This document shows, piece after piece, positions 1 through 64,000 of a stretch of 64,000 nucleotides of DNA (within the stretch, counting starts at the first letter, position 1; each line of letters begins with the position of its first letter). Position numbers and translations under genes: made by a program. The stretch lies in NCBI GenBank assembly GCA_000092065.1, contig CP000597.1. The stretch is one strand, 5' to 3'. This DNA comes from Ostreococcus lucimarinus (taxonomy: Eukaryota). The notes beneath the pieces were generated by a model that saw only the letters and a list, made by a program, of their open reading frames with translations, had not been told where the DNA came from and did no database searches.

Positions 1-1
1 G

Positions 2-1744
2 GGCGTCGGACGGTCGATCAAGGGCGTGGGGAATCTGCAGCAGACGCTCATGACGAACATGATGGTGAAGGTCATCGCGGGGGTGTCGGGAACGCTGAGC
101 GGGTTGTTGCTCGCGGGATTGGCGTATAAGGTGGTGGGAGGATATCAAGATGAGATAAAAGAGGCGAGGCGGGAGGTGCAGCGGCAACACCAGGAGAGGA
201 AGGCGCGATTGGCGCAGGTGAGACGATTGCTGAGCGGACCGCTGCGGGCGGCGGCGAAAGATTTGAGAAACAGATTGGAGTTTATATTAAAGGTGCCGCC
301 GAGACGTTCGAGCGGGGAACCGCCGAAGATTCGGGCGAATTATTTTGCGGCGCATTATCCCGATAATCCCAACGAAGCGGTGAATTCGACATTGTTTCGG
401 TTGTGTCGGTATTTGCACTGGGTCGAGCAGTTTCAACGCGGGGTGCAGTTGGAAGGCGTGAGCGAGCAGGACACGTGGCAGTTCGCGTTGGATCAACAGC
501 TTGATCGCGTGGCGATGGAGTTGGAGGTGAGCAACGAGCGCTACGACGCAACTGTACCGACAGAGCGTTTGACTGAGGTTTTCGCGCTCATACACGTTCG
601 TGAGGTGGAGAAGGAGAAGCGAGTCGAGGGCGACGGCGCTGACGACGGCGGAGACGAAGGTGAAAAGTTAGCGAGTAAACGGTCTATTTTTCGCCGAATC
701 GATTCCTCATTGAATGAGAAAACGACGGCAATGGAACCTTTAGAGGCTGCGGATTCGGCACCGAAGCGTCGCGTCGGACTCCTCAGCGCAGAGCCTCAGG
801 AACGTCTCAGTCGATTTCCGATGCGCTTGTTTCGCGACACGCAAGTCGCACTGGCGGAGGTTTTTGGTAAGCTCCACACACTTGAATCCGGCGCTGGTCA
901 GCCTCAACATGAAGGTAAGGTAAACCCGCACATGTTGTACACAGAGTTCGTCATGAAACTCGAAGAGGCGCAAATGCTCTACGAGCGCACCGTGGAAGAA
1001 CAAGCCTCCGAAGGTCTCGTTGATGCAGCCACAGTCTTGGTCGCGCAGCAAGAAAATCTCCAAGCCGATCCGTGGTTTAGATGGATGCTTCCGCTGCAGC
1101 TTCAAATTCGACGCTTGGCCATGCTACAGTCCCAGACGTCCAAGCTGTTAACGAGGAAGGAGGCTCGCGAACTCCTCGCCGCGAGGGCACGTTTGCGCGG
1201 CGTCCTCGACGGCTTGAACGGTTTACTTGACGTGCTCGACAGACGATTGGACGATCCGTTGTTCAACAAGCCCAAACACAATTTAAAGCAAAAGCACTTG
1301 GCGACGGCTAAAATCGCAACGAAGAAGGTAAAGTTGGAGGCGTTGAAGCGCGAAAAGTCACTGGCGCGATGGAACAAGTTGAAACAAGCGATCCCTTACG
1401 TCGCAAAGTATCGCCGCCTTCCACCTCCACCTGCGAGCAAGAGATATATCCGTTTAGTGACAGGAGATGAGTTACTGGCGTTCGTTCGACGGTATAAAGC
1501 GAAAGCCGTGGCGGGCGTCGTCTCTGCGGTGAGCACCGCCGTCGTGAGCACTGTCATCTCGAAAGTTGTCCAGCATCAAAACAAGCGGCCAAAAGCGGTT
1601 GAAATCGTGAAAACCGAGAGCGAAAGCGCTGAAAGCGAAGGCACGACTAAGGAGAAAAAGACGAACGATGAAGCAATCGAAGGTGAATTCGCACCGCCCA
1701 CGAAGACGCGTCCTAGACTTCGCAATAGTGTGAAAGTCAAGTGA
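2..1744 (+). CDS. Hypothetical protein, 5'-partial. It has an N-terminal hydrophobic segment and long Glu/Arg/Leu-rich predicted coiled-coil regions.
   Basis: A 572-aa ORF whose track start is a GTG. The frame stays open upstream to position 2, so the gene probably begins before the window. Codon usage is GC3-rich, like neighbouring genes. No family recognised. Confidence 0.45.
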   Translation, partial: GVGRSIKGVGNLQQTLMTNMMVKVIAGVSGTLSGLLLAGLAYKVVGGYQDEIKEARREVQRQHQERKARLAQVRRLLSGPLRAAAKDLRNRLEFILKVPPRRSSGEPPKIRANYFAAHYPDNPNEAVNSTLFRLCRYLHWVEQFQRGVQLEGVSEQDTWQFALDQQLDRVAMELEVSNERYDATVPTERLTEVFALIHVREVEKEKRVEGDGADDGGDEGEKLASKRSIFRRIDSSLNEKTTAMEPLEAADSAPKRRVGLLSAEPQERLSRFPMRLFRDTQVALAEVFGKLHTLESGAGQPQHEGKVNPHMLYTEFVMKLEEAQMLYERTVEEQASEGLVDAATVLVAQQENLQADPWFRWMLPLQLQIRRLAMLQSQTSKLLTRKEARELLAARARLRGVLDGLNGLLDVLDRRLDDPLFNKPKHNLKQKHLATAKIATKKVKLEALKREKSLARWNKLKQAIPYVAKYRRLPPPPASKRYIRLVTGDELLAFVRRYKAKAVAGVVSAVSTAVVSTVISKVVQHQNKRPKAVEIVKTESESAESEGTTKEKKTNDEAIEGEFAPPTKTRPRLRNSVKVK

Positions 1745-1781
1745 AGTAGCGGCGACCCGCGCGAAATGTGTAATTAAAACG

Positions 1782-1995
1782 TAAAATCGTAAAGTCTTTG
1801 TCGCTCGTTTTCATCCTCCTTTAAGTTCTTCTAAAGTCTTCTTATTCGCAATCTTGGTCGCTCTGTTAATGGCTCCCGCGGCGTAGTATAAAATCGTAAA
1901 GTCTTTGTCGCTCGTTTTCATCCTCCTTTAAGTTCTTCTAAAGTCTTCTTATTCGCAATCTTGGTCGCTCTGTTAATGGCTCCCGCGGCGTAGTA
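1782..1995. repeat. Perfect 107-bp direct tandem duplication: copy A 1782..1888, copy B 1889..1995.
   Basis: The two copies are identical by eye. Copy B carries the last ~26 codons plus stop (1918-1920, minus strand) of the 1918..4362 gene. Copy A duplicates that C-terminal fragment in the 3' flank. Confidence 0.9.
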
Positions 1996-4362
1996 CCACT
2001 CGGCCCACTGTATGACGCCGTCGCCGTTCAAATCAGCCGCTTTGGCAATTTTCTGAACGGTCGCGTTGTGAGAGTCCCACAACTTGGCACCCGGAACGAG
2101 GGTTTCGATGAACATATCAATCGTCTTCGCGAACTGCTCTTGATTGAGGTAGGGGAACGGAAACTTTTCATCCGGATTGGACGCGTTGGCTTCAAACAAC
2201 GCGAAGACCTCTTTGTCGAAATCGATTGCAACCGCCGACCTTGTCTCCGCAGAACCTCCAGCGTTCAAACCAGTGCGAGAGCCGATGGCGAACACATCTT
2301 GCGCGAAAGCTTCGATCGCTGAAACGAGTGATTCGTTCAATGCATCCGTAACCGCCGGCCCTGCAGATTCCATCACAGTCGCTTCGGCTCTTCTACTCAA
2401 ACCCGTGTTGAGTCGATGACCGACGACGGTCACCTCAAAATCAGAAGCTACTTGAGCGACGAAAGCAAGAACAAAAGCGTAAACGTTGCCCATGATCTCT
2501 TGAACCGAAGGGATGTCAGCAAAGTCCTTGGTGATCTCCCTCAACGCTCGCGCGTCCGGACGGAAGCGGCTGAGGTCCTTGACGTCGCGCTTCGGCGCTT
2601 GGCGCACCAGCATTCGGATTCTTCGCCCGAGCATGTCGAGCTCAAAATCGGACAACACTGTAGATAAAATATCCACTATGAGTTCAAAACAGTTAATGTA
2701 CAGCAAACGCTCAATGTTATCGGGAATAGCCTTGACGTTGTACATGGGATCGCGAAGGAGGTAGTCGACAAATTCCGAAATCGCCTCTCGAGTCTGCTTT
2801 TGTGCCTTTTTTCTCGCAGCTCTGCTCGGGTCTTCATCACCGTCGATGCTCACACCCAAAATTTGACGTGCCTCCGAGGCTATGTTGCTAAAGTCGCCTC
2901 TACGAATTTCGTTCCCCATTTGCTGCAGGAGGTCGCGGGCGCTGGGTGTCTTCTTCGCGGCGTCGCCTTCGTCGAATGTCAAGGCGTCGTCGTCGAACGA
3001 CGCTGACACGTTTGCTCCGCTCGACGGACTGAGCACACGCATAGAAATGTTGAAACCCAAGTTACTCAACACGGGCTCTTTTCCTATCTCACCGAACAAG
3101 CCGGTGAGGAGGTTGATGTACGTGTCGCGCTCGATTCGTCGGGGAAGAAACACTGACGAGATGGCCATCGCTCGAGTGTCCATATATTCATCGACGCACA
3201 CTTCGATAAGTTGCTTCACCGCGCGCTGCGTCTCCAAACGATCCTCGTCGGAAAAGGAGATGTTTGCAAACGCCTCTCGAGTATCGTCGTCGTAAGGCTC
3301 TAACGCAAACTCCACGGTGAATCCTTTAATCTTTGCCTCCATCGTGAGCGCCTCGGATAACATACCCACCGCAACCTTGGCGACGTTTTCTTGGAGATGC
3401 GGGAACAGATTTGTCGGTGGCGGGGCTTTGAGCTCTTCGCGCGCAATCTTGCGGAGCGTTTGATTCGACAGATTCGGCACGATGTCTAAGTAGCCGTCGC
3501 CGCTCGCGACGAGCTTAGTCCTTCGCCCTTCCGCCATGCCATCCTCTTCGCTCGACACTTCAAAGACGAATTCCCGGTCGAAAAGTTGCAACTTGAACGT
3601 TTTTAACGTATCTTCGAACACGGTCCATCCCGTGAGCGCGCCGTTCGTGTAGAGCTTCCTTTCGAGCGGCCCGGGTAACAAGACGGGAATCCCGCTCGTT
3701 TCGCCGACGACGTCGCCGATAAACTTTGCGAGCTCCTGCTCCTTGATACCACTCTTTTCCGGAACGTGTCTGGCGTCCAGATAATCGCTCATGATCAGAG
3801 GATGCCCCAAAACGCTCGCTCCGACGAGGTTCTGTCGTAAGTTCTTCATCGCCGACGCGTACGCCGCCTTGCAAACCTCGCGATACACCTCGCTCTCCGC
3901 GAACTCCGGAACGAACGGAATATCGTACGCATCGTTAATAATCTTCGCGTAACGATCCAAAACCTTCGCCTCCGCGGATTTCTTCTTCCCTCTCGACGCC
4001 CTGGCCAGCGCCACCGCGGCGGCCCCTCCCGCGACCGCGACGCCCGCGCCCGCCGCCGCGCTCGCCCCCGCCCCGCGCGTCCCCTCCCGCGCTCGCGCTT
4101 CCGCCGCCGTCGACACCGACGCCACCATCTTCGTCCCATCGCGCGCGCGCGCCGGTCGCAATCCCTCCATCGCGTCCTTCGCCGTCCTCTTCGCGCCCTC
4201 GTCCGTCTTCTTCGCGTTCGCGTTCGCGTTCGCGTTCGCGTTCGCGCGTCCCGCGCCCCGCGCCGGTCGCCCTCGCCGATCGCGCGTCCGTCCGACCCGC
4301 GCGCGCGTCGTCGACCCGCGTCCGCCGGTCGTCGCGCGCGCGCGAGACGCTCGCGTCGCCAT
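1918..4362 (-). CDS. Hypothetical 814-aa protein. Its C-terminus has one canonical EF-hand loop (DLNGDGVIQWAE). Its N-terminus is Arg/Ala-rich and may be a targeting sequence.
   Basis: Long uninterrupted ORF with GC3-rich codons. The EF-hand 12-residue loop consensus D-x-N-x-D-G-x-I-x-x-x-E sits directly before the stop. The ANANANANANA stretch is encoded by the (TTCGCG)6 repeat at 4211..4246. Confidence 0.6.
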   Translation of the reverse strand: MATRASRARATTGGRGSTTRARVGRTRDRRGRPARGAGRANANANANANAKKTDEGAKRTAKDAMEGLRPARARDGTKMVASVSTAAEARAREGTRGAGASAAAGAGVAVAGGAAAVALARASRGKKKSAEAKVLDRYAKIINDAYDIPFVPEFAESEVYREVCKAAYASAMKNLRQNLVGASVLGHPLIMSDYLDARHVPEKSGIKEQELAKFIGDVVGETSGIPVLLPGPLERKLYTNGALTGWTVFEDTLKTFKLQLFDREFVFEVSSEEDGMAEGRRTKLVASGDGYLDIVPNLSNQTLRKIAREELKAPPPTNLFPHLQENVAKVAVGMLSEALTMEAKIKGFTVEFALEPYDDDTREAFANISFSDEDRLETQRAVKQLIEVCVDEYMDTRAMAISSVFLPRRIERDTYINLLTGLFGEIGKEPVLSNLGFNISMRVLSPSSGANVSASFDDDALTFDEGDAAKKTPSARDLLQQMGNEIRRGDFSNIASEARQILGVSIDGDEDPSRAARKKAQKQTREAISEFVDYLLRDPMYNVKAIPDNIERLLYINCFELIVDILSTVLSDFELDMLGRRIRMLVRQAPKRDVKDLSRFRPDARALREITKDFADIPSVQEIMGNVYAFVLAFVAQVASDFEVTVVGHRLNTGLSRRAEATVMESAGPAVTDALNESLVSAIEAFAQDVFAIGSRTGLNAGGSAETRSAVAIDFDKEVFALFEANASNPDEKFPFPYLNQEQFAKTIDMFIETLVPGAKLWDSHNATVQKIAKAADLNGDGVIQWAEWYYAAGAINRATKIANKKTLEELKGG
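4211..4246. repeat. Hexanucleotide microsatellite (TTCGCG)6 inside the coding sequence.
   Basis: Read directly: ttcgcg x6. It encodes (AN)n on the minus strand, in the N-terminal region of the 1918..4362 gene. Confidence 0.85.
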
Positions 4363-4716
4363 CGCGTCCGCGCTCGCCCTTCGTTCGTGCGTTCGTTCGA
4401 GCGATTAATCGATCGATCGGGTCGATGAATCGATCGATTAATCGAGCGGGCGTTCGCGCGCGCGCGCGCTCGATCCGCCGTGTCGTCGCCGCGCGATCGC
4501 GCTCGATCCGCGCGCGCGCGATCGTCCTCGCGCGCGAACGTCTCGAGCTCGCCGCGCGTCCGCGCGGGGGGGAACGATCGCGCGCGACGCGGAAGAGGTC
4601 TGTGTTTTTAGGAGACGTCGATTTTCGACGCGCGACGCGCGCCGCGGAGACCGACGGCGAAACCGCGCGGGTTCGGAATGGATGACGTCGCGCTGTGTAA
4701 AACTGTGACTTTACGA

Positions 4717-4818
4717 AACTTGAAAAGACTTGAAACGCGCGACGACTGGATAAAACTTGAAAAGACTTGAAACGCGCGACGACTGGATAAAACTTGAAAA
4801 GACTTGAAACGCGCGACG
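4717..4818. repeat. 37-bp minisatellite, about 2.8 copies (unit aacttgaaaagacttgaaacgcgcgacgactggataa).
   Basis: Copies at 4717-4753, 4754-4790 and 4791-4818 (the last truncated). It lies in the intergenic spacer between the 3' end of the RCC1-repeat gene and the 5' end of the 1918..4362 gene. Confidence 0.85.
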
Positions 4819-4955
4819 GGCCGCGCCACCGTTTTGTAACCGCGCGCGGTCGTCGGTACGGCTGAAGTTTGTCGCGAGCGCGACGACCTCTTCCATGCAA
4901 ACGCACGACGATGGTATAGCGAGAAGGGCGGTGATTGCGAGGACGACGAGCGCGC

Positions 4956-6086
4956 TCACGTTTGAATAACGATGACTTGCGGCTGTTGCGGCGTAACGGC
5001 GACGGGAGCGCCGCGGGTGGGGATGCCGAGGCGCGCGCGGAGCTTGTCGTCGGCGCGGCGGCGCGACCTGACGCAGAGCCCGATGAGAGTCAAGATGATG
5101 ACGAACGCAATACAACCGACGGCAATACCGGCGATTTCAACGTCGCTCAACGTATCCGCGGAGCGCAACGGAACGATGGTGCCCGGAACGCCGCCGCCAC
5201 CCGAGGAGCCACCCGCGGAGACTGACGTCGTCGTCGTGATGCCCAAAACCTGGACGGGAATATTCGAGCTTGTAGTAGCGTTGTTTCCGAGCTGACCTTT
5301 GTCATTGTAACCCCAGCACTGCACCGTGTCGCCGGCGAGCGTGGCGCAATTGAAGTCGTAACCCGCGGAGACTGACGTCGCCGTCGTGATGTTGGAAACC
5401 TGGACGGGAATATTCGAGCTTGTAGTAGTGCCGTCTCCGAGCTGACTATTGACATTGACACCCCAGCACTGCACCGTGCCGTCGGCGAGCATGGCGCAAT
5501 TGTGGCTGCCACCCGCGGAGACCGACGTCGCCGTCGTGATGCCCGAAACCAGGACAGGAGTAAGTCGGTTTGTCTTAGTGCCGTCTCCGAGCCGACCGTC
5601 GAGATTGTAACCCCAGCACTGCACCGTGCCGTCGGCGAGCATGGCGCACGTGTGGGCGCCACCCGTGGAGACCGACGTCGCCGTCGTGATGCCCGAAACC
5701 AGGACAGGAGTAGGTCGGTGTGTAGTAGTGCCGTCTCCGAGCTGACCTTTGTCATTGTAACCCCAGCACTGCACCGTGCCGTCGGCGAGCGTGGCGCACG
5801 TGTGGCCGCCACCCGCGGAGACTGACGTCGCCGTCGTGATGCCCGAAACCAGGACGGGAGTAAGTCGGTTTGTAGTAGTGCCGTCTCCGAGCTGACCGTT
5901 GGCATTGTAACCCCAGCTCTGCACCGTGCCGTCGGCGAGCAGGGCGCACGTGTGGCTGCCACTCATGGAGCCACCCGCGGAGACTGACGTCGCCGTCGTG
6001 ATGCCCGAAACCAGGACGGGAGTAAGTCGGTATATAGTAGTGCCGTCAGCGAGCTGACCGTCGCCATTGCTACCCCAGCACTGCAC
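4956..6086 (-). CDS. RCC1-repeat (beta-propeller) protein with a C-terminal transmembrane anchor. At least 6 RCC1-like repeats (WGxNxxGQLGDGTTT...HTCAxLADGTVQCWG).
   Basis: The repeat signature is typical of RCC1/HERC blades. The hydrophobic stretch IAGIAVGCIAFVIILTLIGLCV followed by RSRRR looks like a membrane anchor. The ORF begins at a GTG. The same frame continues upstream to an ATG at 6282-6284 and is interrupted only by an in-frame TAG at 6207-6209 (see findings). Confidence 0.7.
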   Translation of the reverse strand: MQCWGSNGDGQLADGTTIYRLTPVLVSGITTATSVSAGGSMSGSHTCALLADGTVQSWGYNANGQLGDGTTTNRLTPVLVSGITTATSVSAGGGHTCATLADGTVQCWGYNDKGQLGDGTTTHRPTPVLVSGITTATSVSTGGAHTCAMLADGTVQCWGYNLDGRLGDGTKTNRLTPVLVSGITTATSVSAGGSHNCAMLADGTVQCWGVNVNSQLGDGTTTSSNIPVQVSNITTATSVSAGYDFNCATLAGDTVQCWGYNDKGQLGNNATTSSNIPVQVLGITTTTSVSAGGSSGGGGVPGTIVPLRSADTLSDVEIAGIAVGCIAFVIILTLIGLCVRSRRRADDKLRARLGIPTRGAPVAVTPQQPQVIVIQT

Positions 6087-6803
6087 CGTGCCGTCGGCGA
6101 GCGTGGCGCACGCGTGGTCGCCGTGTCTCGCGGAGACCGACGTCGCCGTCGTGATGTTGACAACCTGGACGGCGGTATGTCGCTCAACCTTCGACCCGTC
6201 TCCGAGCTAACCGTTGTCATTGATACCCCAGCAATACACCGCGCCGCCGATCTCGACGCACATGCGAGAGTAACCGTTACCCATCGCGCGCGATTCGAAA
6301 ACCCTTCGATCGCCCGCTCGCCCGCGGCTCGTCCGCGCCGCGCGCGTCGCCCGTCGCGCACCGCCCGGGTCTCTCGCGCCGCGCGCGTCGCGATCGGTTC
6401 CTCTCGCACCGACGGTCGCGCGCGCGAGTCCGGCGACGGCGCGCGCGCGACGCGACGCGACGGCGAAAACTCAAAACCCAACGCGGGCGTCCGAGTCCGA
6501 GTCGACGCCCCGTCGACGCGTCGTGTCTGACGCGTAAAATGTTAGAAATCTGAAGAGTAAAATATGACGTATAGCTTTCCCTAGTTAACCTATAATTGTA
6601 ATCATCATCACTCATCGACGCACTAGGCCCGATTGCTCACGATCATATAAGGTATAGCTCGCAAAAACGGGCCTTTTCTGAAACTCGATTTTTGCTAGGG
6701 TTTAGCGACTCCGGTTTTCCGACGGAGGAATTGCGTGCGGGTAGTTCGCATCGTCGGTACTCGTCGACGCCACTCGTCGTTGCGCGAGTTGATCGATATA
6801 CTC

Positions 6804-7085
6804 ATGGGCGCGTGCTTCGGGCGATTCATGGGAGAGACCCAGGCGGAAGAATGGGAACGAAAGCAACGAAAGCTCGAGAAGAAACGAGCCAAGGATGAAC
6901 AGTGCAAACGGGACAACGAAATTTTAAAGGCTGTCTTCAAGGAGGAGGTTCGGGACCTCATCGGTGGCATTCCGGTGCTTCAAAACTTCATCGAGCGACG
7001 GTCGGGGCGAAAAATTACGGCTCGCACAAAAGATGAGAAGATGCGTGACCATGAGGCAGCGCAACGTATAGGGAAGCCCGTTTAA
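6804..7085 (+). CDS. Small hypothetical protein (93 aa from the first ATG) beginning MGACFG, then a charged coiled segment.
   Basis: The ORF sits in an AT-richer island and has lower GC3 than neighbours. The N-terminus fits an N-myristoylation (Gly2) and Cys4 palmitoylation pattern. No homology recognised. The track start at 6735 is a GTG. Confidence 0.25.
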   Translation: MGACFGRFMGETQAEEWERKQRKLEKKRAKDEQCKRDNEILKAVFKEEVRDLIGGIPVLQNFIERRSGRKITARTKDEKMRDHEAAQRIGKPV

Positions 7086-7328
7086 GGCCCGCGGCCTAAC
7101 TGACCGCCAGTAGCTCGCATAAAACGTGACGTGTGATCGCGCGGGGTCGGGTCGAATCCGACGACGCGACGCGCGCGCGAGGCTCGATCGCGCGATTTCT
7201 TCGAAAAAGCGCGCGTTCGGGCGAAAGCGTTCCCCATCGCCGCGCCCCGCGCGCGATAAAAAGAGCAGCATAGGGTTAGGGTTCGGCGACGCCGGCGATC
7301 CGACGATCGCGCGCCGCCGGGCGACGCA

Positions 7329-7352
7329 CGCGCGCGCGCGCGCGCGCGCGGC
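7329..7352. repeat. (CG)n dinucleotide run of about 11-12 units.
   Basis: Read directly as cgcgcgcg... It lies in the 3' flank of the FF-domain gene. Confidence 0.8.
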
Positions 7353-7861
7353 GTCGACGTCGGGCGCGCGCGGTCGAGGCGCGCGCGATCGGATCGCGAC
7401 GAGGTACGGGCGCGCGTGAAGGGACACCTTCGGTGACGCGAGCGTCGAATCGCGATCGCGAACACGCGCCGCGCGGGTCGACGTTCGTTCGACGCGCGCG
7501 GTGCGGCGGAAAATCGGACGACGCGCGACGACCACCGGGCGAAAATCCCCGGGCGCTGCGGCAGAGAGTGTCGGGTCGCGATGACCAGGACCTGGACGCG
7601 CTCGCGCGCGGGAAACCGCGAGCGGGACGTCGAGTAACTCGCCGAGGCACAGTCATGTGTCCACCGCGGAGACAACGCGGGAACTCAACGGGGTTTACTC
7701 TGAACGCTGACGCCCTCCCCAGTCGTGACGATGCGAACAGGACGCGCGAGAAAACGCGAGGGAACGCGCGAAACGCGGCGTTTGTGAACGCCCGCACTCG
7801 ACGAAAGAATTGTTTTTCGGCGAGAGGCAAACTAATTAACGCTCTAAACGCTTCGACGGAG

Positions 7862-8875
7862 CTACTCGGAGACGGCGCCGTCTTCGTCTTCGTCTTCGTC
7901 TTCGTCTTCGCCGTCTTCGACTCGATCGTCGCCGATTTTTACGCCGTGGCGCGATAAAATATCGATCGCGCACTCGGTCCATATTTGTTTTTTGTCGCCG
8001 TCGCTCACGAAGGCGAACAAGACGTCGTCGACGAGCTCGAACTCGTCCTCCGCGGCGCGCGCGTAGGCGAGCGCGCCGTCGAAGATGACGTCCAGCGCGC
8101 TCGCGCGTCTTCGAGCGCGAGCCTCGTTCGCGGCGGTTTCGTCGCTCAACTCTCTCACGACGAGCTTATCTATGATTCTACGCGCCAGTTTTTCAAATTC
8201 CGCCTTCAACGACGCCTCGACGGCGAGTCGATGCGCCTCGTACAGCGTCCTCGCGCGCGCCTCCCCTCCGCGCAATCTCGACACGTCGTCCCGACCCATG
8301 GGATCGCCCACCAAGTCCCGTCGAAACGCTTCGTCGTACGAACGCGCGTACGTCTTCACGCGTTCGGCGCACAACGCCTGAAACGCCGCCTCCGCCTCGT
8401 CGTCCAACAATCGCTCCTTCCGAAACCGCGCCTCGCGTTCATCCCTTCGCCGTCGTTCGCTCGCCTCCGACTCCCTCGCCCTCAACGCTCGCGCCCTCCG
8501 CGCGTCCGCGTCCGCCTCGTCTTCCCCCCGCGCCGCCCTTCGTCTCTTCTCCCCCTCCCTCTTCTCCTCCGCCGCGCGTCGCCGCAGCGCGTCGAACGCC
8601 GCGCGTCGCTCCGAGTGCGTCTTCAGCGCGCGAAACCGCGCGTCGCGCCGCATCTTCATCAGCGCGCGCTCCCAGCGCGCGTCCGCGAGTCCGTCGCCCA
8701 GCCGCGCGCGCACCATCGCCTCGAACGCCTCGACGTCCGCGCGCTTTTCCGTCGTCGCGCGTCGCCACTGCGCGTCGAAATTCGACGATTCGTCGTCGCG
8801 CGTCCCGTCGGTCGCGTCGTCGTCGTACGCGTCCGGGTCGAGGACGACGCCCGCGGCGTCGGCCGCCGTCGCCAT
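7862..8875 (-). CDS. FF-domain-containing protein, likely in the PRP40/TCERG1 family of transcription and splicing factors, with an acidic C-terminal tail (EDEDEDED).
   Basis: Two to three ~55-aa segments match the FF-domain pattern (aromatic...W...RF/RA...F), for example EAFEAMVRARL...WERALMKM...FRALKTHSERRAAFDAL and AEAAFQALCAERVKTYARSYDEAFRRDL. Start taken at the MATAAD ATG (8873-8875). The track start at 8932 is not an ATG-supported N-terminus. Confidence 0.5.
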   Translation of the reverse strand: MATAADAAGVVLDPDAYDDDATDGTRDDESSNFDAQWRRATTEKRADVEAFEAMVRARLGDGLADARWERALMKMRRDARFRALKTHSERRAAFDALRRRAAEEKREGEKRRRAARGEDEADADARRARALRARESEASERRRRDEREARFRKERLLDDEAEAAFQALCAERVKTYARSYDEAFRRDLVGDPMGRDDVSRLRGGEARARTLYEAHRLAVEASLKAEFEKLARRIIDKLVVRELSDETAANEARARRRASALDVIFDGALAYARAAEDEFELVDDVLFAFVSDGDKKQIWTECAIDILSRHGVKIGDDRVEDGEDEDEDEDEDGAVSE

Positions 8876-9071
8876 CGCCGCGGCGCGGAGTGGCGCGCGT
8901 CGCCGCCTCGTCACTGACACCCATACCCACACGTCCGAACACTCTCGATTTATTTATCGGCCCAACATCAAAAAAGCGTCGCTGGATCACGTACGCCGGT
9001 GCGCGCGAACGCGATGAAGGATTCAGGTCAACTCGCTTTTCCCGCGCGCGCGCACACGACGACGCGCGGCG

Positions 9072-11618
9072 ATGTCGCCGCCCGACGCGCGCGCGGGCGC
9101 GCGCCTGCGCGTCGCCACCATGTTCACCGGCGCCGGCGCGATCGACTACGGGTGCGTCGCGCGCGACGCGCGACGGCGCGACGGCGCGGGAAACGCGCGA
9201 AACGCAAAACCGAACGCCGAACGAACGCGAACGACGACGACGACGGATTCGACGCGCGACGACGACGACGACGACGCGCGACGACGCGAGATCGGGACGA
9301 CAAGGGGAGGATGGCGCGCGAAGACGCGAAGGCGCGCGCGACGGGAGCCCCGGGAGGACGAACGCGCGACTGACGAGACGCGAATTCGGGACGCGCGCGC
9401 GACCAGGCTGACGCGGGCGGGGCACGAGGTGACGCTGCAGTGCGAACGCGACGAGCGCGCGCGGGCGGTGCTGGACGCGCGATTTCAGGGCGTGCGACGG
9501 GCGAGGGAAGCGAGCGAGATCGAGGCGCTGCCGAGGGACGTGGACGTGCTGGTGTGCGGATTGATGACGAGGGAGTACGAGGGGTCGTGGCGAGAGTCGT
9601 GGACGAGAGACGGCGCGGCGGGGGCGCTGAAACACGCGCTGAGGCTGGGGGCGAGCGCGCGCGTGCCGTGGTTGGTGATCGAAGCGAGAGGGAAGATATT
9701 AGATCGTGGAGTCGATGGGAGCGAGGCGCCGTTGATTCATGAGTTTGTGAGCGAGCTGGAGCGAGCGGGGTACGCGTGGGCGCATCGCACGGTGGCGGCG
9801 GCGGCGTTCGGGGTGCCGGATGTCGCCGCGCGGGTGTTGCTCGTCGCCAGTAGATGCGGGGATCCGAGAGATGTGTTATTGACAGAAGACGCGGGGGCGT
9901 TGAAAGTCGATGCGAGGGATCCCGCGGATGAGCACACGTTTGTGTTTAATCGGCACCCCGAACGAGGGTTGTGCGCGTACGCCGACGTGTGCGAAGGATT
10001 TCATCCCGAGCCTGAGGCGTGCATGCTCACCGCCGCGGGTGGTTTGATGCCGCTCACCGTGCATGACGCTGAAAGATTGCAAGGATTGCCTCCGGGATGG
10101 ACGATGACGACGAGACCGAGCGTTCAAGGAAGTCAAGGGGAGGAGCTCACGGCGCGTTGGGACGCTTTGGCGAAGACGTACGGATGCGTCCCAAGTTCAT
10201 ATTGGCTGGGAACTCGGTTAGCGGACCCGTATGCTTTGAAATTTTCTGCCGATGCGGTTCCATTTAGAGAGTCTGTGCCGCACGCTTGGCCGGGGGCGGC
10301 GTACAACGTTGGACACGGGCGTGCGAGCGCCTTGTGCTCGCCGTTTGTCCGTGAAATCACGGAGTTGCCGTGTCTCGGCACGTTTATTTCCACGTCCTTT
10401 TTCGAAGGCGGTCCGCTGGTGCCGAAAGAGACCGCCGTGGCGTGCGCGCGCGTGCTTAGAGAGTCTGGCTGGGAGGTCCCTCCCCAGCTAGAGGCTTTGG
10501 AAAACGGCGAGGGAGAGATCGCCGTCGTCGAGCCGCGGGTGAAGAACGAACAGGCGCCTGCGGTCGAGCCACTGACGATAGCGACTCCGGCGGCACGGGC
10601 GCAGACCTCTCGCTACGATGAGTTTGTTTCAGCGCCACCGGCTTTGGTCGAACGCACGTTGCCTTTGATAAAGACGAAGAGCGGACATTTAATCGTCGAC
10701 CAAGACGAGGTGAAACGTTCGTCCAATTTTCCCATCGACATCGAGGCGAAGCGGTACAAGAGAAGCATCACGCCATCGTCGGCGGATATCGAGCCTGGAT
10801 CGCCAGGATCAACTCCGGGAACCATGACGTTCATCGCCGGCGTCGGTTTAGCTGCGCCAAGACGAAACCAGCTCGTTTGGGCCAAGCTCCCAGGTCATCC
10901 ATTTTGGCCGGGATTGCGAGCGGATTTGGACAAGGACTTCATCCCAGCGGATGCTCTCGCGATGGCGAGAGAAAACGAAGTACTCGTCGTGTTCTTTGGA
11001 GAAAATTCATTCGGTTGGCTGCGGGCGGAGCATTGCTTAGATTTTACCGAGCACTACGCATCGAAGAGTCGGGATCCGGCGAGGAACAAGGCGCGCTTCC
11101 AAGCGGCGGTGAAGCAAGCGAACGAGGAGCTGCAAATACGAGAGACGTTGCACGAGCGCGATAGATTACGTAAAATGGCGACGCAAAGTACTGCGCATAA
11201 GTTCCGTTCGCGCGGTGGCTCACCCATGCCCGAATTGAAGGGTTGTACGTGCAAGTCGTGCACGAGCATCTCCGCCGACGGTTCGGAATCGCCCAAGTGC
11301 ATACGTGTAGAAGCCGCCGAGAAGGCTAGTCGAGGTCACACAGGCGCCAAGCTTACGATTCAAGGTAGAACTATCATCGGTAAGCAAATTTTGGTGTTTT
11401 GGCCTCTCGACCGAGCGTCATATCCGGGTAAAATAGTCGATTACGATCCCGTCGAGCTTAGACATTGCGTCGAGTATGCCGAAGACGGCGTTAAAGAATT
11501 CTTGTCGCTGTGGAAGGAAGATGTAACATTACCGCCGGGTGAAAGACTCGGCCCGACTCTTCCAGAAGCAGATGAAGCTGGTGCTGATTTGTTGCTGGGA
11601 CTCACGGCGAGAGGATAA
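9072..11618 (+). CDS. Chromatin protein with an N-terminal DNA (cytosine-5) methyltransferase-like domain, a PWWP domain and a C-terminal Tudor/Agenet-like domain. The DNMT-like domain has non-canonical motifs.
   Basis: C5-MTase motifs I read in the translation: motif I MFTGAGAIDYG (FxGxG), motif IV region DVLVCGLMTREYEG (VCG replaces PCQ), motif VI PWLVIEARG (EAR replaces ENV), motif VIII AFGVPDVAARVLLVASR, and motif IX/X LTVHDAERLQGLPPGWT. PWWP: LVWAKLPGHPFWPGLRADL...VLVVFFGENSFGWL at ~10870-11030. Tudor-like: ILVFWPLDRASYPGKIVDYDP...EFLSLWKEDV at ~11385-11525. Confidence 0.7.
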   Translation: MSPPDARAGARLRVATMFTGAGAIDYGCVARDARRRDGAGNARNAKPNAERTRTTTTTDSTRDDDDDDARRREIGTTRGGWRAKTRRRARREPREDERATDETRIRDARATRLTRAGHEVTLQCERDERARAVLDARFQGVRRAREASEIEALPRDVDVLVCGLMTREYEGSWRESWTRDGAAGALKHALRLGASARVPWLVIEARGKILDRGVDGSEAPLIHEFVSELERAGYAWAHRTVAAAAFGVPDVAARVLLVASRCGDPRDVLLTEDAGALKVDARDPADEHTFVFNRHPERGLCAYADVCEGFHPEPEACMLTAAGGLMPLTVHDAERLQGLPPGWTMTTRPSVQGSQGEELTARWDALAKTYGCVPSSYWLGTRLADPYALKFSADAVPFRESVPHAWPGAAYNVGHGRASALCSPFVREITELPCLGTFISTSFFEGGPLVPKETAVACARVLRESGWEVPPQLEALENGEGEIAVVEPRVKNEQAPAVEPLTIATPAARAQTSRYDEFVSAPPALVERTLPLIKTKSGHLIVDQDEVKRSSNFPIDIEAKRYKRSITPSSADIEPGSPGSTPGTMTFIAGVGLAAPRRNQLVWAKLPGHPFWPGLRADLDKDFIPADALAMARENEVLVVFFGENSFGWLRAEHCLDFTEHYASKSRDPARNKARFQAAVKQANEELQIRETLHERDRLRKMATQSTAHKFRSRGGSPMPELKGCTCKSCTSISADGSESPKCIRVEAAEKASRGHTGAKLTIQGRTIIGKQILVFWPLDRASYPGKIVDYDPVELRHCVEYAEDGVKEFLSLWKEDVTLPPGERLGPTLPEADEAGADLLLGLTARG

Positions 11619-11702
11619 TGATATAGCCGCACGTCACGAACGATACGATCCGAAGATTTTTGTGATAACAAAGCCTGTCTGTACTAAAAGCTTACTTCGC
11701 CG

Positions 11703-13058
11703 CTAAGCTGACGCGGATTCGAAGGTATCGTATATCGAGTCGCTCGATTCGACGTGCTTGAGCGTTTCGTTTACTGTTGTGAAGTGCTCGATTTCGTCGC
11801 TCTGATCGAACGCGGCTGCGCGTTTGACGGAGCTCTCGCTCAATTCAAATGTGTCCAATCGAGAAAGAAACGACGGTGACAAAGAGGTATCGTTCGTCGA
11901 TGGCGACACGATATCATCGGAGACGTGATTCAAGTACGATCGCGTCGCCTTCTGTACGTCCGCTGTGGCTCGCGTCACGCGATCCATGGCATCTATCATC
12001 ACTTTGGCCATCGCGCGACCCTCCTCCGTGGAGACGTCGACAGAGTTGAAAGCCACCATGTTCTCGGGCCTGAGAATCGATGCATTCATAATTTCAGCCA
12101 TATTCTTGCGCATGTCAATAAGCTCGTCTTCGTACTCGCGCGTCACTCGCATTCGCTCCTCGTGCTCAGCCACGAGCTGCTCGCTCAAGTCCCGAATCTT
12201 TGTCTCGTACAAGCGCGTTGACCTCGGCGATGTTGCGCCGCGAAGTCGCTCGATTTCCCTTGCCCGCTCCTCGCTAATCTCATTGATCTTCTCTAATTCC
12301 CATCGAAGTTCTGTAATAGTTTCCCAATCATCGATCGTCATCGTCGCCGGCCGCCCGTCGATCGGCTCGTTCGACTTGCGCTTCTGCTTGGTTTCTCTCG
12401 CGTTTGGCTCGCGCTTCTGCTCAATTTCACTCGCGCTCGCCAAACTCGCTCGACTCGCCTTTCTGCTCGATTTCTTCGCCGCCGTCTCCATCTCCCGTTG
12501 CGCTAGTCGCACCGCGCGCGCGCGCGTCTCCTCGCTCTGACAATACGCCACCGCCCCGGGTCCCAACTTTCTCGCAAACGAAATCGCCGTCGCCGCGCCG
12601 CTCGCCGCATTCGCTCGCACTTCGCACGTCCAATACATCACCGCCAACGCATCAAACGTCGCCTGAAACTCCCCTCGCTCGACACCATCGACCGATATCG
12701 CATTTGCCGGCACCCGCTCTCTCGCTAAAATCCCTCGCAGCGTCTGAAACGGGTGTTTCATCGCCGCGGCGCCGCCGCGCGTCGACGCGCTCGTCCCCGC
12801 TCGCGACGTCCCCGTCAACGCCTCGAACGATTCCGGCCACGCGCGCGCGGCGCACGCCAACGCTCCGACACTACGTTTTAGATCACTCCACACCAGCGCG
12901 CTCGTATCGCTCTCGCCCCCACGCGTCGCGCGCACGGCGTCGACGCTTCGCCGCGCGAACTCGAGCAGTTCAGATTTCCCAACCTCAATCCCCGTCTCCG
13001 TCGTCCGCGCGCGCGTCGACGCGCTGTTCGACGCGCCGTTCGATGCGACGTCGCGCAT
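11703..13058 (-). CDS. Hypothetical 451-aa protein with a central charged coiled-coil region.
   Basis: Uninterrupted ORF with an ATG at 13056-13058. Codon bias matches neighbours. It sits divergent to the megaenzyme gene with a 217-bp spacer. No family recognised. Confidence 0.5.
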   Translation of the reverse strand: MRDVASNGASNSASTRARTTETGIEVGKSELLEFARRSVDAVRATRGGESDTSALVWSDLKRSVGALACAARAWPESFEALTGTSRAGTSASTRGGAAAMKHPFQTLRGILARERVPANAISVDGVERGEFQATFDALAVMYWTCEVRANAASGAATAISFARKLGPGAVAYCQSEETRARAVRLAQREMETAAKKSSRKASRASLASASEIEQKREPNARETKQKRKSNEPIDGRPATMTIDDWETITELRWELEKINEISEERAREIERLRGATSPRSTRLYETKIRDLSEQLVAEHEERMRVTREYEDELIDMRKNMAEIMNASILRPENMVAFNSVDVSTEEGRAMAKVMIDAMDRVTRATADVQKATRSYLNHVSDDIVSPSTNDTSLSPSFLSRLDTFELSESSVKRAAAFDQSDEIEHFTTVNETLKHVESSDSIYDTFESASA

Positions 13059-13275
13059 ACTTTCGATCCGCGCGCTTCGAGCGCCCGAAATCGCCGCGCG
13101 CGCGTCACCGAGTGCGGATTTAACCGGTTTTCGCTTGAAAAAGATGCCATCTAATCTCGGCGATCGCCATCACATCGCGACGTCGCTCGCGCGCGCGACG
13201 CCTGTCGCGCCCCCGCGCGTCGCGATCGCGAAGAAATCGTAAGTTCGCGCTCGTCGACGGTGAGATCGGGACGAC

Positions 13276-16200
13276 ATGGAGTACGTCGACGCGTCAACGC
13301 TGCGAAAACTGTCGACGTCGGGTGACATCATCATCGTCGACGCGAGCTGGGCGATCGCGAACGACGTCGAGCGCGCGCGCGCGGCGCACGAGAGCGAGCG
13401 CATCCCGAACGCGACGTTTTATGATCACGACGAGGTGTGCGACCTGTCGTCGCCGCTGCCGCAGGCGTTCCCGCCGCGGGAAGCGTTCGCGCGAGGCGTC
13501 GGCGGCGGACTCGGGGCGACGAAGACGCGAGACGTGGCGATATACGCGAAAAACGGCGCGTCTTGCGCGGCGGAGGCGTGTGCGTTCGCGTTCTTGGAAT
13601 ATGGACATCGAGGACGGGTGATGGTGCTCAAGGGAGGGATGGAGGCGTGGAAGGCGGAAGGCTACGAGACGGAGGTCGGGGCGGAGACGATGCGCGAGCG
13701 GGCGACGGTGGAGTACGACGAAGACGGATCGAACGGAACGCGCGAGGGGAAGAAATCGGGATTCGTCGACGCGAAAGATTTGTTGACGAACTTGAGCACG
13801 CAGCGGTTGCAAGTGCTGGATTGCCGACAGTCGGAGGTGTTCGCGGGAGGGGCGAGAGACGCGGCGTACGTTCGGATTCAGGATCGAGCGATTCAGTTCG
13901 AGGGCTTCCGCGAAGGGCACATTCCGGGGGCGAAGAATTTACCGTACACGCGGTTGTTCGACGTCGCGGACGAAAACTTGCGAGAAATATTCGAGGGCGC
14001 GGGGTTGGACCTGTCCATGCCCGTGGCCGTGGTCGGTTCGGGGGGCGTCGACGCGGCGCCGATGGTGGCGTCAGCGCTCACGCGCGCCGGGTGCGCCGAC
14101 GCCGTGGTGCTAAAGAACGGTATGTGTGCGTGGTGCACGGCGCAAGGGAGCTCGTATCCGATGTCCATCGCTAGCACTTCTCCGCACGCTTCGCACAACG
14201 AAAAGCGCCTGATCGTTTGGGCGGTGACTCGATCGCGCGGCACCGCGCTCGAACGCTCGTTCTCTATGCACTCCGAGGCGATGGTCATGCACGAGTTACT
14301 CACGGAGCCGTGCTTGAAGGAGAATAATCCGGAAAATTACGCCAAGATTGTCAGTGGACAATCTGAACATCATGTCGCGAGCAGTGGATGCAGCTATGCG
14401 ACGATGTTAGAGGTGATGACGGCGGATTACTCCGCGCAAGGACGTCCATTCTTCTTCTCCAAAGAGCTGTCGTGTTACTTTGACTTGAAGCAAATGAAGT
14501 CGAGCTGGTTAAAACGGTTCACGCACGTGGTGTTGATTCGACAACCGACGGAAACGATAGAGTCATTTTATCGCGTCTCCATTGAACACAAGGAAGGGAG
14601 CTGCTATTATGATCCATCTGAGGCTGGATTTGCGGAAGCTTTTGGTATCGTAAACGCGTTGAAGCGTATCAATGCCAAGGTTATGGTCGTCGACGCTGAC
14701 GCGGATTTGCTGTCGCGACCAGAGGAGACGCTCCAAGAGATGTGTTCGCTGGCAAACGTGAACTTTGAGAGTTCGATGTTGTCATGGAAGCCCGCAGAGT
14801 TGTCAACGTGGATCAAATTTCGCGGTTGGCACGACGATGCGGCGAGATCGAGCGAGTTCAAAGCTGTCGACAAGGCACCGATGCAAAACGTACCGCCGGA
14901 ACTCTGCGTCGATGCGGCGAAGCAACAACCGTATTACGACGCCATAGGGTGGGAGCGCAAAGAAACTTCCAAGCGTTGGCCGTTCTTACGCCAGCTCACG
15001 AATCCGACGCATCGGTTCTCCGTCGTCGTGTGCGCATCGGATGAAGGCGCTATGGATATGTTCCCTCGTCTTGCCGCCGCGCGTCTGAGCGGCGTCAACT
15101 TGTACGAGTTCAAGCCGAGCGAAGTTGATCAGGCGATGAATAAATGCCCGTATATTTTCGACGACCCGATCGTTCTAGTGGGCGCACACGGACCCACGCT
15201 GCACATGGCCGAGGCACTGCGCGAGCGTGCGCAGAAGGACGGAACTTTGTGCATCGTACGCATAGTTCTCGTCGACGCTTCGGCGCATCGCGTTCGACCC
15301 GAAGGATTCGAGCACAGCTGGGTCCCAGAAGATTCGCTCAAGGATCAAACCAGCATGGACGAAGTTTTACAGAGTATTTTAGTCGACATCGAAACGGCAC
15401 AAAGCAAAAGTGCGAAGGAGATGGCGGATGTGAACGCGTTAGCCTCGACGACGACGTCGGCGGCGACGCACTGGCGCTCGGGTTTGGCGACGGCGTTGCA
15501 AGACGCTCGCTCCGACAAACCTTGCGTTACAGATGCGACGAGTACGTACACGATGAAAGAAGTGTACTCGCGTGCGTATCACGTCGCAGATATGCTCACC
15601 GAACGCGGTGCGCTGAACTCTCGTGTGGGTTTGTTTGTGCAAGCCTCCGCGGCGTCGGTGTGGTGCGCCATGGGTTCACTCTTGTGTGAATCTGTGTTTT
15701 GCGAAATCCCCGCGTGGTATCGCGACACCGACCTCGAACGCGTGTTGCGTTTGAACGAGTCGAAAGTCATAATAACTTCTCGTGATCTCGTGCAGTTCGT
15801 ACCCACCGCGTACAGAGACTTGGTCGTGGTCGTCGAGGACATGGAGTACGACGTCGACTTGAGCGGCGAGCTTCATCCGGCGCTGACGCGTCCTGACACT
15901 CCCGATGCCCCCGGGTTCTCCGTACTCACCAGTGGCACTACTGGTGTGAGTAAAATTCTGTGCTGTCCACAATCCGCGCTGACGGACTCGCAATCGGTCA
16001 TTGGGCCACACATGCGTGGCGACGATGTCATGGGGAGCTTTTGGGTCTATTATTACTTCTTCATTCCGCTCCTCGCTGGTCGCACGCTGAGCGTCATCCC
16101 GAACGATTTCTTCCTCAAGCCCCGAGAGTTGATTTCGTATGTGCGAAGTCAAAAAATGACCATGCTTTACCTCAGTCCGAGTATCCTGGAGAGCTGTTTG

Positions 16201-19200
16201 TTGCACTGCACGCCGCAAGAGTTCTCCGAAGGGATGCAAGACGTGCACACAATTTTATTGACCGGTGAACGCGTGCGAAGAGAGACTCGTATGCTTCTCG
16301 CCGAGCGTCTCACCCGTACGCGTTTGATTGACGTGTACAGCACGAACGAAACGGGTGATTTGGCGATATCTGATTACGGTGGAGCGTTCTTCCTGCGTGA
16401 GGGCACGCAAGCGCGCGTGTTGACGGATGACGGCAAGCCAGCTGTTCGCGGCACCGTCGGCCAGCTTCACGTTAAAAAGAGTGGTTTGCTCGTTGGCTTC
16501 TACACGGATAACGGTTACGCGAAGATCGAAAGCGAGTGGTATCCAACTGGCGATCTCGTTCGTTGGTTAGGTCGCAACAGGTTGACTTTTGAATCTCGTC
16601 AAAAGTCGGCATACGTCAAGATTCGTGGCTTCAAGGTTTCGCCGGTCATGGTACAAGACGTCATGCTCAAGATGCCAGTGATTAAACAGGCCATCGTGAG
16701 CACGATCGGACAGTCTGACATTGACCAGCAACTCGTCGCTGCTATCTCCTTCAACAACGGTGCGCGAGCGAAGGAGAGCGAATTGCGGGCACACATGGCA
16801 GCGCACGTGCCGCACTACATGATTCCGTCGACGTTTTACGACCTCGGCAACAAAGTGTCCACAGCTACCTCTGGTAAAGTGGTCAAGCTTGATGTCGATA
16901 GGCTGGACAAAATCACCGATAGTAACGAAGTGCAACTGACTACAAAGCAAAATGAGGTCGTGGAGGTGTGGCGCCAAGTGTTAGATCAACCGGAGAAGAA
17001 CTTCGCGGCGACGGAGAGCTTTTTCGACTACGGCGGAAGCTTGAAATTTGTTGAGCTTGCGGCGGCACTTTCGAAGAAATGGGGGGTGAGTTTGACGGTT
17101 CCCGAAGTCATCGCCAAGCCGACGCTGGCTGAGATGGCCCTACTTATGGAAGATTATAAAAACGCCAAGTTTGAGCCCGAGGTCGAAGTCGCAAAGTATG
17201 ACTTTTCCGAGTTCAAGCGAGCGCCAAAGAAGAATACTGCGGCGGGCAAGAAGAATATTCTCCTTACCGGCGCTACTGGTTTTCTTGGTGCGTACTTGCT
17301 TCAAGAACTCGCCGCAAGCGATGAAATTGATCAGATTTACGCTATCGTGCGCGCAAAAGACAAGTTTGCGGCGCAAAATCGCGTGCTCGATGTCTTCCGT
17401 AAGCGCGGGCTCACGTTTACCGATCAAATAACGCAAAAGACAACGTTCATGTGTGGTGACATGTCAATGCCGTTGTACGACATACCCGAAGCCACGCTCG
17501 CGCCAGTTTTGGAAGTGATTGACGTTGTCATCAGCGGTGGCGCGGAAGTCAATATGGTGAAGTCTTATTCAGCGTTAGAAAAGGTAAACGTCGGAGGAAC
17601 GTTCAACGGGCTCGAGATCGCGTCGCGCGCCGGCGCTAGACACGTTCTCATTTCCACGCAGTATCCGCTTCCGGGTGAAGTTTCAACGGGATACCGACGA
17701 AGTAAAGAGGTCGCGGAGATGCTATGCGAGCGCGCGCAGAAAGAAGTTGGCGTTGAGTCGGCCGTTTTATTGTTTGGTGACATCGGTATTTCTCGTGCCG
17801 TCGGTTCGCTCGCGCCCGACGATGACTACATCGTCATCTTCCTCCGCGCCTGCCTCGCGACAGGTTTCTTCCCACGTACCGAGTGGGCTGTTAGTATCTT
17901 GTGCGTCGATGATTGCGTGAAGATGCTCACGTCAATCTCATTATCCGGCCAAGTCGATCGTTATGCGTTTGACGGCGTCGCGCGTGAAGTAAAGGGTAAA
18001 CTGATGCCGTTTTCTCAACTTTACGAATGGCTCTCCAAGGAGTACGCGTTGCAGCTGTGCAGCTACGATGGCTGGCTCAATGCAGTTAAGGCTGGCGCCG
18101 CCGAAGGCAACACGATCCTTCAGCGCGCGCTCCTGACGATTGATTCCATGGAAGTCGAACTCAGAGCGGAGGGTGAGCACTTCAACTCGCAGGCGGCGTC
18201 AGATGCGCTCTTCTCCGTGGACGAAGCGTGGGGTAAGAACCTCGTCGGTGCGCTAATTCTCGAACTCTACAGCGAACTTCAAAATGACGACAAAGACACC
18301 ACCATCGGCTTCGCCGCGTTGGCGCAAGGCGAAGATTTGGTTCCGTTCAAGTATCGCCTCCCAGACATGACCCCGACGTCTGTCGAGGTGAAGGTCGAGT
18401 ACTGCGGCTTGTGCGGAAGTGATGATCACTTGATCGTGGGTGACTATGGTGAATATGCGGTGTGGCCGCAAGTTTGCGGACACGAAGTCGTGGGTACGGT
18501 CACCCAAGTTGGCACGGCGGTGACGACGCTAAAAGCCGGTCAACGCGTTGGCGTCGGCTGGCAGAGCTCGTCTTGCCACGATTGCGAGTGGTGCGCGCGA
18601 GGCGATGAGCAGCTGTGCTCTAGTGTCGGTTGTACATGCTGCGAAGGTAACAAAGGTGGTTTCGCCGATCGCATGCGCTTAAACGACTCGCAATTCTGCT
18701 ACAAAATCCCAGACGCGCTGTCTTCCGCGGAAGTCGCGCCGTTGCTATGCGGTGGCCAAACCGTTTGGACGCCTTTGAACGAGCAAACGAAGTCTAGCGA
18801 TCGCGTCGGCATTCTCGGCCTCGGTGGACTCGGTCACATGGCCATCAAGTTCGCCAAGGCGCTCGGTCGAGAAGTCACCGCGATTTCGTCTTCGGCGTCG
18901 AAGCGCGCCGACGCCCTGTCGCACGGCGCGTCGCGCTTTTTGGTGCACACCAACCAAGAAGAGATGGATGCCGCCGCCTCATCGCTCGACTTCATCCTAG
19001 TCACCATCGCCACGAATAAAGAGGTGGACTTCGCGAAGTTTTTCCCCTTGTTACGCCCGCGTGGGACGATTTGTTTCGTCGGCATGTGCCCTCCCATCCA
19101 AGCCGACGTCTTCACTCTCGGCTTCACCATGAACAACATCACAACGAGTAACACCGGGGGCAAAAAGGACATGGTTCAAATGCTCGAATTCTGCGCCCGA

Positions 19201-19374
19201 CACAAGATCGGCGCCTCCGTCGCCGTGAGTCCGCTCAGCGAGATCAACACCGCCATCACGGCTTTGCGCACGGGCGAATCCCACTTCCGACACGTCCTCG
19301 TCAACGACGTCTCGAGCGGTAGTCAACACCGTCGCATGGCCAGCGCCTTCGGCAGCGGCTTCCCTTCCCGTTAA
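13276..19374 (+). CDS. Multidomain megaenzyme (2032 aa): rhodanese, rhodanese, sulfotransferase-like, AMP-dependent adenylation, phosphopantetheine carrier, NAD(P)-dependent thioester reductase, and a Zn-dependent MDR alcohol dehydrogenase.
   Basis: Rhodanese 1 (~13276-13680): IIIVDASW...ERIPNATFYD. Rhodanese 2 (~13780-14150): VLDCRQSEVF...GHIPGAKNLP. Sulfotransferase-like (~14210-15300): IVWAVTRSRGT. A-domain core motifs: LTSGTTGVSK (~15927-15950), YSTNETGD, YPTGDL, KIRGFKV. Carrier: FFDYGGSL (~17020-17040). Reductase: LLTGATGFLGAYL (~17263-17300). ADH: CGLCGSD, GHEVVG (~18478-18500), GLGGLGHMAIKFAKALG. One uninterrupted ORF with an ATG at 13276. Confidence 0.85.
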   Translation: MEYVDASTLRKLSTSGDIIIVDASWAIANDVERARAAHESERIPNATFYDHDEVCDLSSPLPQAFPPREAFARGVGGGLGATKTRDVAIYAKNGASCAAEACAFAFLEYGHRGRVMVLKGGMEAWKAEGYETEVGAETMRERATVEYDEDGSNGTREGKKSGFVDAKDLLTNLSTQRLQVLDCRQSEVFAGGARDAAYVRIQDRAIQFEGFREGHIPGAKNLPYTRLFDVADENLREIFEGAGLDLSMPVAVVGSGGVDAAPMVASALTRAGCADAVVLKNGMCAWCTAQGSSYPMSIASTSPHASHNEKRLIVWAVTRSRGTALERSFSMHSEAMVMHELLTEPCLKENNPENYAKIVSGQSEHHVASSGCSYATMLEVMTADYSAQGRPFFFSKELSCYFDLKQMKSSWLKRFTHVVLIRQPTETIESFYRVSIEHKEGSCYYDPSEAGFAEAFGIVNALKRINAKVMVVDADADLLSRPEETLQEMCSLANVNFESSMLSWKPAELSTWIKFRGWHDDAARSSEFKAVDKAPMQNVPPELCVDAAKQQPYYDAIGWERKETSKRWPFLRQLTNPTHRFSVVVCASDEGAMDMFPRLAAARLSGVNLYEFKPSEVDQAMNKCPYIFDDPIVLVGAHGPTLHMAEALRERAQKDGTLCIVRIVLVDASAHRVRPEGFEHSWVPEDSLKDQTSMDEVLQSILVDIETAQSKSAKEMADVNALASTTTSAATHWRSGLATALQDARSDKPCVTDATSTYTMKEVYSRAYHVADMLTERGALNSRVGLFVQASAASVWCAMGSLLCESVFCEIPAWYRDTDLERVLRLNESKVIITSRDLVQFVPTAYRDLVVVVEDMEYDVDLSGELHPALTRPDTPDAPGFSVLTSGTTGVSKILCCPQSALTDSQSVIGPHMRGDDVMGSFWVYYYFFIPLLAGRTLSVIPNDFFLKPRELISYVRSQKMTMLYLSPSILESCLLHCTPQEFSEGMQDVHTILLTGERVRRETRMLLAERLTRTRLIDVYSTNETGDLAISDYGGAFFLREGTQARVLTDDGKPAVRGTVGQLHVKKSGLLVGFYTDNGYAKIESEWYPTGDLVRWLGRNRLTFESRQKSAYVKIRGFKVSPVMVQDVMLKMPVIKQAIVSTIGQSDIDQQLVAAISFNNGARAKESELRAHMAAHVPHYMIPSTFYDLGNKVSTATSGKVVKLDVDRLDKITDSNEVQLTTKQNEVVEVWRQVLDQPEKNFAATESFFDYGGSLKFVELAAALSKKWGVSLTVPEVIAKPTLAEMALLMEDYKNAKFEPEVEVAKYDFSEFKRAPKKNTAAGKKNILLTGATGFLGAYLLQELAASDEIDQIYAIVRAKDKFAAQNRVLDVFRKRGLTFTDQITQKTTFMCGDMSMPLYDIPEATLAPVLEVIDVVISGGAEVNMVKSYSALEKVNVGGTFNGLEIASRAGARHVLISTQYPLPGEVSTGYRRSKEVAEMLCERAQKEVGVESAVLLFGDIGISRAVGSLAPDDDYIVIFLRACLATGFFPRTEWAVSILCVDDCVKMLTSISLSGQVDRYAFDGVAREVKGKLMPFSQLYEWLSKEYALQLCSYDGWLNAVKAGAAEGNTILQRALLTIDSMEVELRAEGEHFNSQAASDALFSVDEAWGKNLVGALILELYSELQNDDKDTTIGFAALAQGEDLVPFKYRLPDMTPTSVEVKVEYCGLCGSDDHLIVGDYGEYAVWPQVCGHEVVGTVTQVGTAVTTLKAGQRVGVGWQSSSCHDCEWCARGDEQLCSSVGCTCCEGNKGGFADRMRLNDSQFCYKIPDALSSAEVAPLLCGGQTVWTPLNEQTKSSDRVGILGLGGLGHMAIKFAKALGREVTAISSSASKRADALSHGASRFLVHTNQEEMDAAASSLDFILVTIATNKEVDFAKFFPLLRPRGTICFVGMCPPIQADVFTLGFTMNNITTSNTGGKKDMVQMLEFCARHKIGASVAVSPLSEINTAITALRTGESHFRHVLVNDVSSGSQHRRMASAFGSGFPSR

Positions 19375-19527
19375 ATCGCGTCATCATCGCACACGTTATT
19401 AATCCACACCTATCGCAGCCCATCGCCGCCGCCCTCCGTCGCGAACGCGTCCCGCTGGAAAATCTCCGGCTGCACTCCACAACCGATCGCGCACCTCACA
19501 TCGCGCCTCGCGCGCGCGTTCGCCGCG

Positions 19528-21192
19528 ATGGCGCCCGAGGACGCGCACGCAAACGACCATTCCGCCGCACGTTCGCAATCTGCCGAACGCGCCCGCGCGC
19601 CCGCGAACGCCGCACCCAAACGCACGAAAAGCAACAAAGGACTGAAGCTGATCAACAAACTCGCGCGAGACGCCGTGGACGACGCCGCCGGTGCGCTCAC
19701 GCGCGGGTTCAGCTTCACCAAACAACGGATTACTAAGCAAATGAAGCGCCTGAACGTCGGACGGGCGAGTCGGCGCACGAAACAAATGCGAAGACTGTGG
19801 ACAAAGGTGCACCGCGGCAACCGGTTGGGGACGGCGGACGGCGACGTGCTGACGAATCATCTCGGATTGTGCCTCCAGTTGGCGTTCACGGCGCAAAGTA
19901 GGGGTGCAAGTGGTGACGCTAGCGGTGGTGGTGAGGCGGCGGAGGAAACGGTGAAGCGGGAAGTGTATGCGGTGAAGAAGATGGAGATGGCGAACGGGGA
20001 GCTGCTGCCGAATTTCTCGTACACGGTGGAGGCGCCGAAGAAGTTCGAGGAGTTGAGGTTGTTGTGGGGAATGGATGCGCACTCGTACAGGAGTGCGTTC
20101 GCGATTCCGGATGTAAGGACGGTTTGTGATGACGTACAGACTCAGAACGGCGAGATCCGCGGGAACATGCGCACGGAAACTGGGAAGTTGGAGGCGACGT
20201 CGACGTCGTTGCGGGTGATTTCGCAGGCGCTCGCGAGCGGCAAGTCGAGGAGTTGGTTCTTTTGTAGCGAAGACGGCACACTGCTGGTGAAGACGTGCAA
20301 CGTAGCGGAAAAACGGACGCTACTGAAAATGTTGCCTGAATACACTGAGTACGTGAGAGAAAACAGCACGGTGAGCATGCTGCCGCAATTTTATGGATTG
20401 TACACGATTAAATTCAACGGCACGCGGCCGTTGTCCTTCATCGTAATGAATTATTGGTTCGCGTCGACGAAAATCATTCAGAAGAGGTTTGATCTCAAAG
20501 GTAGCACGTTCGGTCGGCGCGCAAGCGCGCGCGAGCTCGCCAAGGGCTCGGTGTGTATTTATAAAGACAACGATTTTCGCGAGGAGGACGCCGTGCACAC
20601 GCGACATTCGCAAAATATTTGCGACGTATTGAAGAAGGACAGCGAGTTTCTTGCCAAGAGAAATCTCATAGACTATTCACTAGTATTCGGCGAGTACCAA
20701 GCGGTGACGCCAACAGATATTTTCGAGGCTAACAAGGCGTTTGAAGAGTTTGAGACGGATCATGCGGATTGGAAGGACCAGCGCGCCGCCGCCGTCGCCG
20801 TCGCCGAATCCGACGAAGGCAAGAGCGACACGAATAGCTTGGCGGACAGCGATGCCGTATCCGAAAAAAGCGAAGAGTTCTTGATGTTGGAAAAAGCCTC
20901 GATGTTCACTCCATTCTTGCACGACGTCGCGCGCTTGAACCAGTTGCGCATGGTGAACAAACCCAAGGGCGCGGTGTTTTGCGGCATCATCGACATCTTG
21001 ACTGAGTGGGGACCGAGGAAGAAGTTGGAGCGATTTTTCACCAGCCAAATTTGCTGCGGTCGGGACGTTTCGTGTCAACGACCCGATGTCTACGCGAAGC
21101 GATTCAGCGCTTTCATGAATCAGAATGTCTTCCTCCCCGCGATTGAGCGCGCAACTGCAGACGACGTCGGGTTCACGCTCGCGGAGCGCTGA
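19528..21192 (+). CDS. Phosphatidylinositol phosphate kinase (PIPK-domain) protein.
   Basis: PIPK catalytic-core signatures: GKSRSWFFCSEDGTLLVKT, MLPEYTEYV, FIVMNYWF, RFDLKGSTFGR, LIDYSLVFG, and the C-terminal GIIDILTEW...KKLE motif. ATG at 19528. Confidence 0.75.
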   Translation: MAPEDAHANDHSAARSQSAERARAPANAAPKRTKSNKGLKLINKLARDAVDDAAGALTRGFSFTKQRITKQMKRLNVGRASRRTKQMRRLWTKVHRGNRLGTADGDVLTNHLGLCLQLAFTAQSRGASGDASGGGEAAEETVKREVYAVKKMEMANGELLPNFSYTVEAPKKFEELRLLWGMDAHSYRSAFAIPDVRTVCDDVQTQNGEIRGNMRTETGKLEATSTSLRVISQALASGKSRSWFFCSEDGTLLVKTCNVAEKRTLLKMLPEYTEYVRENSTVSMLPQFYGLYTIKFNGTRPLSFIVMNYWFASTKIIQKRFDLKGSTFGRRASARELAKGSVCIYKDNDFREEDAVHTRHSQNICDVLKKDSEFLAKRNLIDYSLVFGEYQAVTPTDIFEANKAFEEFETDHADWKDQRAAAVAVAESDEGKSDTNSLADSDAVSEKSEEFLMLEKASMFTPFLHDVARLNQLRMVNKPKGAVFCGIIDILTEWGPRKKLERFFTSQICCGRDVSCQRPDVYAKRFSAFMNQNVFLPAIERATADDVGFTLAER

Positions 21193-21266
21193 GAGTAACG
21201 CCATGTTTCGGAAAATCGAACTCGGCATCGTGTGACGACCATACCGCACAACGCCGACCACCCAAA

Positions 21267-21725
21267 ATGCCGAAAGACAATCGCGGCCTAAGCGGCGTTC
21301 GCGCCACGGCCGTCTTCCTACTGCTCCGCGCGTGGTACTGCGAAGCCGCGCGTCCGCTGCGTCCGTACGAAGCGCCGCTGGTCGCGCCTTTCGTCGCGCC
21401 GGAGGCGTTGATCAAATGGCAACCCGCGGAGTGGTCCATCGCGCTCGCCCCGTCGTCCGAAGATCCATACGTTCCATCGACGAACGCCGACGACGCCATC
21501 GTCGCCGAATCACTCGATCTCACCGACGAATCGCTCGATCTCACCGACGTTTCGCGCGTCTCCCACGGCCACGCGGCGCGTCTCTGGCGCGCGTTCGCGA
21601 ATCGCGCCCGCGACGTCTCCATCGAACCCATCGCCGCCGCGGTCGCCATCAAGCGCGAGGGTTGGACCGGCGGCTCGATACAATCTTCCGCTTCGTTCGC
21701 CGTCGTCGACGACGCGCGCGATTGA
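21267..21725 (+). CDS. Hypothetical small protein of very low confidence. It contains a 21-bp tandem duplication encoding SLDLTDE x2.
   Basis: ATG-initiated ORF with GC3-rich codons and a hydrophobic N-terminus. No homology recognised. Arg-rich ORFs on other frames overlap here, so it may be non-coding. Confidence 0.2.
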   Translation: MPKDNRGLSGVRATAVFLLLRAWYCEAARPLRPYEAPLVAPFVAPEALIKWQPAEWSIALAPSSEDPYVPSTNADDAIVAESLDLTDESLDLTDVSRVSHGHAARLWRAFANRARDVSIEPIAAAVAIKREGWTGGSIQSSASFAVVDDARD

Positions 21726-21856
21726 GCGCGTCGTCTCTTAATACCTCTCCGGCGACGCTTCGTCTTTTAATACCTCAGAAGTGCTTCGTCGCGAACCGTC
21801 ACCGACACTCATCGACGCTTCGTCGCGACGCCGGCGCCGTCTTCGTCGCGATCGGC

Positions 21857-22498
21857 ATGCGGCGTCGCGACAGAGACGTCCCGCGCGACGAGAATCCGCG
21901 GCGCGTCATCGACGCGCACTTCGGACGACGCGACGACGACGACGCGCCGCCGCTCCTGGACTCGAGCGAACAGCGCGACGCGCTCCGCGCCTTCGACGAC
22001 GCGATCGCGACGCATCGACGGCGCGCGAGCGCGCTGCTGGGCGCGAGCGGACTCGCGATCGGCGTGGGATGGTTTTGGGGACGGTGCGCGCTCGGCGCGC
22101 TCGGCGGCGGCGACGTGTGGGCGCGGTGCCCGGCGCACCGAAGCGTGTACGGCGAACGCGCGTCGGCCGAGGCGCTGGTGCTCGCGTGCGACGCGCTCGC
22201 GGGCGGGACGTTCGCGCTGTCCGGGGCGGGATGTTGGCGGTTGCGCGTCGGCGACGACGCCGGCGACGCGGCGGCGAGACGCGCGGGACGCGCGGCGACG
22301 CGTTTGGGCGCCGTCGCGGGGGGGCTGTGGGTCGTCGCGGCGATCGCGGCGTCGTCGTCGAGCGGCGCGACGACGTTGCAGGCGGCGGTACCGGTGGTGT
22401 ACGCGTGGCTGTGCGCGTCGGTGGCGTCGGCGACGGCGGAGCAGACGCGAACGATTCGGCGACTGCGAGCTTCGACGTACGCGCACAAAAAGGTGTGA
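21857..22498 (+). CDS. Hypothetical membrane-like protein (Ala/Gly-rich hydrophobic segments). Very low confidence.
   Basis: ATG at 21857 within the longer 21332..22498 frame. The upstream part of that frame is an Arg-rich artefact. No homology recognised. It could be a downstream exon of the 21267 ORF or could be spurious. Confidence 0.2.
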   Translation: MRRRDRDVPRDENPRRVIDAHFGRRDDDDAPPLLDSSEQRDALRAFDDAIATHRRRASALLGASGLAIGVGWFWGRCALGALGGGDVWARCPAHRSVYGERASAEALVLACDALAGGTFALSGAGCWRLRVGDDAGDAAARRAGRAATRLGAVAGGLWVVAAIAASSSSGATTLQAAVPVVYAWLCASVASATAEQTRTIRRLRASTYAHKKV

Positions 22499-22575
22499 GC
22501 CGGCGGAGCGTGCGCGCGTAGAATGATAGAACGTAGATTGTAGAACGATTGACTAAGTGGTGAGCGTTATCGCGT

Positions 22576-23649
22576 TCACGCGAACCCGCCGCCGGGGTTG
22601 GAGAGCAAGCGTTCGACGGCGGCGTGGACGTTGCCGCCCGTCGCCTGCAAGGCGCGAATGTTTTCCTCTTGCGAGAAAAATCCCATGTCGTTCAATTGCG
22701 AGAGTTGCGAAGCGTACACTTCTTCGGGTGGACCCGCCGGTGCGACGGGAGGCGCGAACATCGATCCCCCGAGACCGCCGCCCAATCCACCGCCCGGCAT
22801 CGCGTCGCCGAACAACTGTTGCATTTGCGCCATCGCGCGCAAATTTTCAGGATTCATCATTTGGCGAAGAAATTCCGGATTGGAGAGCGTCTCGCGCATT
22901 TGCGGGTTCGCCTCCATCATTTGACGCGCCTGGGGGTGCATGTTCAGCATGGACTCTAGCATTTGCGGGTTCGACATCACGCTATCCATCGCCGCGCGCA
23001 TTTGCGGATTTTGCATCATCTCCGCCATTTGCTCAATCTGCGAAGCCCCAGCGCCGCCGCCGATACCGCCCATGGAAAATCCCCCGCCCGCGGGCGGCAT
23101 CGCGGCGCCGCCGCCGCCCGCGCCGCCGCCCGCGCCGCCCCACGGGTTCGGCAAAGGCTCATCGGGATTCACCGTCCTCGTCGCCGTCGGCGCCGCGGCG
23201 TCCATATCGCGTTCCGCCGCGCGTTCCATCGGCGCTTGCACATCCGTGTACATCCTTCGCAGCGCGTTAAATCCACCCGGCATCATTTCAATGTTCGACA
23301 TCGCGCGATCGTTATTCCGCATCTGTTCCGCCATCAAAGACGGATTCGTCATCGTATTCATCATCCGCCTCAACGTCTCCGGATCCGTCAACGCGCTCGC
23401 GAGTTCCGGATTCGCCGCCATCGCCTCCCGCATCCCGGGCTGACTCTCCATCATCTCCCTCAACGTCTCCGGCCGCTCGCTCAACAGCGCCTCCATCTGC
23501 GACCGCACGAATGGATTATTCATCAAATCGAGCGCCCCCGAACCGCCGAGCGCCGCGCCGCCGCCGCCGAATCCCCCGAACGGCGCGTCGCTCGCCGTCG
23601 CCGTCCCTCGACCGCCGATCGCCGTCGCCGCCGTCGCCGCCGCGGTCGC

Positions 23650-23700
<51 letters not shown>

Positions 23701-23946
23701 CGTCACGACGTGCACCACGCTCTCGTTCGCGCATCCGCACGCCGCCAGCGTCGCCTCGTCCCTGAGCACGCGCCCCTTAAAGATCAACCGCACGTTCGCG
23801 CTCGCGTCGATCGTCGCGTCGCTCTCGGCGAGTCGCGCGGCGACGCGCGCGCGCGCGTCGCGCACGGTGAGCGTCGTCGCGTCGACGTCCTCGAGCGTGA
23901 TTTTCGCGCCGTTCGCGCGCTTGAAGTGGAGCGCGATCGTCGACAT
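22576..23946 (-). CDS. Ubiquilin / DSK2-like shuttle factor (UBL, STI1 repeats, UBA).
   Basis: N-terminal ubiquitin-like fold: IALHFKRANGAKITLEDVDATTLTVRDARARVAARL...VRLIFKGRVLRDEATL. Repeated STI1-type motifs: NPELASALTDPETLRRMM, NPQMRETLSNPEFLRQMMNPENLRAMAQMQ. C-terminal UBA: EEVYASQLSQLNDMGFFSQEENIRALQATGGNVHAAVERLLS. ATG at 23944-23946. The internal (ACG)11 microsatellite at ~23666-23698 encodes poly-Thr. Confidence 0.85.
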
Positions 23947-24275
23947 GAGGCGCGGTCGAGCGCGTCGCGGTCGCGTCGACGCGTGCGCGCGTCGCGGTGC
24001 GCGGCGACGGCGACGCGCGCGCGCGCGACGCGACGGGGCGATGCGCGGGGTCCTACAGGCAAACAGTGAGAATGCAAATACGAGTCCAGTGGGCTTCGTA
24101 GAGTAATGATGGTGCGAACTCGAGATATAGATACACGGTGTTTGACTTTGATGGTATACGTGTCGAATGTCCGGTAACGTGTGTTTATGTTATCGCGCGC
24201 GCGCGCGACGACGCGCGCCGTCGGCGCGGTAAATCGCGACGCTCGGCGCGCGACGACGGACGACGGACGACGGCG

Positions 24276-25433
24276 ATGTCGATCACCGCGCTCACGAACA
24301 CGGTACGCATCGATTCGCGCGACGCGGCGAGCGAACGGCGCGCGCGTCGCGACGCGCGGACGCGACGCCGCGCGACGTCGCGCGTTACCCTAGGGCTTCG
24401 CGACGACGCGATGACGACGGCGCGCGGCGCGGACGCGGCGCGCGGAAGGGCGGCGCGGGACGCGCGCGCGGCGGGAAAAATTATTGCGGACGCGGCGACG
24501 GGCGATGGGCGACGGCGACGGCGAATCGAGGACGCGCGAGAGGCTGGAACGCACGACTGACGACTGAGGGTACGGCGACGCGACGCAGGTGTCCGCGCTC
24601 TCGTTGAGCTCGCGTGGGAACGCTCGCGGGACGTTCCGGGTGCGCGCGGTGCGACCGACGAAGAGTTTCTCTTCGGCGGTCGTCGCGTCGGATGATGAAC
24701 GATTGCGATTGCACAACTTGAGCCCGCTCAAGGGGTCGCGTCGCGAGAAGAAGCGCATCGGTCGCGGTTACGGCGCGGGTCAAGGTGGCTCTTGCGGCGA
24801 CGGGTAAGTGGTTTTTTTGTTTTTGTGCGCGCGCTGAATCGCGCGCGCGACCTCGTTCGGACATCGCGAGACAACAGTGGATTGTTTTTGCGTGCGCGAC
24901 CTGTCGGGCAAACGCGGAACATCGCGGGACAACTGTGGTTTTTTTGTGCGCGCGACCTCGTCCTGACATCGCGAGACTGACGTACGCCCAAAATCCGGGA
25001 ACTTAGCATGCGCGGTCAACGCGCAAGGAGCGGCCCTGGCGTGCGCCCCGGCTTTGAGGGCGGGCAAACACCCATGTACCGCCGCTTCCCCAAACTCAAG
25101 GGCATCGCCGGCGGCATGGGCGCCGGCAAACCGAAGTTTGTCACTGTGAACGTCGGCGACCTCGAGGCGGCCGTCCAAGCGAAGAAACTCGACGCGAGCG
25201 CCGAGATCACGATCGAAGCGCTCAAGAGCGCCGGCGTGATCAAAGCGACTGGCTACTACAGAAACTTGCCGTTGAAGGTTTTGGGTGAGGGCGAGGTGTC
25301 GGGCTTGAAGGTGAAGGCGGCCTCCTTTTCTCAAAGCGCCTCGGAGAAGCTCACCGCGGCTGGCGGTGCGGCGGAAGTTTTGCCGGCGAAGGAAAAGTGG
25401 AGTCGTCAGGCTGCCGCCGCGGCCAAGGCGTAA
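24276..25433 (+). CDS. Nuclear gene for organellar (bacterial-type) ribosomal protein uL15 with an N-terminal transit peptide. Three exons: 24276..24302, 24589..24803, 25007..25433.
   Basis: Exon 2 plus exon 3 encode [17 protein letters not shown]|[32 protein letters not shown], which aligns with the bacterial L15 core GRGxGSGxGKTxGRGHKGQKSRSG..VRxGFEGGQxPLxRRLPK. Intron 2 (24804..25006) has a GTAAGT donor and TAG|C acceptor and joins in frame. Exon 2 has no in-frame ATG. The 27-nt exon 1 (ATG 24276, MSITALTNT) ends at a GTACGC donor (24303) and joins the CAG|G acceptor at 24587-24588, giving a Ser/Thr/Arg-rich transit peptide. Confidence 0.8.
24804..25006 (+). other. 203-bp intron (GTAAGT...TAG) of the uL15 gene, composed largely of about three imperfect ~55-bp tandem repeats. 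It is introner-like.
   Basis: Repeat units of the form gcgcgacctcgt..gacatcgcgagac..tg(tgg)tttttttgtgc recur three times inside the intron, and T-rich tracts sit next to the donor. Confidence 0.7.
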
Positions 25434-25537
25434 ACGTCTTCGTACGTTTCGTCGAGGTCGAACAATCATTCATCCTGTAGAACTGAGTCGGGCTTAACCC
25501 GCGCGCATTCAATTACAACAACCTAAAAATATCTCAA

Positions 25538-26068
25538 CTACCGACCGTCCAAAACGCTCGCGTCCACGCCGTCGAGGTTCATCTTATTGCGCACCGCCTG
25601 CGCGGGCACGCCCATCTTCAGCATCTTGAAGTAAATGGAGTACTTCGGATCGCTCGCGCGCGCGTTCGTCTCCGGCGTCGCCGCCGTCGCCGCCTCCGCC
25701 GTCGCCGCCTCCGCCGTCGCCGTCGCCGCCGTCGCCGCCGCCGCCGTCGCCGTCGCCGCCTCCGCCGTCGCCGCGTCCGCCGCGTCCGCCGCGTCCGCGC
25801 CCCGACCGTCGTCCTCGCGCGTCGCCGCCTCCGCCGTCGTCGTCGTCGTCGTCGCCGTCCCCGCCTCGAGCGCGCGCTCCAACAGCGCCGTCCTCGCCTC
25901 CGCCTCTCGCAGCGCGCGCGCCGCCGCGCCCAGCTTCGCCTCCGCGCTCGCGCACAGCGCGTCGAGCGTCGTCGCCGTCCGCGCCGCCCGCGCGTTCAGC
26001 GCGCTCGCCATCGCCTGGTCGTTCGCCGCGGGCAAGCGCGCGCGAAGTCTCGCCAGCGCGTCGCCCAT
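25538..26068 (-). CDS. Small coiled-coil protein with a conserved C-terminal KYSIYFKMLKMGVPAQAVRNKMNLDGVD motif. Possibly WASH-complex subunit 3 (CCDC53)-like.
   Basis: The architecture is N-terminal coiled coil, Thr/Ala-rich low-complexity middle, and a conserved C-terminal motif. I recall that motif (YFKMLKMG.P...V..KM.L.G.D) from CCDC53/WASHC3 orthologues, but only from memory. ATG at 26066-26068. The longer track ORF extends into the bidirectional promoter. Confidence 0.4.
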   Translation of the reverse strand: MGDALARLRARLPAANDQAMASALNARAARTATTLDALCASAEAKLGAAARALREAEARTALLERALEAGTATTTTTTAEAATREDDGRGADAADAADAATAEAATATAAAATAATATAEAATAEAATAATPETNARASDPKYSIYFKMLKMGVPAQAVRNKMNLDGVDASVLDGR

Positions 26069-26131
26069 GCGTCGGTCGTCGCGCGCGCGTCGCGACGTGC
26101 GGACGACGCGCGCGTTCGAATTCAAACGCGC

Positions 26132-26188
26132 GCGGCATCGCTCGACGCGCGCGGCATCGCTCGACGCGCGCGGCATCGCTCGACGCGC
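26132..26188. repeat. 19-bp tandem repeat x3 (gcggcatcgctcgacgcgc) in the divergent promoter between the 25538..26068 (minus) and 26238..26930 (plus) genes.
   Basis: Three perfect copies read directly. They lie 64 bp upstream of the minus-gene ATG and 50 bp upstream of the plus-gene ATG. Confidence 0.85.
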
Positions 26189-26237
26189 CGTCTTCGCGCC
26201 GACGCGCGCGTCGGCGGGCGCCATAATACACGTCGCG

Positions 26238-26930
26238 ATGTCGGCGTCGCCGCGATTGAGCGCGGTGCGGCTCGCGGCGAGCGTCGAGGCGCGCATCGAC
26301 GAGACGCGCGAATCGATCGAACACGTGCGAATCGCGTGCGAAGCGGCGACGGAGGCGGCGCGGATCGCCGAACGGGACGCGAGAGGGTCGTCGAAGGCGC
26401 TGCGAGCGAAGGTGGAGGCGCTGTGCGAGCTGAAGCGGGAGAAGCTGGCGCGGGTGGACGCGCTGGAGGCGCTGCGGCGAGAGTACGAGTGCGCGGCGAC
26501 GACGGAGTTTAATTTTGAGGAATACCTGACGAAGAAGACGAAACATTACGCGAGTAAGCGTCGACAAGAGTTGGAATACTTGATAGCGTTCGATGAGGCG
26601 GTGCGGGGGGTGGATGGGGACGATTTGGACGCGGATTTGGTGTTGGACGAAGAAGACGGGACGGCGGGGGCGAGAAACGCGAAGTGTCCGCTGACGGCGA
26701 AACGGATCGAGGCGATCGATGAGCCGGTGGAGGATAAGATGGGATTCATCTACGAGAAGGACGCGATCATGAGGTACATCGGGTCGAAAAAATCGGTGGA
26801 TTGCCCAGAGGCGGGGACGAGGCACAAGGTGAGTAAGGCGGATCTCAAGCCTTCGCGGACGGCGCTCAAGATGAAACAAAGAGCCGAGGGACTGGACGAG
26901 GACGATTCCGGGCAGTTACTGTCGCCGTGA
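26238..26930 (+). CDS. NSE2: NSE2/MMS21-like SUMO E3 ligase (SP-RING, zf-Nse2) of the SMC5/6 complex.
   Basis: C-terminal SP-RING signature: KCPLTAKRIEAIDEPVEDKMGFIYEKDAIMRYIGSKKSVDCPEAGTRHKV (C-x...H...C.P..G). An N-terminal coiled-coil region is also typical of NSE2. ATG at 26238. The upstream part of the track ORF is antisense to the neighbouring gene. Confidence 0.65.
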   Translation: MSASPRLSAVRLAASVEARIDETRESIEHVRIACEAATEAARIAERDARGSSKALRAKVEALCELKREKLARVDALEALRREYECAATTEFNFEEYLTKKTKHYASKRRQELEYLIAFDEAVRGVDGDDLDADLVLDEEDGTAGARNAKCPLTAKRIEAIDEPVEDKMGFIYEKDAIMRYIGSKKSVDCPEAGTRHKVSKADLKPSRTALKMKQRAEGLDEDDSGQLLSP

Positions 26931-27048
26931 GCGAGCGCGCGAGCGAGCGAGCACGAAACGATGTACGACCGATCGCGCGACCACATAGGAGAGGAAAAAT
27001 ATGTTATTAGATGTGATTATTACCGAGAACAGAAAAATTCACGCCCCA

Positions 27049-28773
27049 CTAATAAAGACCGATCACCTTCCACCAAAGACCGCCGAAGACGAGCCAGATG
27101 AGAACGTTGGCGACGCCACAGATGGCGCCGATGCGGAAGTAATCCTTAAGCTCGACGAAGCCGGCGCCGAAGTAGCACGCGGATTGCCCCGAGGCGTAGT
27201 GCGTGATGCCGCCGAAGAGGTTGGTGTGGAAAGCCATGGTGAGGCCGACCAATATGGGCGGCGCGCCGGCAGCCATCATCATCGCCATGAACGCCGTGGA
27301 AAGCGCGGCGACTTGCGCGGTTTGAGACGCGAACAAGTAGTGAATGGAAAAGTAGCAACCGTGGAGCAAAAGCATGACTTGCGGCCACGCCAAGTTGGCC
27401 GCCGTCAATGCGCCGGCGACGGTGGTGGAGAGATAATCGATGAAACCCAGGGCGTTGAGCTGACCAGACATACCGATCAAGACGGCGAACCACAACAACG
27501 TATCCCAAGCGCCCTTTTCGTTCAAGCACTCGGCCCAGGAAATGACGCCGGAGATGAGTTGAAGGGACATCCCGAACATGGCGGCGACGACGGGCGCGAT
27601 GCCAAAGGGTTGGAAAATCCACATGAACACCGTGATGCTCATCGTAGCGACGACCATGAGCTCATCTTGAGACAAAGGACCGAGTTCTTTCAGCTTTGCC
27701 GCCGCCTCCGCGGGAGCGTCGGGCGTGCTTTGCACCTCCGGTGGGTACAACTTGTACACCAAGAGCGGGGTGACGAGCAAACCGATGATCGCCGGGACGC
27801 ACGCCGCCTTGAACCACGTGATCCACGGCGAAGCGACGATGATGCCGAGAGAAGCCGCGAGCTTGAGACTCAACAAGTTTTGAGCCGCCGCGGTCATGCA
27901 CATCGCGCTCGAGTGTCCGCTCGATTGCAGTTGCGTTTGCACCAAAAACGCCCCGAGCTTGCGCGACGTCGGCCCCGGCTCTGACCCCGCCTGCTTGGCG
28001 AGGGACGTGATGATGGGCAAGTACACCCCACCCGCGCGCGCCGTCGTGGACGGCATCGCGGGCGCGAGCAAAGCCTCAGAGATGGTCAGACCGTAAGACA
28101 GACCGAGCGTAGACTTGCCGAGCGCGCGCACGAACATCGTCGCCACGCGGTCGCCCAACCCCGTGCGCACGAAACCGCGCGCGAAGAAGAACGCGAGCAC
28201 GATGAGCCAAATCACATCATTCGTCATCGCTCCGAACGCCGCTTGAAAGCTCAGCGTCTTCGTCACCACCGCCGTGGTCAACCCGACGAACGCCCACGCC
28301 CCCACCGGCAACGGCCCCAACACGAGCCCGCAAATCGTCGACAAAAAAATGCTCAACAGCGCCCACGCCTGCGGCACGACCGCCTCCGGTCGCGGCACAA
28401 TAAAGTTCACCACCAACCCCACGCCCACGGACGCGGCGAGCGGGACCAAATTCGCTCCCTTCCACACGAACGGCGTCGCCGCCGCGCTCGCGTTCGCCGC
28501 GCGCGCCGCGCCCGCGACCACCGCCTCTCGCCGTCGCGCTCGCGTCGCGCCCGCCGCGCCTCGCGCGCTCGCGCACGTCGCACACGCGCACGCGCGCGCG
28601 TGCGCGTCTCCGCGCGTCGTCGGCAGCGCCATCGTCGTCGCCGTCGTCGTCGTTCGCGCGCGTCGTCCCGTCGTCGTCGTCGTCGTTCGCGCGCGTCGTC
28701 CCTTCGTCGCGCCGTCGCGCGCGCGCGCGTCGACGCGCGCGCCGATCGCTCTCGCGCTCATCACCGCGCGCAT
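27049..28773 (-). CDS. Plastid dicarboxylate (2-oxoglutarate/malate) translocator of the DiT1/DiT2 type, DASS family, with an N-terminal transit peptide.
   Basis: About 12 hydrophobic segments and the DASS/DiT signature ISEALLAPAMPSTTARAGGVYLPI. The N-terminus (MRAVMSARAIGARVDARARDG...TTTTT...) is Ser/Thr/Arg/Ala-rich. Start taken at the ATG at 28771-28773. The upstream 190 codons of the track ORF cross an AT-rich promoter-like region (~28860-28930) and are rejected. Confidence 0.8.
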   Translation of the reverse strand: MRAVMSARAIGARVDARARDGATKGRRARTTTTTTGRRARTTTTATTMALPTTRGDAHARACACATCASARGAAGATRARRREAVVAGAARAANASAAATPFVWKGANLVPLAASVGVGLVVNFIVPRPEAVVPQAWALLSIFLSTICGLVLGPLPVGAWAFVGLTTAVVTKTLSFQAAFGAMTNDVIWLIVLAFFFARGFVRTGLGDRVATMFVRALGKSTLGLSYGLTISEALLAPAMPSTTARAGGVYLPIITSLAKQAGSEPGPTSRKLGAFLVQTQLQSSGHSSAMCMTAAAQNLLSLKLAASLGIIVASPWITWFKAACVPAIIGLLVTPLLVYKLYPPEVQSTPDAPAEAAAKLKELGPLSQDELMVVATMSITVFMWIFQPFGIAPVVAAMFGMSLQLISGVISWAECLNEKGAWDTLLWFAVLIGMSGQLNALGFIDYLSTTVAGALTAANLAWPQVMLLLHGCYFSIHYLFASQTAQVAALSTAFMAMMMAAGAPPILVGLTMAFHTNLFGGITHYASGQSACYFGAGFVELKDYFRIGAICGVANVLIWLVFGGLWWKVIGLY

Positions 28774-29022
28774 CGTTCGCGTCGAGCGTCGCGCGCGCGC
28801 GTGTGCGGCGTCGCGCGCGTCGAGGTCGTTAGGGCAAATCGAGGCCCCCTCGGAGATAAATGCCGGGAATCGCGTATTCGACGCGTTCGAACGCCGTGTA
28901 TATATATCCGAATGTCCGAATTCATACATCACCGCGCACTGAATGCCCACACGAAGGCGCGCCGACGTCGCCCGCCCCCGCGCCGCGCGCGCGCGCGTCG
29001 CCACACGTCGACGCCCGTCGAC

Positions 29023-30001
29023 ATGTTCACGCTCGCGACGCGCCCGACGACGACGCGCGCGACGCGCGTCCCGACCGCGAGCCGACGCCGCTCGACCGCC
29101 GTCGCGCTGACGATGCGCGCGTCGACGACGCCGAACGCGCTCGCGCTCGGCGACACGCCGCGCCGAGTCGCGCTGCAGCGCCGACGGATGACGACGACGA
29201 CGGCGGCGGCGCCGCGAGGCGTCGTCGCGGCGACGGAGGTGCGCGCGCGCGAGCGATGCGATCGACAAAAATTTGCGCGAGCGATCGGGGAGGCGCGGGA
29301 GGCGCGGAGACGCGCGCGGCGCGCGGGGGGGGGCGAGACGACGCGCGAACAAACCCTGGATGGGGTTTCGAGGCGTCGCGCGCGATGGCGCGATGGCGCG
29401 GTGACGCGCGCGGGGGGGGCGACGCGGACGCGCGCGCGCGGTGGAGAAGAAACGAGCGCATCGCGCGGGCGATGCGGGGGACGACGCGCGCGCGAGGAAG
29501 GGGTGGGAGGCGCGAGAGAACGAGAAGGCGATAGGGTTGGCGCTCGGCGGCGAGGACGGCGAGGACGCGGGCGCGAGGGGCGCGCGCGCGATGGACGCGC
29601 GTGGGATATGGAGTACTGACGATGTGTTGATGTTTTACCGCGCGTAGGTTGAAGCCGAGAAGAAGGAGGCGGTGTGCTACTTGCGAGGCGTGCGCATGTC
29701 GGCGTCGAAGATTCGTCGCGTGTTGGACGTCATTCGCGGGAAGAGCTACGAGGAGTGCTTGATCATGCTTGAATTCATGCCGTACCGCTCGTGCGAACCG
29801 ATTCTTAACGCGCTGTTCTCTTGCGCGTCGAACGCGAAGAACAACATGGGGATGAACAAGGCGAAGCTGTACGTCTCGGAGTGCTACGCGGACGGCGGGG
29901 CGACGATGAAGCGTTTCCGCCCGCGCGCGCAAGGGCGTCCGTTCTCCATCCGTAAGCGCACGGCGAGCATCACGCTTAAGATGGCTGAGCGTGAAGATTG
30001 A
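29023..30001 (+). CDS. Nuclear gene for organellar bacterial-type ribosomal protein uL22. Proposed two exons: 29023..29238 (transit peptide) and 29648..30001.
   Basis: Exon 2 encodes VEAEKKEAVCYLRGVRMSASKIRRVLDVIRGKSYEECLIMLEFMPYRSCEPILNALFSCASNAKNNMGMNKAKLYVSECYADGGATMKRFRPRAQGRPFSIRKRTASITLKMAE, a clear L22 fold signature (RxSxxKxRxVxDxIRGK...NA.NN...L.V......G...KR...RA.GR...I.KRTSHIT). Its 5' end coincides with a TAG|G acceptor at 29646-29647. The in-frame upstream exon MFTLATRPTTTRATRVPTASRRRSTAVALTMRASTTPNA... is transit-peptide-like and ends at a GAG|GTGCGC donor (29239). The exon-1 model is tentative. Exon 2 alone has confidence ~0.8. Confidence 0.55.
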
Positions 30002-30304
30002 GCGAACACACATTTATTTGGCATGAGACGTTAGTAGGCTTAGCAACGAACACACCTTAAAATCCGCGAGCGCGCTCGCGTTGTAACGCACGACGCGCGT
30101 TCATTGAATCGATCGAACGAATCACCGAATCGCCGCACCTCCGACGCCATCGCCCGAGCACGCTTCCGCGCGCGCAACCGTCTACATATTTCATTACATC
30201 ACGACGCCGCGCGACGCGCTCGCGCGCCGACGACGCGTCCTCGCCCGCGCCGCTCCGTCGCGTCGCGTCGATCGCCGCCCGACGTCCCGGCGCCGTCCTC
30301 GCGC

Positions 30305-30475
30305 CTACCGCGCGCCCTTCGCCTTGGCCTCGCGTCGCTCGATCGCGACGTCCATCTCGTCCTTTCGCACCTTCATCACGGTGTACCAGTACGCCGCCCC
30401 GCAAAACGTCAACAGCGCCCCCGCGATCGCGGCGTTCCCCGTCGCGCGCGCCGCGTGTCGCTCGCTGAACGCCAT
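30305..30475 (-). CDS. Possible small single-pass membrane protein (56 aa): MAFSERHAARATGNAAIAGALLTFCGAAYWYTVMKVRKDEMDVAIERREAKAKGAR.
   Basis: ATG-initiated C-terminal part of a longer Arg-rich ORF, with one clear hydrophobic helix. No homology recognised. It could be spurious. Confidence 0.2.
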   Translation of the reverse strand: MAFSERHAARATGNAAIAGALLTFCGAAYWYTVMKVRKDEMDVAIERREAKAKGAR

Positions 30476-33053
30476 CTCGCGCGCGCGCGTCGAGCGATGC
30501 TTCGCGCGTGTCGACGCGCCGCGCGCCGCGGACGCCGTCGCGCGACGCGAGCGACCGTCGCGCGCGTGGGAGTGGCGCGAACCGGGCTTCGTTCGTCGGA
30601 CGGCGAACGTCAGTCGTCGTCGCGCGGCGCGACGCGCGGCGCGACGCGCGGAGGCGATCGTTCGACGCGAAAAAATGTTTCGGTGCGTTCGACGCGCGCG
30701 AGGGCGCGTCGAGGACGTCGCGCGAGGTGGACGAGGGGTGAATGCGGCGACGCGCGAACGCATCCGCGCCGCCGGACGACGCGCGAATGAACGGCGTGAC
30801 GACCACACATGCCGCCCCAGTCAGACGACGTTTCGGCGTACGTGGTGATTGGTTTAAGTATACAGTCATGCACGCATGATCGGACCGTTCGTTCGCGACG
30901 TCGGCGCGGAAGGGGCGCGAGGATGGAGAGGTGGAGATGGAGGCGGCGACGACGCGGCGGCGCGGCGGCGCGGCGCGTTTTTCGTTCGTTCGTTCGTTCG
31001 TCATCTGAGCTCGGGAACGCGCGATGCGCGTCGTGAAGAATCGCGAGGAAGATCGAACGCTATTAACCCAGCTCGCTTTGAGCCTCGGCTTTGAAGAGAC
31101 TTGTTCCAAACTACACGACAATTGTCTGAGCGAAATTCGCGCCGACCCGCGCGCGGGAACGAGGAAGATGACGAACGGACGAATGAATGCATCGATGAAC
31201 GCGGGAGATGAGACGGGATGAAGTTTGTTTGTTTCGCGCACTGACGTTGGATTCGGTCGTCGCGAATTCGCGAAATCGCAGAGAACGAACGCGCTCGGAG
31301 ACGCAGAGGCGGGTGGACGTTTGTTTGGTTAAATGAGGTGCGTCTCGGACGTTCTTGTGTTTTCTCTCTTCTTCGCCGAAAAGCGAATCGTTACGGAAAT
31401 GAGGACCTCTCTTTCCCCAATTGATCGAAGATGAAAAGCATATAGAAGGCCGGTGCCACCGGCTATACTTGCCAGTATTATCTGATCCGTCAACGATTCG
31501 CCGAACGCATTCGGCGAAGAATGGTTTTTCTTTTTTCTGTGACCGAACGAGGGACGACGCGGACGACGACGCGGGCGCGACGAGCGCGCCCAAAGATTCT
31601 CTGGGGCGTCGCGCGAGTGGAGATGAGGAAATTGATGGTCCGTGTTTACGAATTACGGTGATGAGACAACAAACATCGGGTGTGACAACCCAGTTCCGAT
31701 CTGTTTACGTTCTCGAAGGCCCCCATTGGTCGATGCGTCGTCATCGTCGTCCACGTTATTCGCGTTTTCACATCACTCGTTTGTTTGCTTCGCTAAGTTG
31801 GGCACTTTACTCCGTCAGTGTTTCTTTGCCCCGTTCCCTAGAAGCTAGAACGATAGGTCGGCCCGTTGAATCGAAGCTTCGGGTTCGGTCGCGCAACTGG
31901 TTTCTCGCTATGTTTATTCGCTGCTTACCGCGGGTAAATACATTGAGGCCAGACATCTATCGATGCATTTACGATGACCATTTCGTCGCGCGGGATCGCC
32001 GAGTGGTTTGCGGGCTGTTACTTCAGGCAGCCGGGCGTGGAATCCCATCCATGTTTGGCGTTAATCAGCCCGTAAAGTAACGAGCTCGCATTCTGAGCGG
32101 CCGCGGGGAAGTTACTTACTATCTCGGCCCCGATGCAGTTTGCTCTGGAAACCGGGCTTACACCTACTTCTGCCTTACCTCTGTTTTCGAATCTCTCATC
32201 TCGCGCGTTTTCTCGGTCACTCACCGAGTTGTTTAATTTTCCCATCGCAGAAATCGCTAGCGTCGAGCTTTCCAAGACGACGCGAGCGTACACGGGTAGA
32301 AGTTTTATAGGTGCGTGCATCGTCGAACGGCGCGAATGTTTCGTTTATTTTCTATGGATGCGCGTCATGGCGAGAGTGATGAAATGGTGATGATTGCGAT
32401 GATTATAACCTCGAGGCTGTTTGTTAGAAGGCCATGTGCCTGTGCGCTCAATCACTTCAAAAACGACTTCTCCTTTCGCTGAGCAATCATCACTTCAATG
32501 TTAAGAACTCTCGTCGGCACAGCCGATGATGCAGCAATTTCGTGTGCAGCGCAGTACGTCGTCGGGGAATCTGGATTTCCAGGCGAACCTTCCTCGATCG
32601 CGGCGTATGAGAATCCGTTCTCGGCTTGGCACAAATCGCGCGGTTACGCCGCTGTCTGAGGCTTGTCGCTGACCATCTTTTTTCTTTACTCGTGGCGAAC
32701 AAATTTCACCATACTGACCCCGATCGTTTGGGTTTGCGCTCCACTCAGTACACATAGGATATAGACGGTTAGATGCATAGATGATTAGAGATTTGGTTAC
32801 GACTCGAGCGCGAACGACTTCGCGAGCGGCGCAAGGACATGACGAAATACCATTGTTTCACGACGGTCTTCTGATGCCTCGGTTTTGATGACTTGCATGG
32901 TGCTAGTACTCCGATCCTTTCTGTCGCTCGCACGTCGTTCGTACGACGAATCATTAGCGCGCGCGCGCACCGTTTGTAAAAATAACGTCGCGCACAAAAA
33001 AACTTGTCTGGCAATTTAGCGCAAAGCCGCGTCTCGTGTTACAAAAAAACTAA

Positions 33054-33668
33054 TCAAGGACACATCAAACTCAGCGCCGTGATGTTCCCAGTCACCGGAT
33101 TCTCCCCATCAGCCACCTTACACAGTCCCGTCAGCACATCCTTTCGCACGATCACATCCGACCAGTCACTATTCGTAAGCTTCACCTCGTCCAACTGCGC
33201 GCTGCTCACGATGGCGCCGCTAAGAATCGCGTTCGTGAAATCCGCTCCCGTCAGGTTCGCCTGCCCCAGGTTTGCGTTGCTCAAATTCGCGTTCACAAAC
33301 GTCGCGTTGGATAAATCCGCCCCGAACAGCGTGATTCCGGTCAAATTCGCGTCGTTGAAGTTCGCGCGCTTGAGCGACCCCTTCGTGAAGTACTCGCCGG
33401 TGCCCTCGAAGTTCTTCCCGCTGTAGTCGTACCCATCGCACGAGTTCGTCGCGCACTCGCTCGTCTGCGGGATCGCCAGCGCGACGGGCGCCGCGGACGC
33501 GCTCATCGCGAGCGCGGCGAGCGCGGCGACGAGCGCGGGCGCGGCGTCGGACCGCGGTGACGTCGTCGGGACGGCGCGCGGCGGGACAGCGCGCGCGCGC
33601 GGCGCGGTGACGCGGTGCGCGGGCGCGCGGGCGATGGGAGCGAACGTCGTCGTCGCGGTGGCGCGCAT
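33054..33668 (-). CDS. Pentapeptide-repeat protein with a bipartite, thylakoid-lumen-type targeting sequence.
   Basis: Tandem A(D/N)LxG pentapeptides: ANFNDANLTGITLFGADLSNATFVNANLSNANLGQANLTGADFTNAILSGA. The N-terminus is Ser/Thr/Arg/Ala-rich, followed by the hydrophobic AAPALVAALAALAMSASAAP...ALA, which looks like a cleavage site. ATG at 33666-33668. The track start at 33743 is a TTG. Confidence 0.8.
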   Translation of the reverse strand: MRATATTTFAPIARAPAHRVTAPRARAVPPRAVPTTSPRSDAAPALVAALAALAMSASAAPVALAIPQTSECATNSCDGYDYSGKNFEGTGEYFTKGSLKRANFNDANLTGITLFGADLSNATFVNANLSNANLGQANLTGADFTNAILSGAIVSSAQLDEVKLTNSDWSDVIVRKDVLTGLCKVADGENPVTGNITALSLMCP

Positions 33669-33746
33669 TCGGCGAGCGTGGGGCGGTGCGCGCGGAGATG
33701 TGAGGTGGTTTAAAGAATCGGTGAGTTGGAGTAAAAAATGCAAGCG

Positions 33747-35132
33747 TCAACGTCGCCGCTTGACGCCGTGGATGATGGAGGCGTACAAATCGAACTGAAA
33801 GCTCGCGGCGACGTCGTCAGCGAATGGATAAGGCGCACCACAGCGGTACGCGGCGACGAGACCGGAAATGATGGCGATCTCGTGCGTGTTGACCGAAGTG
33901 TACGAGCCGGCGTAGAGCGTACGACGCTTGTTTTGGACGAAACGCCAAAAAGGTACGGCGCGCGTGAAATGCCGAACCGTGTGGCCGAATTGTCGCCACC
34001 ACTTGACGAGTAAAACGCGATTTGGGTCGATTTCGTCGCGAGTCCATCGCGATTTGTCTTTTGCGGCGTTCAAGAAGATGGATTGATACACTCGCTCGCC
34101 GTTCGCGCCCTTGGCGAACGGTTGGTACGCCGTCAGGTCGAAGCTCATCTCGCACAGCGACGGATCATCGTCGTAAGATTTGATAAAGTACATATCGCGC
34201 ACGTCTTCCGCGACTTCGTAGTGCTTCTTCATGTAAGCCTCATCGGAATGCGTGACGGAGACGTCGTCAAAGTACTCGATGTTGTTGAAAATGTGGCGCT
34301 CCATCATCGACGTCCCCGTGCCCGCATCGAGCATCGCCTTCGACTGCTCGGTGTTACACGCGAAAATCACGCGATCGCACTCTCGCACCTCGATCGCCCC
34401 TTCGGCGTTTTCAAAGTGCACTCGAACGCACTTTTTCTCGCGCTCAACCTTGACCACGCGCGCGTTCAACGTCACCCGACCCCCGTGACTCGTTATGTCC
34501 TCCCCGATCCGACGATACATCTCCGAAAACTTTGGAAACGCAAACATTTTCGGCGCTTCGCTCATAAACCGCACGGGATCGTAATCATACAACCGCAATC
34601 GATCATCGTTGAACACGCGCGCGAGCACGATGCTGCTCACCTTGCGCGTGCAGTTCCCCGTCCCAAAAAACAACGCCGTCGTCGCGTACACCATCCGATC
34701 CCGAAACGCCTTCGAGTGTCCGTGCCATCGCAGCGCTCGCTCCACGCTCACGAACGCGTACAGCGCCTCGAACCGTTTTATGCGTTTCAGCGTCTTTTCA
34801 AACCTCGCGATGTCGTCTCGCAGCGCTCGCGTCAGCGCCGTCGCCTCCCCGTGATTCCGCCAGTGCGCCTCTCCTCGCCCGAAGCTCACTCGGACGTCCA
34901 CCCAATGCGGCGTCTCCGTCCCGCACGCCTCCATGATCGCTCGCGCGTTCGCGTAGCTCGTCGCGCCGCCCTGCACGCCGTCGTTGATGGTCGTCCCGCC
35001 CACGACCTCGCTCGTCGCGACGCCGCCGAGCGCGTCGCCGCGCTCGAGCGTCTCCACGTCCGCGCCCGCGCGCGCGAGCGCGAACGACGCCGCGCACCCG
35101 GCCGCGCCGCCGCCGACGACGACGACGCGCAT
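33747..35132 (-). CDS. FAD/NAD(P)-binding oxidoreductase of the amine-oxidase/desaturase-like flavoprotein superfamily.
   Basis: N-terminal dinucleotide-binding motif VVVVGGGAAGCAASFALARAGADVETLERGDALGG (GxGxxG plus an acidic residue at the end of beta-2). The size is 460 aa. ATG at 35130-35132. It lies only 78 bp upstream of the pentapeptide gene on the same strand. Confidence 0.7.
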   Translation of the reverse strand: MRVVVVGGGAAGCAASFALARAGADVETLERGDALGGVATSEVVGGTTINDGVQGGATSYANARAIMEACGTETPHWVDVRVSFGRGEAHWRNHGEATALTRALRDDIARFEKTLKRIKRFEALYAFVSVERALRWHGHSKAFRDRMVYATTALFFGTGNCTRKVSSIVLARVFNDDRLRLYDYDPVRFMSEAPKMFAFPKFSEMYRRIGEDITSHGGRVTLNARVVKVEREKKCVRVHFENAEGAIEVRECDRVIFACNTEQSKAMLDAGTGTSMMERHIFNNIEYFDDVSVTHSDEAYMKKHYEVAEDVRDMYFIKSYDDDPSLCEMSFDLTAYQPFAKGANGERVYQSIFLNAAKDKSRWTRDEIDPNRVLLVKWWRQFGHTVRHFTRAVPFWRFVQNKRRTLYAGSYTSVNTHEIAIISGLVAAYRCGAPYPFADDVAASFQFDLYASIIHGVKRRR

Positions 35133-35318
35133 CGCGCGCGTCGCTCGCGCGTCGGCGTGTCCCGACGGTTCGCGTCGCGTGACGTCACCCCGCACACGAC
35201 GACGCGCGCGCGCGCGCGCGATCGCGCGCGCGCGACGGCGGCGAGGCGCGCGCGACCGACGCGCGGCGACCGACGCGCGGCGAACGCGCGCGACGCGACG
35301 CGCGCGCGAGCGAGAGAG

Positions 35319-36767
35319 ATGGATTCGTTGGTGAATGATGACGCGGCGGCGGCGGCGGCGGCGATGACGCGCGAGGACGACGCGACGGCGGCGATCGACG
35401 GCGCGGAGACGCGCGAGACGGGCGATGGCGGTGACATCGACGCACCGCGCGCGGACGAAGCGCGGAAACCGCCGACGAATCCGAATAAGAAACGGAAGTG
35501 CGCGGTGACGTTTGCCTACGTCGGCGCCGGGTACGCGGGCATGCAGCGAAACCCGGGCGTGCGGACGATCGAGGGGGAGCTGGAGGGCGCGATCGCGCGC
35601 GCGGGAGGGATATCCGATGCGAATGCGGGCGATTTCGCGAAAGTGCAGTGGACGCGGGCGGCGAGGACGGATAAGGGGGTGTCGGCGGTGGGGCAGGTGG
35701 TGGCGCTGAAGATGGTGTTGGAACCGAGCGGGATGGTGGAGAGGATTAACGCGGCTTTGCCGGAGCGATTTGAGGTGTTTGGGATCGATCGAGTCACCGG
35801 GGGGTTTAACGCGAAGACGATGTGCGATCGGCGACGGTATGAGTACGTGATACCGACGCGGGCGTTTGATCCGAATCTCGGCGCCGAGGGCGCGGCGGAG
35901 GCGTTCGCGTTTACGGAGGAGACGCGCTCGCGGGTGGACGGTGTGCTAAAAAATTACTGCGGGACGCATAATTTTCATAACTATACGGTTAAGGTGAAAC
36001 CAACGGACGCGCAAGCGAAGCGCTACATCATAAGCTTCGAATGCTCGGCGCCGTTTGAGGTGGAGGGCGAGCAATTCGTTCGGTGCCAAGTCGTCGGGCA
36101 GTCGTTCATGTTGCACCAGATTCGCAAGCTCATCGGCACCATGCTCGCCGTCGTTCGAGGTGAGCTGACCGAGGACGACCAGAAATTTGCACTGCTCACG
36201 CACGAATTCGTGCCGACGCCCATGGCGCCCGAACTCGGGCTCTTCCTTTGCGAGTGCATCTACAAGGCGTACAACGACAAATTCGGCGGCGTGCACGAAA
36301 ACTTTGAACTGGCCAAGTACAGCGAGCGAAGCGAGTCGTTCAAGCAAACGCACGTGTACCCGCACATCGCGAAACAAGAGCGAGAGGAATCAACCATGCA
36401 AAACTGGATCCGCGACGTCCTCTGCGGGCGCGATTTACGCGACCAATTCGACGCCGCCATGGCCGCCTCGCTCGCCCGAGACGAAACCCTCGACGTCTCG
36501 CGCGTCGGCCACAGACAATCAAAGAAGCGTCAATCCCTCGAGGATTCCCGCGCCGCGCGCGCCGACGCCGACGCCTTTCGAGACGTCCTCCTCGCCGGCG
36601 CCGATCGCGCCAAGTCTCGCAAGCTCTCCGTTCGTTTCAACGACAGGAGCGCCGAAATCGACCGCGCCGCGTCCGCCGCGCGCGTCGTCCCCATCGCGCC
36701 CCCCCCGCCCCCGACTTCTCGCGCTCGCGCGCTCGACGACGCCGAGCTCAGCGACGGTTCGCTGTAA
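35319..36767 (+). CDS. PUS1: tRNA pseudouridine synthase of the TruA/PUS1 family.
   Basis: KRKCAVTFAYVGAGYAGMQRNPGVRTIEGELEGAIARAG followed by the catalytic-Asp motif RTDKGVSAVGQVV matches TruA/Pus1 motifs I and II. YCGTHNFHNYT and FMLHQIRKLIG are also typical. ATG at 35319. The upstream 1.2 kb of the track ORF is antisense to the oxidoreductase gene. Confidence 0.85.
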   Translation: MDSLVNDDAAAAAAAMTREDDATAAIDGAETRETGDGGDIDAPRADEARKPPTNPNKKRKCAVTFAYVGAGYAGMQRNPGVRTIEGELEGAIARAGGISDANAGDFAKVQWTRAARTDKGVSAVGQVVALKMVLEPSGMVERINAALPERFEVFGIDRVTGGFNAKTMCDRRRYEYVIPTRAFDPNLGAEGAAEAFAFTEETRSRVDGVLKNYCGTHNFHNYTVKVKPTDAQAKRYIISFECSAPFEVEGEQFVRCQVVGQSFMLHQIRKLIGTMLAVVRGELTEDDQKFALLTHEFVPTPMAPELGLFLCECIYKAYNDKFGGVHENFELAKYSERSESFKQTHVYPHIAKQEREESTMQNWIRDVLCGRDLRDQFDAAMAASLARDETLDVSRVGHRQSKKRQSLEDSRAARADADAFRDVLLAGADRAKSRKLSVRFNDRSAEIDRAASAARVVPIAPPPPPTSRARALDDAELSDGSL

Positions 36768-36950
36768 CGCCCATCGACGCCCATTTTCATCGCTTCGCCT
36801 CCCTCGCGCCTCGCGTCCCGCGTCCGTCGCTCCCGCCTAACCACCCCTGACGAGTCGTGACCCATCGGGACCCCCGTCGAGTTTAAACCGTGCGCGCGAG
36901 CCGCGGGCGGTCGCGCACTTCGCGACGCGCCGTCGCGCGCTACGACGCGC

Positions 36951-39900
36951 ATGCGGCTCGACGACGGCGACGACGCGCGACGAAGGGACGCGCGCGCGGT
37001 TCGAGCGCGCGCGACGCGGACGCCGACGCGCGCGGCGACCACGCGCGGCGATGTCGTCGACGCCGCTGCCGCCGATGATGACATCGACGACGACGCCGTC
37101 GCGCGACCGGACGCGACGCGACGACGACGACGCGACGACGACGCGACGACGACGACGCGCGATGATGAGACGACGCGCGCGCGAGAGGGCGCGAGCGGAC
37201 GCCGGCGAGCGCGGGAACGAGGGAGAGCGACGAGGCGTCGTCGACGGCTCGGGACGGCGGCGGCGGCGGCGGCGACGGCGGCGTTGGCGGCGACGGTCGA
37301 GCGCGTCGGCGTGGACGCGTCGACGGCGCTCACGAAGGGGGTGGCGAGGAATGGTTTCGTGTCGTCGAGCGGGTATAAGTACTATAAGGTGAATGTGGCG
37401 TGCGTGGAGGCGGCGCAGCCGCTGACGTTGGAGCTGACGACGAGCAACGGGGACGCGAACTTGTACGTGTCTCGATCGGCGCAGCCGACGACTTCGTCGT
37501 ACGAACAGCGGAGCGTGAACGTTGGAAATGCGTTGGATTCGGTGACGATCACGAGTCCGGTGAATGGGTACTATTACGTGAGCGTGTACGGCGCGCTGTC
37601 CAGCACGTACAAGCTTCGAGCGCTCACGACGATGTTTACCGGGAAACATCCGTGCACGGGATTTCGAATCACCGATAGCGACGTCTCGAGCGTTGGCTCG
37701 GGATCTGGAAATCAGTTCATACTGCAAGAAGCGCTCACCGCGAGCGCGGCGGCGGGATTCACCGCGGATGTGTCCGTCGACGGCGACGTCATCCTCGGCG
37801 ACGCGTACACCGATTCGGTGACGGCGAAAGGAGAGCTCAAGCTCGGCGTGACGGACAGTACGTACTACGCCATCACGCGACAATCGCCGAGCGCACCGAG
37901 CAGCAACCCGGGCGGCGCTTTGTCGATCGTCGGCGCGAACGCGACCTATCAGGGGGGATCGGTAAAGATTCTCGGCGGAACGGGCGGTTCGGGGGCGGGC
38001 GGCGACGTCGTGATCGAGGCGGGGTCGGCGTCTGGCGGCAACGGTGGCGATTTGAAGTTACGTGGCGGCACGTCGAACTCAGGAACGGGCGGCGACGTCG
38101 TCATAGATGCCGGAGATAGCACGACACAAGCATCTTCGTACGAGGGCATCATTCACATAGGTCCAACTTCTGCGTCGTTTGTGCGCGTCGGCGAGAGTTC
38201 AAATAAGCAAGTTCAAACCGATATTTTCGGCGACTTGACGGTGCACGGAAATCTCTTGACAACGAATGATGTGGTGTACGCGAACAGCTACACGAGTTAC
38301 GTGCAGGTTTCAACCTCTCAAGACGGCATGTTTCATCAAGAAGTGCGCGCGCCAAAGATTACAGGTCTGGACGCGGAGGACATCACGGGCACTCCAACGA
38401 GCACGTTGACTTTAGACGCTGGCATGCGAGGGAGTCAGCAACACGTCGTGATCGCTCCGAGCGAGGCAACGGCGGTTTACATAGGTAGCAGCACATCCAC
38501 GATTCCGGTCTCGATAAGGCAAGGCGCGAACGCAGGAGACGTGCGAGTGCACGCTGATGGCAGCGGCGCGCTGTCCGTGACTTCGGCCGCAGGGCAGGAC
38601 CTGACGCTCGCGTCCGGCGACGACGTGGTGGTGACCACCGCGGCGAGTAAGACGCTCGCGCTGAAGCAGGACTCGACGAGCATTTTGAGCTGGGACGCGG
38701 CCGGCGCTGTGACTGTGAACTCCGTGAGCGGGCAGGACCTGACGCTGAGCACGGGCGGTAGCGCGGCCGTGACTGTGGACTCGACCGGGCAGGTGGGCAT
38801 CGGGACGACGACGCCGGGGAAGACGCTGGACGTCACCGGGACGGCGCGCGTGAGTGGCGCGACGACGCTGAGTAGCACGCTTGACGTGACTGGCGCTACG
38901 ACGCTCGCATCCGTGGGCGTGACCGGTGCGGCCACCGTCGGCGGGACTTTAGGTGTGACTGGCGCTACGACGCTCGCATCCGTGGGCGTGACCGGCGCGG
39001 CCACCGTCGGCGGGACTTTAGGTGTGACTGGCGCTACGACGCTCGCATCCGTGGGCGTGACCGGCGCGGCCACCGTCGGCACGACGCTCGGCGTGACTGG
39101 CGCTACGACGCTCACCGGCGACGTGACGATGAGCAACGACTTGACCGTGAGCGGTGCGCTTACTGTGACATCTGATGCCGCTGTGAGTTTGACCTCTGCA
39201 AGTGGTTCGGACGTGAGCTTGACGAGCGCCGGTACGGGTGGCATCGTGTTGACGTCGACGGACGACATCACGCTCGATGCTGCCGATGATGTGACGATCG
39301 ATGCCGCCGGTGCTTTGTCTTTGGAGCAGGGCGGGACGAGTATTTTGAGCTGGACCGACACCGGCGCTGTGACTTTGAACTCCTTAGGCGGGCAGACCCT
39401 GAGCGTGTCGAGCCTCAGCTCGGCCGGGAACGCGGGCGCCGTGAGCGTGTCCGGCGGCACGACGACTGGGACGTCCTCGAACACCGGCGGCGACTTGACG
39501 CTGCAATCTGGCGGCGCGCCCGCTGGCAGCGTGAACGGTGACGTTCTGGTGGACTCGGCCACTGGTCTAGGCACCGCCGGCTCGATCACGCTTCGCCAGG
39601 GGGTGGGCGGTGAGCGTGTTTCTGTGGACGCGAACGGCGCCGTGAGTCTGGACACGCACTCCGGGCAGGACCTGACGCTGAGCACGGGCGGTAGCGCGGC
39701 CGTGACTGTGGACTCGACCGGGCAGGTGGGCATCGGGACGACGACGCCGGGGAAGACGCTGGACGTCACCGGGACGGCGCGCGTGAGTGGCGCGACGACG
39801 CTGAGTAGCACGCTTGGCGTGACTGGCGCTACGACGCTCGCATCCGTGGGCGTGACCGGTGCGGCCACCGTCGGCGGGACTTTAGGTGTGACTGGCGCTA

Positions 39901-42900
39901 CGACGCTCGCATCCGTGGGCGTGACCGGCGCGGCCACCGTCGGCACGACGCTCGGCGTGACTGGCGCTACGACGCTCACCGGCGACGTGACGATGAGCAA
40001 CGACTTGACCGTGAGCGGTGCGCTTACTGTGACATCTGATGCCGCTGTGAGTTTGACCTCTGCAAGTGGTTCGGACGTGAGCTTGACGAGCGCCGGTACG
40101 GGTGGCATCGTGTTGACGTCGACGGACGACATCACGCTCGATGCTGCCGATGATGTGACGATCGATGCCGCCGGTGCTTTGTCTTTGGAGCAGGGCGGGA
40201 CGAGTATTTTGAGCTGGACCGACACCGGCGCTGTGACTTTGAACTCCTTAGGCGGGCAGACCCTGAGCGTGTCGAGCCTCAGCTCGGCCGGGAACGCGGG
40301 CGCCGTGAGCGTGTCCGGCGGCACGACGACTGGGACGTCCTCGAACACCGGCGGCGACTTGACGCTGCAATCTGGCGGCGCGCCCGCTGGCAGCGTGAAC
40401 GGTGACGTTCTGGTGGACTCGGCCACTGGTCTAGGCACCGCCGGCTCGATCACGCTTCGCCAGGGGGTGGGCGGTGAGCGTGTTTCTGTGGACGCGAACG
40501 GCGCCGTGAGTCTGGACACGCACTCCGGGCAGGACCTGACGCTGAGCACGGGCGGTAGCGCGGCCGTGACTGTGGACTCGACCGGGCAGGTGGGCATCGG
40601 GACGACGACGCCGGGGAAGACGCTGGACGTCACCGGGACGGCGCGCGTGAGTGGCGCGACGACGCTGAGTAGCACGCTTGGCGTGACTGGCGCTACGACG
40701 CTCGCATCCGTGGGCGTGACCGGTGCGGCCACCGTCGGCGGGACTTTAGGTGTGACTGGCGCTACGACGCTCGGCGGGACTTTAGGTGTGACTGGCGCTA
40801 CGACGCTCGCATCCGTGGGCGTGACCGGCGCGGCCACCGTCGGCACGACGCTTGGCGTGACTGGCGCTACGACGCTCGGCGGGACTTTAGGTGTGACTGG
40901 CGCTACGACGCTCGCATCCGTGGGCGTGACCGGCGCGGCCACCGTCGGCACGACGCTCGGCGTGACTGGCGCTACGACGCTCGCATCTGTGGGCGTGACC
41001 GGTGCGGCCACCGTCGGCGGGACTTTAGGTGTGACTGGCGCTACGACGCTCACCGGCGACGTGACGATGAGCAACGACTTGACCGTGAGCGGTGCGCTTA
41101 CTGTGACATCTGATGCCGCTGTGAGTTTGACCTCTGCAAGTGGTTCGGACGTGAGCTTGACGAGCGCCGGTACGGGTGGCATCGTGTTGACGTCGACGGA
41201 CGACATCACGCTCGATGCTGCCGATGATGTGACGATCGATGCCGCCGGTGCTTTGTCTTTGGAGCAGGGCGGGACGAGTATTTTGAGCTGGACCGACACC
41301 GGCGCTGTGACTTTGAACTCCTTAGGCGGGCAGACCCTGAGCGTGTCGAGCCTCAGCTCGGCCGGGAACGCGGGCGCCGTGAGCGTGTCCGGCGGCACGA
41401 CGACTGGGACGTCCTCGAACACCGGCGGCGACTTGACGCTGCAATCTGGCGGCGCGCCCGCTGGCAGCGTGAACGGTGACGTTCTGGTGGACTCGGCCAC
41501 TGGTCTAGGCACCGCCGGCTCGATCACGCTTCGCCAGGGGGTGGGCGGTGAGCGTGTTTCTGTGGACGCGAACGGCGCCGTGAGTCTGGACACGCACTCC
41601 GGGCAGGACCTGACGCTGAGCACGGGCGGTAGCGCGGCCGTGACTGTGGACTCGACCGGGCAGGTGGGCATCGGGACGACGACGCCGGGGAAGACGCTGG
41701 ACGTCACCGGGACGGCGCGCGTGAGTGGCGCGACGACGCTGAGTAGCACGCTTGGCGTGACTGGCGCTACGACGCTCGCATCCGTGGGCGTGACCGGTGC
41801 GGCCACCGTCGGCGGGACTTTAGGTGTGACTGGCGCTACGACGCTCGGCGGGACTTTAGGTGTGACTGGCGCTACGACGCTCGCATCCGTGGGCGTGACC
41901 GGTGCGGCCACCGTCGGCGGGACTTTAGGTGTGACTGGCGCTACGACGCTCGGCACGACGCTCGGCGTGACTGGCGCTACGACGCTCGCATCCGTGGGCG
42001 TGACCGGCGCGGCCACCGTCGGCACGACGCTCGGCGTGACTGGCGCTACGACGCTCACCGGCGACGTGACGATGAGCAACGACTTGACCGTGAGCGGTGC
42101 GCTTACTGTGACATCTGATGCCGCTGTGAGTTTGACCTCTGCAAGTGGTTCGGACGTGAGCTTGACGAGCGCCGGTACGGGTGGCATCGTGTTGACGTCG
42201 ACGGACGACATCACGCTCGATGCTGCCGATGATGTGACGATCGATGCCGCCGGTGCTTTGTCTTTGGAGCAGGGCGGGACGAGTATTTTGAGCTGGACCG
42301 ACACCGGCGCTGTGACTTTGAACTCCTTAGGCGGGCAGACCCTGAGCGTGTCGAGCCTCAGCTCGGCCGGGAACGCGGGCGCCGTGAGCGTGTCCGGCGG
42401 CACGACGACTGGGACGTCCTCGAACACCGGCGGCGACTTGACGCTGCAATCTGGCGGCGCGCCCGCTGGCAGCGTGAACGGTGACGTTCTGGTGGACTCG
42501 GCCACTGGTCTAGGCACCGCCGGCTCGATCACGCTTCGCCAGGGGGTGGGCGGTGAGCGTGTTTCTGTGGACGCGAACGGCGCCGTGAGTCTGGACACGC
42601 ACTCCGGGCAGGACCTGACGCTGAGCACGGGCGGTAGCGCGGCCGTGACTGTGGACTCGACCGGGCAGGTGGGCATCGGGACGACGACGCCGGGGAAGAC
42701 GCTGGACGTCACCGGGACGGCGCGCGTGAGTGGCGCGACGACGCTGAGTAGCACGCTTGGCGTGACTGGCGCTACGACGCTCGGCGGGACTTTAGGTGTG
42801 ACTGGCGCTACGACGCTCGCATCCGTGGGCGTGACCGGCGCGGCCACCGTCGGCACGACGCTCGGCGTGACTGGCGCTACGACGCTCGCATCCGTGGGCG

Positions 42901-45900
42901 TGACCGGCGCGGCCACCGTCGGCACGACGCTCGGCGTGACTGGCGCTACGACGCTCACCGGCGACGTGACGATGAGCAACGACTTGACCGTGAGCGGTGC
43001 GCTTACTGTGACATCTGATGCCGCTGTGAGTTTGACCTCTGCAAGTGGTTCGGACGTGAGCTTGACGAGCGCCGGTACGGGTGGCATCGTGTTGACGTCG
43101 ACGGACGACATCACGCTCGATGCTGCCGATGATGTGACGATCGATGCCGCCGGTGCTTTGTCTTTGGAGCAGGGCGGGACGAGTATTTTGAGCTGGACCG
43201 ACACCGGCGCTGTGACTTTGAACTCCTTAGGCGGGCAGACCCTGAGCGTGTCGAGCCTCAGCTCGGCCGGGAACGCGGGCGCCGTGAGCGTGTCCGGCGG
43301 CACGACGACTGGGACGTCCTCGAACACCGGCGGCGACTTGACGCTGCAATCTGGCGGCGCGCCCGCTGGCAGCGTGAACGGTGACGTTCTGGTGGACTCG
43401 GCCACTGGTCTAGGCACCGCCGGCTCGATCACGCTTCGCCAGGGGGTGGGCGGTGAGCGTGTTTCTGTGGACGCGAACGGCGCCGTGAGTCTGGACACGC
43501 ACTCCGGGCAGGACCTGACGCTGAGCACGGGCGGTAGCGCGGCCGTGACTGTGGACTCGACCGGGCAGGTGGGCATCGGGACGACGACGCCGGGGAAGAC
43601 GCTGGACGTCACCGGGACGGCGCGCGTGAGTGGCGCGACGACGCTGAGTAGCACGCTTGGCGTGACTGGCGCTACGACGCTCGCATCCGTGGGCGTGACC
43701 GGTGCGGCCACCGTCGGCGGGACTTTAGGTGTGACTGGCGCTACGACGCTCGCATCCGTGGGCGTGACCGGCGCGGCCACCGTCGGCACGACGCTCGGCG
43801 TGACTGGCGCTACGACGCTCGCATCCGTGGGCGTGACCGGCGCGGCCACCGTCGGCACGACGCTTGGCGTGACTGGCGCTACGACGCTCGGCGGGACTTT
43901 AGGTGTGACTGGCGCTACGACGCTCGCATCCGTGGGCGTGACCGGCGCGGCCACCGTCGGCACGACGCTCGGCGTGACTGGCGCTACGACGCTCGCATCT
44001 GTGGGCGTGACCGGTGCGGCCACCGTCGGCGGGACTTTAGGTGTGACTGGCGCTACGACGCTCACCGGCGACGTGACGATGAGCAACGACTTGACCGTGA
44101 GCGGTGCGCTTACTGTGACATCTGATGCCGCTGTGAGTTTGACCTCTGCAAGTGGTTCGGACGTGAGCTTGACGAGCGCCGGTACGGGTGGCATCGTGTT
44201 GACGTCGACGGACGACATCACGCTCGATGCTGCCGATGATGTGACGATCGATGCCGCCGGTGCTTTGTCTTTGGAGCAGGGCGGGACGAGTATTTTGAGC
44301 TGGACCGACACCGGCGCTGTGACTTTGAACTCCTTAGGCGGGCAGACCCTGAGCGTGTCGAGCCTCAGCTCGGCCGGGAACGCGGGCGCCGTGAGCGTGT
44401 CCGGCGGCACGACGACTGGGACGTCCTCGAACACCGGCGGCGACTTGACGCTGCAATCTGGCGGCGCGCCCGCTGGCAGCGTGAACGGTGACGTTCTGGT
44501 GGACTCGGCCACTGGTCTAGGCACCGCCGGCTCGATCACGCTTCGCCAGGGGGTGGGCGGTGAGCGTGTTTCTGTGGACGCGAACGGCGCCGTGAGTCTG
44601 GACACGCACTCCGGGCAGGACCTGACGCTGAGCACGGGCGGTAGCGCGGCCGTGACTGTGGACTCGACCGGGCAGGTGGGCATCGGGACGACGACGCCGG
44701 GGAAGACGCTGGACGTCACCGGGACGGCGCGCGTGAGTGGCGCGACGACGCTGAGTAGCACGCTTGACGTGACTGGCGTTACGACGCTCGCATCCGTGGG
44801 CGTGACCGGTGCGGCCACCGTCGGCACGACGCTCGGCGTGACTGGCGCTACGACGCTCGCATCCGTGGGCGTGACCGGTGCGGCCACCGTCGGCGGGACT
44901 TTAGGTGTGACTGGCGCTACGACGCTCGGCACGACGCTCGGCGTGACTGGCGCTACGACGCTCGCATCCGTGGGCGTGACCGGCGCGGCCACCGTCGGCA
45001 CGACGCTCGGCGTGACTGGCGCTACGACGCTCACCGGCGACGTGAGCGTCGGGACTTCCTCGGCTTTGAGTTTTGGTTCTGCAACCCGGCAGATGATCAA
45101 CTTATATGGAACAAACAACGCCATCGGCGTGCAATCGTCCACGATGTATTTTCGTAGTGCTTATAACTTTGCCTTTTTTGAAGGCGGCGTGTACACCAAC
45201 ACAGAGCTCGATCCGGGTTCGGGTGGCACTTTGCGCATGATGATTCAGAAAACCACGGGCAACGTCGGTATCGGGACGGCGAGTCCAGATTATGAACTCG
45301 ACGTGGTAGGCGATATCAACTTTTCTGGGAATCTCTATCAGGGTGGTTCGCTGTTTGCCTCCCCCTGGACGGAGAGCAGCGGTAACGTGTATCGCAGTAG
45401 CGGTAACGTCGGCATCGGGCTGACGAATCCGACCTACAATCTGCACGTTGCTGGAACGGGGCGCGTTAGTACGACGCTATCGGTGGGTCAAGATTTAACC
45501 ATCGACACGGCTGGCGACTTGAACTTTGCGGCGACGCATCGTCAGATGATCAACCTCCGCGTCGGCGCCGAGGGTTTCGGGATCGGGACGCAGATGGACA
45601 CGACGTACTTTCGCTCTCCGGGCCACTTTGCGTTCTACGAAGACGGAACGCACAGCACCACTGACTTGGACGCGAACGGTGGCACCGCGCGTCTGGTGAT
45701 CAGGAGCGGCGGGAAGGTGGGCATCGGGCGGACGAATCCGAGCTATGATCTCGACGTGGTAGGCGATATCAACTTTTCTGGGAATCTCTATCAGGGCGGT
45801 TCTCTGTTCCCGTCCCCCTCCCCCTGGACGGAGAGCGGCAGTAACGTGTATCGTAGTAGCGGTAACGTCGGCATCGGGCTGACGAATCCGAGCTACAAAC

Positions 45901-47045
45901 TGGACGTCACTGGAACAGGACACTTCACGGGCGCGACGACGATCGATGACCAACTCACCGTTGGCGGTAACGTATTGATCCAAAGTACAACCAATAAGAT
46001 TTCGTTTGGCAGCACAGCGCGTCAGTTTATTGAAACGAATAACGGTGGAATCGGAACGCAGTCAAAGACGCTGTATTTTCGTTCACAGGATTTTTTCGGC
46101 TTTTACAAAAATGGCGGTCACAACAGCGCCGATCTGAACCCAGGCGGAAGCGGGACTCTCCTTGTCGCCATTCGCGGTGACATCTCTGGTGCTCGAATGG
46201 CGATTGGATCTTCAGACACAGATAGTGGCTACGCTTTTAAGGTCACCGGGTCGGCGCAAGCGACCGCTGCGCTCGACGTAGGCACGACGCTTAATGTGGC
46301 GTCGTACGCGACAATTCGCGGCGACTTGCGCCTCAATACCGGTACTCAGCAAATAAATTTTGGTACCCAGCACCGTCAGGTTGCTGCGCTCGCGACTGGC
46401 GGCATCGGAACGCAGTCGAACACTGTATACTTTCGTTCACAGGACTTGTTTGGCTTTTATAAAGGTGGCGGCCATAGCTCTACCGCTCTTGATCCAGGCG
46501 GAAGCGGGACTCTCCTTGTCACCATTCGCGGTGACGTCTCTGGTCCTCGATTAGGAGTCGGAGTCACGAATCCCTCCTACGCTCTCGAAGTCAATGGAGC
46601 GGCGCACGTGTCTGGCGCACTGAGCAAGGGAAGTGGCTCTTTCAAGATCGATCATCCACTTCCTGAAATGAAAGACACGCATAATTTGTATCACTCCTTC
46701 ATCGAGGGACCACGGGCGGATCTCATCTACAGAGGCAAGGTTCGTTTGCAGAACGGTAGGGCGATGATAGACATCGATGCCGCATCAAACATGACGACAG
46801 GGACATTTGAAGCACTCAATCGCGACGTGCAGTCGTTCACGTCAAATGAAAGCGACTGGGACCCCGTCCGAGGTTCTGTCGTGGGCAACGTCCTCACCAT
46901 TGAGTGTCAAAACCCCACTTCGACGGCACTCATCAGCTGGCTTGTCATCGGTGAGCGTCACGATCAGCACATGTACGACACAGATTGGACCGATGAAAAC
47001 GGTCGTGTCGTTCCGGAACAATTGAAAAAGAGTGCGACGACGTGA
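36951..47045 (+). CDS. Giant (3364-aa) repetitive fibre-like protein with a PPC-type beta-sandwich domain, about 7 near-identical 0.86-1.1 kb tandem repeats, four VGIG-motif repeats of ~130 aa, and a conserved ~150-aa C-terminal domain. The 5' end is uncertain.
   Basis: PPC (pre-peptidase C-terminal)-like domain at ~37355-37630: YKYYKVNVACVEAAQPLTLELTTSNGDANLYVS...GYYYVSVYGALSSTYKLRAL. Repeat units start at 38733, 39663, 40527, 41601, 42606, 43506 and 44613, all in frame and rich in GVTGATTLASV/GVTGAATVGGTL sub-repeats. The region 45040-46560 has four repeats carrying G(N/K)VGIGTxxPxYxLDVxG and YFRSxxxFxFxxxG motifs. The C-terminal domain SFKIDHPLPEMKDTHNLYHSFIEGPRADLIYRGKVRLQNGRAMIDID resembles the conserved C-terminal domain of bacterial and phage tail-fibre-like proteins (recalled from memory). 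ATG at 36951, but the first ~100 aa are Arg/Asp-rich low complexity. Confidence 0.7.
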   Translation: MRLDDGDDARRRDARAVRARATRTPTRAATTRGDVVDAAAADDDIDDDAVARPDATRRRRRDDDATTTTRDDETTRAREGASGRRRARERGRATRRRRRLGTAAAAAATAALAATVERVGVDASTALTKGVARNGFVSSSGYKYYKVNVACVEAAQPLTLELTTSNGDANLYVSRSAQPTTSSYEQRSVNVGNALDSVTITSPVNGYYYVSVYGALSSTYKLRALTTMFTGKHPCTGFRITDSDVSSVGSGSGNQFILQEALTASAAAGFTADVSVDGDVILGDAYTDSVTAKGELKLGVTDSTYYAITRQSPSAPSSNPGGALSIVGANATYQGGSVKILGGTGGSGAGGDVVIEAGSASGGNGGDLKLRGGTSNSGTGGDVVIDAGDSTTQASSYEGIIHIGPTSASFVRVGESSNKQVQTDIFGDLTVHGNLLTTNDVVYANSYTSYVQVSTSQDGMFHQEVRAPKITGLDAEDITGTPTSTLTLDAGMRGSQQHVVIAPSEATAVYIGSSTSTIPVSIRQGANAGDVRVHADGSGALSVTSAAGQDLTLASGDDVVVTTAASKTLALKQDSTSILSWDAAGAVTVNSVSGQDLTLSTGGSAAVTVDSTGQVGIGTTTPGKTLDVTGTARVSGATTLSSTLDVTGATTLASVGVTGAATVGGTLGVTGATTLASVGVTGAATVGGTLGVTGATTLASVGVTGAATVGTTLGVTGATTLTGDVTMSNDLTVSGALTVTSDAAVSLTSASGSDVSLTSAGTGGIVLTSTDDITLDAADDVTIDAAGALSLEQGGTSILSWTDTGAVTLNSLGGQTLSVSSLSSAGNAGAVSVSGGTTTGTSSNTGGDLTLQSGGAPAGSVNGDVLVDSATGLGTAGSITLRQGVGGERVSVDANGAVSLDTHSGQDLTLSTGGSAAVTVDSTGQVGIGTTTPGKTLDVTGTARVSGATTLSSTLGVTGATTLASVGVTGAATVGGTLGVTGATTLASVGVTGAATVGTTLGVTGATTLTGDVTMSNDLTVSGALTVTSDAAVSLTSASGSDVSLTSAGTGGIVLTSTDDITLDAADDVTIDAAGALSLEQGGTSILSWTDTGAVTLNSLGGQTLSVSSLSSAGNAGAVSVSGGTTTGTSSNTGGDLTLQSGGAPAGSVNGDVLVDSATGLGTAGSITLRQGVGGERVSVDANGAVSLDTHSGQDLTLSTGGSAAVTVDSTGQVGIGTTTPGKTLDVTGTARVSGATTLSSTLGVTGATTLASVGVTGAATVGGTLGVTGATTLGGTLGVTGATTLASVGVTGAATVGTTLGVTGATTLGGTLGVTGATTLASVGVTGAATVGTTLGVTGATTLASVGVTGAATVGGTLGVTGATTLTGDVTMSNDLTVSGALTVTSDAAVSLTSASGSDVSLTSAGTGGIVLTSTDDITLDAADDVTIDAAGALSLEQGGTSILSWTDTGAVTLNSLGGQTLSVSSLSSAGNAGAVSVSGGTTTGTSSNTGGDLTLQSGGAPAGSVNGDVLVDSATGLGTAGSITLRQGVGGERVSVDANGAVSLDTHSGQDLTLSTGGSAAVTVDSTGQVGIGTTTPGKTLDVTGTARVSGATTLSSTLGVTGATTLASVGVTGAATVGGTLGVTGATTLGGTLGVTGATTLASVGVTGAATVGGTLGVTGATTLGTTLGVTGATTLASVGVTGAATVGTTLGVTGATTLTGDVTMSNDLTVSGALTVTSDAAVSLTSASGSDVSLTSAGTGGIVLTSTDDITLDAADDVTIDAAGALSLEQGGTSILSWTDTGAVTLNSLGGQTLSVSSLSSAGNAGAVSVSGGTTTGTSSNTGGDLTLQSGGAPAGSVNGDVLVDSATGLGTAGSITLRQGVGGERVSVDANGAVSLDTHSGQDLTLSTGGSAAVTVDSTGQVGIGTTTPGKTLDVTGTARVSGATTLSSTLGVTGATTLGGTLGVTGATTLASVGVTGAATVGTTLGVTGATTLASVGVTGAATVGTTLGVTGATTLTGDVTMSNDLTVSGALTVTSDAAVSLTSASGSDVSLTSAGTGGIVLTSTDDITLDAADDVTIDAAGALSLEQGGTSILSWTDTGAVTLNSLGGQTLSVSSLSSAGNAGAVSVSGGTTTGTSSNTGGDLTLQSGGAPAGSVNGDVLVDSATGLGTAGSITLRQGVGGERVSVDANGAVSLDTHSGQDLTLSTGGSAAVTVDSTGQVGIGTTTPGKTLDVTGTARVSGATTLSSTLGVTGATTLASVGVTGAATVGGTLGVTGATTLASVGVTGAATVGTTLGVTGATTLASVGVTGAATVGTTLGVTGATTLGGTLGVTGATTLASVGVTGAATVGTTLGVTGATTLASVGVTGAATVGGTLGVTGATTLTGDVTMSNDLTVSGALTVTSDAAVSLTSASGSDVSLTSAGTGGIVLTSTDDITLDAADDVTIDAAGALSLEQGGTSILSWTDTGAVTLNSLGGQTLSVSSLSSAGNAGAVSVSGGTTTGTSSNTGGDLTLQSGGAPAGSVNGDVLVDSATGLGTAGSITLRQGVGGERVSVDANGAVSLDTHSGQDLTLSTGGSAAVTVDSTGQVGIGTTTPGKTLDVTGTARVSGATTLSSTLDVTGVTTLASVGVTGAATVGTTLGVTGATTLASVGVTGAATVGGTLGVTGATTLGTTLGVTGATTLASVGVTGAATVGTTLGVTGATTLTGDVSVGTSSALSFGSATRQMINLYGTNNAIGVQSSTMYFRSAYNFAFFEGGVYTNTELDPGSGGTLRMMIQKTTGNVGIGTASPDYELDVVGDINFSGNLYQGGSLFASPWTESSGNVYRSSGNVGIGLTNPTYNLHVAGTGRVSTTLSVGQDLTIDTAGDLNFAATHRQMINLRVGAEGFGIGTQMDTTYFRSPGHFAFYEDGTHSTTDLDANGGTARLVIRSGGKVGIGRTNPSYDLDVVGDINFSGNLYQGGSLFPSPSPWTESGSNVYRSSGNVGIGLTNPSYKLDVTGTGHFTGATTIDDQLTVGGNVLIQSTTNKISFGSTARQFIETNNGGIGTQSKTLYFRSQDFFGFYKNGGHNSADLNPGGSGTLLVAIRGDISGARMAIGSSDTDSGYAFKVTGSAQATAALDVGTTLNVASYATIRGDLRLNTGTQQINFGTQHRQVAALATGGIGTQSNTVYFRSQDLFGFYKGGGHSSTALDPGGSGTLLVTIRGDVSGPRLGVGVTNPSYALEVNGAAHVSGALSKGSGSFKIDHPLPEMKDTHNLYHSFIEGPRADLIYRGKVRLQNGRAMIDIDAASNMTTGTFEALNRDVQSFTSNESDWDPVRGSVVGNVLTIECQNPTSTALISWLVIGERHDQHMYDTDWTDENGRVVPEQLKKSATT
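38733..45035. repeat. Coding macrosatellite: about 7 tandem copies of a 864-1107-bp unit, each built from 33/36-bp sub-repeats. Copies are near-identical at the DNA level.
   Basis: Stretches of several hundred bp are letter-identical between copies, for example 39121-39660 versus 39961-40500. Unit lengths differ by multiples of the ~69-bp sub-repeat pair. Confidence 0.9.
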
Positions 47046-47163
47046 ACGCGCGTCAGTGTAACACTGACAAACGAGTCGCCGAAACACGCACCTTGAAAAC
47101 GCACGCACGATCAACGGCAAAACGTTACGGCTGTGTGGCGCATTGAGTCTTAATATTGTAAAT

Positions 47164-50100
47164 CTATAGTCTAAAAGATAGCTTTGCGAACTCTCCGTCG
47201 GACACCGCGTCGCTCGTCTGCCCCCCCGTCGCGCCGTCATCGCTCGTTTCGCTTCCGAGCAACGAAGACGCCTTTCGCCGGCGCTCAGGCGAATCGTCCG
47301 CGTCCCGAAAATCGTAGAGATAATCGCTATGCCTTGCATAATGCACCCGCGTCGCTTCTTCTCCTGAGGCATTAAATCTATACGACTCGGGAGAAAATGA
47401 TGACTGAGCGAATCTGTCCTCATCTGACGCGCTCTCTTCGGCGTCGTACGATTCACCCATGGAATACGCCAGTTCGCTCGGTTCACGTTCACTCAGTCCA
47501 TCATTCGGTGTATTCAGCCCTGGTTGGCGTCCACTAGATGGGTCTTTCATCTCAAACGCGTAATGATCGTCATCCGAGTCAGCATCCGTGGAAGATGCGT
47601 AAGCACGCCGCGACTCAAACCTGTTCTCACCAAAAAATGCGGCGCCGCGTAGAGGTTCCGGTGGTTCCAGTTCTAGTTCGGGTTCCGGTTCCGGTCGCAC
47701 TTCCCGTTCTGCTGTCACATCCGTCTCTGGTGCGAGATCTAAGATGGACTGGTTCCGTCCGGGCACGACGTTACCCTGCTCTCCATTCGTCTCGAATGCG
47801 GCGAGCGTCGCGACGTGATCGCGAGCGACACTCCCGCCTCGGTGACCCTTTACGACGGCACGTTCTTCCTGAGCGCTGTGGGTGAATCTCTCAATCACGC
47901 TACGCGCTTTGGTTGATGCGTCAAATAACGCGCCACCAGGTTCGCGCGACCGCACGACTTTCTTTTTAATTCTGATTGCGAGTCGTCGAAGCTGAATCGT
48001 GTGCTTGATAATTTCCACCACCTCCTCGGTGTCGTACAGTCCCTCGTCGTCCGCTGATACTGAGAATCTTTCGAGAATGATCGCCACAAATAAATTTCCG
48101 AGCAAAAATATAGAGATGATGACAAATGATATAAAGTATGGGACCGCAGCAGCGTTATACGAGCAGTCGATGCTGGATTCCAACATGAACGGTGCTTCTG
48201 TGCGTAAGCACGCCTCTGTTTGGTACACCTCGCCGAACGTGCCAACCCAGCCACCCGTGTACACCCCGATGAGAGATGAGCAAGCTGTGGTGAATCGTTG
48301 AAAGTTCGAGTACTTCGATAGCACGCCGCCTTCGAAAGGGCCGGTTTCATCGCCGAAAAGTGAAACACCCATGATGGCGTACGAAAAGATCGCGAGGGAC
48401 GATAGCGCGGCGACGTTTCCGACACCCGGAAGACTCATTATGAACGTGTTGAAGAGCGACCGCAGCCCAGAATGTGCCTTTACCAGTTTCAGTAATCTCA
48501 ACAATCTCACCAATTGTAGGTAATTCATGACACCGCCTGCGTTTAGACTTTGTCCGATCGCCTGTACGATGGAAACTACGACGACGAAGGCGTCCAGCCA
48601 ATTCCAATAATTCCTAAAGTAACGCGTCCGACCTTGCGCCATGAGCAAAAGCATCATTTCCAAAGAGTACACCGCAGTGAACGCGATAGACATGCAGAAG
48701 TGAGCATATTCTGCTGAACTGCTCATATTCGCCGTTTGTGTCAAGAGCTCGATTAAATTTGCGCACACTACCACGAGGATGAAGTACGCAAACTTTTTCG
48801 GCTTTGAGATATGATGCGCAAGTAGACGAGCTCGCGACCAAAGGCTTTTGCCTGGCGGCGGTACGATTCTGCGCCATGCCTCTGAATCTTGCGTGCTTGC
48901 ACGTAGTATAGCCTGCTGCCAGCGCCGCTGCGCTGGGGTGACAAACGTAAGCTTGTCTTGCGAAGCCATCTTGTTAAAGTTGTCCACGAGCGCCGTGACT
49001 AATAAATTCAACCAAAAGAAATTCCCGATGGCGACCGTCAATACAAAATAAAGAGCGGCGGCTTGGTTGTTATCTGTTTTCAAGCCGGTCCCGACGCCTG
49101 TGGTATCCATGGCGACCCACATGATTTCTTGCCAGTCATCGCCGGCGTGCAGTAGAAACGTCGATAAAAGTGCAGCGCCAAAGTTATCAAAGTTGAACTT
49201 TGCATTTCGCCACTTTCCTCCCGCTGCCTCGCACGTTGCTTGTGTAGTGTAGCTACTCGCATCATTCACCACTCGACACGACCAAAACTTACCCATAAAG
49301 AGCTCCATACCAAGAAGTGCGAAAATTGACATGGAAACTAAACCGATGAAGCACACGTAACTTACGGCTGGGATCGCGGAAAGTACAGTGTTAACGACAA
49401 GGCGGAGACCAGGGAAACGACGAATGGATCGAAGCGGGCGCATGATTCGCAAAAGTCGAAGTGCTCGCACGCTTCCGCTGCCATCGTCTGCCGCGGTGAG
49501 CGAAATGATTGATGTAAAGACGACGACGCCATCGAGAATGTTGAAGGAATTCTTCAGATACGCAGTCGGTCGCTCGTACAACCCGTAGGCGAATAACTTT
49601 AATACCATCTCTGCGCCAAATAAAGTCGTAAAAGTAATATCAACCGCGGTGTACACTTTTGCAGTATGAGATCCCGCCACTGGCCAAGTCTTTGTTTCTG
49701 TCGCGAGTAACACGCTACCAGCGATGATCATGCATAGAATGGCGTTCTCAAAGAGGTTGTGTGAAACAATTTTGTGCACCAAGTATTTGTATCTCTCGAC
49801 GGGAATCGTATCGTCGTACAGCGGTATAAAGTCGCCATCTTTTGTGACGATCACGCCCGGTATCTCTGACGACTGTTTCTTCACGCGTGAGGAGATGGAT
49901 CTCGTGATTGTCGCCGCCCAAGGACCGTGCGCGTCAAAGACGACATGCTCGTCTTCCTTACTCTTATCCTCGATGCTTAAACGATTGTTTTGCGCCGCAA
50001 ATCTTTTCGTCATACTGTGCCTAATAGAACTTTTGATAGAGCTAGTCACCCCGAACGCTTTGTCTTGATAGTCTTGATACTCCACAAACTTTGGCGTCAG

Positions 50101-52740
50101 GCGAAGTTGAGCCTCCTTAAGAGCGTGCTCGCTTATGGTCAGTACTTGCGCCGGTGTCTTCAACTTGAATCCGATCGAATCTAGAAATATCCTGCACGCA
50201 GCAACATCTTCGACTGTTTGCTTTCTCAAGCGGTCCTTCTTGACCTGCGCGAGCTTGCCACCGTGATCCGGAGGCTTTAATGCTGCGAGTACGGATGAAA
50301 TCGCCGTAGGCGTACTGCCATCGGCCGTCTTTAAACTCTTTTTCGCTTGCGATTGTATTGCTTGTTCGGCACATTCTTGTTTCCTGGCCGCATCCAAAAG
50401 ATTAAACTTGAAGCTCGTATCACCTCTGTCTTTTATCGAGTCGCCGCGCTTGCTGCGCGCATGTTTTCGCAACGTACTCCTGAATGCGTTCGCCGCGAAT
50501 GTCATGTTTTGCAGTACCCGTTTCGCTTTCCGATTCGGATCTAGCACGATATCACCCGCACGTTCGATGGCAGACCTCAGTCTGCCATCTTCAAGCTCGT
50601 CTTGCGCGCGTTGCTCTTCCTCGATGTCGACGAGCGAACACGAGTCGATTAAAATCCCGAGCACGAGCGACAAGATGACGGTGGATAAAAAAATCCACGC
50701 GATGGTGTACAGAACGACGACGTCGTTACCGGACGCTACCATAGTATTCCACGCGACAACAAACGAGTCCTCTCCCGTGGCGACAACAAACAGCGTCAAC
50801 GCGCTGCGCAAAAAGTTCCTAAACGTCAAGCGCTCGTCGTCGAGCGCTCCTAACCCGGTGAAGAGTTGAAATCCGTAAATGGCAAATATGACTTGAAATA
50901 ATAGCCAAACGATCAAAAACGGCCACATGTCTTGGAAACCGAGATACGCGCTTGAAATGATCTTCCTAAATTCTCTGTTGTTTCTGATGACGCGAAACGT
51001 TCGCAGCGCCCTTCCTATTCGCAAGAGACGAATGAATGACGCGCTCACGCCTTGACTCGTCACCGCCGTACTGATGACACCGGTAAACACGATCAACCCA
51101 TCGACAACGTTTTGCTTTGAGCTCCAGTATCCTCTAAAGCCGTATCCGATGTGTTTAATCGCCATTTCTACAGCAAAACATCCGAGGAAAACATATTCTA
51201 AAATTTCAGAAGCCTTGACGAATCCCGACGACGCCGCGTGATGCTGCGACATCATCAAAATTGTATTAAATATAATAACCACCGTGATGCTGGCATCAAA
51301 ACGTCGGTCTTCAGCGATTTTCCAGCACATTTGACGCGTTGCATCAGACACAAAGAGACGAAAAAAACGCTCACCATTCTTGTGAAAGTTGTTTCCGCGT
51401 CCATCGCTTTCGCCGCGACTGAGCGCCGTCTCGTCGTCCAAGCTTTCTAGTACTTTCTCTGTCTTCGCCTGGCTCGAGTCTTCGGGCGCTTCGTCTTCGT
51501 CGCGAATACCCATTTGCGTCAACGTCGCGCAAATGACGGATGTAAAGAGTTCCATCATAAAAAACCCACCCATCAGAACGACGACGATGAACCAAAGAAA
51601 CGCCGCGGGATAGCCAACCGCGTACGCCGTGGGATTGAGCAACTCATTCCAACCGTCGATGGTCATTCCATTTAACGCGACAATTGAACTTCTCCCAGCG
51701 TTCGCAAAGCTCAGAAATCCGTCATACGGCTCGATGCCCGAATCACAGCACCACTCCGTCGCGCTTCTGTTTGTGTTCCATTCCTTGTAGTTGCACGTGC
51801 TGTCGTACTCATTTGGGTACGTTCCTTCGGCGCCCAACGCGAGAGCGCCCATCCACGCGCCGACCAAGTTCGCACACGTCTCACTCCCCGTCCCCACGGG
51901 AAACACGTAGCTCGCGTTCGTCGCTTGATCCGGCGGCGTCCCGTACCACCGTCCCGTCATCCGACCGCCGAACATCGTCACGCCGCTCACCGCGAAGAAT
52001 ATTAAAAACCACAGCAAAAACAACAGCACGTCCCCCAACAACGGCAGCGCTCGAGCGATCGTTTTCATCGCCAACCTCGCGCTGCGGTACTTCGCGAACA
52101 ACTTGAACGCGTACAACGACCGCAACAGTCGCACCGTCACCACCTGCGAGCCTCCGATCGGCATCAACATCAACGACAGCACGACGAGCGTGAAATCGAA
52201 CCGATGCCAATTCGTCGTCAAGTACGCCCCCTCGCCCAGCGCGAATCCCAGCGCCACGCTCTTCACCAGCGCCTCCGCCGCGAACACCCCCGCGACGACG
52301 TAATTCGCCGCCGTCGCCGCCGTCGCCTCCGCCGCGCCATCCCTCGCCGGTTTCACCACCGCGACGATCGCGCTCGAGCCCACGACGCACATCGCGACGA
52401 CGGCGTGAAACGCGCGCGCCTCGATCGCGCGCGCGCAGAACCGTCGCGTCGCGCCGTCGCGCCGGAACATCAACAGCGACGCGTCGTTCGCGCGCCATCG
52501 CTCGAGCGTCCTCGCGACGCGTCGCGTCACCGCGCCTCCCGCGTCGTCGTCGCCGTCGCGCGCGTCGTCGTCGTCGTCGTCGCGCGCGCGCGCGCCGTCG
52601 CGCGCGTCGCGCGCGTCGCCGTCGTCGTCGTCGTCGTCGCTCGTCGAGCTCGCGCGCGCGCTGTCGTCCACCTTCCGCGCGCGCGCCTCGCGCGCGTCGC
52701 GCGCGCGCGACACGAACGCGTCCGTGAACTGAAAGTTCAT
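47164..52740 (-). CDS. Four-domain voltage-gated cation channel (Cav/Nav superfamily), 1858 aa.
   Basis: Four homologous 6-TM domains, each with an S4 segment of Arg/Lys at every third position (e.g. VRALRLLRIMRPLRSIRRF, LRTFRVIRNNREFRKII) and four pore loops (TIDGWNE, ATGEDSF, HAGDDWQE, YTGGWVG). Uninterrupted ORF with an ATG at 52738-52740. The N-terminal poly-Asp is encoded by (GTC)n. Confidence 0.9.
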   Translation of the reverse strand: MNFQFTDAFVSRARDAREARARKVDDSARASSTSDDDDDDGDARDARDGARARDDDDDDARDGDDDAGGAVTRRVARTLERWRANDASLLMFRRDGATRRFCARAIEARAFHAVVAMCVVGSSAIVAVVKPARDGAAEATAATAANYVVAGVFAAEALVKSVALGFALGEGAYLTTNWHRFDFTLVVLSLMLMPIGGSQVVTVRLLRSLYAFKLFAKYRSARLAMKTIARALPLLGDVLLFLLWFLIFFAVSGVTMFGGRMTGRWYGTPPDQATNASYVFPVGTGSETCANLVGAWMGALALGAEGTYPNEYDSTCNYKEWNTNRSATEWCCDSGIEPYDGFLSFANAGRSSIVALNGMTIDGWNELLNPTAYAVGYPAAFLWFIVVVLMGGFFMMELFTSVICATLTQMGIRDEDEAPEDSSQAKTEKVLESLDDETALSRGESDGRGNNFHKNGERFFRLFVSDATRQMCWKIAEDRRFDASITVVIIFNTILMMSQHHAASSGFVKASEILEYVFLGCFAVEMAIKHIGYGFRGYWSSKQNVVDGLIVFTGVISTAVTSQGVSASFIRLLRIGRALRTFRVIRNNREFRKIISSAYLGFQDMWPFLIVWLLFQVIFAIYGFQLFTGLGALDDERLTFRNFLRSALTLFVVATGEDSFVVAWNTMVASGNDVVVLYTIAWIFLSTVILSLVLGILIDSCSLVDIEEEQRAQDELEDGRLRSAIERAGDIVLDPNRKAKRVLQNMTFAANAFRSTLRKHARSKRGDSIKDRGDTSFKFNLLDAARKQECAEQAIQSQAKKSLKTADGSTPTAISSVLAALKPPDHGGKLAQVKKDRLRKQTVEDVAACRIFLDSIGFKLKTPAQVLTISEHALKEAQLRLTPKFVEYQDYQDKAFGVTSSIKSSIRHSMTKRFAAQNNRLSIEDKSKEDEHVVFDAHGPWAATITRSISSRVKKQSSEIPGVIVTKDGDFIPLYDDTIPVERYKYLVHKIVSHNLFENAILCMIIAGSVLLATETKTWPVAGSHTAKVYTAVDITFTTLFGAEMVLKLFAYGLYERPTAYLKNSFNILDGVVVFTSIISLTAADDGSGSVRALRLLRIMRPLRSIRRFPGLRLVVNTVLSAIPAVSYVCFIGLVSMSIFALLGMELFMGKFWSCRVVNDASSYTTQATCEAAGGKWRNAKFNFDNFGAALLSTFLLHAGDDWQEIMWVAMDTTGVGTGLKTDNNQAAALYFVLTVAIGNFFWLNLLVTALVDNFNKMASQDKLTFVTPAQRRWQQAILRASTQDSEAWRRIVPPPGKSLWSRARLLAHHISKPKKFAYFILVVVCANLIELLTQTANMSSSAEYAHFCMSIAFTAVYSLEMMLLLMAQGRTRYFRNYWNWLDAFVVVVSIVQAIGQSLNAGGVMNYLQLVRLLRLLKLVKAHSGLRSLFNTFIMSLPGVGNVAALSSLAIFSYAIMGVSLFGDETGPFEGGVLSKYSNFQRFTTACSSLIGVYTGGWVGTFGEVYQTEACLRTEAPFMLESSIDCSYNAAAVPYFISFVIISIFLLGNLFVAIILERFSVSADDEGLYDTEEVVEIIKHTIQLRRLAIRIKKKVVRSREPGGALFDASTKARSVIERFTHSAQEERAVVKGHRGGSVARDHVATLAAFETNGEQGNVVPGRNQSILDLAPETDVTAEREVRPEPEPELELEPPEPLRGAAFFGENRFESRRAYASSTDADSDDDHYAFEMKDPSSGRQPGLNTPNDGLSEREPSELAYSMGESYDAEESASDEDRFAQSSFSPESYRFNASGEEATRVHYARHSDYLYDFRDADDSPERRRKASSLLGSETSDDGATGGQTSDAVSDGEFAKLSFRL

Positions 52741-52976
52741 CGAATCCCGGCGCGTCGCGCGCCGCGCGTCGCGCGCGCGCGCCGCTGTGCCGACGAATCG
52801 AATCGAAACCGCATTCGCATTCGCGAATCGCGCGCGTCAGAGCGCCGCGCGACACGCCGCTCGACGCGACGCGCCGCGTCGCGACGCGCGACGCCGCGCT
52901 CGACGCGCGCGCGCGCGCGCGACGCGCTGAAAACGACGCGACGCGCTGAAAACGGCGCGTTCGATCGCGCGCGGGC
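52741..52976. promoter_or_regulatory. 236-bp bidirectional promoter region shared by the channel gene (minus) and the calmodulin gene (plus). It contains a 15-bp direct repeat gacgcgctgaaaacg x2 (52921-52935, 52940-52954).
   Basis: Divergent ATGs at 52740 and 52977. The repeat is read directly and sits 22 bp upstream of the calmodulin ATG. The regulatory function is inferred only. Confidence 0.4.
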
Positions 52977-53468
52977 ATGTCGCGGAAACACCTCACGGAC
53001 GAGGAGCTCGCGAGCGCGTGGCCGTACCTCACGCGCGCGCAGGTGCAGGAGTTCAAGGAGGCGTTCGATATATTCGACGTCGACGGCGGCGGGACGATCA
53101 CGGCGGAGGAGCTCGGGGAGGTGATGAAGTCGCTCGGGCAGAAACCGACGAGGGCGCAGCTGGAGGCGATGGTGCGGGAGATCGACGCGGACGGGGACGG
53201 GGCGATCGATTTTCCAGAGTTTTTGACGATGATGCTGCGGAAGATGAACGAGGGTGATCCGGAGAGGGAGCTCAGGGACGTGTTCACGGTGTTCGATAAG
53301 GATCAGAGCGGGACGATTAGCGCGGATGAGCTGAAGAGCGTGATGAAGGTCATCGGGGAGAAACTGACGGAGCAAGAGATCGAGGACGCGATTCGGTTGG
53401 CGGATACCACGGGAGACGGAGAGGTTGATTACGATGAGTTCATCGCGTTCGTGCTGTCGTCGAATTAA
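52977..53468 (+). CDS. Calmodulin / calmodulin-like protein (4 EF-hands, 163 aa).
   Basis: Near-canonical calmodulin sequence: [65 protein letters not shown]...[54 protein letters not shown]. Four DxDxDG loops. Intronless, with an ATG at 52977. Confidence 0.9.
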
Positions 53469-53633
53469 GATGAAGCGGCGGTGGCGAGCGCGGGGAAAGC
53501 GTTGAGCTAACGACGAACGCGGAGACGCGTTCGTCGGTGTAATGGTATTCTATTGTCTTGAGCTACTCGCGCGCGCGCCCGCGCGCGCTTCTAAATCGCT
53601 AACGACGCGTTCGCGCCTCGCTTCGTCGTCGCG

Positions 53634-54038
53634 CTACGGCGCGTCACCACCACCTCGTCGCCGTCGGTCCTCGCGAAACGCCTCGACGCTCCGCTCGTAC
53701 TCGCGAGGAACGACGTACAAGAACAGGAACCACCACGCCAGGACGGCGGCGCCGACGATGGTGGTGGATAGCGTTCCGAACCAGCCGGCGACGCGCTCGT
53801 CGAGGTGGAGCACGTTCACTGGCGTCGCGGTGGCGAGCACGCCAGTGGCCACGATTGAGTACGGCTGGCACCACGCGGGTTTCGTCTTCCACATATCTGT
53901 CGGCAGATCGTCGTCGCCCTGGGACGACGCGCGAGCAGGGATGGAAACGATACGACGGTGCGCGCGCGTTCCCGGCGCACGCGCGCGGCAACGAAGCCCC
54001 GCTCGCGTGGGCGCCGGTGGGCGCGCGACGCCGCGCAT
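53634..54038 (-). CDS. Hypothetical small membrane protein with an Arg-rich N-terminal presequence and one or two hydrophobic helices (…WFGTLSTTIVGAAVLAWWFLFLYVVP…).
   Basis: 134-aa ORF with GC3-rich codons. No family recognised. It lies 63 bp downstream of the CK1-family kinase gene on the same strand. Confidence 0.3.
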   Translation of the reverse strand: MRGVARPPAPTRAGLRCRARAPGTRAHRRIVSIPARASSQGDDDLPTDMWKTKPAWCQPYSIVATGVLATATPVNVLHLDERVAGWFGTLSTTIVGAAVLAWWFLFLYVVPREYERSVEAFREDRRRRGGGDAP

Positions 54039-54101
54039 GGCGCTGCTAATTGTGAGGCCAACCCGGCTTCGGTTCGGTGGTGAAAGGTTCGGTGATGATT
54101 A

Positions 54102-55676
54102 TCAATTCGAGCGTCGTTGCTGCTTGCTTCTATTTTCCTGCGGGTCGTTGGCTCCTTTGTCCCCTTTATCCCCATCGCGGTGATGACGCTCGCCGCCGAA
54201 CCGCCGCTCGCCGTCGCCGCGCCCTCCTCTGCCCGCGCGCCCGCCGTCGCCGCGCCCGCCCCTGCCGCCGCGCCCGCCGTCGCCGCGCCCGCCGCCTTGG
54301 CGAAACTTACTCGGCTGGCTCAGTTTGTAATTACCATCCCTCCACATATCGCTTCGATGAATTTCGCCGATGCCTTCGAATATGATTTCTCGAAGCTCGA
54401 CGAAGTTTCGCTCGACGAGCGGTAGCGGATACTTTTCGGCGCCTTCGAGCGCATTCTCTAGCACGAAAGCTGCAGCACCGGAGGCGATCGCGAGAGCTTC
54501 TTCGGCCGAAAACTTGAAACAAATATTCCGCACGGTGTCCGCGATGTGCGGCGGTAAACTGCTCGGCTCAAAACGCGCGGCGCGAACCAACTGACCGGGC
54601 GGCAACGGCGGCGGCGCTTGGTCTCGCTCTCGCTTATGACCCGTAATTTTTGCATCAGCATTCGCCGCCGCGACGGCGGCGTACGTCGTCACCGGTGGCG
54701 GTGGTGGCGCTCCCTTGGTCGTTTGCAGCGACGGCGGCGGCGCCGCGCCCGCTTCCCAGTCCAAAGGCGTGTCGCCGGCGTTGCGCACGACGTCTTCAAA
54801 CGGCGCCCGCAGCGCGGCGTAATCTGGGGTTTGCCCATACTCCAACGTCGCGATCGCGCGTGCGAAAGTTTCTATGGCTGTCGGGCACCCGTGTTTCGGG
54901 CACAACAACGCCGGATTCTTCACGCATTTCTTCTTTTCGCGCTCGACGTTTTGCTTGCTCATCTTTTCTTCGCCCGCCTTCCAGGGCAAAACACCCTCGT
55001 GTGCTTCGACCAAGACGTACAAAGCGCTAAACAAGTCGTCACGCGCGCTCTGTTCCTTGTTTTCGTGCGCGTACACGCTCGCGTACGTCGTCGTCCCTCG
55101 AAACGTCGCGTCGTCCCGCTCCGGCAACACGTTTCCGTCGTCGTCGGTGAACTTGCGCGCCAAACCGAAATCGATCAAATACAACCGCTTCATCCCCTCT
55201 TTACCGTTCCCCACGCACACGTTCCCTGGTTTAATATCTCTGTGCACGTATCCCGCGCCGTGCATGCTCTCCAGCGCGTCCAGCATCGCGATCGCGATCG
55301 CGCACGTCGTCCTCGGCCCGAACCGTCCGCCCCGCGCGCGACTTCGCAAATCCGCCAAATTCTCCCCCACCAGTTCCATCGCCAGGAACGGCTTCCCCTC
55401 GTGCGACGATTCCAGCAGTAACTCCGCGAAGTGTTCCTTCCCCGCCATCGCTCGCATCACCCGCGCCTCTCGCGCGCTCGTCCTGTGTTCGCTCTCCACC
55501 TTGACCGCGACGCGCGCGCCGTCCCGCGTCGCGTCGTTCGCCGCGTACACCTCCGCGAACTGTCCTCGTCCCAGCTTCGGCGCCGACGCCACCGTGAACC
55601 GTCCGTCCGCGCCCAATCGCGCGCCCGGTTTCAGCAGATTGTGCGGCTGCGCGAACTGCGTCGTCGATTTGCTCAT
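54102..55676 (-). CDS. CK1-family Ser/Thr protein kinase (casein kinase 1 / TTBK-like) with a C-terminal RGG/GRGD low-complexity tail.
   Basis: Kinase subdomains: glycine loop LGRGQFAEVYAA, VAVK, catalytic loop HRDIKPGNVCVG, DFGLARKF, and a CK1-type GTTTYASV activation segment in place of APE. ATG at 55674-55676. Confidence 0.85.
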   Translation of the reverse strand: MSKSTTQFAQPHNLLKPGARLGADGRFTVASAPKLGRGQFAEVYAANDATRDGARVAVKVESEHRTSAREARVMRAMAGKEHFAELLLESSHEGKPFLAMELVGENLADLRSRARGGRFGPRTTCAIAIAMLDALESMHGAGYVHRDIKPGNVCVGNGKEGMKRLYLIDFGLARKFTDDDGNVLPERDDATFRGTTTYASVYAHENKEQSARDDLFSALYVLVEAHEGVLPWKAGEEKMSKQNVEREKKKCVKNPALLCPKHGCPTAIETFARAIATLEYGQTPDYAALRAPFEDVVRNAGDTPLDWEAGAAPPPSLQTTKGAPPPPPVTTYAAVAAANADAKITGHKRERDQAPPPLPPGQLVRAARFEPSSLPPHIADTVRNICFKFSAEEALAIASGAAAFVLENALEGAEKYPLPLVERNFVELREIIFEGIGEIHRSDMWRDGNYKLSQPSKFRQGGGRGDGGRGGRGGRGDGGRAGRGGRGDGERRFGGERHHRDGDKGDKGANDPQENRSKQQRRSN

Positions 55677-56101
55677 CGCGACGCGAATCGCTCGACCGTC
55701 GGCGATCCCGTCCCGTCGCGCCCCGTCGCGTCGCGCCCGCGTCCCGCGTCGCGTCGCGTCGCGCGCGTCGCGCGTCCGCGTTCGCTCGCGCGTCGCGCGT
55801 CGCTCGCGCGGGCGTCGCTCGCGCGGGCGTCGGATTCTGTCGTCACTCCGCGCCGCTCGGTCCGACCGTCATGAGCGACAATCCCGCGATGACGATCGTC
55901 GTCGTCTGCGTCGCGGTCACGGTGACGTTCCTCGCCGCGTGCGTCGCGCTGTTCGCGCGCGCCGAGCGCGCGCGACCGACGCCGAGGCCGAGGAAGAGGC
56001 TGAGCGCGAAGAAGCGCGCGCGCGAGCTCAAGCGACGCTCGACGCGCGAGATCGGGTGACGCGCGCGCGAAGAGCGACGACGCATGGTCGATATCGATCG
56101 A

Positions 56102-57892
56102 TTAATCATCGGCGTCGGAGGGGACGTCGTCGTCGCCGGAGGAGGAGGACGGACGGGAGGAGGCGCGCGCGCGGACGACGAAGGAAGCGTCGCGACGAGC
56201 GACGGCGTCGGGAGCGTCGCGAAGCCGGAGGACGAGGGCGAGGGAGGCGGACGCGGCGAGGGCGCCGATGAGGAAGGTGAAGGGTAAATTCCCGGCGCGG
56301 GGGGTCTGGATCCAGACGTAGACGCCGGATTTCGTGTGGAGGACGAGGTCGGTGAAACCGTCGCCGTCGACGTCTCGAGCGACGAGCGGAGCCGCGGGAG
56401 GGGAGGGGAGCTCGATCGGTGCCGTCGCGCGGTAGCCCTTGGAGTTGACGATGACCATCGAACTCGCGCCGGTGGCGATGGCGAGGTCCAAGTATCCATC
56501 GACGCGTATGGGGAACGACGTCAGCGACGGTTTGACGACGTCGTCGCTCGGCGTCCAATCCGCGGTGGTGCGAATTTGCCAACGCTTTTGCTCACCGTCT
56601 CGCGCGTTGTAACACGTCATCTCACCGCGACTGTTGAGAAAAATCGCGTCCCTTCCCATGCGATCGAGCGGTTTCGCGAGCTCGCTCGATGTTTCCGGTA
56701 ACCTGCGAAGCGAAATCGGCGAAACGACTTCGACGGCGCGAATGTCTCGCCCCGCGGCTTGCGCGGCGCGATGACCGGCCAAGCCGCTCCCGCCTCTGCA
56801 AATACTCGCACTGAGCGTGCGTCCCTCGTCGGGCACTCCCGACGTCACGGTCGCCCAACAGTGCGGAATGTCCTCGGCGCTGCGTAAGTTTCGGCCGTGC
56901 GCCTCGACGTGGTCGACGACGCCGTCGCCGTCGAGATCGACGTGCAATCCCGGACTCTTCAATTTCATTTCGCACACCTTGACGCCCGAGTACAAGTGCA
57001 ACACGTCGATGCCCTCGGCGTGATGTGAGACGACGACGTTCGGTGGTTCTCGTTTTCTCACGCGCCGCGCGTGCGTCGACGCGTGCGGCGGATGCGCGTC
57101 GTCGTCGTCGAGTCTACGTTTCGACTCGCCTTTCAGCGCGTCCAACGCGCGTCCGAACGCGCGCGTCGCCGCGTTCGACGGCACGGCTTTCGCCGCCGCC
57201 GCGCCGCGTTTGCGTTTGCCCGCGCTCGCCTTGTCGCGCGCCATCGCGTTTGCGCGAGATTTGTGTCGTCTAAAGTGCGCCAAACGCATCTTCGTATCCA
57301 CCGGGTGCCGCCACAGATGCGGTAGCCCATCCTGCACGATGCTCTCTCTAAAATCTCGACACGCGCGCTCCACGGCGCCGTCGATCTCGTCGTCGTCCAA
57401 GTTTCTCAGGCTCAACCTCGCGCGCGCGCGCCGACGGTGTTCGTCCTCGCCGCTCGTCTCCGTCCAACGCCTCGCGCCCGTGCGAGCGTCGAACGCGTAA
57501 TATTCAAACTCTCCGCCCTCCTCGTCCTCGAGAACCTCGCGCTCGACCTCATCCACCGCGTCGACCCCCCCGAATCCCCGCGTTCGTCCCCGTCGCGTCT
57601 CCATCGTCATCCGCCGCAGCGCCTCGTCGCTCAACCCGCGTCTCGCCCGTCTCTCGCGCCGCACGCCCACGACGACCAGCCCATCGTCCCCTACCTCCGT
57701 GCCCTCGTTCGTCACGACGATCGACGCCTCCGTCGCTCGCCATCGTCCCGTCGGCGCCGTCTCCGCGCGCCACAGCTCGCGCAGCCCGTCGTCGAACGCC
57801 ACCGCGCGCGCGTCTCGCGTCGCCGCCACGACGATCCCGCGCTTCTCTCGCCCCCGTCCGACGATCCCACGCTCGATGACGATCGCGCCGTA

Positions 57893-57933
<41 letters not shown>

Positions 57934-58267
57934 GCGCCAGACTCGCCGTCGCGCGCGTCGACCGCGTCCGACCAACCACCCCTCCGTACTGTTTACCCAT
58001 ACGTCTTCGCCCAAGCGCGTCCTCCCGCGCCTCGCGCGTCACGCCCTCGCGAATCCGCGCGCCCGCGACGTACGCGTGCGTCCGCGACATCGCCGGCGCG
58101 ACGCCCGCGATCGCGCGCCCCCGTTCGTCGCGTCCCGCGCCTCGGCGCGCGCCGAATCCGTCGTCGAATCGCGCGCTCGGCGCGAACGTCACGCCCTCCC
58201 GCGCGCGCGCGGCGACGAAGCACGCGAGCGCGGCGACGCACAGCGCGAGGACGTCCCTCGCGAGCAT
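56102..58267 (-). CDS. Type-I membrane protein with FG-GAP/integrin-alpha-like repeats (ITFG1/TIP-like), a signal peptide, a C-terminal transmembrane helix and a poly-Asp insert.
   Basis: Signal-peptide-like MLARDVLALCVAALACFVAARA. FG-GAP Ca-binding loop motifs DLDGDGVVD and DVDGDGFTDLV. C-terminal transmembrane helix FTFLIGALAASASLALVLRL. Start taken at the ATG at 58265-58267. The upstream 230 codons of the track ORF (Ser/Arg-rich, antisense to the KH gene region) are rejected. The (GTC)12 repeat at 57895-57931 encodes D12. Confidence 0.6.
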
Positions 58268-58379
58268 CGCCGCGCGCGCGCGGCGCGATTCGACGCGCGT
58301 CGACGCGCCGGCGCGTCGCGATGTGATTTCGCGCGCGCGACCGACGACGCGCGCGACGCGCGATTTCGCGACGCGCGCG

Positions 58380-58653
58380 ATGCGCGAGCGCCGCGCGTCG
58401 ACGCGAAGCGACGACGACGACGACGACGCGTGCGGCGCGAAGGCGAGCGCGGGCGACGCGGTGACGGACGCGGAAACGGCGCCGACGCGCGAAGATTCGG
58501 ATTCGGCGCGCGACGGCGCGACGACGACGCGCGACGCGCGAGCGCGCGACGACGCGCGCGACGACGACGGCGACGACGACGGCGAGGTCGCGGACGCGCG
58601 GACGCGGAAACGGCGACGCGCGGACGCGCGGGAGGGGCGGGAGGCGAGACGAC

Positions 58654-58715
<62 letters not shown>

Positions 58716-59666
58716 GCGCGGACGACGCGACGCGACGACGAGGCGGAGGACTCGGTGATCGGGGAAGACCCCGCGGTGACGGCGGCGAAAAACGCGGCGC
58801 GCGCGGGACCGACGGCGGCGGAGGCGGCGGCGGCGGCGGAGGCGGAGGCGGCGCGAAGACGCGCGGAGGAGGCGGCGAACGCGCTCGTCACGCGGACGAT
58901 CGATTGTCCGCAGAGCATGGTGGGGAGAATAATCGGTCGGGGTGGGGAGACGATCAAGGGGCTGCAAGCGTCGTCGGGAGCGCACGTCGCGATCGATCAA
59001 AACGTCGGCGAGGGCGAACCGAGGAAGATTACGATCGCGGGCGCGGCGGCGTGCGTGGACGTCGCGAGCGAGTTGGTGGAGAATTTGCTCCTGGGCACGG
59101 GCGTGGGAGGCGGGTTGTTGGTCACCCCGGGACAGATCACGCGGTCGATCGAGTGCCCGAAGGAATCGGTGGGGAAACTCATCGGGCGCGGCGGCGAGAC
59201 GATTCGCGGGATACAAACAGCCACCGGCGCGCGCATGCAAATCGATCAGACCCGTCAGCCGTGTCAGGTCATCCTCGCCGGTTCCGAGGCGTGCGTGGAA
59301 GCTGGCGCGCAGGTGGTTCAAGAAATCATCGACGGCGGCTCGACGGCGGTGTTTAACGAAATCGCTCGAGGCGGTCAAGGATTCGGCGGTCAAGGATTCG
59401 GCGGTCAAGGATACGGCGCGCAAGCCGCCGGTTGGGGCGCGCCTCAAGCGCAAGCCGCCGCCTACGCCAATCCCGCGGCGTACGCGCAGCAACAAGCGAT
59501 GTACGCGCAAATGTACGCGCAGCACTACGGGCAGCAGTACGCCGCCGTCGCCCCCGTCGCCGCCGCCAACCCGTGGCGCGCGCTCGACGACGGCAAGGGC
59601 AACGTCTACTACTACAACGCCCTCACCGGTGTGTCCCAGTGGGAGAAACCGAGCGAATTGACTTGA
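58380..59666 (+). CDS. RNA-binding protein with two KH domains and a C-terminal WW domain. Its N-terminus is acidic, with poly-Asp19 from (GAC)19 at 58656-58713.
   Basis: KH GxxG loops: IGRGGETIKGLQ and IGRGGETIRGIQ. QGFGG repeats. WW domain: PWRALDDGKGNVYYYNALTGVSQWEKP. The in-frame ATG at 58380 is taken as the start. The upstream part of the track ORF is antisense to the FG-GAP gene. Confidence 0.65.
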
Positions 59667-59832
59667 TTTATAGACGGTGTAATCGATGCCTCGCATCGCG
59701 CGACGGGTCCGACTCGACTTTTTCCTTCGCCGTCGCGAGTCGCCGCACTTCGCGCCTCGCGCCGCGTCGCCGCGCTCGCGCGGCGCGCGCCGATCGCCGC
59801 GCGGCGCCGCCTCTCGCGCGCGCGCATCGCGC

Positions 59833-60958
59833 ATGCGCGTCTCCTCGCGCGCGCTCGCGCCGCGCGACACCGCGCGCGGCGCGCGAGCGCGTCGAAAGCG
59901 CGTCGGCGGCGGCGCCGTCCGCGCGGTGTCGCGCTCGACCGCGCGCGAAAACCGCCGCGAGGAGCTCGTGTGCTACTGGGATTTAGATAACATGCGACCG
60001 CCGTGCGGCGTGGAGGTGCGTCGACGCCTCGCGCGCGGTTCGTCGACGCGTTTCGTTTGGCTCGTCGCGCGCGCGCCCGGCTTACCAGCTCCACGTTCCG
60101 AACCGAATGAACCGCGAGTTAAACGGCCGGGCAACATCGACGTCGATCATCAGAAGCTCGCTCGTCCTTTTCCGTGGGTGAATGAGTTCATGAGGTCGCG
60201 ACATTCCATCTTTGACGCGCTCGGCGCGACGCGCTCGGCGCGACGAATTTCTTCGAGCCGACGCGCGCGAACGAATTACTGACGCGCGCTTTCACTCGCA
60301 GGCGCTTTGGGCGGCGAGAATAGTCGAAGCGTCGAAATCGTTCGCGAAGAAGTGCGTGGTTCGCGCGTACGCGAATAAGACGACGCTCTCCGCGCCGCGA
60401 TTGCGCGAACGGTTGACGCGCGCCGGCGTCGACATCGTGGAAGTGAGCGACGTCTCGCAGGCGGCGGATGAGAGGTTAATGAGCGACGTATACGTTCGCG
60501 CGCGAGACGCGAATGACGCCGGCGTGGCGAACGAGCTCGCGACGATGGTGATGACGTGCGACGCGCGATTGTCGATTTGCGTAGAACAGAGCCGCGTTCG
60601 CGGGTTGCTCACTATCGCTCTCTCGGATTATCTGCGAACGTGGCGCTCGAGACCAGAGTTCAGACACTTGTTTCAAAAGTTTGCCAAAGTCCACGCGTTG
60701 TATGACGCCAGCTCCTACGAGCGCGCTTTGCAGACGATCGCGCGGAACGGGAAGATGTTCTCACAGAGCAAACTCGCCAAATCCGCCGACGTCGCCCTGG
60801 TGTGGGATCCACGTCGCGTCATGACAGTGACGCCCGCCGAACTCAAGGTCCACAACCGAGTGCACGAGCGCGGCGACGACGATTTCGGTTCCCCCGTGGC
60901 GGCGCCCGGCGGCGTCGTCGGCACCCTTCTCGACGGCGCCATCGTGGTTTGGGCGTAA
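59833..60958 (+). CDS. NYN/PIN-like (LabA/MARF1-type) domain protein. Two exons with a GTGCGT intron: exon 1 ends at 60015, intron 60016..60301, exon 2 60302..60958.
   Basis: Exon 1 ends …ELVCYWDLDNMRPPCGVE. Exon 2 begins ALWAARIVEASKSFAKKCVVRAYANKTT…VEVSDVSQAADERLMSDV…. When joined they align without gaps to the NYN-domain start (vFWDiEN..P.G.....V...I…v..Y.n). The donor GAG|GTGCGT and acceptor CAG|G are both phase 0. The 5' end is uncertain: either the ATG at 59833 or the one at 59686. Confidence 0.45.
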
Positions 60959-61172
60959 CGCGCGACGAATCGAGCGTCGCTTCGGCAACGACCGCGCGCG
61001 CAAAAACGAAACATTCATTCATTCGCTCACCGATTGTTCGATTCTTCTGTATGCTGCCATGTATTCATTTGTTTGTATTGCTAAAAGTACGAAATGTAAA
61101 ATGTATAAACGCGCGACCTCGCGTCGACGAAACCGCGTCCCTCGCGCGTCCCACCCGCGTCCCTCGCGTCCC

Positions 61173-61658
61173 TCAATTCAACGTGTACAACCCGATCGCC
61201 GGTCCGATGAACCTGAACACCACCCAAAAAAATGCCAATCCTCCCGCGCCGTACAGCGACGCTTGATTCATCCAGTACATCCATCCTTTCTCTCCCGTCC
61301 ACACCGTCCACGCGCGTTCGCCCGCGGGCGTCTCTTCCCACGCCGCCGGGTCCGCCTCCCACATCGCGTACTGCCCGTTCGCTCCCGCGCGCACGCGATT
61401 CTTCTTCGCCGCGGTGTCCAGGTACCCGAACGCGGGATTCGCGCCTCGCGCGCGCGCGTCGCGCGCGTCCGCCGTCGTTTTCGCGTTCGCGCGCTTCGGT
61501 TTCAGTCTCGCCTCGAGGGCTTCGATCGAGTCTCGGTCGTCGCTCGACGCGCGGACGCGCGCGCGGGACGCGCGCGCGGACGCGCGAGACTCTTTACGCG
61601 CGCGGGGACGCGCGAGCGCGGCGCGCGGCGCGGACGGCGCGATGGAGGACGGCGACAT
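61173..61658 (-). CDS. Hypothetical small membrane protein with an N-terminal presequence-like region and a C-terminal hydrophobic helix (LYGAGGLAFFWVVFRFIGPAIGLYTLN).
   Basis: ATG at 61656-61658. It has a Trp-rich segment (WEADPAAWEETPAGERAWTVWTGEKGWMYWM). No family recognised. It lies 62 bp downstream of the stop of the CCDC93-like gene on the same strand. Confidence 0.4.
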   Translation of the reverse strand: MSPSSIAPSAPRAALARPRARKESRASARASRARVRASSDDRDSIEALEARLKPKRANAKTTADARDARARGANPAFGYLDTAAKKNRVRAGANGQYAMWEADPAAWEETPAGERAWTVWTGEKGWMYWMNQASLYGAGGLAFFWVVFRFIGPAIGLYTLN

Positions 61659-61720
61659 GTCGCGGCGAGGCGATAAGTGCGGGGTCGGGCGGAACGCGAG
61701 ACGCGAATACGAATACAAAG

Positions 61721-63643
61721 TCACGAAGACGGCGCGAGCGCGGCGCTGAGCTCGCGCTCGCGAGCGACGGCGTCGCGAAGCTCCTTGACGAGGGCGACGT
61801 ATTGACGCTGAAGACGGACGGCGTCGTCGTGACGCGCGCGACATTCGGCCTCGGCGTCGCGCTCGGATTTGAGCTTGGCGTCGACGAGCTTGATGTTCGC
61901 CGTGACGCCGTCCTGAATCGCGGCTAGGGCGGTGACGAGGGACGATTTCCCGGATAACGTCTCCAACGCCGGCGCGACTTGCTGCTGGACGGAGTTCAGG
62001 AGGGAGATTTCTTTTCGAAGATACTTTTTCGTGTCGGCGAGGACGTTGTACGCGGCAAAGTACTTGCGCGTTTCCTTGAGCTTGGCCTGCACGGTGTCGT
62101 AGAGCTCTTCGAAGCGACGTTCGTATTGAATCAACTCCGGACGCGTTGGGATGTCCTCGAGCTTGCGCCGCAGGAGCGCCACCGCGCGCGAGCGTTTGTT
62201 CAGCATCGCGCGTTCGCCTTCAAATTTTTCCCGTTCGCGGCGGTGCGTCGCGTCCACTTCTTCAATCTGCGCGCGCTCTTCCTCGGTGAGCGTGTGCTCG
62301 CCGCCGCGTTCGATTTCGTCTTTAAGCTCGAGCATGCGCTTTTTACACTCGGCTTTGAACTCTTTTTCGTCCGCCTTGGTGCTCGACGCTCTCTTTATCA
62401 GCGCCATGACGCGCTCGACGGATGCGCGTTGCCCGGGATCGGCGACGGATTCCATGAGACTTTTAGTCTCCGTCTCGCACTTGTCGTTGTACGCCGTCAC
62501 CTTTTCTAACTCTTCCAGCGCGGCGACGACCTCGGCTTGCGCGGCTTCGGCGCGTTGACGCGCCTCGCTCGCCGCCGCGGTCTCCGCCGCGAGCTTGCGC
62601 TCCATGGCGGCGATTTTCCGCTCCACCGCGAGCATCTTCCCCACCGTCCCACCGATCGCGATCTCCCCCCCGAACTTCTCCGCCGCCGCTAAAATTTCCT
62701 CGCCACCGCGCGCGCCTAAAATCGCGCGCGCGACGGCGCTCGAAAGCGTATCCTCGCCGTCCGCGACGGCGAGTTCGGATTCCAAATCCCGCAACGCGTT
62801 CAATTCGCTCACCGCCGCCTCGTCCTCCTCCTCGTCGTCCTCGTCCCCCCCCGCCCCCCCCGCTCCCGGCGCGACGACGAGCGCGCTCACCTTGCTCACC
62901 AACGACGCCGCGCCCTCTCGCCCGCCCTCTCCCGCCTCGCTCGCCCGCGTCGCTCCCGCCGCCTTACCCGCCCGCGTCCTCCGCCTCCATCGAGTCGCCG
63001 CCAACACCGCCGTCGCCGCGCTCGCGAACGCCTCCAACCCCGCGAGTTTATGCCCGTACTCCATCATCACCGATTTCGCCCACCGCGACGCGTTCTCTCG
63101 CGGCGGTTCCTTCCCCGCCGCGCGCTTGTACCGCCGTCTCGCGCCGTACTCTTCGCGCAGCGCGCGTCTCGCTCTCGCCGCCCGCTCGCGCGTCCGCGCC
63201 GTCCCCAGCGCCTCCCGTCCGCACGTTCGTTTGTACGCATACATCGCCCGCGCTCTCGCGTCCCGTTTTCGCCGCTCGCGCGTCTCCAACACCCGCGTTA
63301 TCAACCACCGCGCCGTCGGCAGCAGCGCGTCCGCGTCCAGTCCCCCGATCTGGTGCGCCCTGAGCGCGCCCGGCGCGCCCATGTCCCGCAGCGCGCGCTC
63401 GATCGCCTCGCACGCGCGCAATCGCTCGCCCATCGTCGCGTACAGCGCGTCGGCGTCGACGTCGTCCAGCGCGCCGTCCGCCGCGCGCACCGCCCACGCG
63501 AGCGCGCCGAGCACGCGGTCGAACGGCGCGAGCGACGCGAAGCGCGCGCGGTGGCACCCGGCGGCGACGAACAGGTCGGTGATCTCGTCGACGCGGCTCG
63601 CGTCCGTCGCGCGCGACGCCGCGATCGCGTCGTCGACCGTCAT
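61721..63643 (-). CDS. Coiled-coil protein, possibly CCDC93/CCDC22-like (Commander/CCC complex family). 640 aa from the ATG at 63643.
   Basis: Long C-terminal coiled coils. The segment PELIQYERRFEELYDTVQAKLKETRKYFAAYNVLADTKKYLRKEISLLNS resembles the conserved C-terminal region of CCDC93 (…QYQ.RF.ELYNQ…KETKQ.F.LYNTLDDKK.YLEKEISL…), recalled from memory. An AT-rich promoter-like tract (ttttaattttaatgtaattcg) lies immediately upstream of the ATG. Confidence 0.45.
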   Translation of the reverse strand: MTVDDAIAASRATDASRVDEITDLFVAAGCHRARFASLAPFDRVLGALAWAVRAADGALDDVDADALYATMGERLRACEAIERALRDMGAPGALRAHQIGGLDADALLPTARWLITRVLETRERRKRDARARAMYAYKRTCGREALGTARTRERAARARRALREEYGARRRYKRAAGKEPPRENASRWAKSVMMEYGHKLAGLEAFASAATAVLAATRWRRRTRAGKAAGATRASEAGEGGREGAASLVSKVSALVVAPGAGGAGGDEDDEEEDEAAVSELNALRDLESELAVADGEDTLSSAVARAILGARGGEEILAAAEKFGGEIAIGGTVGKMLAVERKIAAMERKLAAETAAASEARQRAEAAQAEVVAALEELEKVTAYNDKCETETKSLMESVADPGQRASVERVMALIKRASSTKADEKEFKAECKKRMLELKDEIERGGEHTLTEEERAQIEEVDATHRREREKFEGERAMLNKRSRAVALLRRKLEDIPTRPELIQYERRFEELYDTVQAKLKETRKYFAAYNVLADTKKYLRKEISLLNSVQQQVAPALETLSGKSSLVTALAAIQDGVTANIKLVDAKLKSERDAEAECRARHDDAVRLQRQYVALVKELRDAVARERELSAALAPSS

Positions 63644-63706
63644 CGTTTTAATTTTAATGTAATTCGCATCCGATTCGCGCCGCGCCGCACTGTGACGCGC
63701 CTCGCG

Positions 63707-64000
63707 ATGCGCGACGTCGCGATGCGCCCGCGCGCGATCGCCAAGGCGGTCTCGCACGCGCTCGCGCACCCGACGCGCGAGTGCGCGGGCGCGCTGCTCG
63801 TCGACGCGCGCGCGATGGACGACGACGCGCGCGCGGTCGTCGACGCGCAACCGCTGTTCCACGGCGACCGCGCCGCGACGGCGTACGAGGAGATCGCGCT
63901 GGAACAGACGGCGCGGTGCGCGGCGACGCGCGGACGCGTCGTCGTCGGGACGTATCGCGCGCGCGCGCGACGAGGCGACAACGAGGACGCGACGACGAGC
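63707..64000 (+). CDS. ER membrane protein complex subunit 8/9-like (UPF0172, MPN-like), 3'-partial at the window end.
   Basis: MRDVAMRPRAIAKAVSHALAHPTRECAGALLVD...AQPLFHGDRAATAYEEIALEQTARCAATRGRVVVGTYRA matches the EMC8/9 pattern (…KM.LHA.KYPH…G.LLG….V.D.VPLFH…L.P.LE.AL.QI…C…GL.IVGYY.AN). ATG at 63707. It continues past position 64000. Confidence 0.5.
   Translation, partial: MRDVAMRPRAIAKAVSHALAHPTRECAGALLVDARAMDDDARAVVDAQPLFHGDRAATAYEEIALEQTARCAATRGRVVVGTYRARARRGDNEDATTS

What the first reader, a model, noticed from the sequence alone, without database searches (positions are those of the whole stretch)
4956..6284. RCC1-repeat gene interrupted by a single in-frame TAG, and a membrane-anchored RCC1 propeller
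The reading frame that encodes the RCC1 blades runs continuously from an ATG at 6282-6284 to the stop at 4956. The only interruption is one TAG at 6207-6209, where the blade consensus expects CAG (Gln) in GQLGDG. This could be a sequencing or assembly error, a recent nonsense mutation (a pseudogene in progress), or translation starting downstream at an internal site. Separately, an RCC1 propeller followed by a transmembrane anchor and a short basic tail is an unusual topology. The blade-encoding DNA is itself a ~156-bp tandem repeat, which spawns long artefactual ORFs in the other frames.
Basis: seen in the sequence. Interest (0 to 1): 0.5.

Follow-up and report, generated by a model that had tools for sequence, protein, structure and literature searches.

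The report
Strain-private stop codon in RCC1 gene
The reference strain of the tiny marine alga Ostreococcus lucimarinus carries a single premature stop codon in a gene for a membrane-anchored seven-bladed propeller protein; every wild copy recovered is intact, so this is an ordinary strain-specific knockout or a base-call error, not a new coding rule.

Summary
One frame runs from the ATG at 6284 to the TGA at 4956 on the minus strand, and its only interruption is a TAG at 6207-6209, at the Gln position of the GQLGDG motif. The window is nuclear DNA of Ostreococcus lucimarinus CCE9901.

TAG is a normal stop here: three of twelve credible genes in the window end in TAG. All 15 environmental contigs of the same species that cover this codon read CAG. 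One of them has a coding sequence identical to the window at 1328 of 1329 bases. The TAG is therefore private to the reference strain. It is most likely a recent C-to-T nonsense mutation giving a null allele, and less likely a base-call error. Raw reads are needed to decide.

The intact protein has 442 residues: a closed seven-blade RCC1-like propeller, a Gly-rich linker, one transmembrane helix and a 37-residue basic tail. The helix and tail form a module shared with a small family of signal-peptide-bearing algal surface proteins (DUF285 or Cys-rich ectodomains). The RCC1 member has no signal peptide, so its topology is unresolved.

The shorter "alleles" in metagenomes are at least partly assembly artefacts of the 150-bp repeat. 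Interest is low.

The parts
4956..6284 (-). Single-exon RCC1-like gene: 442 codons plus a TGA stop (4956-4958), interrupted in this strain at codon 26
   Evidence: The intact 442-aa product is found in wild contigs (P0002, P0203, P0229).
6207..6209 (-). In-frame TAG (codon 26). The T at 6209 on the minus strand (A on the plus strand) is C (G on the plus strand) in all 15 environmental contigs.
6258..6284 (-). N-terminus MGNGYSRMC. It has no hydrophobic signal segment and fits the G-x-x-x-[STAGCN] N-myristoylation pattern. Diverged homologues keep it as MGNLFA and MGNLFG. The model places residues 2-12 as propeller strands.
5232..6284 (-). Seven RCC1 blades (residues 1-351; units start at residues 12, 63, 117, 167, 217, 267, 317), encoded by the 150-bp tandem array
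5964..5966 (-). Next in-frame ATG after the TAG (codon 107). A product starting here would have 336 aa and lack blades 1-2.
5136..5213 (-). Gly/Ser-rich linker (residues 358-383), predicted disordered
5070..5135 (-). Transmembrane helix IAGIAVGCIAFVIILTLIGLCV (residues 384-405)
   Evidence: The AGIAVGC motif is shared with the family.
4959..5069 (-). Basic tail RSRRRADDKLRARLGIPTRGAPVAVTPQQPQVIVIQT (residues 406-442). This is the conserved family module RRRR..D.LRA.LGI...PQ.Q(I/V)I(I/V)(I/V)Q.
6285..6803 (.). Non-coding region upstream of the RCC1 gene, shared with the divergently transcribed small gene ABP00415 (6804-7085, plus strand). It contains no signal-peptide exon.

Best explanation
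The window comes from the nuclear genome of Ostreococcus lucimarinus CCE9901. The locus is a single-exon, lineage-restricted gene. Its normal product is a 442-residue protein: a closed seven-blade RCC1-like beta-propeller, a flexible Gly-rich linker, one transmembrane helix and a conserved basic tail. In the reference strain one C-to-T transition turned codon 26 from CAG (Gln) into TAG. TAG is an ordinary stop in this genome, so translation ends after 25 residues. Restarting at the next ATG (codon 107) would give a five-blade fragment without the N-terminal closure strands. The allele is therefore most likely null, carried by this cultured strain while the wild population keeps the gene intact. 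Shown: the sequence, the organism, TAG acting as a stop, CAG in all wild contigs, the fold and the shared anchor module. Inferred: that the T is real rather than a base-call error, that the allele is null, and any cellular function.
For: Organism: window ORFs are identical to GenBank proteins ABP00521, ABP00522, ABP00416, ABP00520 and ABP00415 of O. lucimarinus CCE9901.

TAG is a stop: the FF-domain gene, the 451-aa gene ABP00521 and the four-domain ion-channel gene all end in TAG.

Wild alleles: 15 contigs from independent metagenomes, 99-99.7% identical to the window, read CAG. L023 differs from the window coding sequence only at nucleotide 76.

Private changes are common in the reference. 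There are about 9 events in the 11.5 kb covered by at least 4 wild contigs, roughly 0.8 per kb. From my own knowledge, not checked here, that is far above a finished-sequence error rate of about 1e-5. A private difference is therefore a priori much more likely real than an error.

Fold: the AlphaFold2 model has pLDDT above 90 over residues 1-350 with 28 strands, the N-terminal strands included. The best PDB match is UVR8 (E 2e-36, rmsd 1.8 A), followed by the HERC1/2, RPGR and RCC1 propellers.

Intact ORFs with the same architecture persist in homologues of 76-83% identity (P0034, P0106).
Against: No raw reads, traces or transcripts of strain CCE9901 could be examined, so a base-call error is not excluded. 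All six private coding changes of the reference in this neighbourhood alter the protein, and two are dinucleotide changes. That pattern would also fit a few local sequence errors. No assembly carrying the TAG allele was found: the 376-aa and 336-aa downstream ORFs are absent from the protein collection. Nothing independent therefore confirms the T. Expression and function of the gene are untested.
Confidence: 0.65

Rival explanations
1. The T at 6209 is a base-call or finishing error in the reference sequence, and strain CCE9901 really has CAG and an intact gene.
For: Every other copy recovered has C. One wild haplotype is otherwise identical across the coding sequence. The reference's private coding changes nearby are all protein-altering and include two odd dinucleotide changes.
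Against: The reference shows about 0.8 private events per kb here, far more than finishing errors should give, so most private differences must be real. The site lies in blade 1, the least repetitive unit (67-76% identity to the others). No other blade has TAG at this position, so repeat misassembly cannot create it.
Confidence: 0.27
2. The TAG is real but the gene still yields a working protein, either by initiation at a downstream start or by leaky readthrough of UAG (near-cognate tRNA-Gln would even restore Gln).
For: The base after the stop is C (TAG-C). From general knowledge, not tested here, that is a relatively leaky context. An in-frame ATG exists at codon 107.
Against: A product starting at Met107 lacks two blades and the N-terminal strands used for propeller closure in the model. 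There is no known readthrough motif after the stop (sequence). Basal readthrough is typically below 1% (general knowledge).
Confidence: 0.05
3. TAG is decoded as glutamine in this organism (a variant genetic code) or is removed by splicing or editing.
For: The TAG sits exactly where Gln is expected. TAG-to-Gln codes exist in some other eukaryotes (general knowledge).
Against: Three credible genes in the same window terminate at TAG, one matching its GenBank protein exactly. The wild alleles encode CAG, not TAG. No tRNA gene lies in the window. The only GT..AG pair spanning the codon that I inspected by eye (6280-6207, 74 nt) is not a multiple of three and would delete well-modelled blade strands.
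Confidence: 0.01

Closest known systems
Secreted or surface bacterial RCC1-repeat arrays (COG5184, 'alpha-tubulin suppressor-like RCC1 family protein')
   Same: They share the blade consensus (HTCA.L.DG.V.CWG.N..GQLGDG..T....P) and are 45-53% identical over about 78% of the query. One of them, P0075, also has seven blades followed by a C-terminal hydrophobic anchor and a basic end.
   Different: Those examined have N-terminal signal peptides, and most are about 750 aa, roughly twice as long. None carries the algal tail module. Whether the algal array came from bacteria was not tested by phylogeny.
UVR8 (Arabidopsis UV-B photoreceptor), the best structural match
   Same: A seven-blade RCC1-type propeller: Foldseek E 2e-36, rmsd 1.8 A over 361 columns, 30% identity; phmmer E 5e-47.
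   Different: There is no tryptophan cluster. The only Trp residues are the seven in the C/S-W-G motif. There is no soluble C-terminal COP1-binding region; a transmembrane helix and basic tail take its place.
RCC1, HERC1/HERC2 and RPGR RCC1-like domains
   Same: Same fold, with E 1e-24 to 1e-29.
   Different: The blades are uniform at 50-54 residues, so there is no room for the RCC1 beta-wedge insertion (the wedge itself is from general knowledge). There are no HECT, BTB or kinase partner domains. The protein is membrane-anchored by a transmembrane helix.
Unnamed family of Ostreococcus-like type I surface proteins with DUF285 or Cys-rich ectodomains (P0275-P0285)
   Same: They share the juxtamembrane, transmembrane and tail module: AGIAVGC...CVRRRRR..D.LRA.LGI...PQ.QIIIVQ, 42-55% identity over about 75 residues. 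Only 14 hits were found in 1.84 billion proteins.
   Different: Those proteins have signal peptides and DUF285 (PF03382, E 1e-33 to 1e-69) or TNFR-like Cys-rich repeats. The RCC1 member has neither a signal peptide nor those domains.

Membership tests
RCC1-like domain (RLD) seven-blade propeller | Seven RCC1 repeats of about 50-60 residues scoring above Pfam thresholds | tested here: met
   PF00415 scores 218 bits (cut-off 21.7) in 7 stretches. PF25390 scores 227 bits (cut-off 150).
RCC1-like domain (RLD) seven-blade propeller | Closed seven-blade fold superposable on solved RLDs | tested here: met
   The AF2 model has pLDDT above 90 for residues 1-350. Foldseek matches UVR8, HERC, RPGR and RCC1 with target-normalised TM-scores of about 0.75-0.89. 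This is a prediction, not an experiment.
RCC1 proper (Ran guanine-nucleotide exchange factor) | Beta-wedge insertion in one blade and a chromatin/NLS N-terminal tail | tested here: not met
   The blades are 50-54 residues and the largest insertion is 4 residues. The propeller starts at residue 2. The defining features are taken from general knowledge.
RCC1 proper (Ran guanine-nucleotide exchange factor) | GEF activity on Ran | not testable with these tools
   This needs biochemistry.
UVR8 photoreceptors | Tryptophan cluster (GWRHT motifs) at the dimer face | tested here: not met
   The only Trp residues are at 19, 70, 124, 174, 224, 274 and 324, all in the C/S-W-G motif. The blades read GG.HTCA, not GWRHT.
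Algal type I surface-protein family sharing the TM/tail module | Conserved transmembrane helix plus RRRR..LRA.LGI..PQ.QIIIVQ tail | tested here: met
   Exhaustive phmmer search and alignment.
Algal type I surface-protein family sharing the TM/tail module | N-terminal signal peptide | tested here: not met
   The highest 19-residue hydropathy in the N-terminal region is 0.46, against 2.97 for the transmembrane helix. No upstream ATG or exon is available. Signal peptides in the other members were judged by reading their sequences; no predictor was run.
Tail-anchored membrane proteins | No signal peptide and a single transmembrane helix so close to the C-terminus that insertion is post-translational (commonly fewer than about 30-40 residues after it) | tested here: inconclusive
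   There is no signal peptide, and the helix ends 37 residues before the C-terminus, which is borderline. The strongly basic segment after the helix and the family context argue for a cytosolic tail instead.
N-myristoylated proteins | M-G-{EDRKHPFYW}-x-x-[STAGCN]-{P} at the N-terminus | tested here: inconclusive
   MGNGYSR, MGNLFAR and MGNLFGR all fit the pattern. The pattern is short and recalled from PROSITE, and the modification itself is untested.
Stop-codon reassignment (TAG read as Gln) | TAG not used as a terminator, and in-frame TAG at conserved Gln sites across genes | tested here: not met
   Three of 12 credible genes in the window end in TAG. Wild alleles have CAG at this site.

The most novel reading that the evidence does not exclude
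The RCC1 protein may be one member of a modular, lineage-specific set of Ostreococcus surface proteins. These would be built on a constant transmembrane/tail chassis carrying interchangeable bacterial-type ectodomains (DUF285, Cys-rich, RCC1). On this reading the null allele in the cultured strain is a natural presence/absence-type polymorphism, for example a lost virus or bacterium contact site, and the propeller is exported without a classical signal peptide.
Probability: 0.08. Interest if true: 0.55.

Novelty: new member of a known kind. Interest (0 to 1): 0.2.

Why it matters
The practical consequence is for annotation. In the O. lucimarinus CCE9901 reference this locus should be read as a disrupted copy of a gene that is intact in the wild population, not as evidence for recoding or an unusual start. 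It also illustrates that 150-bp blade repeats make short-read assemblies produce false truncated or blade-deleted "alleles".

The side result may be useful to people studying the cell surface of picoalgae. A very rare transmembrane/tail module is shared by signal-peptide-bearing DUF285 and Cys-rich proteins and by a signal-peptide-less RCC1 propeller. This does not change any general picture.

Tried and rejected
1. A variant code (TAG read as Gln) was rejected, because TAG ends three genes in the window.

2. An intron removing the TAG was rejected. The only GT..AG pair spanning it that I inspected by eye is 74 nt, and the region encodes well-modelled blade strands.

3. Natural truncated alleles: the 228-aa and 178-aa ORFs found on many metagenome contigs looked like population-level disruption. 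They turned out to follow runs of N or a collapse-induced frameshift inside the repeat array. For the same reason the 392-, 342-, 331- and 321-aa in-frame "alleles" cannot be trusted as real blade-number variants.

4. An upstream signal-peptide exon was not found. The in-frame upstream stretch has no ATG, GTG or TTG and is not hydrophobic, and a divergent gene starts 520 bp upstream.

5. The reference annotation for this locus was not recovered. Exact look-ups of the 376-, 336- and 416-aa candidates and of the intact 435-aa form (start at Met8) found nothing. By accession order the model would be ABP00519, but that is a guess.

6. Independent reads of the strain could not be reached.

7. Selection test: among seven full-length wild alleles plus the window there are 7 nonsynonymous, 1 synonymous and 1 nonsense variable codons. 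Neighbouring genes show similar ratios (2:10 and 2:11, synonymous:nonsynonymous), so this says nothing specific about the RCC1 gene.

8. Viral origin: IMG/VR holds many RCC1 arrays, but the best is 51% identical and none has the tail.

9. Literature: a search for 'RCC1' with 'Ostreococcus' mostly returned Roscoff culture-collection strain numbers. The genome paper is not held.

Full report
**Observation.** On the minus strand of the window one frame runs from the ATG at 6284-6282 to a TGA at 4958-4956. It has 442 codons and a single internal stop, a TAG at 6209-6207 (codon 26), inside 'YCWGINDNG*LGDG'. At the equivalent position, five of the other six blades use CAG and one uses CGG. Pfam recognises seven RCC1 repeats (PF00415, 218 bits) and the RCC1-like domain PF25390 (227 bits against a cut-off of 150). 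The coding DNA is a tandem array with a 150-bp period, 6.8 copies, 83% matches. Blades 2-5 are 89-93% identical in DNA and blade 1 is 67-76% identical to the others. The array generates long ORFs in other frames.

**Source of the window.** Several window ORFs are letter-for-letter identical to GenBank proteins of Ostreococcus lucimarinus CCE9901: ABP00521, ABP00522 (ubiquilin), ABP00416 (PWWP), ABP00520 (FF domain) and ABP00415. They lie on a 366,173-bp record. The neighbouring genes are typical eukaryotic genes, including PIP5K, ubiquilin and a four-domain cation channel. This is nuclear DNA of a green picoalga with mostly intronless genes.

**Is TAG a stop here?** Yes. Of twelve credible genes in the window, three end in TAG: the FF-domain gene, the 451-aa gene that matches ABP00521 exactly, and the ion-channel gene. 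No tRNA gene lies in the window. A variant code is excluded for practical purposes.

**What other copies of the gene carry.**
- A protein search with the Gln-restored sequence found a 442-aa protein 99% identical over its full length, in a cluster of 59 sequences. It also found shorter relatives of 76-98% identity, all from marine metagenomes.
- I recovered DNA for 15 contigs from independent samples that cover codon 26 and are 99-99.7% identical to the window: L001, L002, L007-L015, L017-L019 and L023. Where they extend into the flanks, gene order matches the window. All read CAG.
- The window allele with Gln at position 26 exists exactly in the collection (P0229). Its contig, L023, has a coding sequence identical to the window at 1328 of 1329 nucleotides, differing only at nucleotide 76. 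The flanks differ more: 11 mismatches and 4 gaps over the 1912-bp alignment that contains the coding sequence, only one of those mismatches lying in the CDS.
- The TAG is therefore a single C-to-T change private to the reference sequence, on a haplotype that circulates intact in the sea.

**Real mutation or error?** I could not reach reads of the strain.
- In the 11.5 kb around the gene that is covered by at least four wild contigs, the reference has 12 private positions, about 9 events, or roughly 0.8 per kb. My recollection of the finished-sequence standard is about 1 error per 100 kb. The observed rate is far higher, so most private differences must be genuine.
- Selection against nonsense changes lowers that prior. 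In addition, all six private coding changes nearby alter the protein, and two are dinucleotide changes. That pattern leaves some room for local errors.
- I put a real nonsense allele at about 0.65-0.7 and a base-call error at about 0.25-0.3.
- Misassembly of the repeats cannot explain the TAG, because no other unit contains it.

**Consequence of the TAG.**
- The next in-frame ATG is codon 107.
- An AlphaFold2 model of the intact wild-type protein P0002 (99% identical to the window allele) has mean pLDDT 83.8, and above 90 for residues 1-350. It shows 28 strands forming a closed seven-blade propeller in which residues 2-4 and 7-12 are strands. A disordered linker follows (residues 352-386), then a long helix from 381 to 419 that contains the hydrophobic segment 384-405.
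- A product starting at Met107 would lack two blades and the N-terminal strands, so it should not form the propeller. This is inference.
- Leaky readthrough of UAG could give traces of full-length protein, but nothing in the sequence suggests a programmed event.
- The allele is best read as null.

**What the protein is.**
- By fold it is an RCC1-like domain. The best PDB match is UVR8 (E 2e-36, rmsd 1.8 A, 30% identity), followed by the HERC1/2, RPGR and RCC1 propellers.
- It is not a UVR8-type photoreceptor. Its only tryptophans are the seven in the C/S-W-G motif.
- It has no room for the RCC1 beta-wedge, because the blades are a uniform 50-54 residues.
- By sequence its blades are closest to long secreted bacterial RCC1 arrays (45-53% identity). 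Those I read have N-terminal signal peptides, and one (P0075) also ends in a hydrophobic anchor with a basic end.

**The anchor.**
- An exhaustive HMMER search with the last 85 residues (linker, transmembrane helix, tail) against 1.84 billion representative proteins found only 14 hits.
- Apart from the RCC1 cluster itself, the hits are proteins with the same AGIAVGC...CVRRRRR..D.LRA.LGI...PQ.QIIIVQ module at the C-terminus.
- Their N-terminal parts carry clear signal peptides, by reading of the sequences, plus DUF285 domains (PF03382, E 1e-33 to 1e-69) or TNFR-like Cys-rich repeats.
- The anchor is thus the common chassis of a small, lineage-restricted family of type I surface proteins.
- The RCC1 gene is the only 50%-identity cluster that combines this module with RCC1 blades.

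**Unresolved: topology.**
- The family context and the basic residues after the helix argue that the tail is cytosolic and the propeller outside.
- Yet the RCC1 member has no signal peptide: maximum N-terminal hydropathy is 0.46, against 2.97 for the helix.
- The ATG at 6284 is the first start after an in-frame stop. The upstream 460 bp are non-coding, nearly invariant among wild contigs, and end at a divergently oriented gene.
- The N-terminus fits the N-myristoylation pattern in three diverged homologues: MGNGYS, MGNLFA and MGNLFG.
- Either the propeller is cytosolic and held on a membrane at both ends, or a 380-residue propeller is exported unconventionally. I cannot decide this with the tools available.

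**Cautions about metagenome 'alleles'.**
- Proteins of 392, 342, 331 and 321 aa differ from the 442-aa form by whole blades. ORFs of 228 and 178 aa occur on many contigs.
- Inspection showed the short ORFs are produced by scaffold gaps (runs of N) or by a frameshift at a collapsed repeat.
- In-frame loss of blades is exactly what repeat collapse would give. Blade-number polymorphism is therefore unproven.
- Counts of nonsynonymous against synonymous variants (7:1 among full-length alleles) resemble those of the neighbouring genes and are uninformative.

**Verdict.** The TAG is a change private to the reference strain in an otherwise intact, population-wide gene. It is most likely a recent nonsense mutation giving a null allele, with a base-call error as the serious rival. 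It is not recoding, not an intron and not evidence for a downstream start. The protein is a new member of the RCC1-like propeller class. It sits on a rare algal transmembrane/tail module, and the missing signal peptide is the only real oddity. Interest is low (0.2).

Noticed in passing
window 4716-4818: A perfect 37-bp minisatellite (2.8 copies, 100% matches) lies between the RCC1 stop codon and the next gene. From offsets in the BLAST alignments, its copy number appears to differ among wild contigs: about four more copies in L001 and one fewer in L023.
   Followed up: partly
window 6804-7085 (+): A small gene identical to GenBank ABP00415 (93 aa, starting MGACFGRF) is transcribed divergently from the RCC1 gene. 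It has no Pfam match, and its N-terminus also looks like an acylation motif.
   Followed up: partly
window 13276-19374 (+): A 2032-aa multidomain gene combines two rhodanese domains, a sulfotransferase domain, AMP-binding, a phosphopantetheine carrier, an NAD_binding_4 reductase and a zinc alcohol dehydrogenase. This is an NRPS-like carboxylate reductase fused to sulfur-transfer domains.
   Followed up: no
window 36951-47045 (+): A 3364-aa ORF whose only Pfam match is a bacterial pre-peptidase C-terminal (PPC) domain. A 2221-aa ORF lies on the opposite strand within it (38477-45142).
   Followed up: no
window 2609-2610, 3638, 8379, 8470-8471, 9198: The reference strain carries private differences from all wild contigs in three neighbouring genes. 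Every one changes the protein (E585L, V242A, R166Q, A136S, G43R; written wild residue, position, reference residue), and two are dinucleotide changes. These are either strain-specific mildly deleterious variants or local sequence errors.
   Followed up: partly
L003 (Logan SRR1179203 contig), matching window 9260-23058: A 13.8-kb contig assembled from a public sequencing run is 100% identical to the window, unlike all other contigs (99.4-99.9%). That run may be the reference strain itself and could settle the TAG question.
   Followed up: no
L013-L019 (metagenome contigs), region matching window 5200-6000: Short-read assemblies break or collapse inside the 150-bp blade array (runs of N, a frameshift, in-frame loss of whole blades). 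This yields spurious 228-aa and 178-aa gene calls, which are widespread in public protein collections.
   Followed up: yes
L024 (IMGVR_UViG_3300027741_000026, 141 kb), 3001-4056: A large contig classed as viral encodes an RCC1 array 51% identical to this protein. Eighty viral contigs in all encode RCC1 arrays, and none has the algal transmembrane/tail module.
   Followed up: no

Follow-up and report, generated by a model that had tools for sequence, protein, structure and literature searches.

The protein considered here and its closest described relatives belong to a green-algal family of cytosine-5 methyltransferases (C5-MTases) named ChloroDNMT by Sarre et al. 2025 (PMC12344493) and 'Chlorophyta DNMT6-like' by Funabiki et al. 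2023 (PMC10538959), whose clade of that name already holds XP_001422099; the family is not covered by Hoguin et al. 2023. Surveys count all ChloroDNMT members as DNMTs. Active members include XP_001417930 (O. lucimarinus), A0A7S0KJG8 (O. mediterraneus), DBA65791.1 (Trebouxia) and KAK3261200.1 (Cymbomonas), and like the protein described below they consist of an N-terminal MTase domain, a WPxAA(Y/W) extension, a PWWP domain, a Cys cluster and a Tudor domain, collinear throughout. Active ChloroDNMTs carry GFPC, ENV, xRRxR and GNAV together with a CxxC...CxxC in the target-recognition region, all of which the subclade of the present protein has lost while gaining GSWRESW. The placing of the MTase ahead of the PWWP, the reverse of animal DNMT3 and a convergence with it, was noted in 2012 (PMC3457860) and again in 2025 (PMC12344493), so on this point the original prediction is correct and was anticipated in print; two accessions from the 2012 work, XP_003084095 and XP_003079195, could not be linked to the present gene by sequence. 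With the family and its architecture already published, the apparently undescribed part is the subclade with degenerate catalytic motifs, which from its sequences looks dead as an enzyme, and no description of which was found in the literature on ChloroDNMT or on inactive or catalytic-cysteine Ostreococcus DNMTs.

The locus lies in a 64,000-nucleotide stretch of O. lucimarinus DNA (the window), where positions 9072-11618 of the plus strand form a single ORF of 848 codons from ATG to stop, and it is probably, as judged by sequence comparison, the two-exon gene for XP_001422099, with a spliced product of 763 aa (Table 1). What had been read as a ~130-aa low-complexity insert between motifs I and IV is the 255-nt intron, as the relatives, the strain differences, L006 and the gain in PF00145 score all indicate. 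Removal of the intron joins AIDYG to LTRAGHE as in all relatives, the spliced form agrees with the O. mediterraneus orthologue (A0A7S0KK65) and with the O. tauri model, and the N-terminus encoded by exon 1 agrees with the 'RLKVASLFSGCGVLDYG' of the relatives. A CTGAC branch-point-like site is present at 9370, and the orthologous intron of L006 occupies the same position and is out of frame because it is 238 nt long. Against a near-identical strain six of seven differences fall within the intron, one being a 1-nt deletion, and the lone exonic difference affects a third codon position. With the active paralogue as query, tblastn gives one collinear match, 9408-11531, beginning just past the intron, and splicing lifts the PF00145 score from 17 bits, which is sub-threshold, to 35 bits (cut-off 22). 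The unspliced 848-aa product had only a sub-threshold match to NCBIfam dcm, and an exact-sequence look-up of it returned no match. A row of the eLife supplement, 'XP_001422099_Ostreococcus_113-298', is identical to the window protein over its ~89 visible residues, and the numbering in that row is that of the unspliced ORF; the RefSeq model XP_001422099 appears to translate the intron as coding. With the public O. lucimarinus model apparently reading through the intron, motif I is hidden in it and the domain score stays sub-threshold.

Table 1. Features of the locus, numbered from the first nucleotide of the window.
Feature	Position	Strand	Remark
Exon 1	9072..9151	+	Start codon and motif I strand MSPPDARAGARLRVATMFTGAGAIDYG; phase 2 end within a Gly codon
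Intron	9152..9406	+	255 nt = 85 codons, in frame, stop-free; GTGCGT start, CAG end
Exon 2	9407..11618	+	Stop codon included
Cytosine-5 methyltransferase-like domain	9105..10499	+	Split by the intron; scored on PF00145 when spliced
Motif I, FTGAG	9123..9137	+	FxGxG kept
VCG	9552..9560	+	Aligns with M.HhaI C76-A77-G78
MTR	9564..9572	+	True motif IV Pro-Cys-Gln position, without catalytic Cys
EGSWRESW	9579..9602	+	Signature of the degenerate subclade in the former catalytic loop
Motif VI, EAR	9681..9689	+	Replaces ENV; Glu kept
Motif VIII, DVAAR	9819..9833	+	Replaces QxRxR; last Arg alone kept
Motif IX-like, HDAERLQGLPPGWT	10062..10103	+	From alignment
Motif X, GCVP	10182..10193	+	Asn of GNAV changed to an invariant Cys
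C-terminal extension of the MTase-like domain, ~90 aa	within 9105..10499	+	Common to bacterial relatives
WPGAAYNVGHGR	10287..10322	+	Hallmark of the extension; also in active algal paralogues and in ~375-420-aa stand-alone MTases (presumed bacterial)
PWWP	10869..11132	+	GHPFWPG ... FFGENSFGW; PF00855 E=2.9e-13, 50.6 bits, cut-off 25.6
Cys cluster, GCTCKSC ... KC	11241..11306	+	Collinear with CxxCxxC...C of active paralogues
Tudor, RDM15/PDS5C type	11361..11513	+	phmmer against PDB 7DE9 E=2.6e-6; aromatic cage W, Y, Y kept

The N-terminal 390 aa have a C5-MTase fold as judged by AF2 and Foldseek. A 77-sequence AF2 run, modelled on P0130, a 74%-identical O. mediterraneus orthologue, reached a pLDDT of 89.8, and Foldseek with this model gave matches (probability 1.00) that were all C5-MTases, namely M.HaeIII, M.HhaI, DNMT2 and DNMT1; a shallower run with 13 sequences (pLDDT 47.6) was set aside. 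The family profile aligns over its positions 7-171 with residues 12-172 of M.HhaI (E=4e-4), and against a protein library it made 4155 matches, with GxPC and ENV in most of the best 143. The motifs run in the linear order I, IV, VI, VIII, IX, X, so that the recognisable C5-MTase arrangement claimed originally is upheld by alignment, profile match and predicted fold alike. Presumably bacterial C5-MTases that stand alone and are ~375-420 aa long (for example P0167, P0177 and P0179) carry DPRDVLL and WPxAAWNxGxGR and align over profile positions 1-350, inclusive of the C-terminal extension that M.HhaI is without, at E about 1e-39 to 1e-41; unlike the window protein they are fully canonical in PCQ, ENV, QRRxR and GNAV and lack reader domains.

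Membership of better known classes was considered and rejected. An animal-type DNMT3 does not fit, since the readers are C-terminal, Pfam finds no ADD match and in published trees the class lies apart from DNMT3; animal DNMT3A/B (PWWP-ADD-MTase) also combine a PWWP with the C5-MTase fold, but are active, possess an ADD, carry their readers N-terminally and are of other phylogenetic origin. The protein is also, as had been proposed, unlike the SNF2-fused DNMT5, there being no SNF2 or helicase match in Pfam, and DNMT1 and DRM were dismissed too; the accompanying remark that DNMT1 is known from Mamiellales was wrong, this being a lineage without DNMT1 (PMC10538959). In the published ML tree XP_001422099 pairs with M. 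pusilla XP_003064391 (99.7/100), and the two are sister to the active clade (96.2/97). An NJ tree makes the degenerate clade monophyletic in 100/100 bootstraps, and its midpoint root falls on the long branch of that clade; because some of the unlabelled sequences are algal, the question of a clade uniting dead and active members is ill-posed there. For the likely sister relation to the active algal clade the grounds are the published ML tree and the common C-terminal architecture, the NJ tree not discriminating between this clade and the presumed bacterial group. Gene model and family placement taken together can be held with high confidence.

It is in the catalytic motifs that the subclade departs from its active relatives, and when each motif is aligned with those of M.HhaI, of MTases presumed bacterial and of the active algal paralogues, the losses prove common to the Ostreococcus, Micromonas and Bathycoccus orthologues. 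The proposed replacement of PCQ by VCG turns out to be out of register: that Cys lies four residues upstream of the PCQ position and is not conserved, orthologues reading VAS, AAS, VVG or VIS, and the Pro-Cys of motif IV is M-T in the window protein and VS, MD, MS or MA in the orthologues, leaving T, S, D or A and in no orthologue a Cys at the catalytic position. The reading of ENV as EAR is borne out by the alignment, and motifs VI and VIII, though degenerate, are both present; of the two conditions originally named together as refuting, the misplaced VCG Cys holds and the absence of motifs VI and VIII does not. GSWRESW is invariant in a 13-sequence alignment of Ostreococcus and Micromonas-type members; the Bathycoccus orthologue keeps WRESW, carries 21 inserted residues in its loop and shows DCG for EAx. 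The motif II Glu is kept, and usually also the acidic residue of motif III; the equivalents of the M.HhaI S-adenosylmethionine (SAM) contacts P80, I61 and N304/S305 are changed, and the target-recognition region is without the Cys4 cluster found in active algal paralogues. On PF00145 the degenerate members score 31-44 bits versus 106-113 bits for the active paralogues. Two residues that contact the flipped cytosine in M.HhaI, the motif VI Glu and the final Arg of motif VIII, are invariant in Ostreococcus and Micromonas-type sequences, with Asp for Glu in Bathycoccus, and because these two persist, along with motif I and the Glu of motif II, binding of a ligand or a base, or some unusual chemistry, may still be possible. 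Overall the motif comparisons suggest that the protein is probably not a C5-MTase.

Downstream of this domain the PWWP and then the Tudor, at aa 600-687 and 764-814 of the unspliced ORF, are both where the original prediction had them and are confirmed by profile or phmmer matches, and by BLASTP the C-terminal half is collinear with those of other family members, P0160 (E=5e-21) and P0325 (3e-16). From comparison with DNMT3A and BRPF1 sequences, the cage positions of the PWWP are presumably H, W and F. The Cys cluster possibly forms a zinc knuckle. The best solved-structure match of the Tudor is that of RDM15/PDS5C (PDB 7DE9), an H3K4me1 reader, and the equivalents of its W616, Y623, Y641 and D643 are conserved here (cage per PMC8184781); in place of D645, needed there for mono-methyl specificity, stands a Val, with a one-residue insertion besides, and the histone mark cannot be read off the likeness.

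Conservation argues for a functioning gene. Orthologues with an intact ORF are present in several lineages, namely clades of Ostreococcus, Micromonas and Bathycoccus, the O. tauri one being XP_022840525.1; synteny around the gene is conserved, and the degenerate clade has 107 invariant columns. Identity to O. tauri is 77% in the MTase-like domain, 76% in the PWWP, 88% in the Tudor and 45% in the linker, and to M. pusilla 53%, 60%, 51% and 22% respectively; on these comparisons the MTase-like fold is under strong purifying selection, conserved as much as the reader domains. Between O. lucimarinus and O. mediterraneus the N-terminal region is 71% identical in the degenerate pair and 77.5% in the active pair. 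The two kinds of protein also occur together: O. lucimarinus has the intact XP_001417930 with GFPC and the same architecture, O. mediterraneus has A0A7S0KK65 and the active A0A7S0KJG8, and M. pusilla has XP_003064391 and XP_003056440, the latter with GFPC. The active O. mediterraneus protein has MMETSP transcript ids, and A0A7S0KK65 (UniProt) is taken to be transcriptome-derived, the transcript evidence being from O. mediterraneus. A pseudogene in decay, or an artefact of annotation in the form of a chance long ORF, could be suspected in such GC-rich DNA, where spurious long ORFs abound on both strands and the intron happens to be open; against the intact and syntenic orthologues, the agreement of A0A7S0KK65 with the spliced form, the conservation of domains and not of linkers, and the third-position strain difference, it is extremely improbable.

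With the catalytic residues lost, two histone-reader domains present and an intact sister enzyme alongside, the most likely role of the protein is that of a helper without catalysis or of a chromatin reader, and the reading we prefer, with a probability of roughly 0.6, is that of a conserved, catalytically dead, reader-carrying DNMT paralogue acting as a chromatin-bound non-catalytic subunit. Of the two options offered originally, the catalytically dead DNMT-derived chromatin reader fits, there being no catalytic Cys, four degenerate motifs and a strongly constrained fold, and a divergent de novo enzyme that is still active seems unlikely, given the absence of the catalytic Cys in all orthologues. 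A methyltransferase working through non-canonical residues, or on another atom or substrate for which no Cys nucleophile is needed, would account for purifying selection on the entire fold and for the survival of FxGxG, of the Glu in motif II and, usually, of an acidic residue in motif III, and the invariant Cys of motif X could be invoked, as RNA m5C methyltransferases take their catalytic Cys from another motif. But in the M.HhaI structure motif X is on the SAM side, away from C6, and a substitute nucleophile there was judged unlikely from that geometry; no orthologue has a Cys in or near the catalytic loop, motif IV has lost its Pro, ENV its Asn-Val, QxRxR its Gln and first Arg and motif X its Asn, all together, several SAM contacts (equivalents of P80 and N304/S305) are altered, and the Bathycoccus changes in the loop and in motif VI point the same way, so that retained activity of this kind seems improbable. 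A more serious competitor is a chromatin reader or scaffold standing alone, its former MTase domain repurposed, for DNA, a flipped or modified base, SAM/SAH metabolic sensing or another protein, and functionally unconnected to the active ChloroDNMT paralogue. The degenerate paralogue has the more canonical PWWP (50 bits, against 17-29 bits in active paralogues), the Tudor pocket differs (YAEDGV here, YDDGDV in active paralogues), the GSWRESW loop is new and invariant in the 13-sequence alignment, the Cys4 cluster has gone and the Glu and Arg for a flipped cytosine have stayed, all of which would suit such an independent role; the recurrence of the pairing in three species, and the DNMT3L and DRM3 precedents, point instead to a link with the active enzyme, and we regard the unconnected role as the less likely one.

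For the preferred non-catalytic subunit the following course of events may be proposed. A Mamiellales-wide subclade would have retained the fold and lost the chemistry of cytosine-5 methylation; PWWP and Tudor would dock the protein on methyl-lysine-marked nucleosomes; the MTase-like domain with its new GSWRESW loop would bind DNA and/or the active paralogue; and this paralogue would thereby be recruited, stimulated or restrained, in parallel to DNMT3L-DNMT3A and DRM3-DRM2. That the dead protein works with the active paralogue is, by analogy with these systems, a tentative proposal with somewhat less than even chances. Rather doubtful is its strongest form, a two-component de novo methylation of Mamiellales in which an active ChloroDNMT depends on an obligate dead paralogue for reading marks and for positioning or activating the enzyme. 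In a variant, the dead domain may be a base-flipping reader of cytosine or 5mC by way of the kept Glu and Arg. Were one copy of the Mamiellales pair a conserved pseudoenzyme, the tally of active enzymes would need correcting, a candidate subunit for targeting or regulation would be available for testing, and DNA methyltransferases would have evolved a dead partner independently in one more case. The dense CG methylation of Ostreococcus and Micromonas is attributed to DNMT5, a maintenance enzyme where tested, and the two-component module, if real, would feed into the nucleosome-linker methylation that DNMT5 maintains in these tiny genomes.

Two known systems bear comparison. Mammalian DNMT3L, the non-catalytic partner of DNMT3A/B, has an ADD but no PWWP and has lost the SAM-binding motifs. 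Like the present protein it has an MTase-like fold with the catalytic residues gone, a histone reader and active paralogues alongside, but it is of an unrelated clade and independent origin, whereas the window protein keeps motifs I and II and has its readers C-terminally. Arabidopsis DRM3 is a catalytically mutated paralogue needed for DRM2 function (PMC2965745), and as a conserved mutated paralogue with the accessory domains of its active sister it comes nearest in concept among green-lineage precedents. The DRM proteins are members of the DNMT3 clade with UBA domains and a circular permutation of their motifs, in contrast to the linear motif order, PWWP and Tudor found here. The two-component module, were it to hold, would mean that the logic of DNMT3A-DNMT3L and DRM2-DRM3 had been invented independently a third time.

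The gene under study encodes at its N-terminus a domain with a cytosine-5 methyltransferase (C5-MTase) fold that, by alignment and modelling, is not in doubt, in keeping with the original prediction. A profile built from 13 such domains matches, over its positions 7-171, residues 12-172 of the reference enzyme M.HhaI (E=4e-4), and an exhaustive search with it finds 4155 proteins at E<=1e-3, with GxPC and ENV present in most of the best 143. An AlphaFold model of the O. mediterraneus domain, which is 74% identical to that of the window, made from a 77-sequence alignment, has a pLDDT of 89.8 and a pTM of 0.91; its top Foldseek matches are all C5-MTases (M.HaeIII, DNMT2, M.HhaI, MET1, DNMT1, DNMT5, DIM2 and DNMT3B, probability 1.00 each). 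An extension of about 90 residues past motif X (WPxAA(Y/W)NxGxGR ... PL..F ... helix), absent from M.HhaI, is common to the algal proteins and to presumed bacterial stand-alone MTases of ~375-420 residues (library proteins P0167, P0177 and P0179), and AF2 confidently predicts three short strands and helices there.

The predicted order of PWWP then Tudor, C-terminal to the MTase-like domain, also holds. The PWWP (residues 600-687 of the raw ORF, E=2.9e-13) is canonical, with GHPFWPG...FFGENSFGW, and outscores that of the active paralogues. The Tudor (residues 764-814) matches that of Arabidopsis RDM15 (PDB 7DE9, E=2.6e-6) and keeps its cage residues W616, Y623 and Y641 plus D643. In place of D645 it has Val, and it is longer by one inserted residue; in the active paralogues Y-D-D-G-D is kept.

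Features of the window in and around the gene
Feature	Positions	Strand	Details
Upstream neighbour gene	7862-8932	-	weak FF-domain match
ORF under study	9072-11618	+	one ATG to stop, 848 codons
Intron	9152-9406	+	255 nt, in frame, stop-free; G/GTGCGT at 9152, CTGAC at 9370, CAG/G end at 9406
Extension past motif X	10230-10499		~90 aa
Downstream neighbour gene	11703-13058	-	
Single-ORF protein	13276-19374	+	2032 aa
Long ORF, high-GC stretch	36951-47045	+	3364 aa
Long antisense ORF	38477-45142	-	2221 aa
Long ORF, high-GC stretch	47164-52740	-	1858 aa

What had been taken for a low-complexity insert between motifs I and IV is an intron. When 21 homologues are aligned, those whose N-terminus is intact run without interruption through FSGCGVLDYGLTQAGHEI, and the window ORF has 85 Arg/Asp/Thr-rich residues separating DYG from LTRAGHE; DYGLTQAGHE is found in O. 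mediterraneus A0A7S0KK65 (762 aa) and in the curated O. tauri model XP_022840525.1 (765 aa). The spliced product of 763 aa scores 35 bits (E=1.3e-8) with the Pfam C5-MTase profile PF00145, against 17 bits for the raw ORF, below the cut-off of 22 bits. Compared over 2.8 kb, the window and a near-identical TARA contig show seven differences, six of them intronic and including a frameshifting 1-nt deletion; the sole exonic one is at a third codon position. At the same phase-2 site in the O. mediterraneus-like contig L006 lies an intron of 238 nt, which is not a multiple of three, and a tblastn alignment with an active paralogue as query begins exactly at 9408. The RefSeq model XP_001422099 appears to be the unspliced 848-aa ORF with the intron translated: in the eLife 2023 supplementary alignment the row 'XP_001422099_Ostreococcus_113-298' is identical to the window protein over the ~89 residues visible and follows unspliced numbering, with 113 as the first exon 2 residue, and hence the model holds 85 spurious residues, which separate motif I from the remaining domain. 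The match places the window in O. lucimarinus or in a strain all but identical to it. Metagenome gene callers give the dead gene at least five different N-termini (P0001, P0032-P0045). Elsewhere in the window long antisense ORFs overlie the 3364- and 1858-aa ORFs, and spurious ORFs thus readily stay open in this DNA.

Motif-by-motif alignment against M.HhaI of the window protein and its orthologues with degenerate catalytic motifs, here the dead clade
Motif	Canonical	Window	Remark
I	FxGxG	FTGAG	kept
II	acidic residue	Glu	invariant
IV	P-C-Q	M-T-R	orthologues VS, MD, MS or MA
VI	E-N-V	E-A-R	Glu kept
VIII	Q-x-R-x-R	D-V-A-A-R	last Arg kept
X	G-N-A-V	G-C-V	Asn lost

The replacement of ENV by EAR was read correctly. 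That of PCQ by VCG was out of register, V-C-G pairing with M.HhaI C76-A77-G78, four residues upstream of the catalytic Cys, and its Cys is not conserved in orthologues. A new motif, EGSWRESW, comes directly after the dead PCQ position; its G-S-W-R-E-S-W part does not vary across the Ostreococcus/Micromonas-type alignment, and Bathycoccus too keeps W-R-E-S-W; a census of profile matches confines WRESW to the dead subclade. The Bathycoccus member (P0293, CAL6438946.1), not one of the two 'DNMT6-like' accessions listed for that genus in a 2023 survey (PMC10538959), carries 21 extra residues inserted in the former catalytic loop (motif IV) and D-C-G in place of E-A-x at motif VI. The motif alignment shows catalytic chemistry to have been lost in the dead clade, and residual unusual catalysis is unlikely.

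More distant matches are the active paralogues (ChloroDNMT), which keep GFPC, ENV, xRRxR and GNAV and share the order MTase, WPxAA(Y/W) extension, PWWP, CxxCxxC...C and Tudor (for example P0152, P0154 from Trebouxia, P0155/P0325, P0157 from Cymbomonas, P0159 and P0160). For P0029, N-terminal exons absent from the protein were recovered in metagenome contig L001, giving FSGIGG and GFPC. Against the active paralogues the window protein aligns collinearly over its C-terminal half (E=5e-21 and 3e-16), and PF00145 gives them 106-113 bits versus 31-44 bits for the dead clade. Dead and active genes of the same architecture occur in the same genome: with the dead window gene, XP_001417930 (VAGFPCNDCS) in O. 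lucimarinus; dead A0A7S0KK65 and active A0A7S0KJG8, to which MMETSP transcript ids are attached, in O. mediterraneus; and dead XP_003064391 and active-type XP_003056440 in M. pusilla. Right after DPRDVLL, in the target-recognition region, P0325, P0152, P0154, P0157, P0159, P0160 and P0029 have a CxxC...CxxC cluster that neither the dead subclade nor the presumed bacterial relatives share and that may be a zinc-binding insertion. On L001, which is GC-rich and Micromonas-like, a zf-4CXXC_R1 (CDCA7-type) gene (1548-2810) lies ~2.5 kb upstream of the active paralogue (~5364-8970); CDCA7 is tied to DNA-methylation maintenance in the paper classifying these DNMTs (PMC10538959).

The dead clade is monophyletic in 100/100 NJ bootstraps, on a long branch, and a published ML tree makes the active chlorophyte clade its sister (support 96.2/97; PMC10538959). 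Identity of the window protein to that of O. tauri is 77% in the MTase-like domain, 76% in the PWWP, 88% in the Tudor and 45% in the linker (M. pusilla: 53%, 60%, 51% and 22%); for O. lucimarinus against O. mediterraneus, identity of the N-terminal halves is 71% in the dead pair and 77.5% in the active pair. These comparisons show purifying selection, and the dead gene is maintained and no relic. Synteny is kept for the dead gene, the downstream 451/475-aa gene and a multidomain gene of ~2030 aa. The product of the last, directly downstream in the window (2046 aa in L006), has in precomputed Pfam Rhodanese, Sulfotransfer_5, AMP-binding, PP-binding, NAD_binding_4/Epimerase, ADH_N and ADH_zinc_N. 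It thus has the architecture of an NRPS-like carboxylate reductase, and its sulfur-related N-terminal domains are unusual.

The family and architecture are already known. A 2012 paper described a PWWP at the C-terminus of putative DNA methyltransferases from O. tauri and its convergence with animal DNMT3 (PMC3457860); the clade was named 'Chlorophyta DNMT6-like' in 2023, the window protein itself among its members (PMC10538959), and renamed 'ChloroDNMT' in 2025 (PMC12344493). The remark that DNMT1 is known from Mamiellales does not stand, since Mamiellales are without it (PMC10538959). Overall the observation was real, with the intron and the motif IV register misread. No mention of catalytic-residue loss or of a dead/active pair was found in the searchable literature on ChloroDNMT and Ostreococcus DNMTs, and the conserved pseudoenzyme subclade paired with an active sister looks new and merits modest follow-up.

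The dead protein would be a non-catalytic subunit docked on chromatin and might bind DNA, the active ChloroDNMT or both; the main rival is a stand-alone reader or scaffold role. For the non-catalytic subunit there is precedent in DNMT3L and in DRM3 (PMC2965745).

Follow-up and report, generated by a model that had tools for sequence, protein, structure and literature searches.

The window analyzed, 64,000 nucleotides of Ostreococcus lucimarinus contig CP000597.1 (assembly GCA_000092065.1), contains at 13276..19374 on the plus strand a single uninterrupted reading frame which begins with ATG, includes its stop codon and specifies a protein of 2032 residues. It encodes, in order, a tandem rhodanese, a PAPS-type sulfotransferase (ST), a small α/β domain (X), an adenylation–carrier–thioester reductase module (A-T-R), and an Ahr/CAD-type aldehyde reductase. 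The preliminary description, made from the letters of the window, had claimed one ORF with two rhodaneses, ST, A-T-R and a zinc alcohol dehydrogenase (ADH); the ORF is indeed single and Pfam and NCBIfam searches recovered every one of these domains. The motifs which it quoted are likewise all located in the translation: TSGTTG (residues 885–890), YSTNETG (1021–1027), YPTGDL (1089–1094), KIRGF (1115–1119), FFDYGGSL (1249–1256), TGATGFLG (1331–1338), GHEVVG (1735–1740) and GLGGLGH (1848–1854). Domain X, the missing rhodanese Cys and the relatives in bacteria had escaped it. The features are as follows:

13276..19374, plus strand: complete megaenzyme ORF (translation, 2032 aa)
13282..13665, plus strand: rhodanese domain 1, N-terminal and thus at the position which in a tandem rhodanese is normally inactive (Pfam Rhodanese, NCBIfam)
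13771..14139, plus strand: rhodanese domain 2, active-site loop VVGSGGVDA with Gly254 (profile alignment to MST/TST structures)
14200..14985, plus strand: PAPS-type sulfotransferase domain (Pfam Sulfotransfer_5)
14998..15375, plus strand: small α/β domain X (approximately residues 575–700)
15505..16905, plus strand: NRPS-type adenylation (A) domain (Pfam/NCBIfam; alignments to 5u89 and TycA; family comparison)
16954..17139, plus strand: carrier (T) domain (Pfam PP-binding)
17254..18108, plus strand: thioester reductase (R) domain (TIGR01746, NAD_binding_4, match to MxaA 4u7w)
18307..19299, plus strand: Zn-dependent MDR aldehyde reductase of the CAD/Ahr/YahK type (Ahr model, PDB matches)

The GC3 of the megaenzyme ORF (0.68) lies inside the span of the adjacent host genes, and an identical protein (P0001) is encoded on 17 metagenome contigs among the same neighbours. 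Full-length orthologues fall into eight Ostreococcus clusters (67–100% identity) in which all Ostreococcus clades are represented; others are found in Bathycoccus [39%, CAL6311780.1] and in an intron-bearing eukaryotic lineage [35%]. The guess of Mamiellales was right. Transcript support comes from an O. mediterraneus MMETSP0929 ortholog of 2044 aa and from P0396, with an ORF of 2142 aa on a contig free of the three short stretches which interrupt the genomic copy. At 90% identity the megaenzyme clusters hold 220 and 632 members from ocean metagenomes.

Pfam Rhodanese recognizes two stretches at the N-terminus [5e-18], and profile comparison with MST/TST structures [3e-13 to 5e-10] confirms the tandem rhodanese fold. 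The fold and loop geometry are common to the 3-mercaptopyruvate/thiosulfate sulfurtransferases (PDB 5wqk, 3olh, 1rhd), but the NCBIfam 3-mercaptopyruvate sulfurtransferase model matches residues 3–286 with only 79.7 bits, far under its cut-off of 250, and the Cys which begins the active-site loop of these enzymes (CGSGVTA or CRKGVTA) is not found in the megaenzyme. In the profile alignment G254-S-G-G-V-D-A of the second domain is set against C-G-S-G-V-T-A of MST/TST, Gly254 occupying the position of the catalytic Cys; the domain is therefore probably non-catalytic here. The Cys is retained only in P0006 and P0009, having gone from most orthologues and from the stand-alone paralogues. The two domains most likely serve together for binding or regulation, with no catalytic function, and the earlier idea that two rhodanese domains signal sulfur-transfer chemistry is not borne out.

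The sulfotransferase was identified through Pfam Sulfotransfer_5 (residues 387–557, 28.1 bits, cut-off 23.2). On the ST fold it possesses both a 5'-phosphosulfate-binding (PSB) loop, WAVTRSRGT (315–323), and a 3'-phosphate-binding Arg/Ser motif, R422-x-P424-x5-S430, the two features which define the PAPS type, together with His339-Glu340. In Bathycoccus the fused ST appears degenerate: its PSB loop reads PNSHTDT, His-Glu is missing and Pfam gives no match. The closest solved ST structures are the CurM and OLS ST–thioesterase off-loading didomains (PDB 4gbm, 4gox) which, like the megaenzyme, place an α/β domain after ST in one polypeptide with a carrier-protein system. By analogy the ST might sulfate a hydroxyl of the carrier-bound acyl group so that it can be eliminated or displaced, possibly by a sulfur nucleophile, before reductive release; we consider this improbable. 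The end product of such a route could be sulfate-free. In the megaenzyme ST lies upstream of A, and X is a domain of some 125 residues whose fold match is not specific; its GxSxG nucleophile position reads GAHGP, leaving it without a Ser nucleophile, and the Ser-His-Asp triad of the CurM/OLS thioesterases was not found in it. Domain X is possibly a thioesterase remnant.

The A domain [AMP-binding, 4e-26] carries core motifs A3 (within TSGTTGVSK, 885–893), A5, A7 and A8 of the ANL superfamily as well as the A10 Lys1201. In the carrier domain [PP-binding, 2.5e-9] Ser1255 of FFDYGGSL presumably accepts the phosphopantetheine. The canonical GGxSL has one residue more than this GGSL, which is kept in all family members whose sequence extends to the T domain, bacterial ones included. 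The R domain [NAD_binding_4, 8.6e-33; TIGR01746, residues 1327–1611, 1.5e-44; MxaA 4u7w, 2e-19] has a GxxGxxG NADPH site (TGATGFLG) and the Tyr/Lys pair Y1473-x3-K1477, motifs conserved family-wide. The carrier Ser and the A-domain motifs, whose joint loss would have pointed to a degenerate relic, are all present. NAD_binding_4 is also the "male sterility"/FAR family and there are weak matches to long-chain acyl-CoA ligase models, so that one could imagine a CAR/FAR-like reductase of fatty or other neutral acids whose alcohol is then sulfated, for example to a sulfated lipid. Yet the top A-domain relatives are NRPS amino acid-adenylation domains rather than FAAL or CAR (outside the family the nearest are bacterial NRPSs, 22–26% identity), the pocket is filled by Trp and Tyr with a buried Asp, and the bacterial neighbour genes described below specify small-molecule amine and betaine-type enzymes; we regard this as the least probable of the explanations.

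The C-terminal ADH [ADH_N, 1e-22; ADH_zinc_N, 9e-15] matches the NCBIfam Ahr-type NADPH aldehyde reductase over residues 1678–2008 [3.9e-95]. Its 318 bits lie under the equivalog cut-off of 470, and it is therefore a member of the family and not Ahr itself. It has the catalytic Cys-His-Cys (C1713, H1736, C1825) and structural Cys4 (C1767, C1770, C1773, C1781) zinc sites and the NADP-type Rossmann motif (GLGGLGH with ISSSASKR, that is, ISSSxSKR) of CAD/Ahr enzymes, and in the PDB it is closest to ADHs of the CAD family [1e-69 to 1e-49, the best 1.3e-69].

The specificity code of the A domain was read from alignments to 5u89 and TycA plus a family-wide comparison as W923 V924 Y926 Y965 L994 T996 V1020 D1028 L1029 K1201 (WVYYLTVDLK), with a one-residue indel in the A4 region such that residue placement varies slightly between the two alignments. 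Asp235 is absent, W923 standing at position 235, Y926 at 239, Y965 at 278 and D1028 at 330. Trp235, Asp330 and Lys517 are universal among algal and bacterial members with an A domain in their sequence, and the aromatic-cage-plus-acid pocket is retained down to 35% identity. Since Trp replaces the amino-binding Asp235, positions 239 and 278 are both aromatic, and Asp330 is the sole invariant acid, we infer a small cationic "onium" acid, that is, a quaternary-ammonium or sulfonium betaine. Sulfonate osmolytes offer another reading, in which cysteate would yield cysteinolic acid, or sulfolactate DHPS, by reduction of acid to alcohol: the chemistry would suit A-T-R-ADH, such sulfonates are abundant in phytoplankton (PMC8703288), and other domains of the gene relate to sulfur. 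It appears very improbable, however, in that the A domain is without the Asp235 needed for an α-amino acid, Asp330, the only charged pocket residue, would repel a sulfonate, sulfotransferases produce sulfate esters and not C–S bonds, and the cysteinolic-acid paper reports no prasinophytes.

The relatives of this protein are not limited to Mamiellales, a question which the preliminary description had raised. Pseudomonas, Halomonas and Rhodobacter possess a protein colinear with the megaenzyme, ST-X-A-T-R [29% identity over 1283 residues, 9e-140], examples being those of Pseudomonas sp. UBA4194 [WP_296246684.1] and Halomonas caseinilytica [WP_064702634.1]. It shares Trp235, Asp330, Lys517 and GGSL with the algal enzyme. 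An Ahr-type ADH gene directly follows in all 16 bacterial loci examined, its product 46% identical to the megaenzyme ADH; 15 of the 16 also have a gene for an EamA transporter. These operons usually contain enzymes of betaine families as well, with methyltransferases, a Rieske oxygenase like GbcA, an MR/MLE enzyme (hydroxyproline/betaine subgroup) and, in 11/12 type-2 clusters, an APS (adenylyl-sulfate) kinase (223 bits, cut-off 163), the last an indirect pointer to PAPS as the donor for ST. The megaenzyme represents this two-gene cassette in fused form. The bacterial version differs in being two genes, in having no rhodanese domains, and in its pocket code. With five to six code positions unlike those of the alga, the bacterial enzyme may act on another substrate, and what its gene neighbourhood suggests may not hold for the alga. 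We know of no characterization of the bacterial ST-X-A-T-R proteins.

Taken as a whole, the chances seem to us about even that this one polypeptide holds a working, natively expressed pathway in which reduction of an onium acid to the alcohol is coupled to PAPS-dependent sulfation. The A domain would adenylate a small carboxylic acid and transfer it to phosphopantetheinyl-Ser1255, the R domain would use NADPH to release the acyl group as an aldehyde, and the C-terminal ADH would reduce this to the alcohol. The ST domain would add sulfate to a hydroxyl, in the simplest case the one on the product.

A precedent is the fungal and nematode glycine betaine reductase ATRR, of architecture A-T-R1-R2, for which recognition by a pocket of F201, W204 and W270 plus E304, without Asp235, was shown experimentally (Hai, Huang and Tang, bioRxiv 10.1101/559534). 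Both enzymes join an NRPS-like A-T-R to a dedicated second aldehyde reductase in one polypeptide, taking acid to aldehyde to alcohol, and both pockets dispense with Asp235 in favour of aromatic residues and one acidic residue. The likeness is one of design and not of identical residues at identical positions, the aromatics standing at other code positions. Unlike ATRR, whose R2 is of the SDR type, the megaenzyme has a Zn-dependent MDR second reductase and four additional N-terminal domains (Rhod-Rhod-ST-X); the A-T-R1-R2 arrangement with an SDR second reductase is not found in it, and no fungal ATRR was among the similarity-search matches, and no specific sequence relationship emerged. Diatom PtNRPS1, which converts tryptophan to tryptophanol (PMC13194791), is another algal NRPS-like enzyme leading from acid to alcohol, but it is A-T-R1-R2 like ATRR, acts on an amino acid and lacks ST, rhodanese and MDR domains.

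The main alternative for the substrate follows ATRR: glycine betaine would be reduced to choline, which ST would convert to choline-O-sulfate as an osmolyte or sulfur store. The shared pocket logic, the intact appearance of the megaenzyme ST, the bacterial clusters with APS kinase and GbcA-like oxygenase, and a Na+/sulfate symporter gene 8 kb away are in keeping with this. We nonetheless think it unlikely, given that ATRR has a different code and the Bathycoccus ST looks degenerate. Furthermore, the extraplastidic (non-plastidic) lipids of O. tauri are listed as DGTA and PDPT only, not phosphatidylcholine (PMC8018280), and the demand for choline may therefore be low; for Micromonas, the one genus for which this was searched, the literature yielded no paper linking it with choline sulfate.

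Our favoured, if speculative, case is the reduction of DMSP to the alcohol from which the PDPT head group is formed, 3-dimethylsulfoniopropanol. The PDPT head group, of formula C5H14O4PS+ (PMC7650762), is phospho-3-dimethylsulfoniopropanol, and this sulfonium phospholipid, a major one outside the plastids of O. tauri, seems to stand in for phosphatidylcholine in Ostreococcus; a sulfonium alcohol of this kind suits the known chemistry of the organism at least as well as choline-O-sulfate. It is conceivable, though we would not call it likely, that the megaenzyme is a DMSP reductase which supplies the PDPT head group while the fused ST makes a zwitterionic O-sulfate of a sulfonium or ammonium alcohol as a further product. 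ATRR rejects DMSP, and cage-type pockets are therefore size-selective, with chain length not readable from the code. Supply of PDPT leaves the ST without an obvious role. Among named haptophytes a search of limited sensitivity found no relative, though E. huxleyi makes PDPT.

Among eukaryotic phytoplankton, Ostreococcus and Bathycoccus count as two of the most abundant genera. Were the substrate an onium acid, a reductive branch would be added to marine DMSP or betaine metabolism, and the gene would be a candidate for the unexplained biosynthesis of PDPT or for that of sulfated zwitterionic osmolytes consumed by bacteria. Were it DMSP, the megaenzyme would parallel, with sulfur, the part of fungal ATRR in supplying choline for phosphatidylcholine, and would amount to a previously unknown anabolic DMSP sink in highly abundant marine picoeukaryotes. 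The algal and bacterial forms present a clear case of operon versus fused gene for the same pathway across domains of life, and the two-gene version with its conserved clusters is an easy experimental way into the chemistry.

The seven-domain architecture is not known from other algal enzymes, and no description of the enzyme was found in the full-text literature searched; the colinear bacterial ST-X-A-T-R and ADH genes show that the architecture has relatives outside the algae. The bacterial ST-X-A-T-R proteins are annotated merely as "SDR family oxidoreductase" or "AMP-binding protein." The megaenzyme's own 90%-identity cluster includes O. lucimarinus CCE9901 XP_001422100.1, a truncated gene model annotated at source as a zinc-type ADH/enoyl-reductase protein, and the reference annotation thus covers just a 408-aa fragment of the megaenzyme.

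The megaenzyme is encoded, as the preliminary description had it, in one piece, and a sulfate transporter gene lies downstream of it:

13276-19374 (+): megaenzyme ORF, uninterrupted, 2032 codons, start ATG
27049-28941 (-): Na+/sulfate symporter gene (Pfam Na_sulph_symp, 1e-122)

A spacer of 217 bp separates the megaenzyme ORF from a divergent ORF of 451 aa. An identical protein (P0001) is present on 17 metagenome contigs with its neighbors unchanged, these being a PWWP protein, the 451-aa unknown, PIP5K, ubiquilin and, ~8 kb downstream, the symporter. The arrangement of megaenzyme and symporter recurs on four independent metagenome contigs; their proximity may be chance synteny or may reflect a functional tie to sulfation.

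The cluster of proteins sharing 90% identity with the megaenzyme includes a 408-aa model from O. lucimarinus CCE9901 (XP_001422100.1), annotated at source as a zinc-type ADH/enoyl-reductase protein. Since this model is so much shorter than the 2032-aa ORF, the public annotation of CCE9901 is truncated; judged by length and annotation, it probably covers just the C-terminal alcohol dehydrogenase (ADH) part (window 18xxx-19374), and the reference genome thus seems to mis-annotate the megaenzyme. In each of seven more clusters, at 67-78% identity, the full set of eight Pfam families is present, and one of these clusters includes a 2044-aa orthologue from Ostreococcus mediterraneus which, being derived from a transcriptome (MMETSP0929), supports a single transcript. 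The GC3 of the gene (0.68) falls inside the range of its neighbors (0.63-0.82), and recent horizontal transfer was therefore rejected on composition. This is a native gene that is both conserved and expressed.

The Pfam search of the translation recovered the proposed architecture: Rhodanese (two stretches), Sulfotransfer_5, AMP-binding, PP-binding, NAD_binding_4, ADH_N and ADH_zinc_N, and every motif previously quoted was found in its place. Two of the domains were delimited as follows:

Residues 387-557: Sulfotransfer_5 (Pfam, 28.1 bits; cut-off 23.2)
Residues 1327-1611: thioester-reductase domain (NCBIfam, 1.5e-44)

The adenylation (A) domain has all core motifs plus Lys1201, the carrier (T) domain has Ser1255 within a shortened GGSL motif, the reductase (R) domain has TGATGFLG with Y1473/K1477, and in the ADH both zinc sites are present, as is an NADP-type ISSSxSK motif. 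The C-terminus is an Ahr-type NADPH aldehyde reductase (NCBIfam 3.9e-95, under the equivalog cut-off), and against solved structures it falls in the cinnamyl-alcohol-dehydrogenase (CAD)/YahK branch of the MDR superfamily (best 1.3e-69). The protein thus carries the features looked for in an NRPS-like A-T-R reductase, a PAPS-type sulfotransferase (ST) and a CAD/Ahr-type MDR enzyme. It lacks the catalytic triad of ST-thioesterase didomains; the small alpha/beta domain between ST and A (domain X) is not supported as a true thioesterase and is presumably accessory. A leaving-group role for the ST, as in the CurM off-loading didomain system, appears quite unlikely.

In profile alignments the N-terminal region matches 3-mercaptopyruvate and thiosulfate sulfurtransferases (3e-13 to 5e-10), with the megaenzyme loop G254-S-G-G-V-D-A set opposite C-G-S-G-V-T-A. 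The catalytic Cys is kept in only two lineages of relatives (P0006 and P0009). Because Gly254 replaces it here, and because the stand-alone paralogues likewise lack it, the rhodanese pair of the megaenzyme is, to judge from these residues, most likely non-catalytic. The pair accordingly does not speak for sulfur transfer, and a role as persulfide carrier was rejected.

Relatives of the megaenzyme are not confined to the Mamiellales. Bacteria encode 1340-1450-aa proteins colinear with the algal ST-X-A-T-R portion (29% identity over 1283 residues, E 9e-140), their hosts including at least eight species of Pseudomonas and Phytopseudomonas, Halomonas caseinilytica, a Rhodobacter MAG and an Aestuariivirgaceae MAG. 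In 16 of 16 loci the gene directly following, its start codon often overlapping the preceding stop codon, is an Ahr-type Zn-ADH, which shares 46% identity with the algal C-terminal domain; an EamA transporter gene occurs in 15 of the 16. From this colinearity and the position of the ADH as next gene it follows that the megaenzyme gene is, by sequence comparison, a fused form of the bacterial cassette to which a rhodanese pair has been added.

Two conserved contexts were distinguished among these loci (L015-L027 and L012-L014):

Type 2 (12 loci, mostly Pseudomonas): class-I methyltransferase, 2OG oxygenase, HIBADH-like dehydrogenase, MR/MLE enzyme, Rieske oxygenase, LysR regulator
Type 1 (4 loci; Halomonas, Rhodobacter): SHMT, FAD amine oxidase, flavodoxin-like reductase, DUF1330, SABATH-type methyltransferase

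In Halomonas, type 1 additionally includes a PPTase gene. An adenylyl-sulfate kinase gene is linked to the cassette in 11 of the 12 type 2 loci, an indirect sign that PAPS may well be the donor used by the ST domain. The type 2 MR/MLE enzyme is closest to cis-3-hydroxy-L-proline dehydratase and the Rieske oxygenase to the glycine-betaine monooxygenase GbcA. To our knowledge both clusters are uncharacterised. One type 1 locus (L013) carries a second, separate A-T-R gene (3022-5961 (-), 979 aa) adjoining class-III aminotransferase, carbamoyltransferase and HalD-like genes.

Among eukaryotes, an exhaustive HMMER search with megaenzyme residues 296-1220 recovered Bathycoccus prasinos CAL6311780.1 (P0213; 39% identity, 2011-2042 aa, in a cluster of 632 members) and an intron-bearing lineage (P0009/P0396) at 35% identity. 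A genomic contig of the latter (GC 70%) encodes the entire architecture broken at three points by short stretches of ~64-119 nt, the first of which has GT..AG ends; in a 6.5-kb contig, which is transcript-like, the three stretches are absent and an unbroken 2142-aa protein carries all domains. The fused ST of CAL6311780.1 looks degenerate from its sequence: the PSB loop reads PNSHTDT, its Arg/Gly and the His-Glu are lost, and Pfam gives no match. A separate stand-alone Rhod-Rhod-ST protein of Bathycoccus keeps intact motifs. In some eukaryotes the form is A-T-R or A-T-R-ADH, lacking an ST but sharing the pocket code. Stand-alone Rhod-ST-X paralogues occur in Ostreococcus as well, O. tauri being one example. 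No A-T-R gene was found at the O. tauri locus, so that this protein was rejected as a split orthologue and is regarded as a separate paralogue. It lies (L006, CAID01000012, 4835-20000) amid thiamine-salvage-type genes (hydroxyethylthiazole kinase, TENA/THI-4, ThiD/ThiE) and a sodium:solute symporter gene; there and at two other loci a ligand-gated channel gene adjoins the paralogue.

The substrate pocket was read from alignments of the A domain with 5u89 and TycA and from a comparison within the family; a one-residue indel falls in the A4 segment, and the two pairwise alignments are slightly discordant. The ten residues are W923, V924, Y926, Y965, L994, T996, V1020, D1028, L1029 and K1201.

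A-domain pocket codes of the megaenzyme and its relatives
Ostreococcus: WVYYLTVDLK
Bathycoccus: WVYFMTIDLK
35%-identity lineage: WIYYWTVDLK
Eukaryotic A-T-R(-ADH) forms: WVYYWT(I/V)D(V/N)K
Bacteria: W(L/M/I)(G/C)(M/V)WSLD(V/L/I)K

Trp235, Asp330 and Lys517 are universal among these codes. In amino-acid-activating A domains Asp235 binds the alpha-amino group; in the megaenzyme Trp stands in its place. The fungal glycine betaine reductase ATRR (A-T-R1-R2) also lacks Asp235 and holds its substrate in an aromatic cage of F201, W204 and W270 with E304; a positive charge is essential, and the pocket is size-selective, rejecting DMSP and beta-alanine betaine (Hai, Huang and Tang, bioRxiv 10.1101/559534). 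The megaenzyme pocket is of the same design using other positions, and for this reason we infer that its substrate would be a small acid with a positive charge on a quaternary ammonium or sulfonium group. Betaines are handled by the MR/MLE and Rieske families, whose presence in the type 2 clusters is therefore consistent with a cationic substrate, though no proof of it. Sulfonate osmolytes (cysteinolic acid made from cysteate, DHPS from sulfolactate) are very improbable products given a pocket without Asp235 and with invariant Asp330; neutral or fatty acids as substrates we consider likewise very improbable.

The A domain would then load a small onium acid onto the Ser1255-phosphopantetheine, the R domain would release the aldehyde, and the fused Ahr-type ADH would reduce it to the alcohol. 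The ST would sulfate a hydroxyl with PAPS as donor, the simplest case being that of the new primary alcohol, with the rhodanese pair and domain X accessory. Glycine betaine converted to choline-O-sulfate, as originally proposed, would fit this scheme; we rate it as unlikely.

Reduction of the acid group of DMSP to an alcohol gives 3-dimethylsulfoniopropanol. The extraplastidic lipids of O. tauri are DGTA and phosphatidyl-dimethylpropanethiol (PDPT) (PMC8018280), whose head group is C5H14O4PS+ (PMC7650762), which is phospho-3-dimethylsulfoniopropanol. Full-text searching found no literature linking PDPT with DMSP. As the head-group alcohol is reduced DMSP, a DMSP reductase would fill this orphan step just as ATRR supplies choline for phosphatidylcholine; we suggest tentatively, as a speculative case of low probability, that the megaenzyme may be that enzyme. 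Against this, the ST is left without a clear role, the pocket code does not reveal chain length, and no relative was found in a named haptophyte by a search that depends on shared words, though E. huxleyi has PDPT.

The megaenzyme works like ATRR but is no member of its family: its second reductase is an MDR enzyme, the aromatic residues occupy other code positions, and no specific sequence relationship emerged from the searches. Each individual chemistry is already known; in the full-text literature we found no description of the megaenzyme or of any ST-A-T-R fusion. Its interest rests on its abundance in the ocean and a possible tie to DMSP, betaine and sulfonium-lipid metabolism.

Three other long ORFs were observed in the window:

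36951-47045 (+): 3364-aa ORF, sole recognised domain PPC (pre-peptidase C-terminal)
38477-45142 (-): 2221-aa ORF, overlapping the former on the opposite strand
47164-52740 (-): 1858-aa ion channel of the voltage-gated Na/Ca-channel type, four Ion_trans stretches

The 2221-aa ORF is probably a by-product of high GC, and the ion-channel gene sits in a lower-GC stretch (GC 0.54).

What the first reader, a model, noticed from the sequence alone, without database searches (positions are those of the whole stretch)
24276..25433. uL15 gene with a 27-nt first exon, a GTACGC-donor intron, and a second intron built of internal tandem repeats (introner-like)
The mature uL15 coding exon has no in-frame ATG. 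A 9-codon exon (MSITALTNT) 286 bp upstream, ending in a GTACGC donor, splices in frame to a CAG acceptor and produces a convincing transit peptide. That is strong evidence for the model. The second intron (203 bp, GTAAGT...TAG) consists of about three ~55-bp imperfect direct repeats. Repeat-containing introns of ~200 bp are reminiscent of the introner elements that have colonised Micromonas genomes. If so, this locus records a relatively recent intron gain in a conserved ribosomal-protein gene.
Basis: partly seen in the sequence, partly recalled or inferred. Interest (0 to 1): 0.5.

Follow-up and report, generated by a model that had tools for sequence, protein, structure and literature searches.

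The report
Annotated Ostreococcus plastid uL15 gene introns
This is the already annotated plastid ribosomal protein uL15 gene of the green picoalga Ostreococcus lucimarinus; its two introns are ordinary for the species, and the repeat-containing one is an old intron that several close relatives have lost, not a mobile "introner".

Summary
The three-exon model is correct. Its 222-aa product is identical to XP_001422103.1, "Plastid ribosomal protein L15" of Ostreococcus lucimarinus CCE9901, so the organism is not Micromonas. A transcript-derived protein from a sister strain spans both junctions.

Intron 1 and its 21-27-nt first exon are present in all seven Ostreococcus lineages whose sequence reaches that part of the gene.

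Intron 2 does consist of three imperfect 45-70-nt direct repeats (z = 14 against shuffles). Both introns carry the species' canonical branch motif GACTGACG 26-28 nt from the acceptor.

The introner and recent-gain reading is not supported:
- Homologous, shorter versions of intron 2 sit at the same phase-2 site in two more distant lineages.
- The nearest relative (93% identical in the neighbouring ubiquilin) lacks it exactly, as do L011, L002, L018 and L019.
- The best reading is therefore an old intron with repeated precise loss and local tandem duplication.
- No second copy appeared in the window, in the related loci, or in an exhaustive protein-space search with a working positive control.
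- There are no terminal inverted repeats and no Rfam match, and the fold is no more stable than shuffles.

A whole-genome nucleotide search could not be run.

The parts
24276..24302 (+). Exon 1 of plastid uL15 (27 nt, MSITALTNT).
   Evidence: Part of the exact XP_001422103.1 model. The transcript protein P0184 reads MSITTLTNT|VSALS. Orthologous 21-27-nt first exons, each followed by GT[AG]CG[CT], occur in L017, L011, L008, L002, L013, L019 and L150.
24303..24588 (+). Intron 1 (286 nt, GTACGC...CAG, 75% GC): a canonical intron conserved across the genus.
   Evidence: Alignable to L017 (87% identity, z = 27) and L011 (85%, z = 18), and weakly to L008, L002 and L019 (z = 6-11). It occupies the same position in all lineages.
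24389..24400 (+). CCTAGGGCTTCG motif inside intron 1. It contains TAGGGCTT, one mismatch from the reverse complement of the plant telo-box AAACCCTA.
   Evidence: Unique in the 64-kb window. A CCTAGGG(C/T)TTC-like motif is present in intron 1 of L017, L011, L008 (exact TAGGGTTT), L150, L019 and L002, with a variant in L013. A regulatory role is inference only.
24555..24562 (+). Branch-point motif GACTGACG of intron 1.
   Evidence: The branch A lies 28 nt from the 3' splice site. The motif equals the O. lucimarinus extended branch-point consensus (PMC2483917).
24589..24803 (+). Exon 2: the rest of the presequence and the N-terminal part of the mature uL15. It has no in-frame ATG.
   Evidence: Translation and homologues.
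24804..25006 (+). Intron 2 (203 nt, GTAAGT...TAG, phase 2, 56% GC).
   Evidence: The boundaries are fixed by exact absence in L001/L017, L011 and L002 and by the transcript protein P0184. It is present almost unchanged in 12 environmental O. lucimarinus contigs. Homologous introns sit at the same site in L008-L010 and L150-L152.
24811..24880 (+). Repeat unit A: a T-run, then GCGCGCGACCTCGTTCGGACATCGCGAGAC, then AACAGTGG.
24881..24937 (+). Repeat unit B, a diverged copy with a GGGCAAACGCGGA insert. CCE9901 has a private 1-nt deletion here.
24938..24982 (+). Repeat unit C. Its core is 28/30 identical to unit A, and it ends in the functional branch motif GACTGACG (24975-24982).
   Evidence: The branch A is 26 nt from the 3' splice site.
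25007..25433 (+). Exon 3 (uL15 core, PF00828) including the TAA stop.

Best explanation
The locus is the nuclear gene for the plastid large-subunit ribosomal protein uL15 of Ostreococcus lucimarinus CCE9901, already annotated with exactly this three-exon structure. Both introns are ordinary U2-type introns of the intron-poor, non-chromosome-2 part of this genome. Their donors are close to the species consensus GTGCGTG, and each has one exact GACTGACG branch motif 26-28 nt from the acceptor.

Intron 1 splits off a 27-nt first exon a few codons into the presequence and is ancestral to the genus.

Intron 2 arose within Ostreococcus, before O. lucimarinus split from the P0039 and P0196 lineages. 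Since then it has been excised precisely in at least three lineages, including the nearest sister lineage of O. lucimarinus. The precision and the 3' position suggest recombination with a spliced cDNA; this step is inferred.

The internal repeats come from local tandem duplication of a 45-70-nt unit (T-run, GC-rich GCGACCTC..GACATCG core, branch-site-like tail), probably by slippage or unequal exchange, which is also inferred. Two GCGACCTC units were already present in the common ancestor. O. lucimarinus carries three, and two of them have been recently duplicated or homogenised. Only the last unit keeps a consensus branch site.

It is not a copy of a dispersed mobile intron family.
For: **Identity**
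- Neighbouring ORFs and the 222-aa product are exact matches to O. lucimarinus CCE9901 proteins (XP_001422204, XP_001422205, XP_001422099, XP_001422103) on a 366,173-bp record.
- Homologues carry PF00828.

**Splicing**
- The MMETSP transcript protein P0184 spans both junctions.
- P0211 (MAFTMTT|VSQALAG) confirms the exon 1-2 junction in the P0004 lineage.
- The species consensus is in PMC2483917.

**Age of intron 1**
- It has the same position and donor type in seven lineages.

**Age of intron 2**
- L008-L010 (149 nt) and L150-L152 (177 nt) carry collinear, alignable introns at the identical phase-2 GG| site, with shared blocks (CTGAATCG/CTCGATCG, GCGCGACCTC, GACAT..ACTGACG).
- The win-L008 similarity of intron 2 (z = 6.9) equals that of intron 1 (z = 6.9).

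**Loss**
- L017/L001, L011, L002, L018 and L019 have an uninterrupted GDG-MRGQ codon run.
- The neighbouring ubiquilin is 93% identical between the window and L017, but only 67% between the window and L008. The uL15 trees agree.

**Stability**
- Ten environmental O. lucimarinus contigs all carry the three-unit form.

**Repeats and absence of a family**
- The repeats are real (z = 14).
- No other copy exists in the window.
- An exhaustive HMMER search with the antisense translation recovered only the ORF from this same locus.
- There is no inverted repeat between the intron ends, no Rfam hit, and no excess RNA structure (z = +0.56).
- Introner elements were reported as apparently absent from Mamiellophyceae genomes other than Micromonas CCMP1545 (PMC3879977).
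Against: - The test for other genomic copies is incomplete. The window is about 0.5% of a ~13-Mb genome (genome size from my own knowledge).
- The protein-space search covers one strand and at most two reading frames, and only places where an ORF was called.
- Three or more independent precise losses are needed, which is many for one site.
- The lineage tree rests on one short gene plus one neighbouring gene.
- The P0047 lineage has a 235-nt intron displaced by 1 nt (phase 1) with only marginal similarity (z = 3.9). This fits neither simple inheritance nor simple absence.
- The mechanisms of loss (cDNA recombination) and of duplication (slippage) are inferred, not shown.
Confidence: 0.85

Rival explanations
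1. Intron 2 is a member of a dispersed, recently mobile intron family (introner-like) that inserted into uL15 in the O. lucimarinus lineage.
For: The intron is absent from the nearest relative and from several others. It has internal repeats. It is about 200 nt long and lies in a Mamiellophyceae genome, and the related genus Micromonas does carry introners (PMC3879977, PMC4540971).
Against: - Homologous introns sit at the same site in two lineages far more distant than the relative that lacks it. Their divergence equals that of the ancient intron 1.
- No second copy was found in the window, in the fetched related loci I compared, or in the search of 1.84 billion representative proteins, whose positive control worked.
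- There is no inverted repeat between the ends, and no duplication is visible when filled and empty sites are compared.
- The literature reports no introner elements in Ostreococcus.
Confidence: 0.03
2. The introns at this site were gained independently, or moved between lineages. Examples are reverse splicing or repeated insertion into a favoured protosplice site, or introgression from a P0039-like lineage into O. lucimarinus. They were not inherited and then lost.
For: - The distribution is patchy: present in three or four lineages and absent in five.
- The P0047 lineage has an intron 1 nt away, in a different phase, with little sequence similarity. This could be a separate gain.
Against: - The O. 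lucimarinus, P0039 and P0196 introns are collinear over their whole length and share the phase.
- Their divergence matches vertical descent, which argues against recent transfer.
- The exon sequence flanking the intron in the window is of the O. lucimarinus/L017 type, not the P0039 type.
- Precise intron loss is a well-established process, especially for highly expressed genes (general knowledge).
Confidence: 0.07
3. The repeated GCGACCTC..GACATCG units are kept by selection as a functional intronic element, for example a protein-binding or splicing-enhancer motif, or a regulator of uL15 expression. On this view they are not neutral duplication debris.
For: - The GCGACCTC motif occurs two or three times per intron in three lineages, although the rest of the intron has diverged strongly.
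- GCGACCTCKT is rare elsewhere in the window: one other hit.
- The three-unit form is nearly invariant in 12 environmental contigs.
Against: - Five lineages do without the whole intron, so it is dispensable.
- There is no RNA structure signal and no Rfam family.
- Near-invariance within one species is expected from low diversity alone.
- The enrichment in the window is weak: 8 of 100 shuffles reach 3 hits.
Confidence: 0.08

Closest known systems
XP_001422103.1 / ABP00420.1, 'Plastid ribosomal protein L15 large ribosomal subunit' of Ostreococcus lucimarinus CCE9901 (UniProt A4S9P4)
   Different: Nothing in the coding model differs. The annotation does not comment on the repeats in intron 2 or on its presence or absence in relatives.
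Canonical (non-chromosome-2) spliceosomal introns of O. lucimarinus, as described by Irimia and Roy 2008 (PMC2483917)
   Same: - GT-AG boundaries.
- Donors of the GT[AG][AC]G[CT] type, close to the consensus GTGCGTG.
- One exact extended branch motif GACTGACG at a fixed short distance (26-28 nt) from the acceptor.
- Lengths of 203-286 nt.
   Different: The donors GTACGC and GTAAGT each differ from the consensus at two of the seven positions. Intron 2 is less GC-rich (56%) than intron 1 (75%) and has T-runs and internal repeats.
Micromonas introner elements (IE-A to IE-D, ABC-IE, E-IE; PMC3879977, PMC4540971)
   Same: A short intron (about 200 nt) in a Mamiellophyceae gene, absent from some close relatives.
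   Different: - Different genus.
- No other copies detected.
- The position is shared with distant congeners.
- The repeats are internal tandem copies, not dispersed copies.
- No terminal repeats.
Precise intron loss in highly expressed genes, usually attributed to recombination with reverse-transcribed spliced mRNA (general knowledge)
   Same: The intron is removed exactly, with the reading frame and the flanking codons intact. The 3' intron is lost while the 5' intron is kept. The host is a ribosomal-protein gene.
   Different: The mechanism is not demonstrated here. Only the outcome is seen.

Membership tests
Plastid-type (bacterial-type) ribosomal protein uL15 | Ribosomal_L27A/L15 domain (PF00828) with the conserved GRGxGxGxGxTxGxGxKGQ..FEGGQxP core. 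| tested here: met
   All 120 listed homologues but one (P0060) carry PF00828. The motif [21 protein letters not shown]...[12 protein letters not shown] is visible in the translation. The product is an exact match to the protein annotated as plastid L15.
Plastid-type (bacterial-type) ribosomal protein uL15 | An N-terminal plastid transit peptide. | not testable with these tools
   No targeting predictor is available. The 43 residues before DDERLRLHN hold no acidic residue, 5 Arg + 1 Lys, and 20 Ser/Thr/Ala (read), which is typical of a transit peptide. That reading is inference. The closest named homologues are annotated as chloroplastic.
Canonical O. lucimarinus non-chromosome-2 introns | GT-AG boundaries, a strong 5' splice site near GTGCGTG, and an extended branch point GACTGACG close to the 3' splice site. 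| tested here: met
   The donors are GTACGCA and GTAAGTG. There is one exact GACTGACG per intron, with the branch A 28 and 26 nt from the acceptor. The consensus comes from PMC2483917.
Canonical O. lucimarinus non-chromosome-2 introns | Removal from the mRNA. | tested here: met
   A transcript-derived protein from a sister strain (P0184, 222 aa, MMETSP) is collinear across both junctions. No RNA-seq of CCE9901 itself could be examined.
Introner elements (Micromonas type) | Many similar copies in introns of unrelated genes of the same genome. | tested here: inconclusive
   - There is no second copy in the 64-kb window.
- The exhaustive HMMER search with the antisense translation returned only the ORF from this locus (P0234) plus two unrelated repeat proteins.
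- The metagenome DNA scan gave only chance hits.
- A six-frame word-indexed search gave nothing, but its positive control failed.
- The whole genome could not be searched at the nucleotide level.
Introner elements (Micromonas type) | A lineage-specific, novel intron position not shared with related species. | tested here: not met
   The same phase-2 site holds a homologous intron in the P0039 (L008-L010) and P0196 (L150-L152) lineages. By the neighbouring ubiquilin gene, L008 is far more distant from the window than L017, the relative that lacks the intron.
Introner elements (transposon type, Huff et al. 2016; recalled from my own knowledge) | Terminal inverted repeats and a target-site duplication flanking the insertion. 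| tested here: not met
   No inverted repeat links the two ends of intron 2. Comparing the filled site (GACGG|GTAAGT...CTTAG|CATG) with the empty site (GACGGAATG) shows no duplicated flank.
Intron-hosted small RNA (snoRNA or other) | A match to a known RNA family, or a fold more stable than chance. | tested here: not met
   The Rfam E-value scan of 24000-25600 gave one chance-level hit (E = 0.57). The minimum free energy of intron 2 gives z = +0.56 against shuffles.

The most novel reading that the evidence does not exclude
The GG|C site in uL15 is a hotspot of intron turnover in Ostreococcus. Intron 2 would have been lost precisely at least three times. In the P0047 lineage, a different intron would have been gained, or the old one would have slid by one nucleotide (phase 1 instead of phase 2). 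The repeated GCGACCTC units would be a selected intronic element. That would make this a compact natural system for studying intron loss, sliding and re-gain among very closely related wild picoalgae.
Probability: 0.08. Interest if true: 0.45.

Novelty: already known. Interest (0 to 1): 0.15.

Why it matters
The finding matters little beyond housekeeping. It confirms a reference annotation and removes a false lead: Micromonas-type introners in this window.

A modest by-product is a clean case of presence/absence of a conserved-site intron among Ostreococcus lineages that are abundant in ocean metagenomes, with exact loss in the nearest sister lineage. Such a site could serve as a lineage marker or as an example for studies of intron loss.

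The comparison also shows that the older O. tauri model CAL58517 starts at an ATG inside intron 1.

Tried and rejected
1. **Tandem Repeats Finder on 24200-25500.** It misses the intron-2 array, because the units differ by indels. The repeat finder and my own alignments were used instead.
2. **Self-BLAST of both introns against the window.** Intron 1 only hits generic GCGCGAC-rich low-complexity stretches. Intron 2 hits only itself.
3. **Metagenome-wide pattern scan with GCGCGACCTCKTN{3,14}ACATCGYG.** The pattern was too loose. None showed similarity beyond about 43 nt.
4. **Word-indexed protein search with a concatenated six-frame translation of the intron.** It returned no hits. However, it also failed to find the known antisense ORF from this locus, so it counts as a failed test, not a negative one.
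5. **Exhaustive HMMER search with the antisense translation.** The positive control was recovered and no other locus was found. Coverage is limited to one strand, at most two frames, and called ORFs.
6. **Intron-hosted small RNA.** Rejected on the Rfam and folding results.
7. **Scan of the window for further GACTGACG-bearing introns.** The apparent cluster at 5200-6250 is a 150-nt coding tandem repeat on the minus strand, not introns.
8. **The neighbouring CCDC53 C-terminus as an extra phylogenetic marker.** Only about 45 residues are alignable, so it adds little. It does show a GVPAQAV signature shared by the window, L017 and L011.

Full report
**Observation.**
- A 27-nt ORF start ([15 protein letters not shown]) is followed by GTACGC.
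- A CAG acceptor at 24586-24588 opens a 215-nt exon that has no in-frame ATG and is preceded by an in-frame TGA.
- A GTAAGT...TAG interval at 24804-25006 interrupts a Gly codon after its second base.
- A 427-nt last exon ends in TAA.
- Spliced, this gives 669 nt and 222 aa with the bacterial-type uL15 core.

Intron 2 contains three imperfect direct repeats (A 24811-24880, B 24881-24937, C from 24938).
- Each unit is a T-run followed by a GC-rich core, GCGCGACCTCGT..GACATCGCGAGAC.
- The A and C cores are 28/30 identical, and pairwise unit identity is 0.80-0.84.
- The best internal alignment scores 25, against 8.2 +/- 1.2 in dinucleotide-preserving shuffles, z = 14.
- Tandem Repeats Finder does not report the array, because of indels.

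**Whose gene it is.** Four neighbouring ORFs are exact matches to proteins of Ostreococcus lucimarinus CCE9901 on a 366,173-bp record. The window is therefore not Micromonas, and the gene model, including the 27-nt first exon, has been in the public annotation all along.

**Support for the junctions.**
- A 222-aa protein derived from an MMETSP transcript of an Ostreococcus strain (P0184) reads MSITTLTNT|VSALSLSS and GGSCGDG|MRGQ across the two junctions.
- Both introns contain exactly one GACTGACG, with the branch A 28 and 26 nt from the acceptor.
- Irimia and Roy (PMC2483917) reported GTGCGTG and GACTGACG as the 5' splice-site and extended branch-point consensus of O. lucimarinus introns outside chromosome 2. 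They found ACTGAC in 87% of such EST-confirmed introns and GACTGACG in 66.5%.
- The donors GTACGC and GTAAGT are near variants of that consensus. Orthologous donors in relatives are GTACGC, GTGCGC, GTACGT and GTGCGT.

**Intron 1 is old.** I fetched the orthologous locus from metagenome and genome contigs of eight other Ostreococcus lineages. These are L017/L001, L011, L008, L150, L002, L013, L019, and L018, which is O. tauri-like.
- Every lineage whose contig reaches far enough has a 21-27-nt first exon, then an intron of 243-400 nt at the same place.
- The first exons read MSITTLTNT, MSITTLTNT, MMSLSAHA, MLSLSANA, MAFTMTT, MAHALSMST and MALGGLA.
- In the P0004 lineage, the protein P0211 (MAFTMTT|VSQALAG) matches the predicted splice.
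- In O. tauri, the newer model OUS45195 (MALTLGA|IAPSALS) fits the same structure. The older CAL58517 (MRVQIAPS) starts at an ATG inside the 3' end of the intron.

**Intron 2 is shared, not private.** The state of the GDG|MRGQ site in each lineage is shown below.

| Lineage | State at the site |
|---|---|
| O. lucimarinus (window, L006/L007, ten environmental contigs L140-L149) | 203-206 nt, always three units. Differences are T-run length, one SNP, and a 1-nt deletion private to CCE9901 |
| P0039 lineage (L008-L010) | 149 nt |
| P0196 lineage (L150-L152, including GCA_035092725.1) | 177 nt |
| P0047 lineage (L013-L015) | 235 nt, displaced by one base (CTCG|GTACGT...ACAG|GGATG, phase 1) |
| L017/L001, L011/L012, L002-L005, L018 (O. 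tauri type), L019 | No intron |

- The 149-nt and 177-nt introns are collinear with the O. lucimarinus intron. They share a 5' T/GC-rich stretch, CTGAATCG/CTCGATCG, two GCGACCTC units, and GACAT..ACTGACG before the acceptor.
- The global alignment score of intron 2 between the window and L008 lies 6.9 sd above shuffles. That is the same figure as for intron 1 in the same pair. This is what vertical descent of both introns predicts.
- The site is continuous in the long read-through ORFs of the next-best homologues, such as P0007 and P0030. I take these, from their composition only, to be Micromonas and Bathycoccus.

**Direction of change.**
- The neighbouring ubiquilin gene is 93% identical (aa) between the window and L017, 67% between the window and L008, 58% to L002 and 45% to L013.
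- The uL15 trees and intron-1 identities give the same order: (window, L017), then L011, then the rest.
- The lineage that lacks intron 2 exactly, L017 (GACGGAATGCGC against GACGG[intron]CATGCGC), is therefore much closer to O. lucimarinus than the lineages that share the intron.
- The economical reading is one origin before these lineages split, followed by precise losses in L017, L011 and L002. If the P0047 intron is the same intron, there were further losses in the O. tauri and L019 lines.
- The losses remove the 3' intron and keep the 5' one in a ribosomal-protein gene. This is the pattern usually attributed to recombination with spliced cDNA. That mechanism is inferred, not shown.

**Origin of the repeats.**
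- Two GCGACCTC units are present in all three intron-bearing lineages, so a first duplication predates their split.
- O. lucimarinus has three units, and A and C are nearly identical, so a later duplication or homogenisation is specific to it.
- Each unit ends in a branch-site-like tail: ACAACAGTGG in A, ACAACTGTGG in B and ACTGACGTAC in C. Only the last one matches the consensus. This fits duplication of a segment that included the branch region, followed by decay of the upstream copies.

**Is it an introner?**
- BLAST of the intron and of each unit against the 64-kb window finds only the intron itself.
- No inverted repeat links its ends. Comparing the filled and empty sites shows no target-site duplication.
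- Rfam finds nothing, and the fold is no more stable than shuffles (z = +0.56).
- A DNA pattern scan of metagenome contigs was too permissive.
- A word-indexed protein search with all six translated frames found nothing, but it also missed the known ORF from this locus, so I discount it.
- An exhaustive HMMER search of 1.84 billion representative proteins with the antisense translation did recover that ORF (P0234, E = 4e-14). Otherwise it found only two unrelated tandem-repeat proteins.
- Verhelst et al. state that introner elements seemed absent from published Mamiellophyceae genomes other than Micromonas CCMP1545 (PMC3879977).

Taken together with the shared position, the introner reading is very unlikely. 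Only a nucleotide search of the complete genome, which I could not run, would close the question formally.

**Verdict.** The gene model is right and already annotated. The introner and recent-gain interpretation is not supported.

What remains is an ordinary pair of canonical Ostreococcus introns. One of them has a local tandem duplication and a tidy record of repeated precise loss among closely related wild lineages.

Interest is low. The unresolved 1-nt displaced intron in the P0047 lineage and the conserved telo-box-like motif in intron 1 are the only loose ends worth a note.

Noticed in passing
window 24389-24400 (intron 1); also L008, L150, L019, L002, L011, L017 and L013 intron 1: A CCTAGGG(C/T)TTC motif is conserved inside the otherwise fast-evolving intron 1 of uL15 in all Ostreococcus lineages sampled. 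In L008 and L150 it contains TAGGGTTT, the exact reverse complement of the plant telo-box AAACCCTA. In the window it is TAGGGCTT, and it is unique in the 64 kb. It may be a regulatory element of a ribosomal-protein gene.
   Followed up: partly
L013-L015 (P0047 lineage), e.g. L013 ~1760-1997: A 235-nt intron lies one nucleotide away from the intron-2 site (phase 1: CTCG|GTACGT...ACAG|GGATG). Its similarity to the O. lucimarinus intron is only marginal (z = 3.9). It is either a 1-nt intron slide or an independent gain, and this is unresolved.
   Followed up: partly
window 24895-24905 versus L006, L007 and L140-L149: The CCE9901 reference lacks one C in repeat unit B (GACCTGTCGGG against GACCTCGTCGGG) relative to all 12 environmental contigs. 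The leading T-run of the intron varies from 7 to 9 T among those contigs.
   Followed up: yes
L018 ~100-130 (O. tauri-type locus): The older O. tauri protein model CAL58517 (MRVQIAPS...) begins at an ATG that lies inside the 3' end of intron 1 (..GATGCGTGTACAG|ATTGCG). The newer OUS45195 (MALTLGA|IAPS) fits the conserved short first exon.
   Followed up: partly
window 5208-6246, minus strand (ORF 4956-6086): A 150-nt tandem repeat with about 6.8 copies at 83% match is coding on the minus strand (50-aa repeats). I read the repeats as RCC1-like from the sequence; this was not checked. On the plus strand it mimics intron signals (GTAAGTC, GACTGACG) by chance.
   Followed up: partly
window 25650-25860, minus-strand gene 25538-26296 (CCDC53/PF10152 homologue): A long GCC/GTC-rich low-complexity stretch encodes an Ala/Thr/Asp/Glu-rich region. 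Its length and sequence differ strongly between Ostreococcus lineages (ORFs of 175-252 aa), while the C-terminal ~45 residues are conserved.
   Followed up: partly
window 46000-52000 and 1-4000: GC content drops to 50-54% in these stretches, against 60-70% elsewhere in the window. The first overlaps the long ORF 47164-52740 on the minus strand. This was not examined.
   Followed up: no
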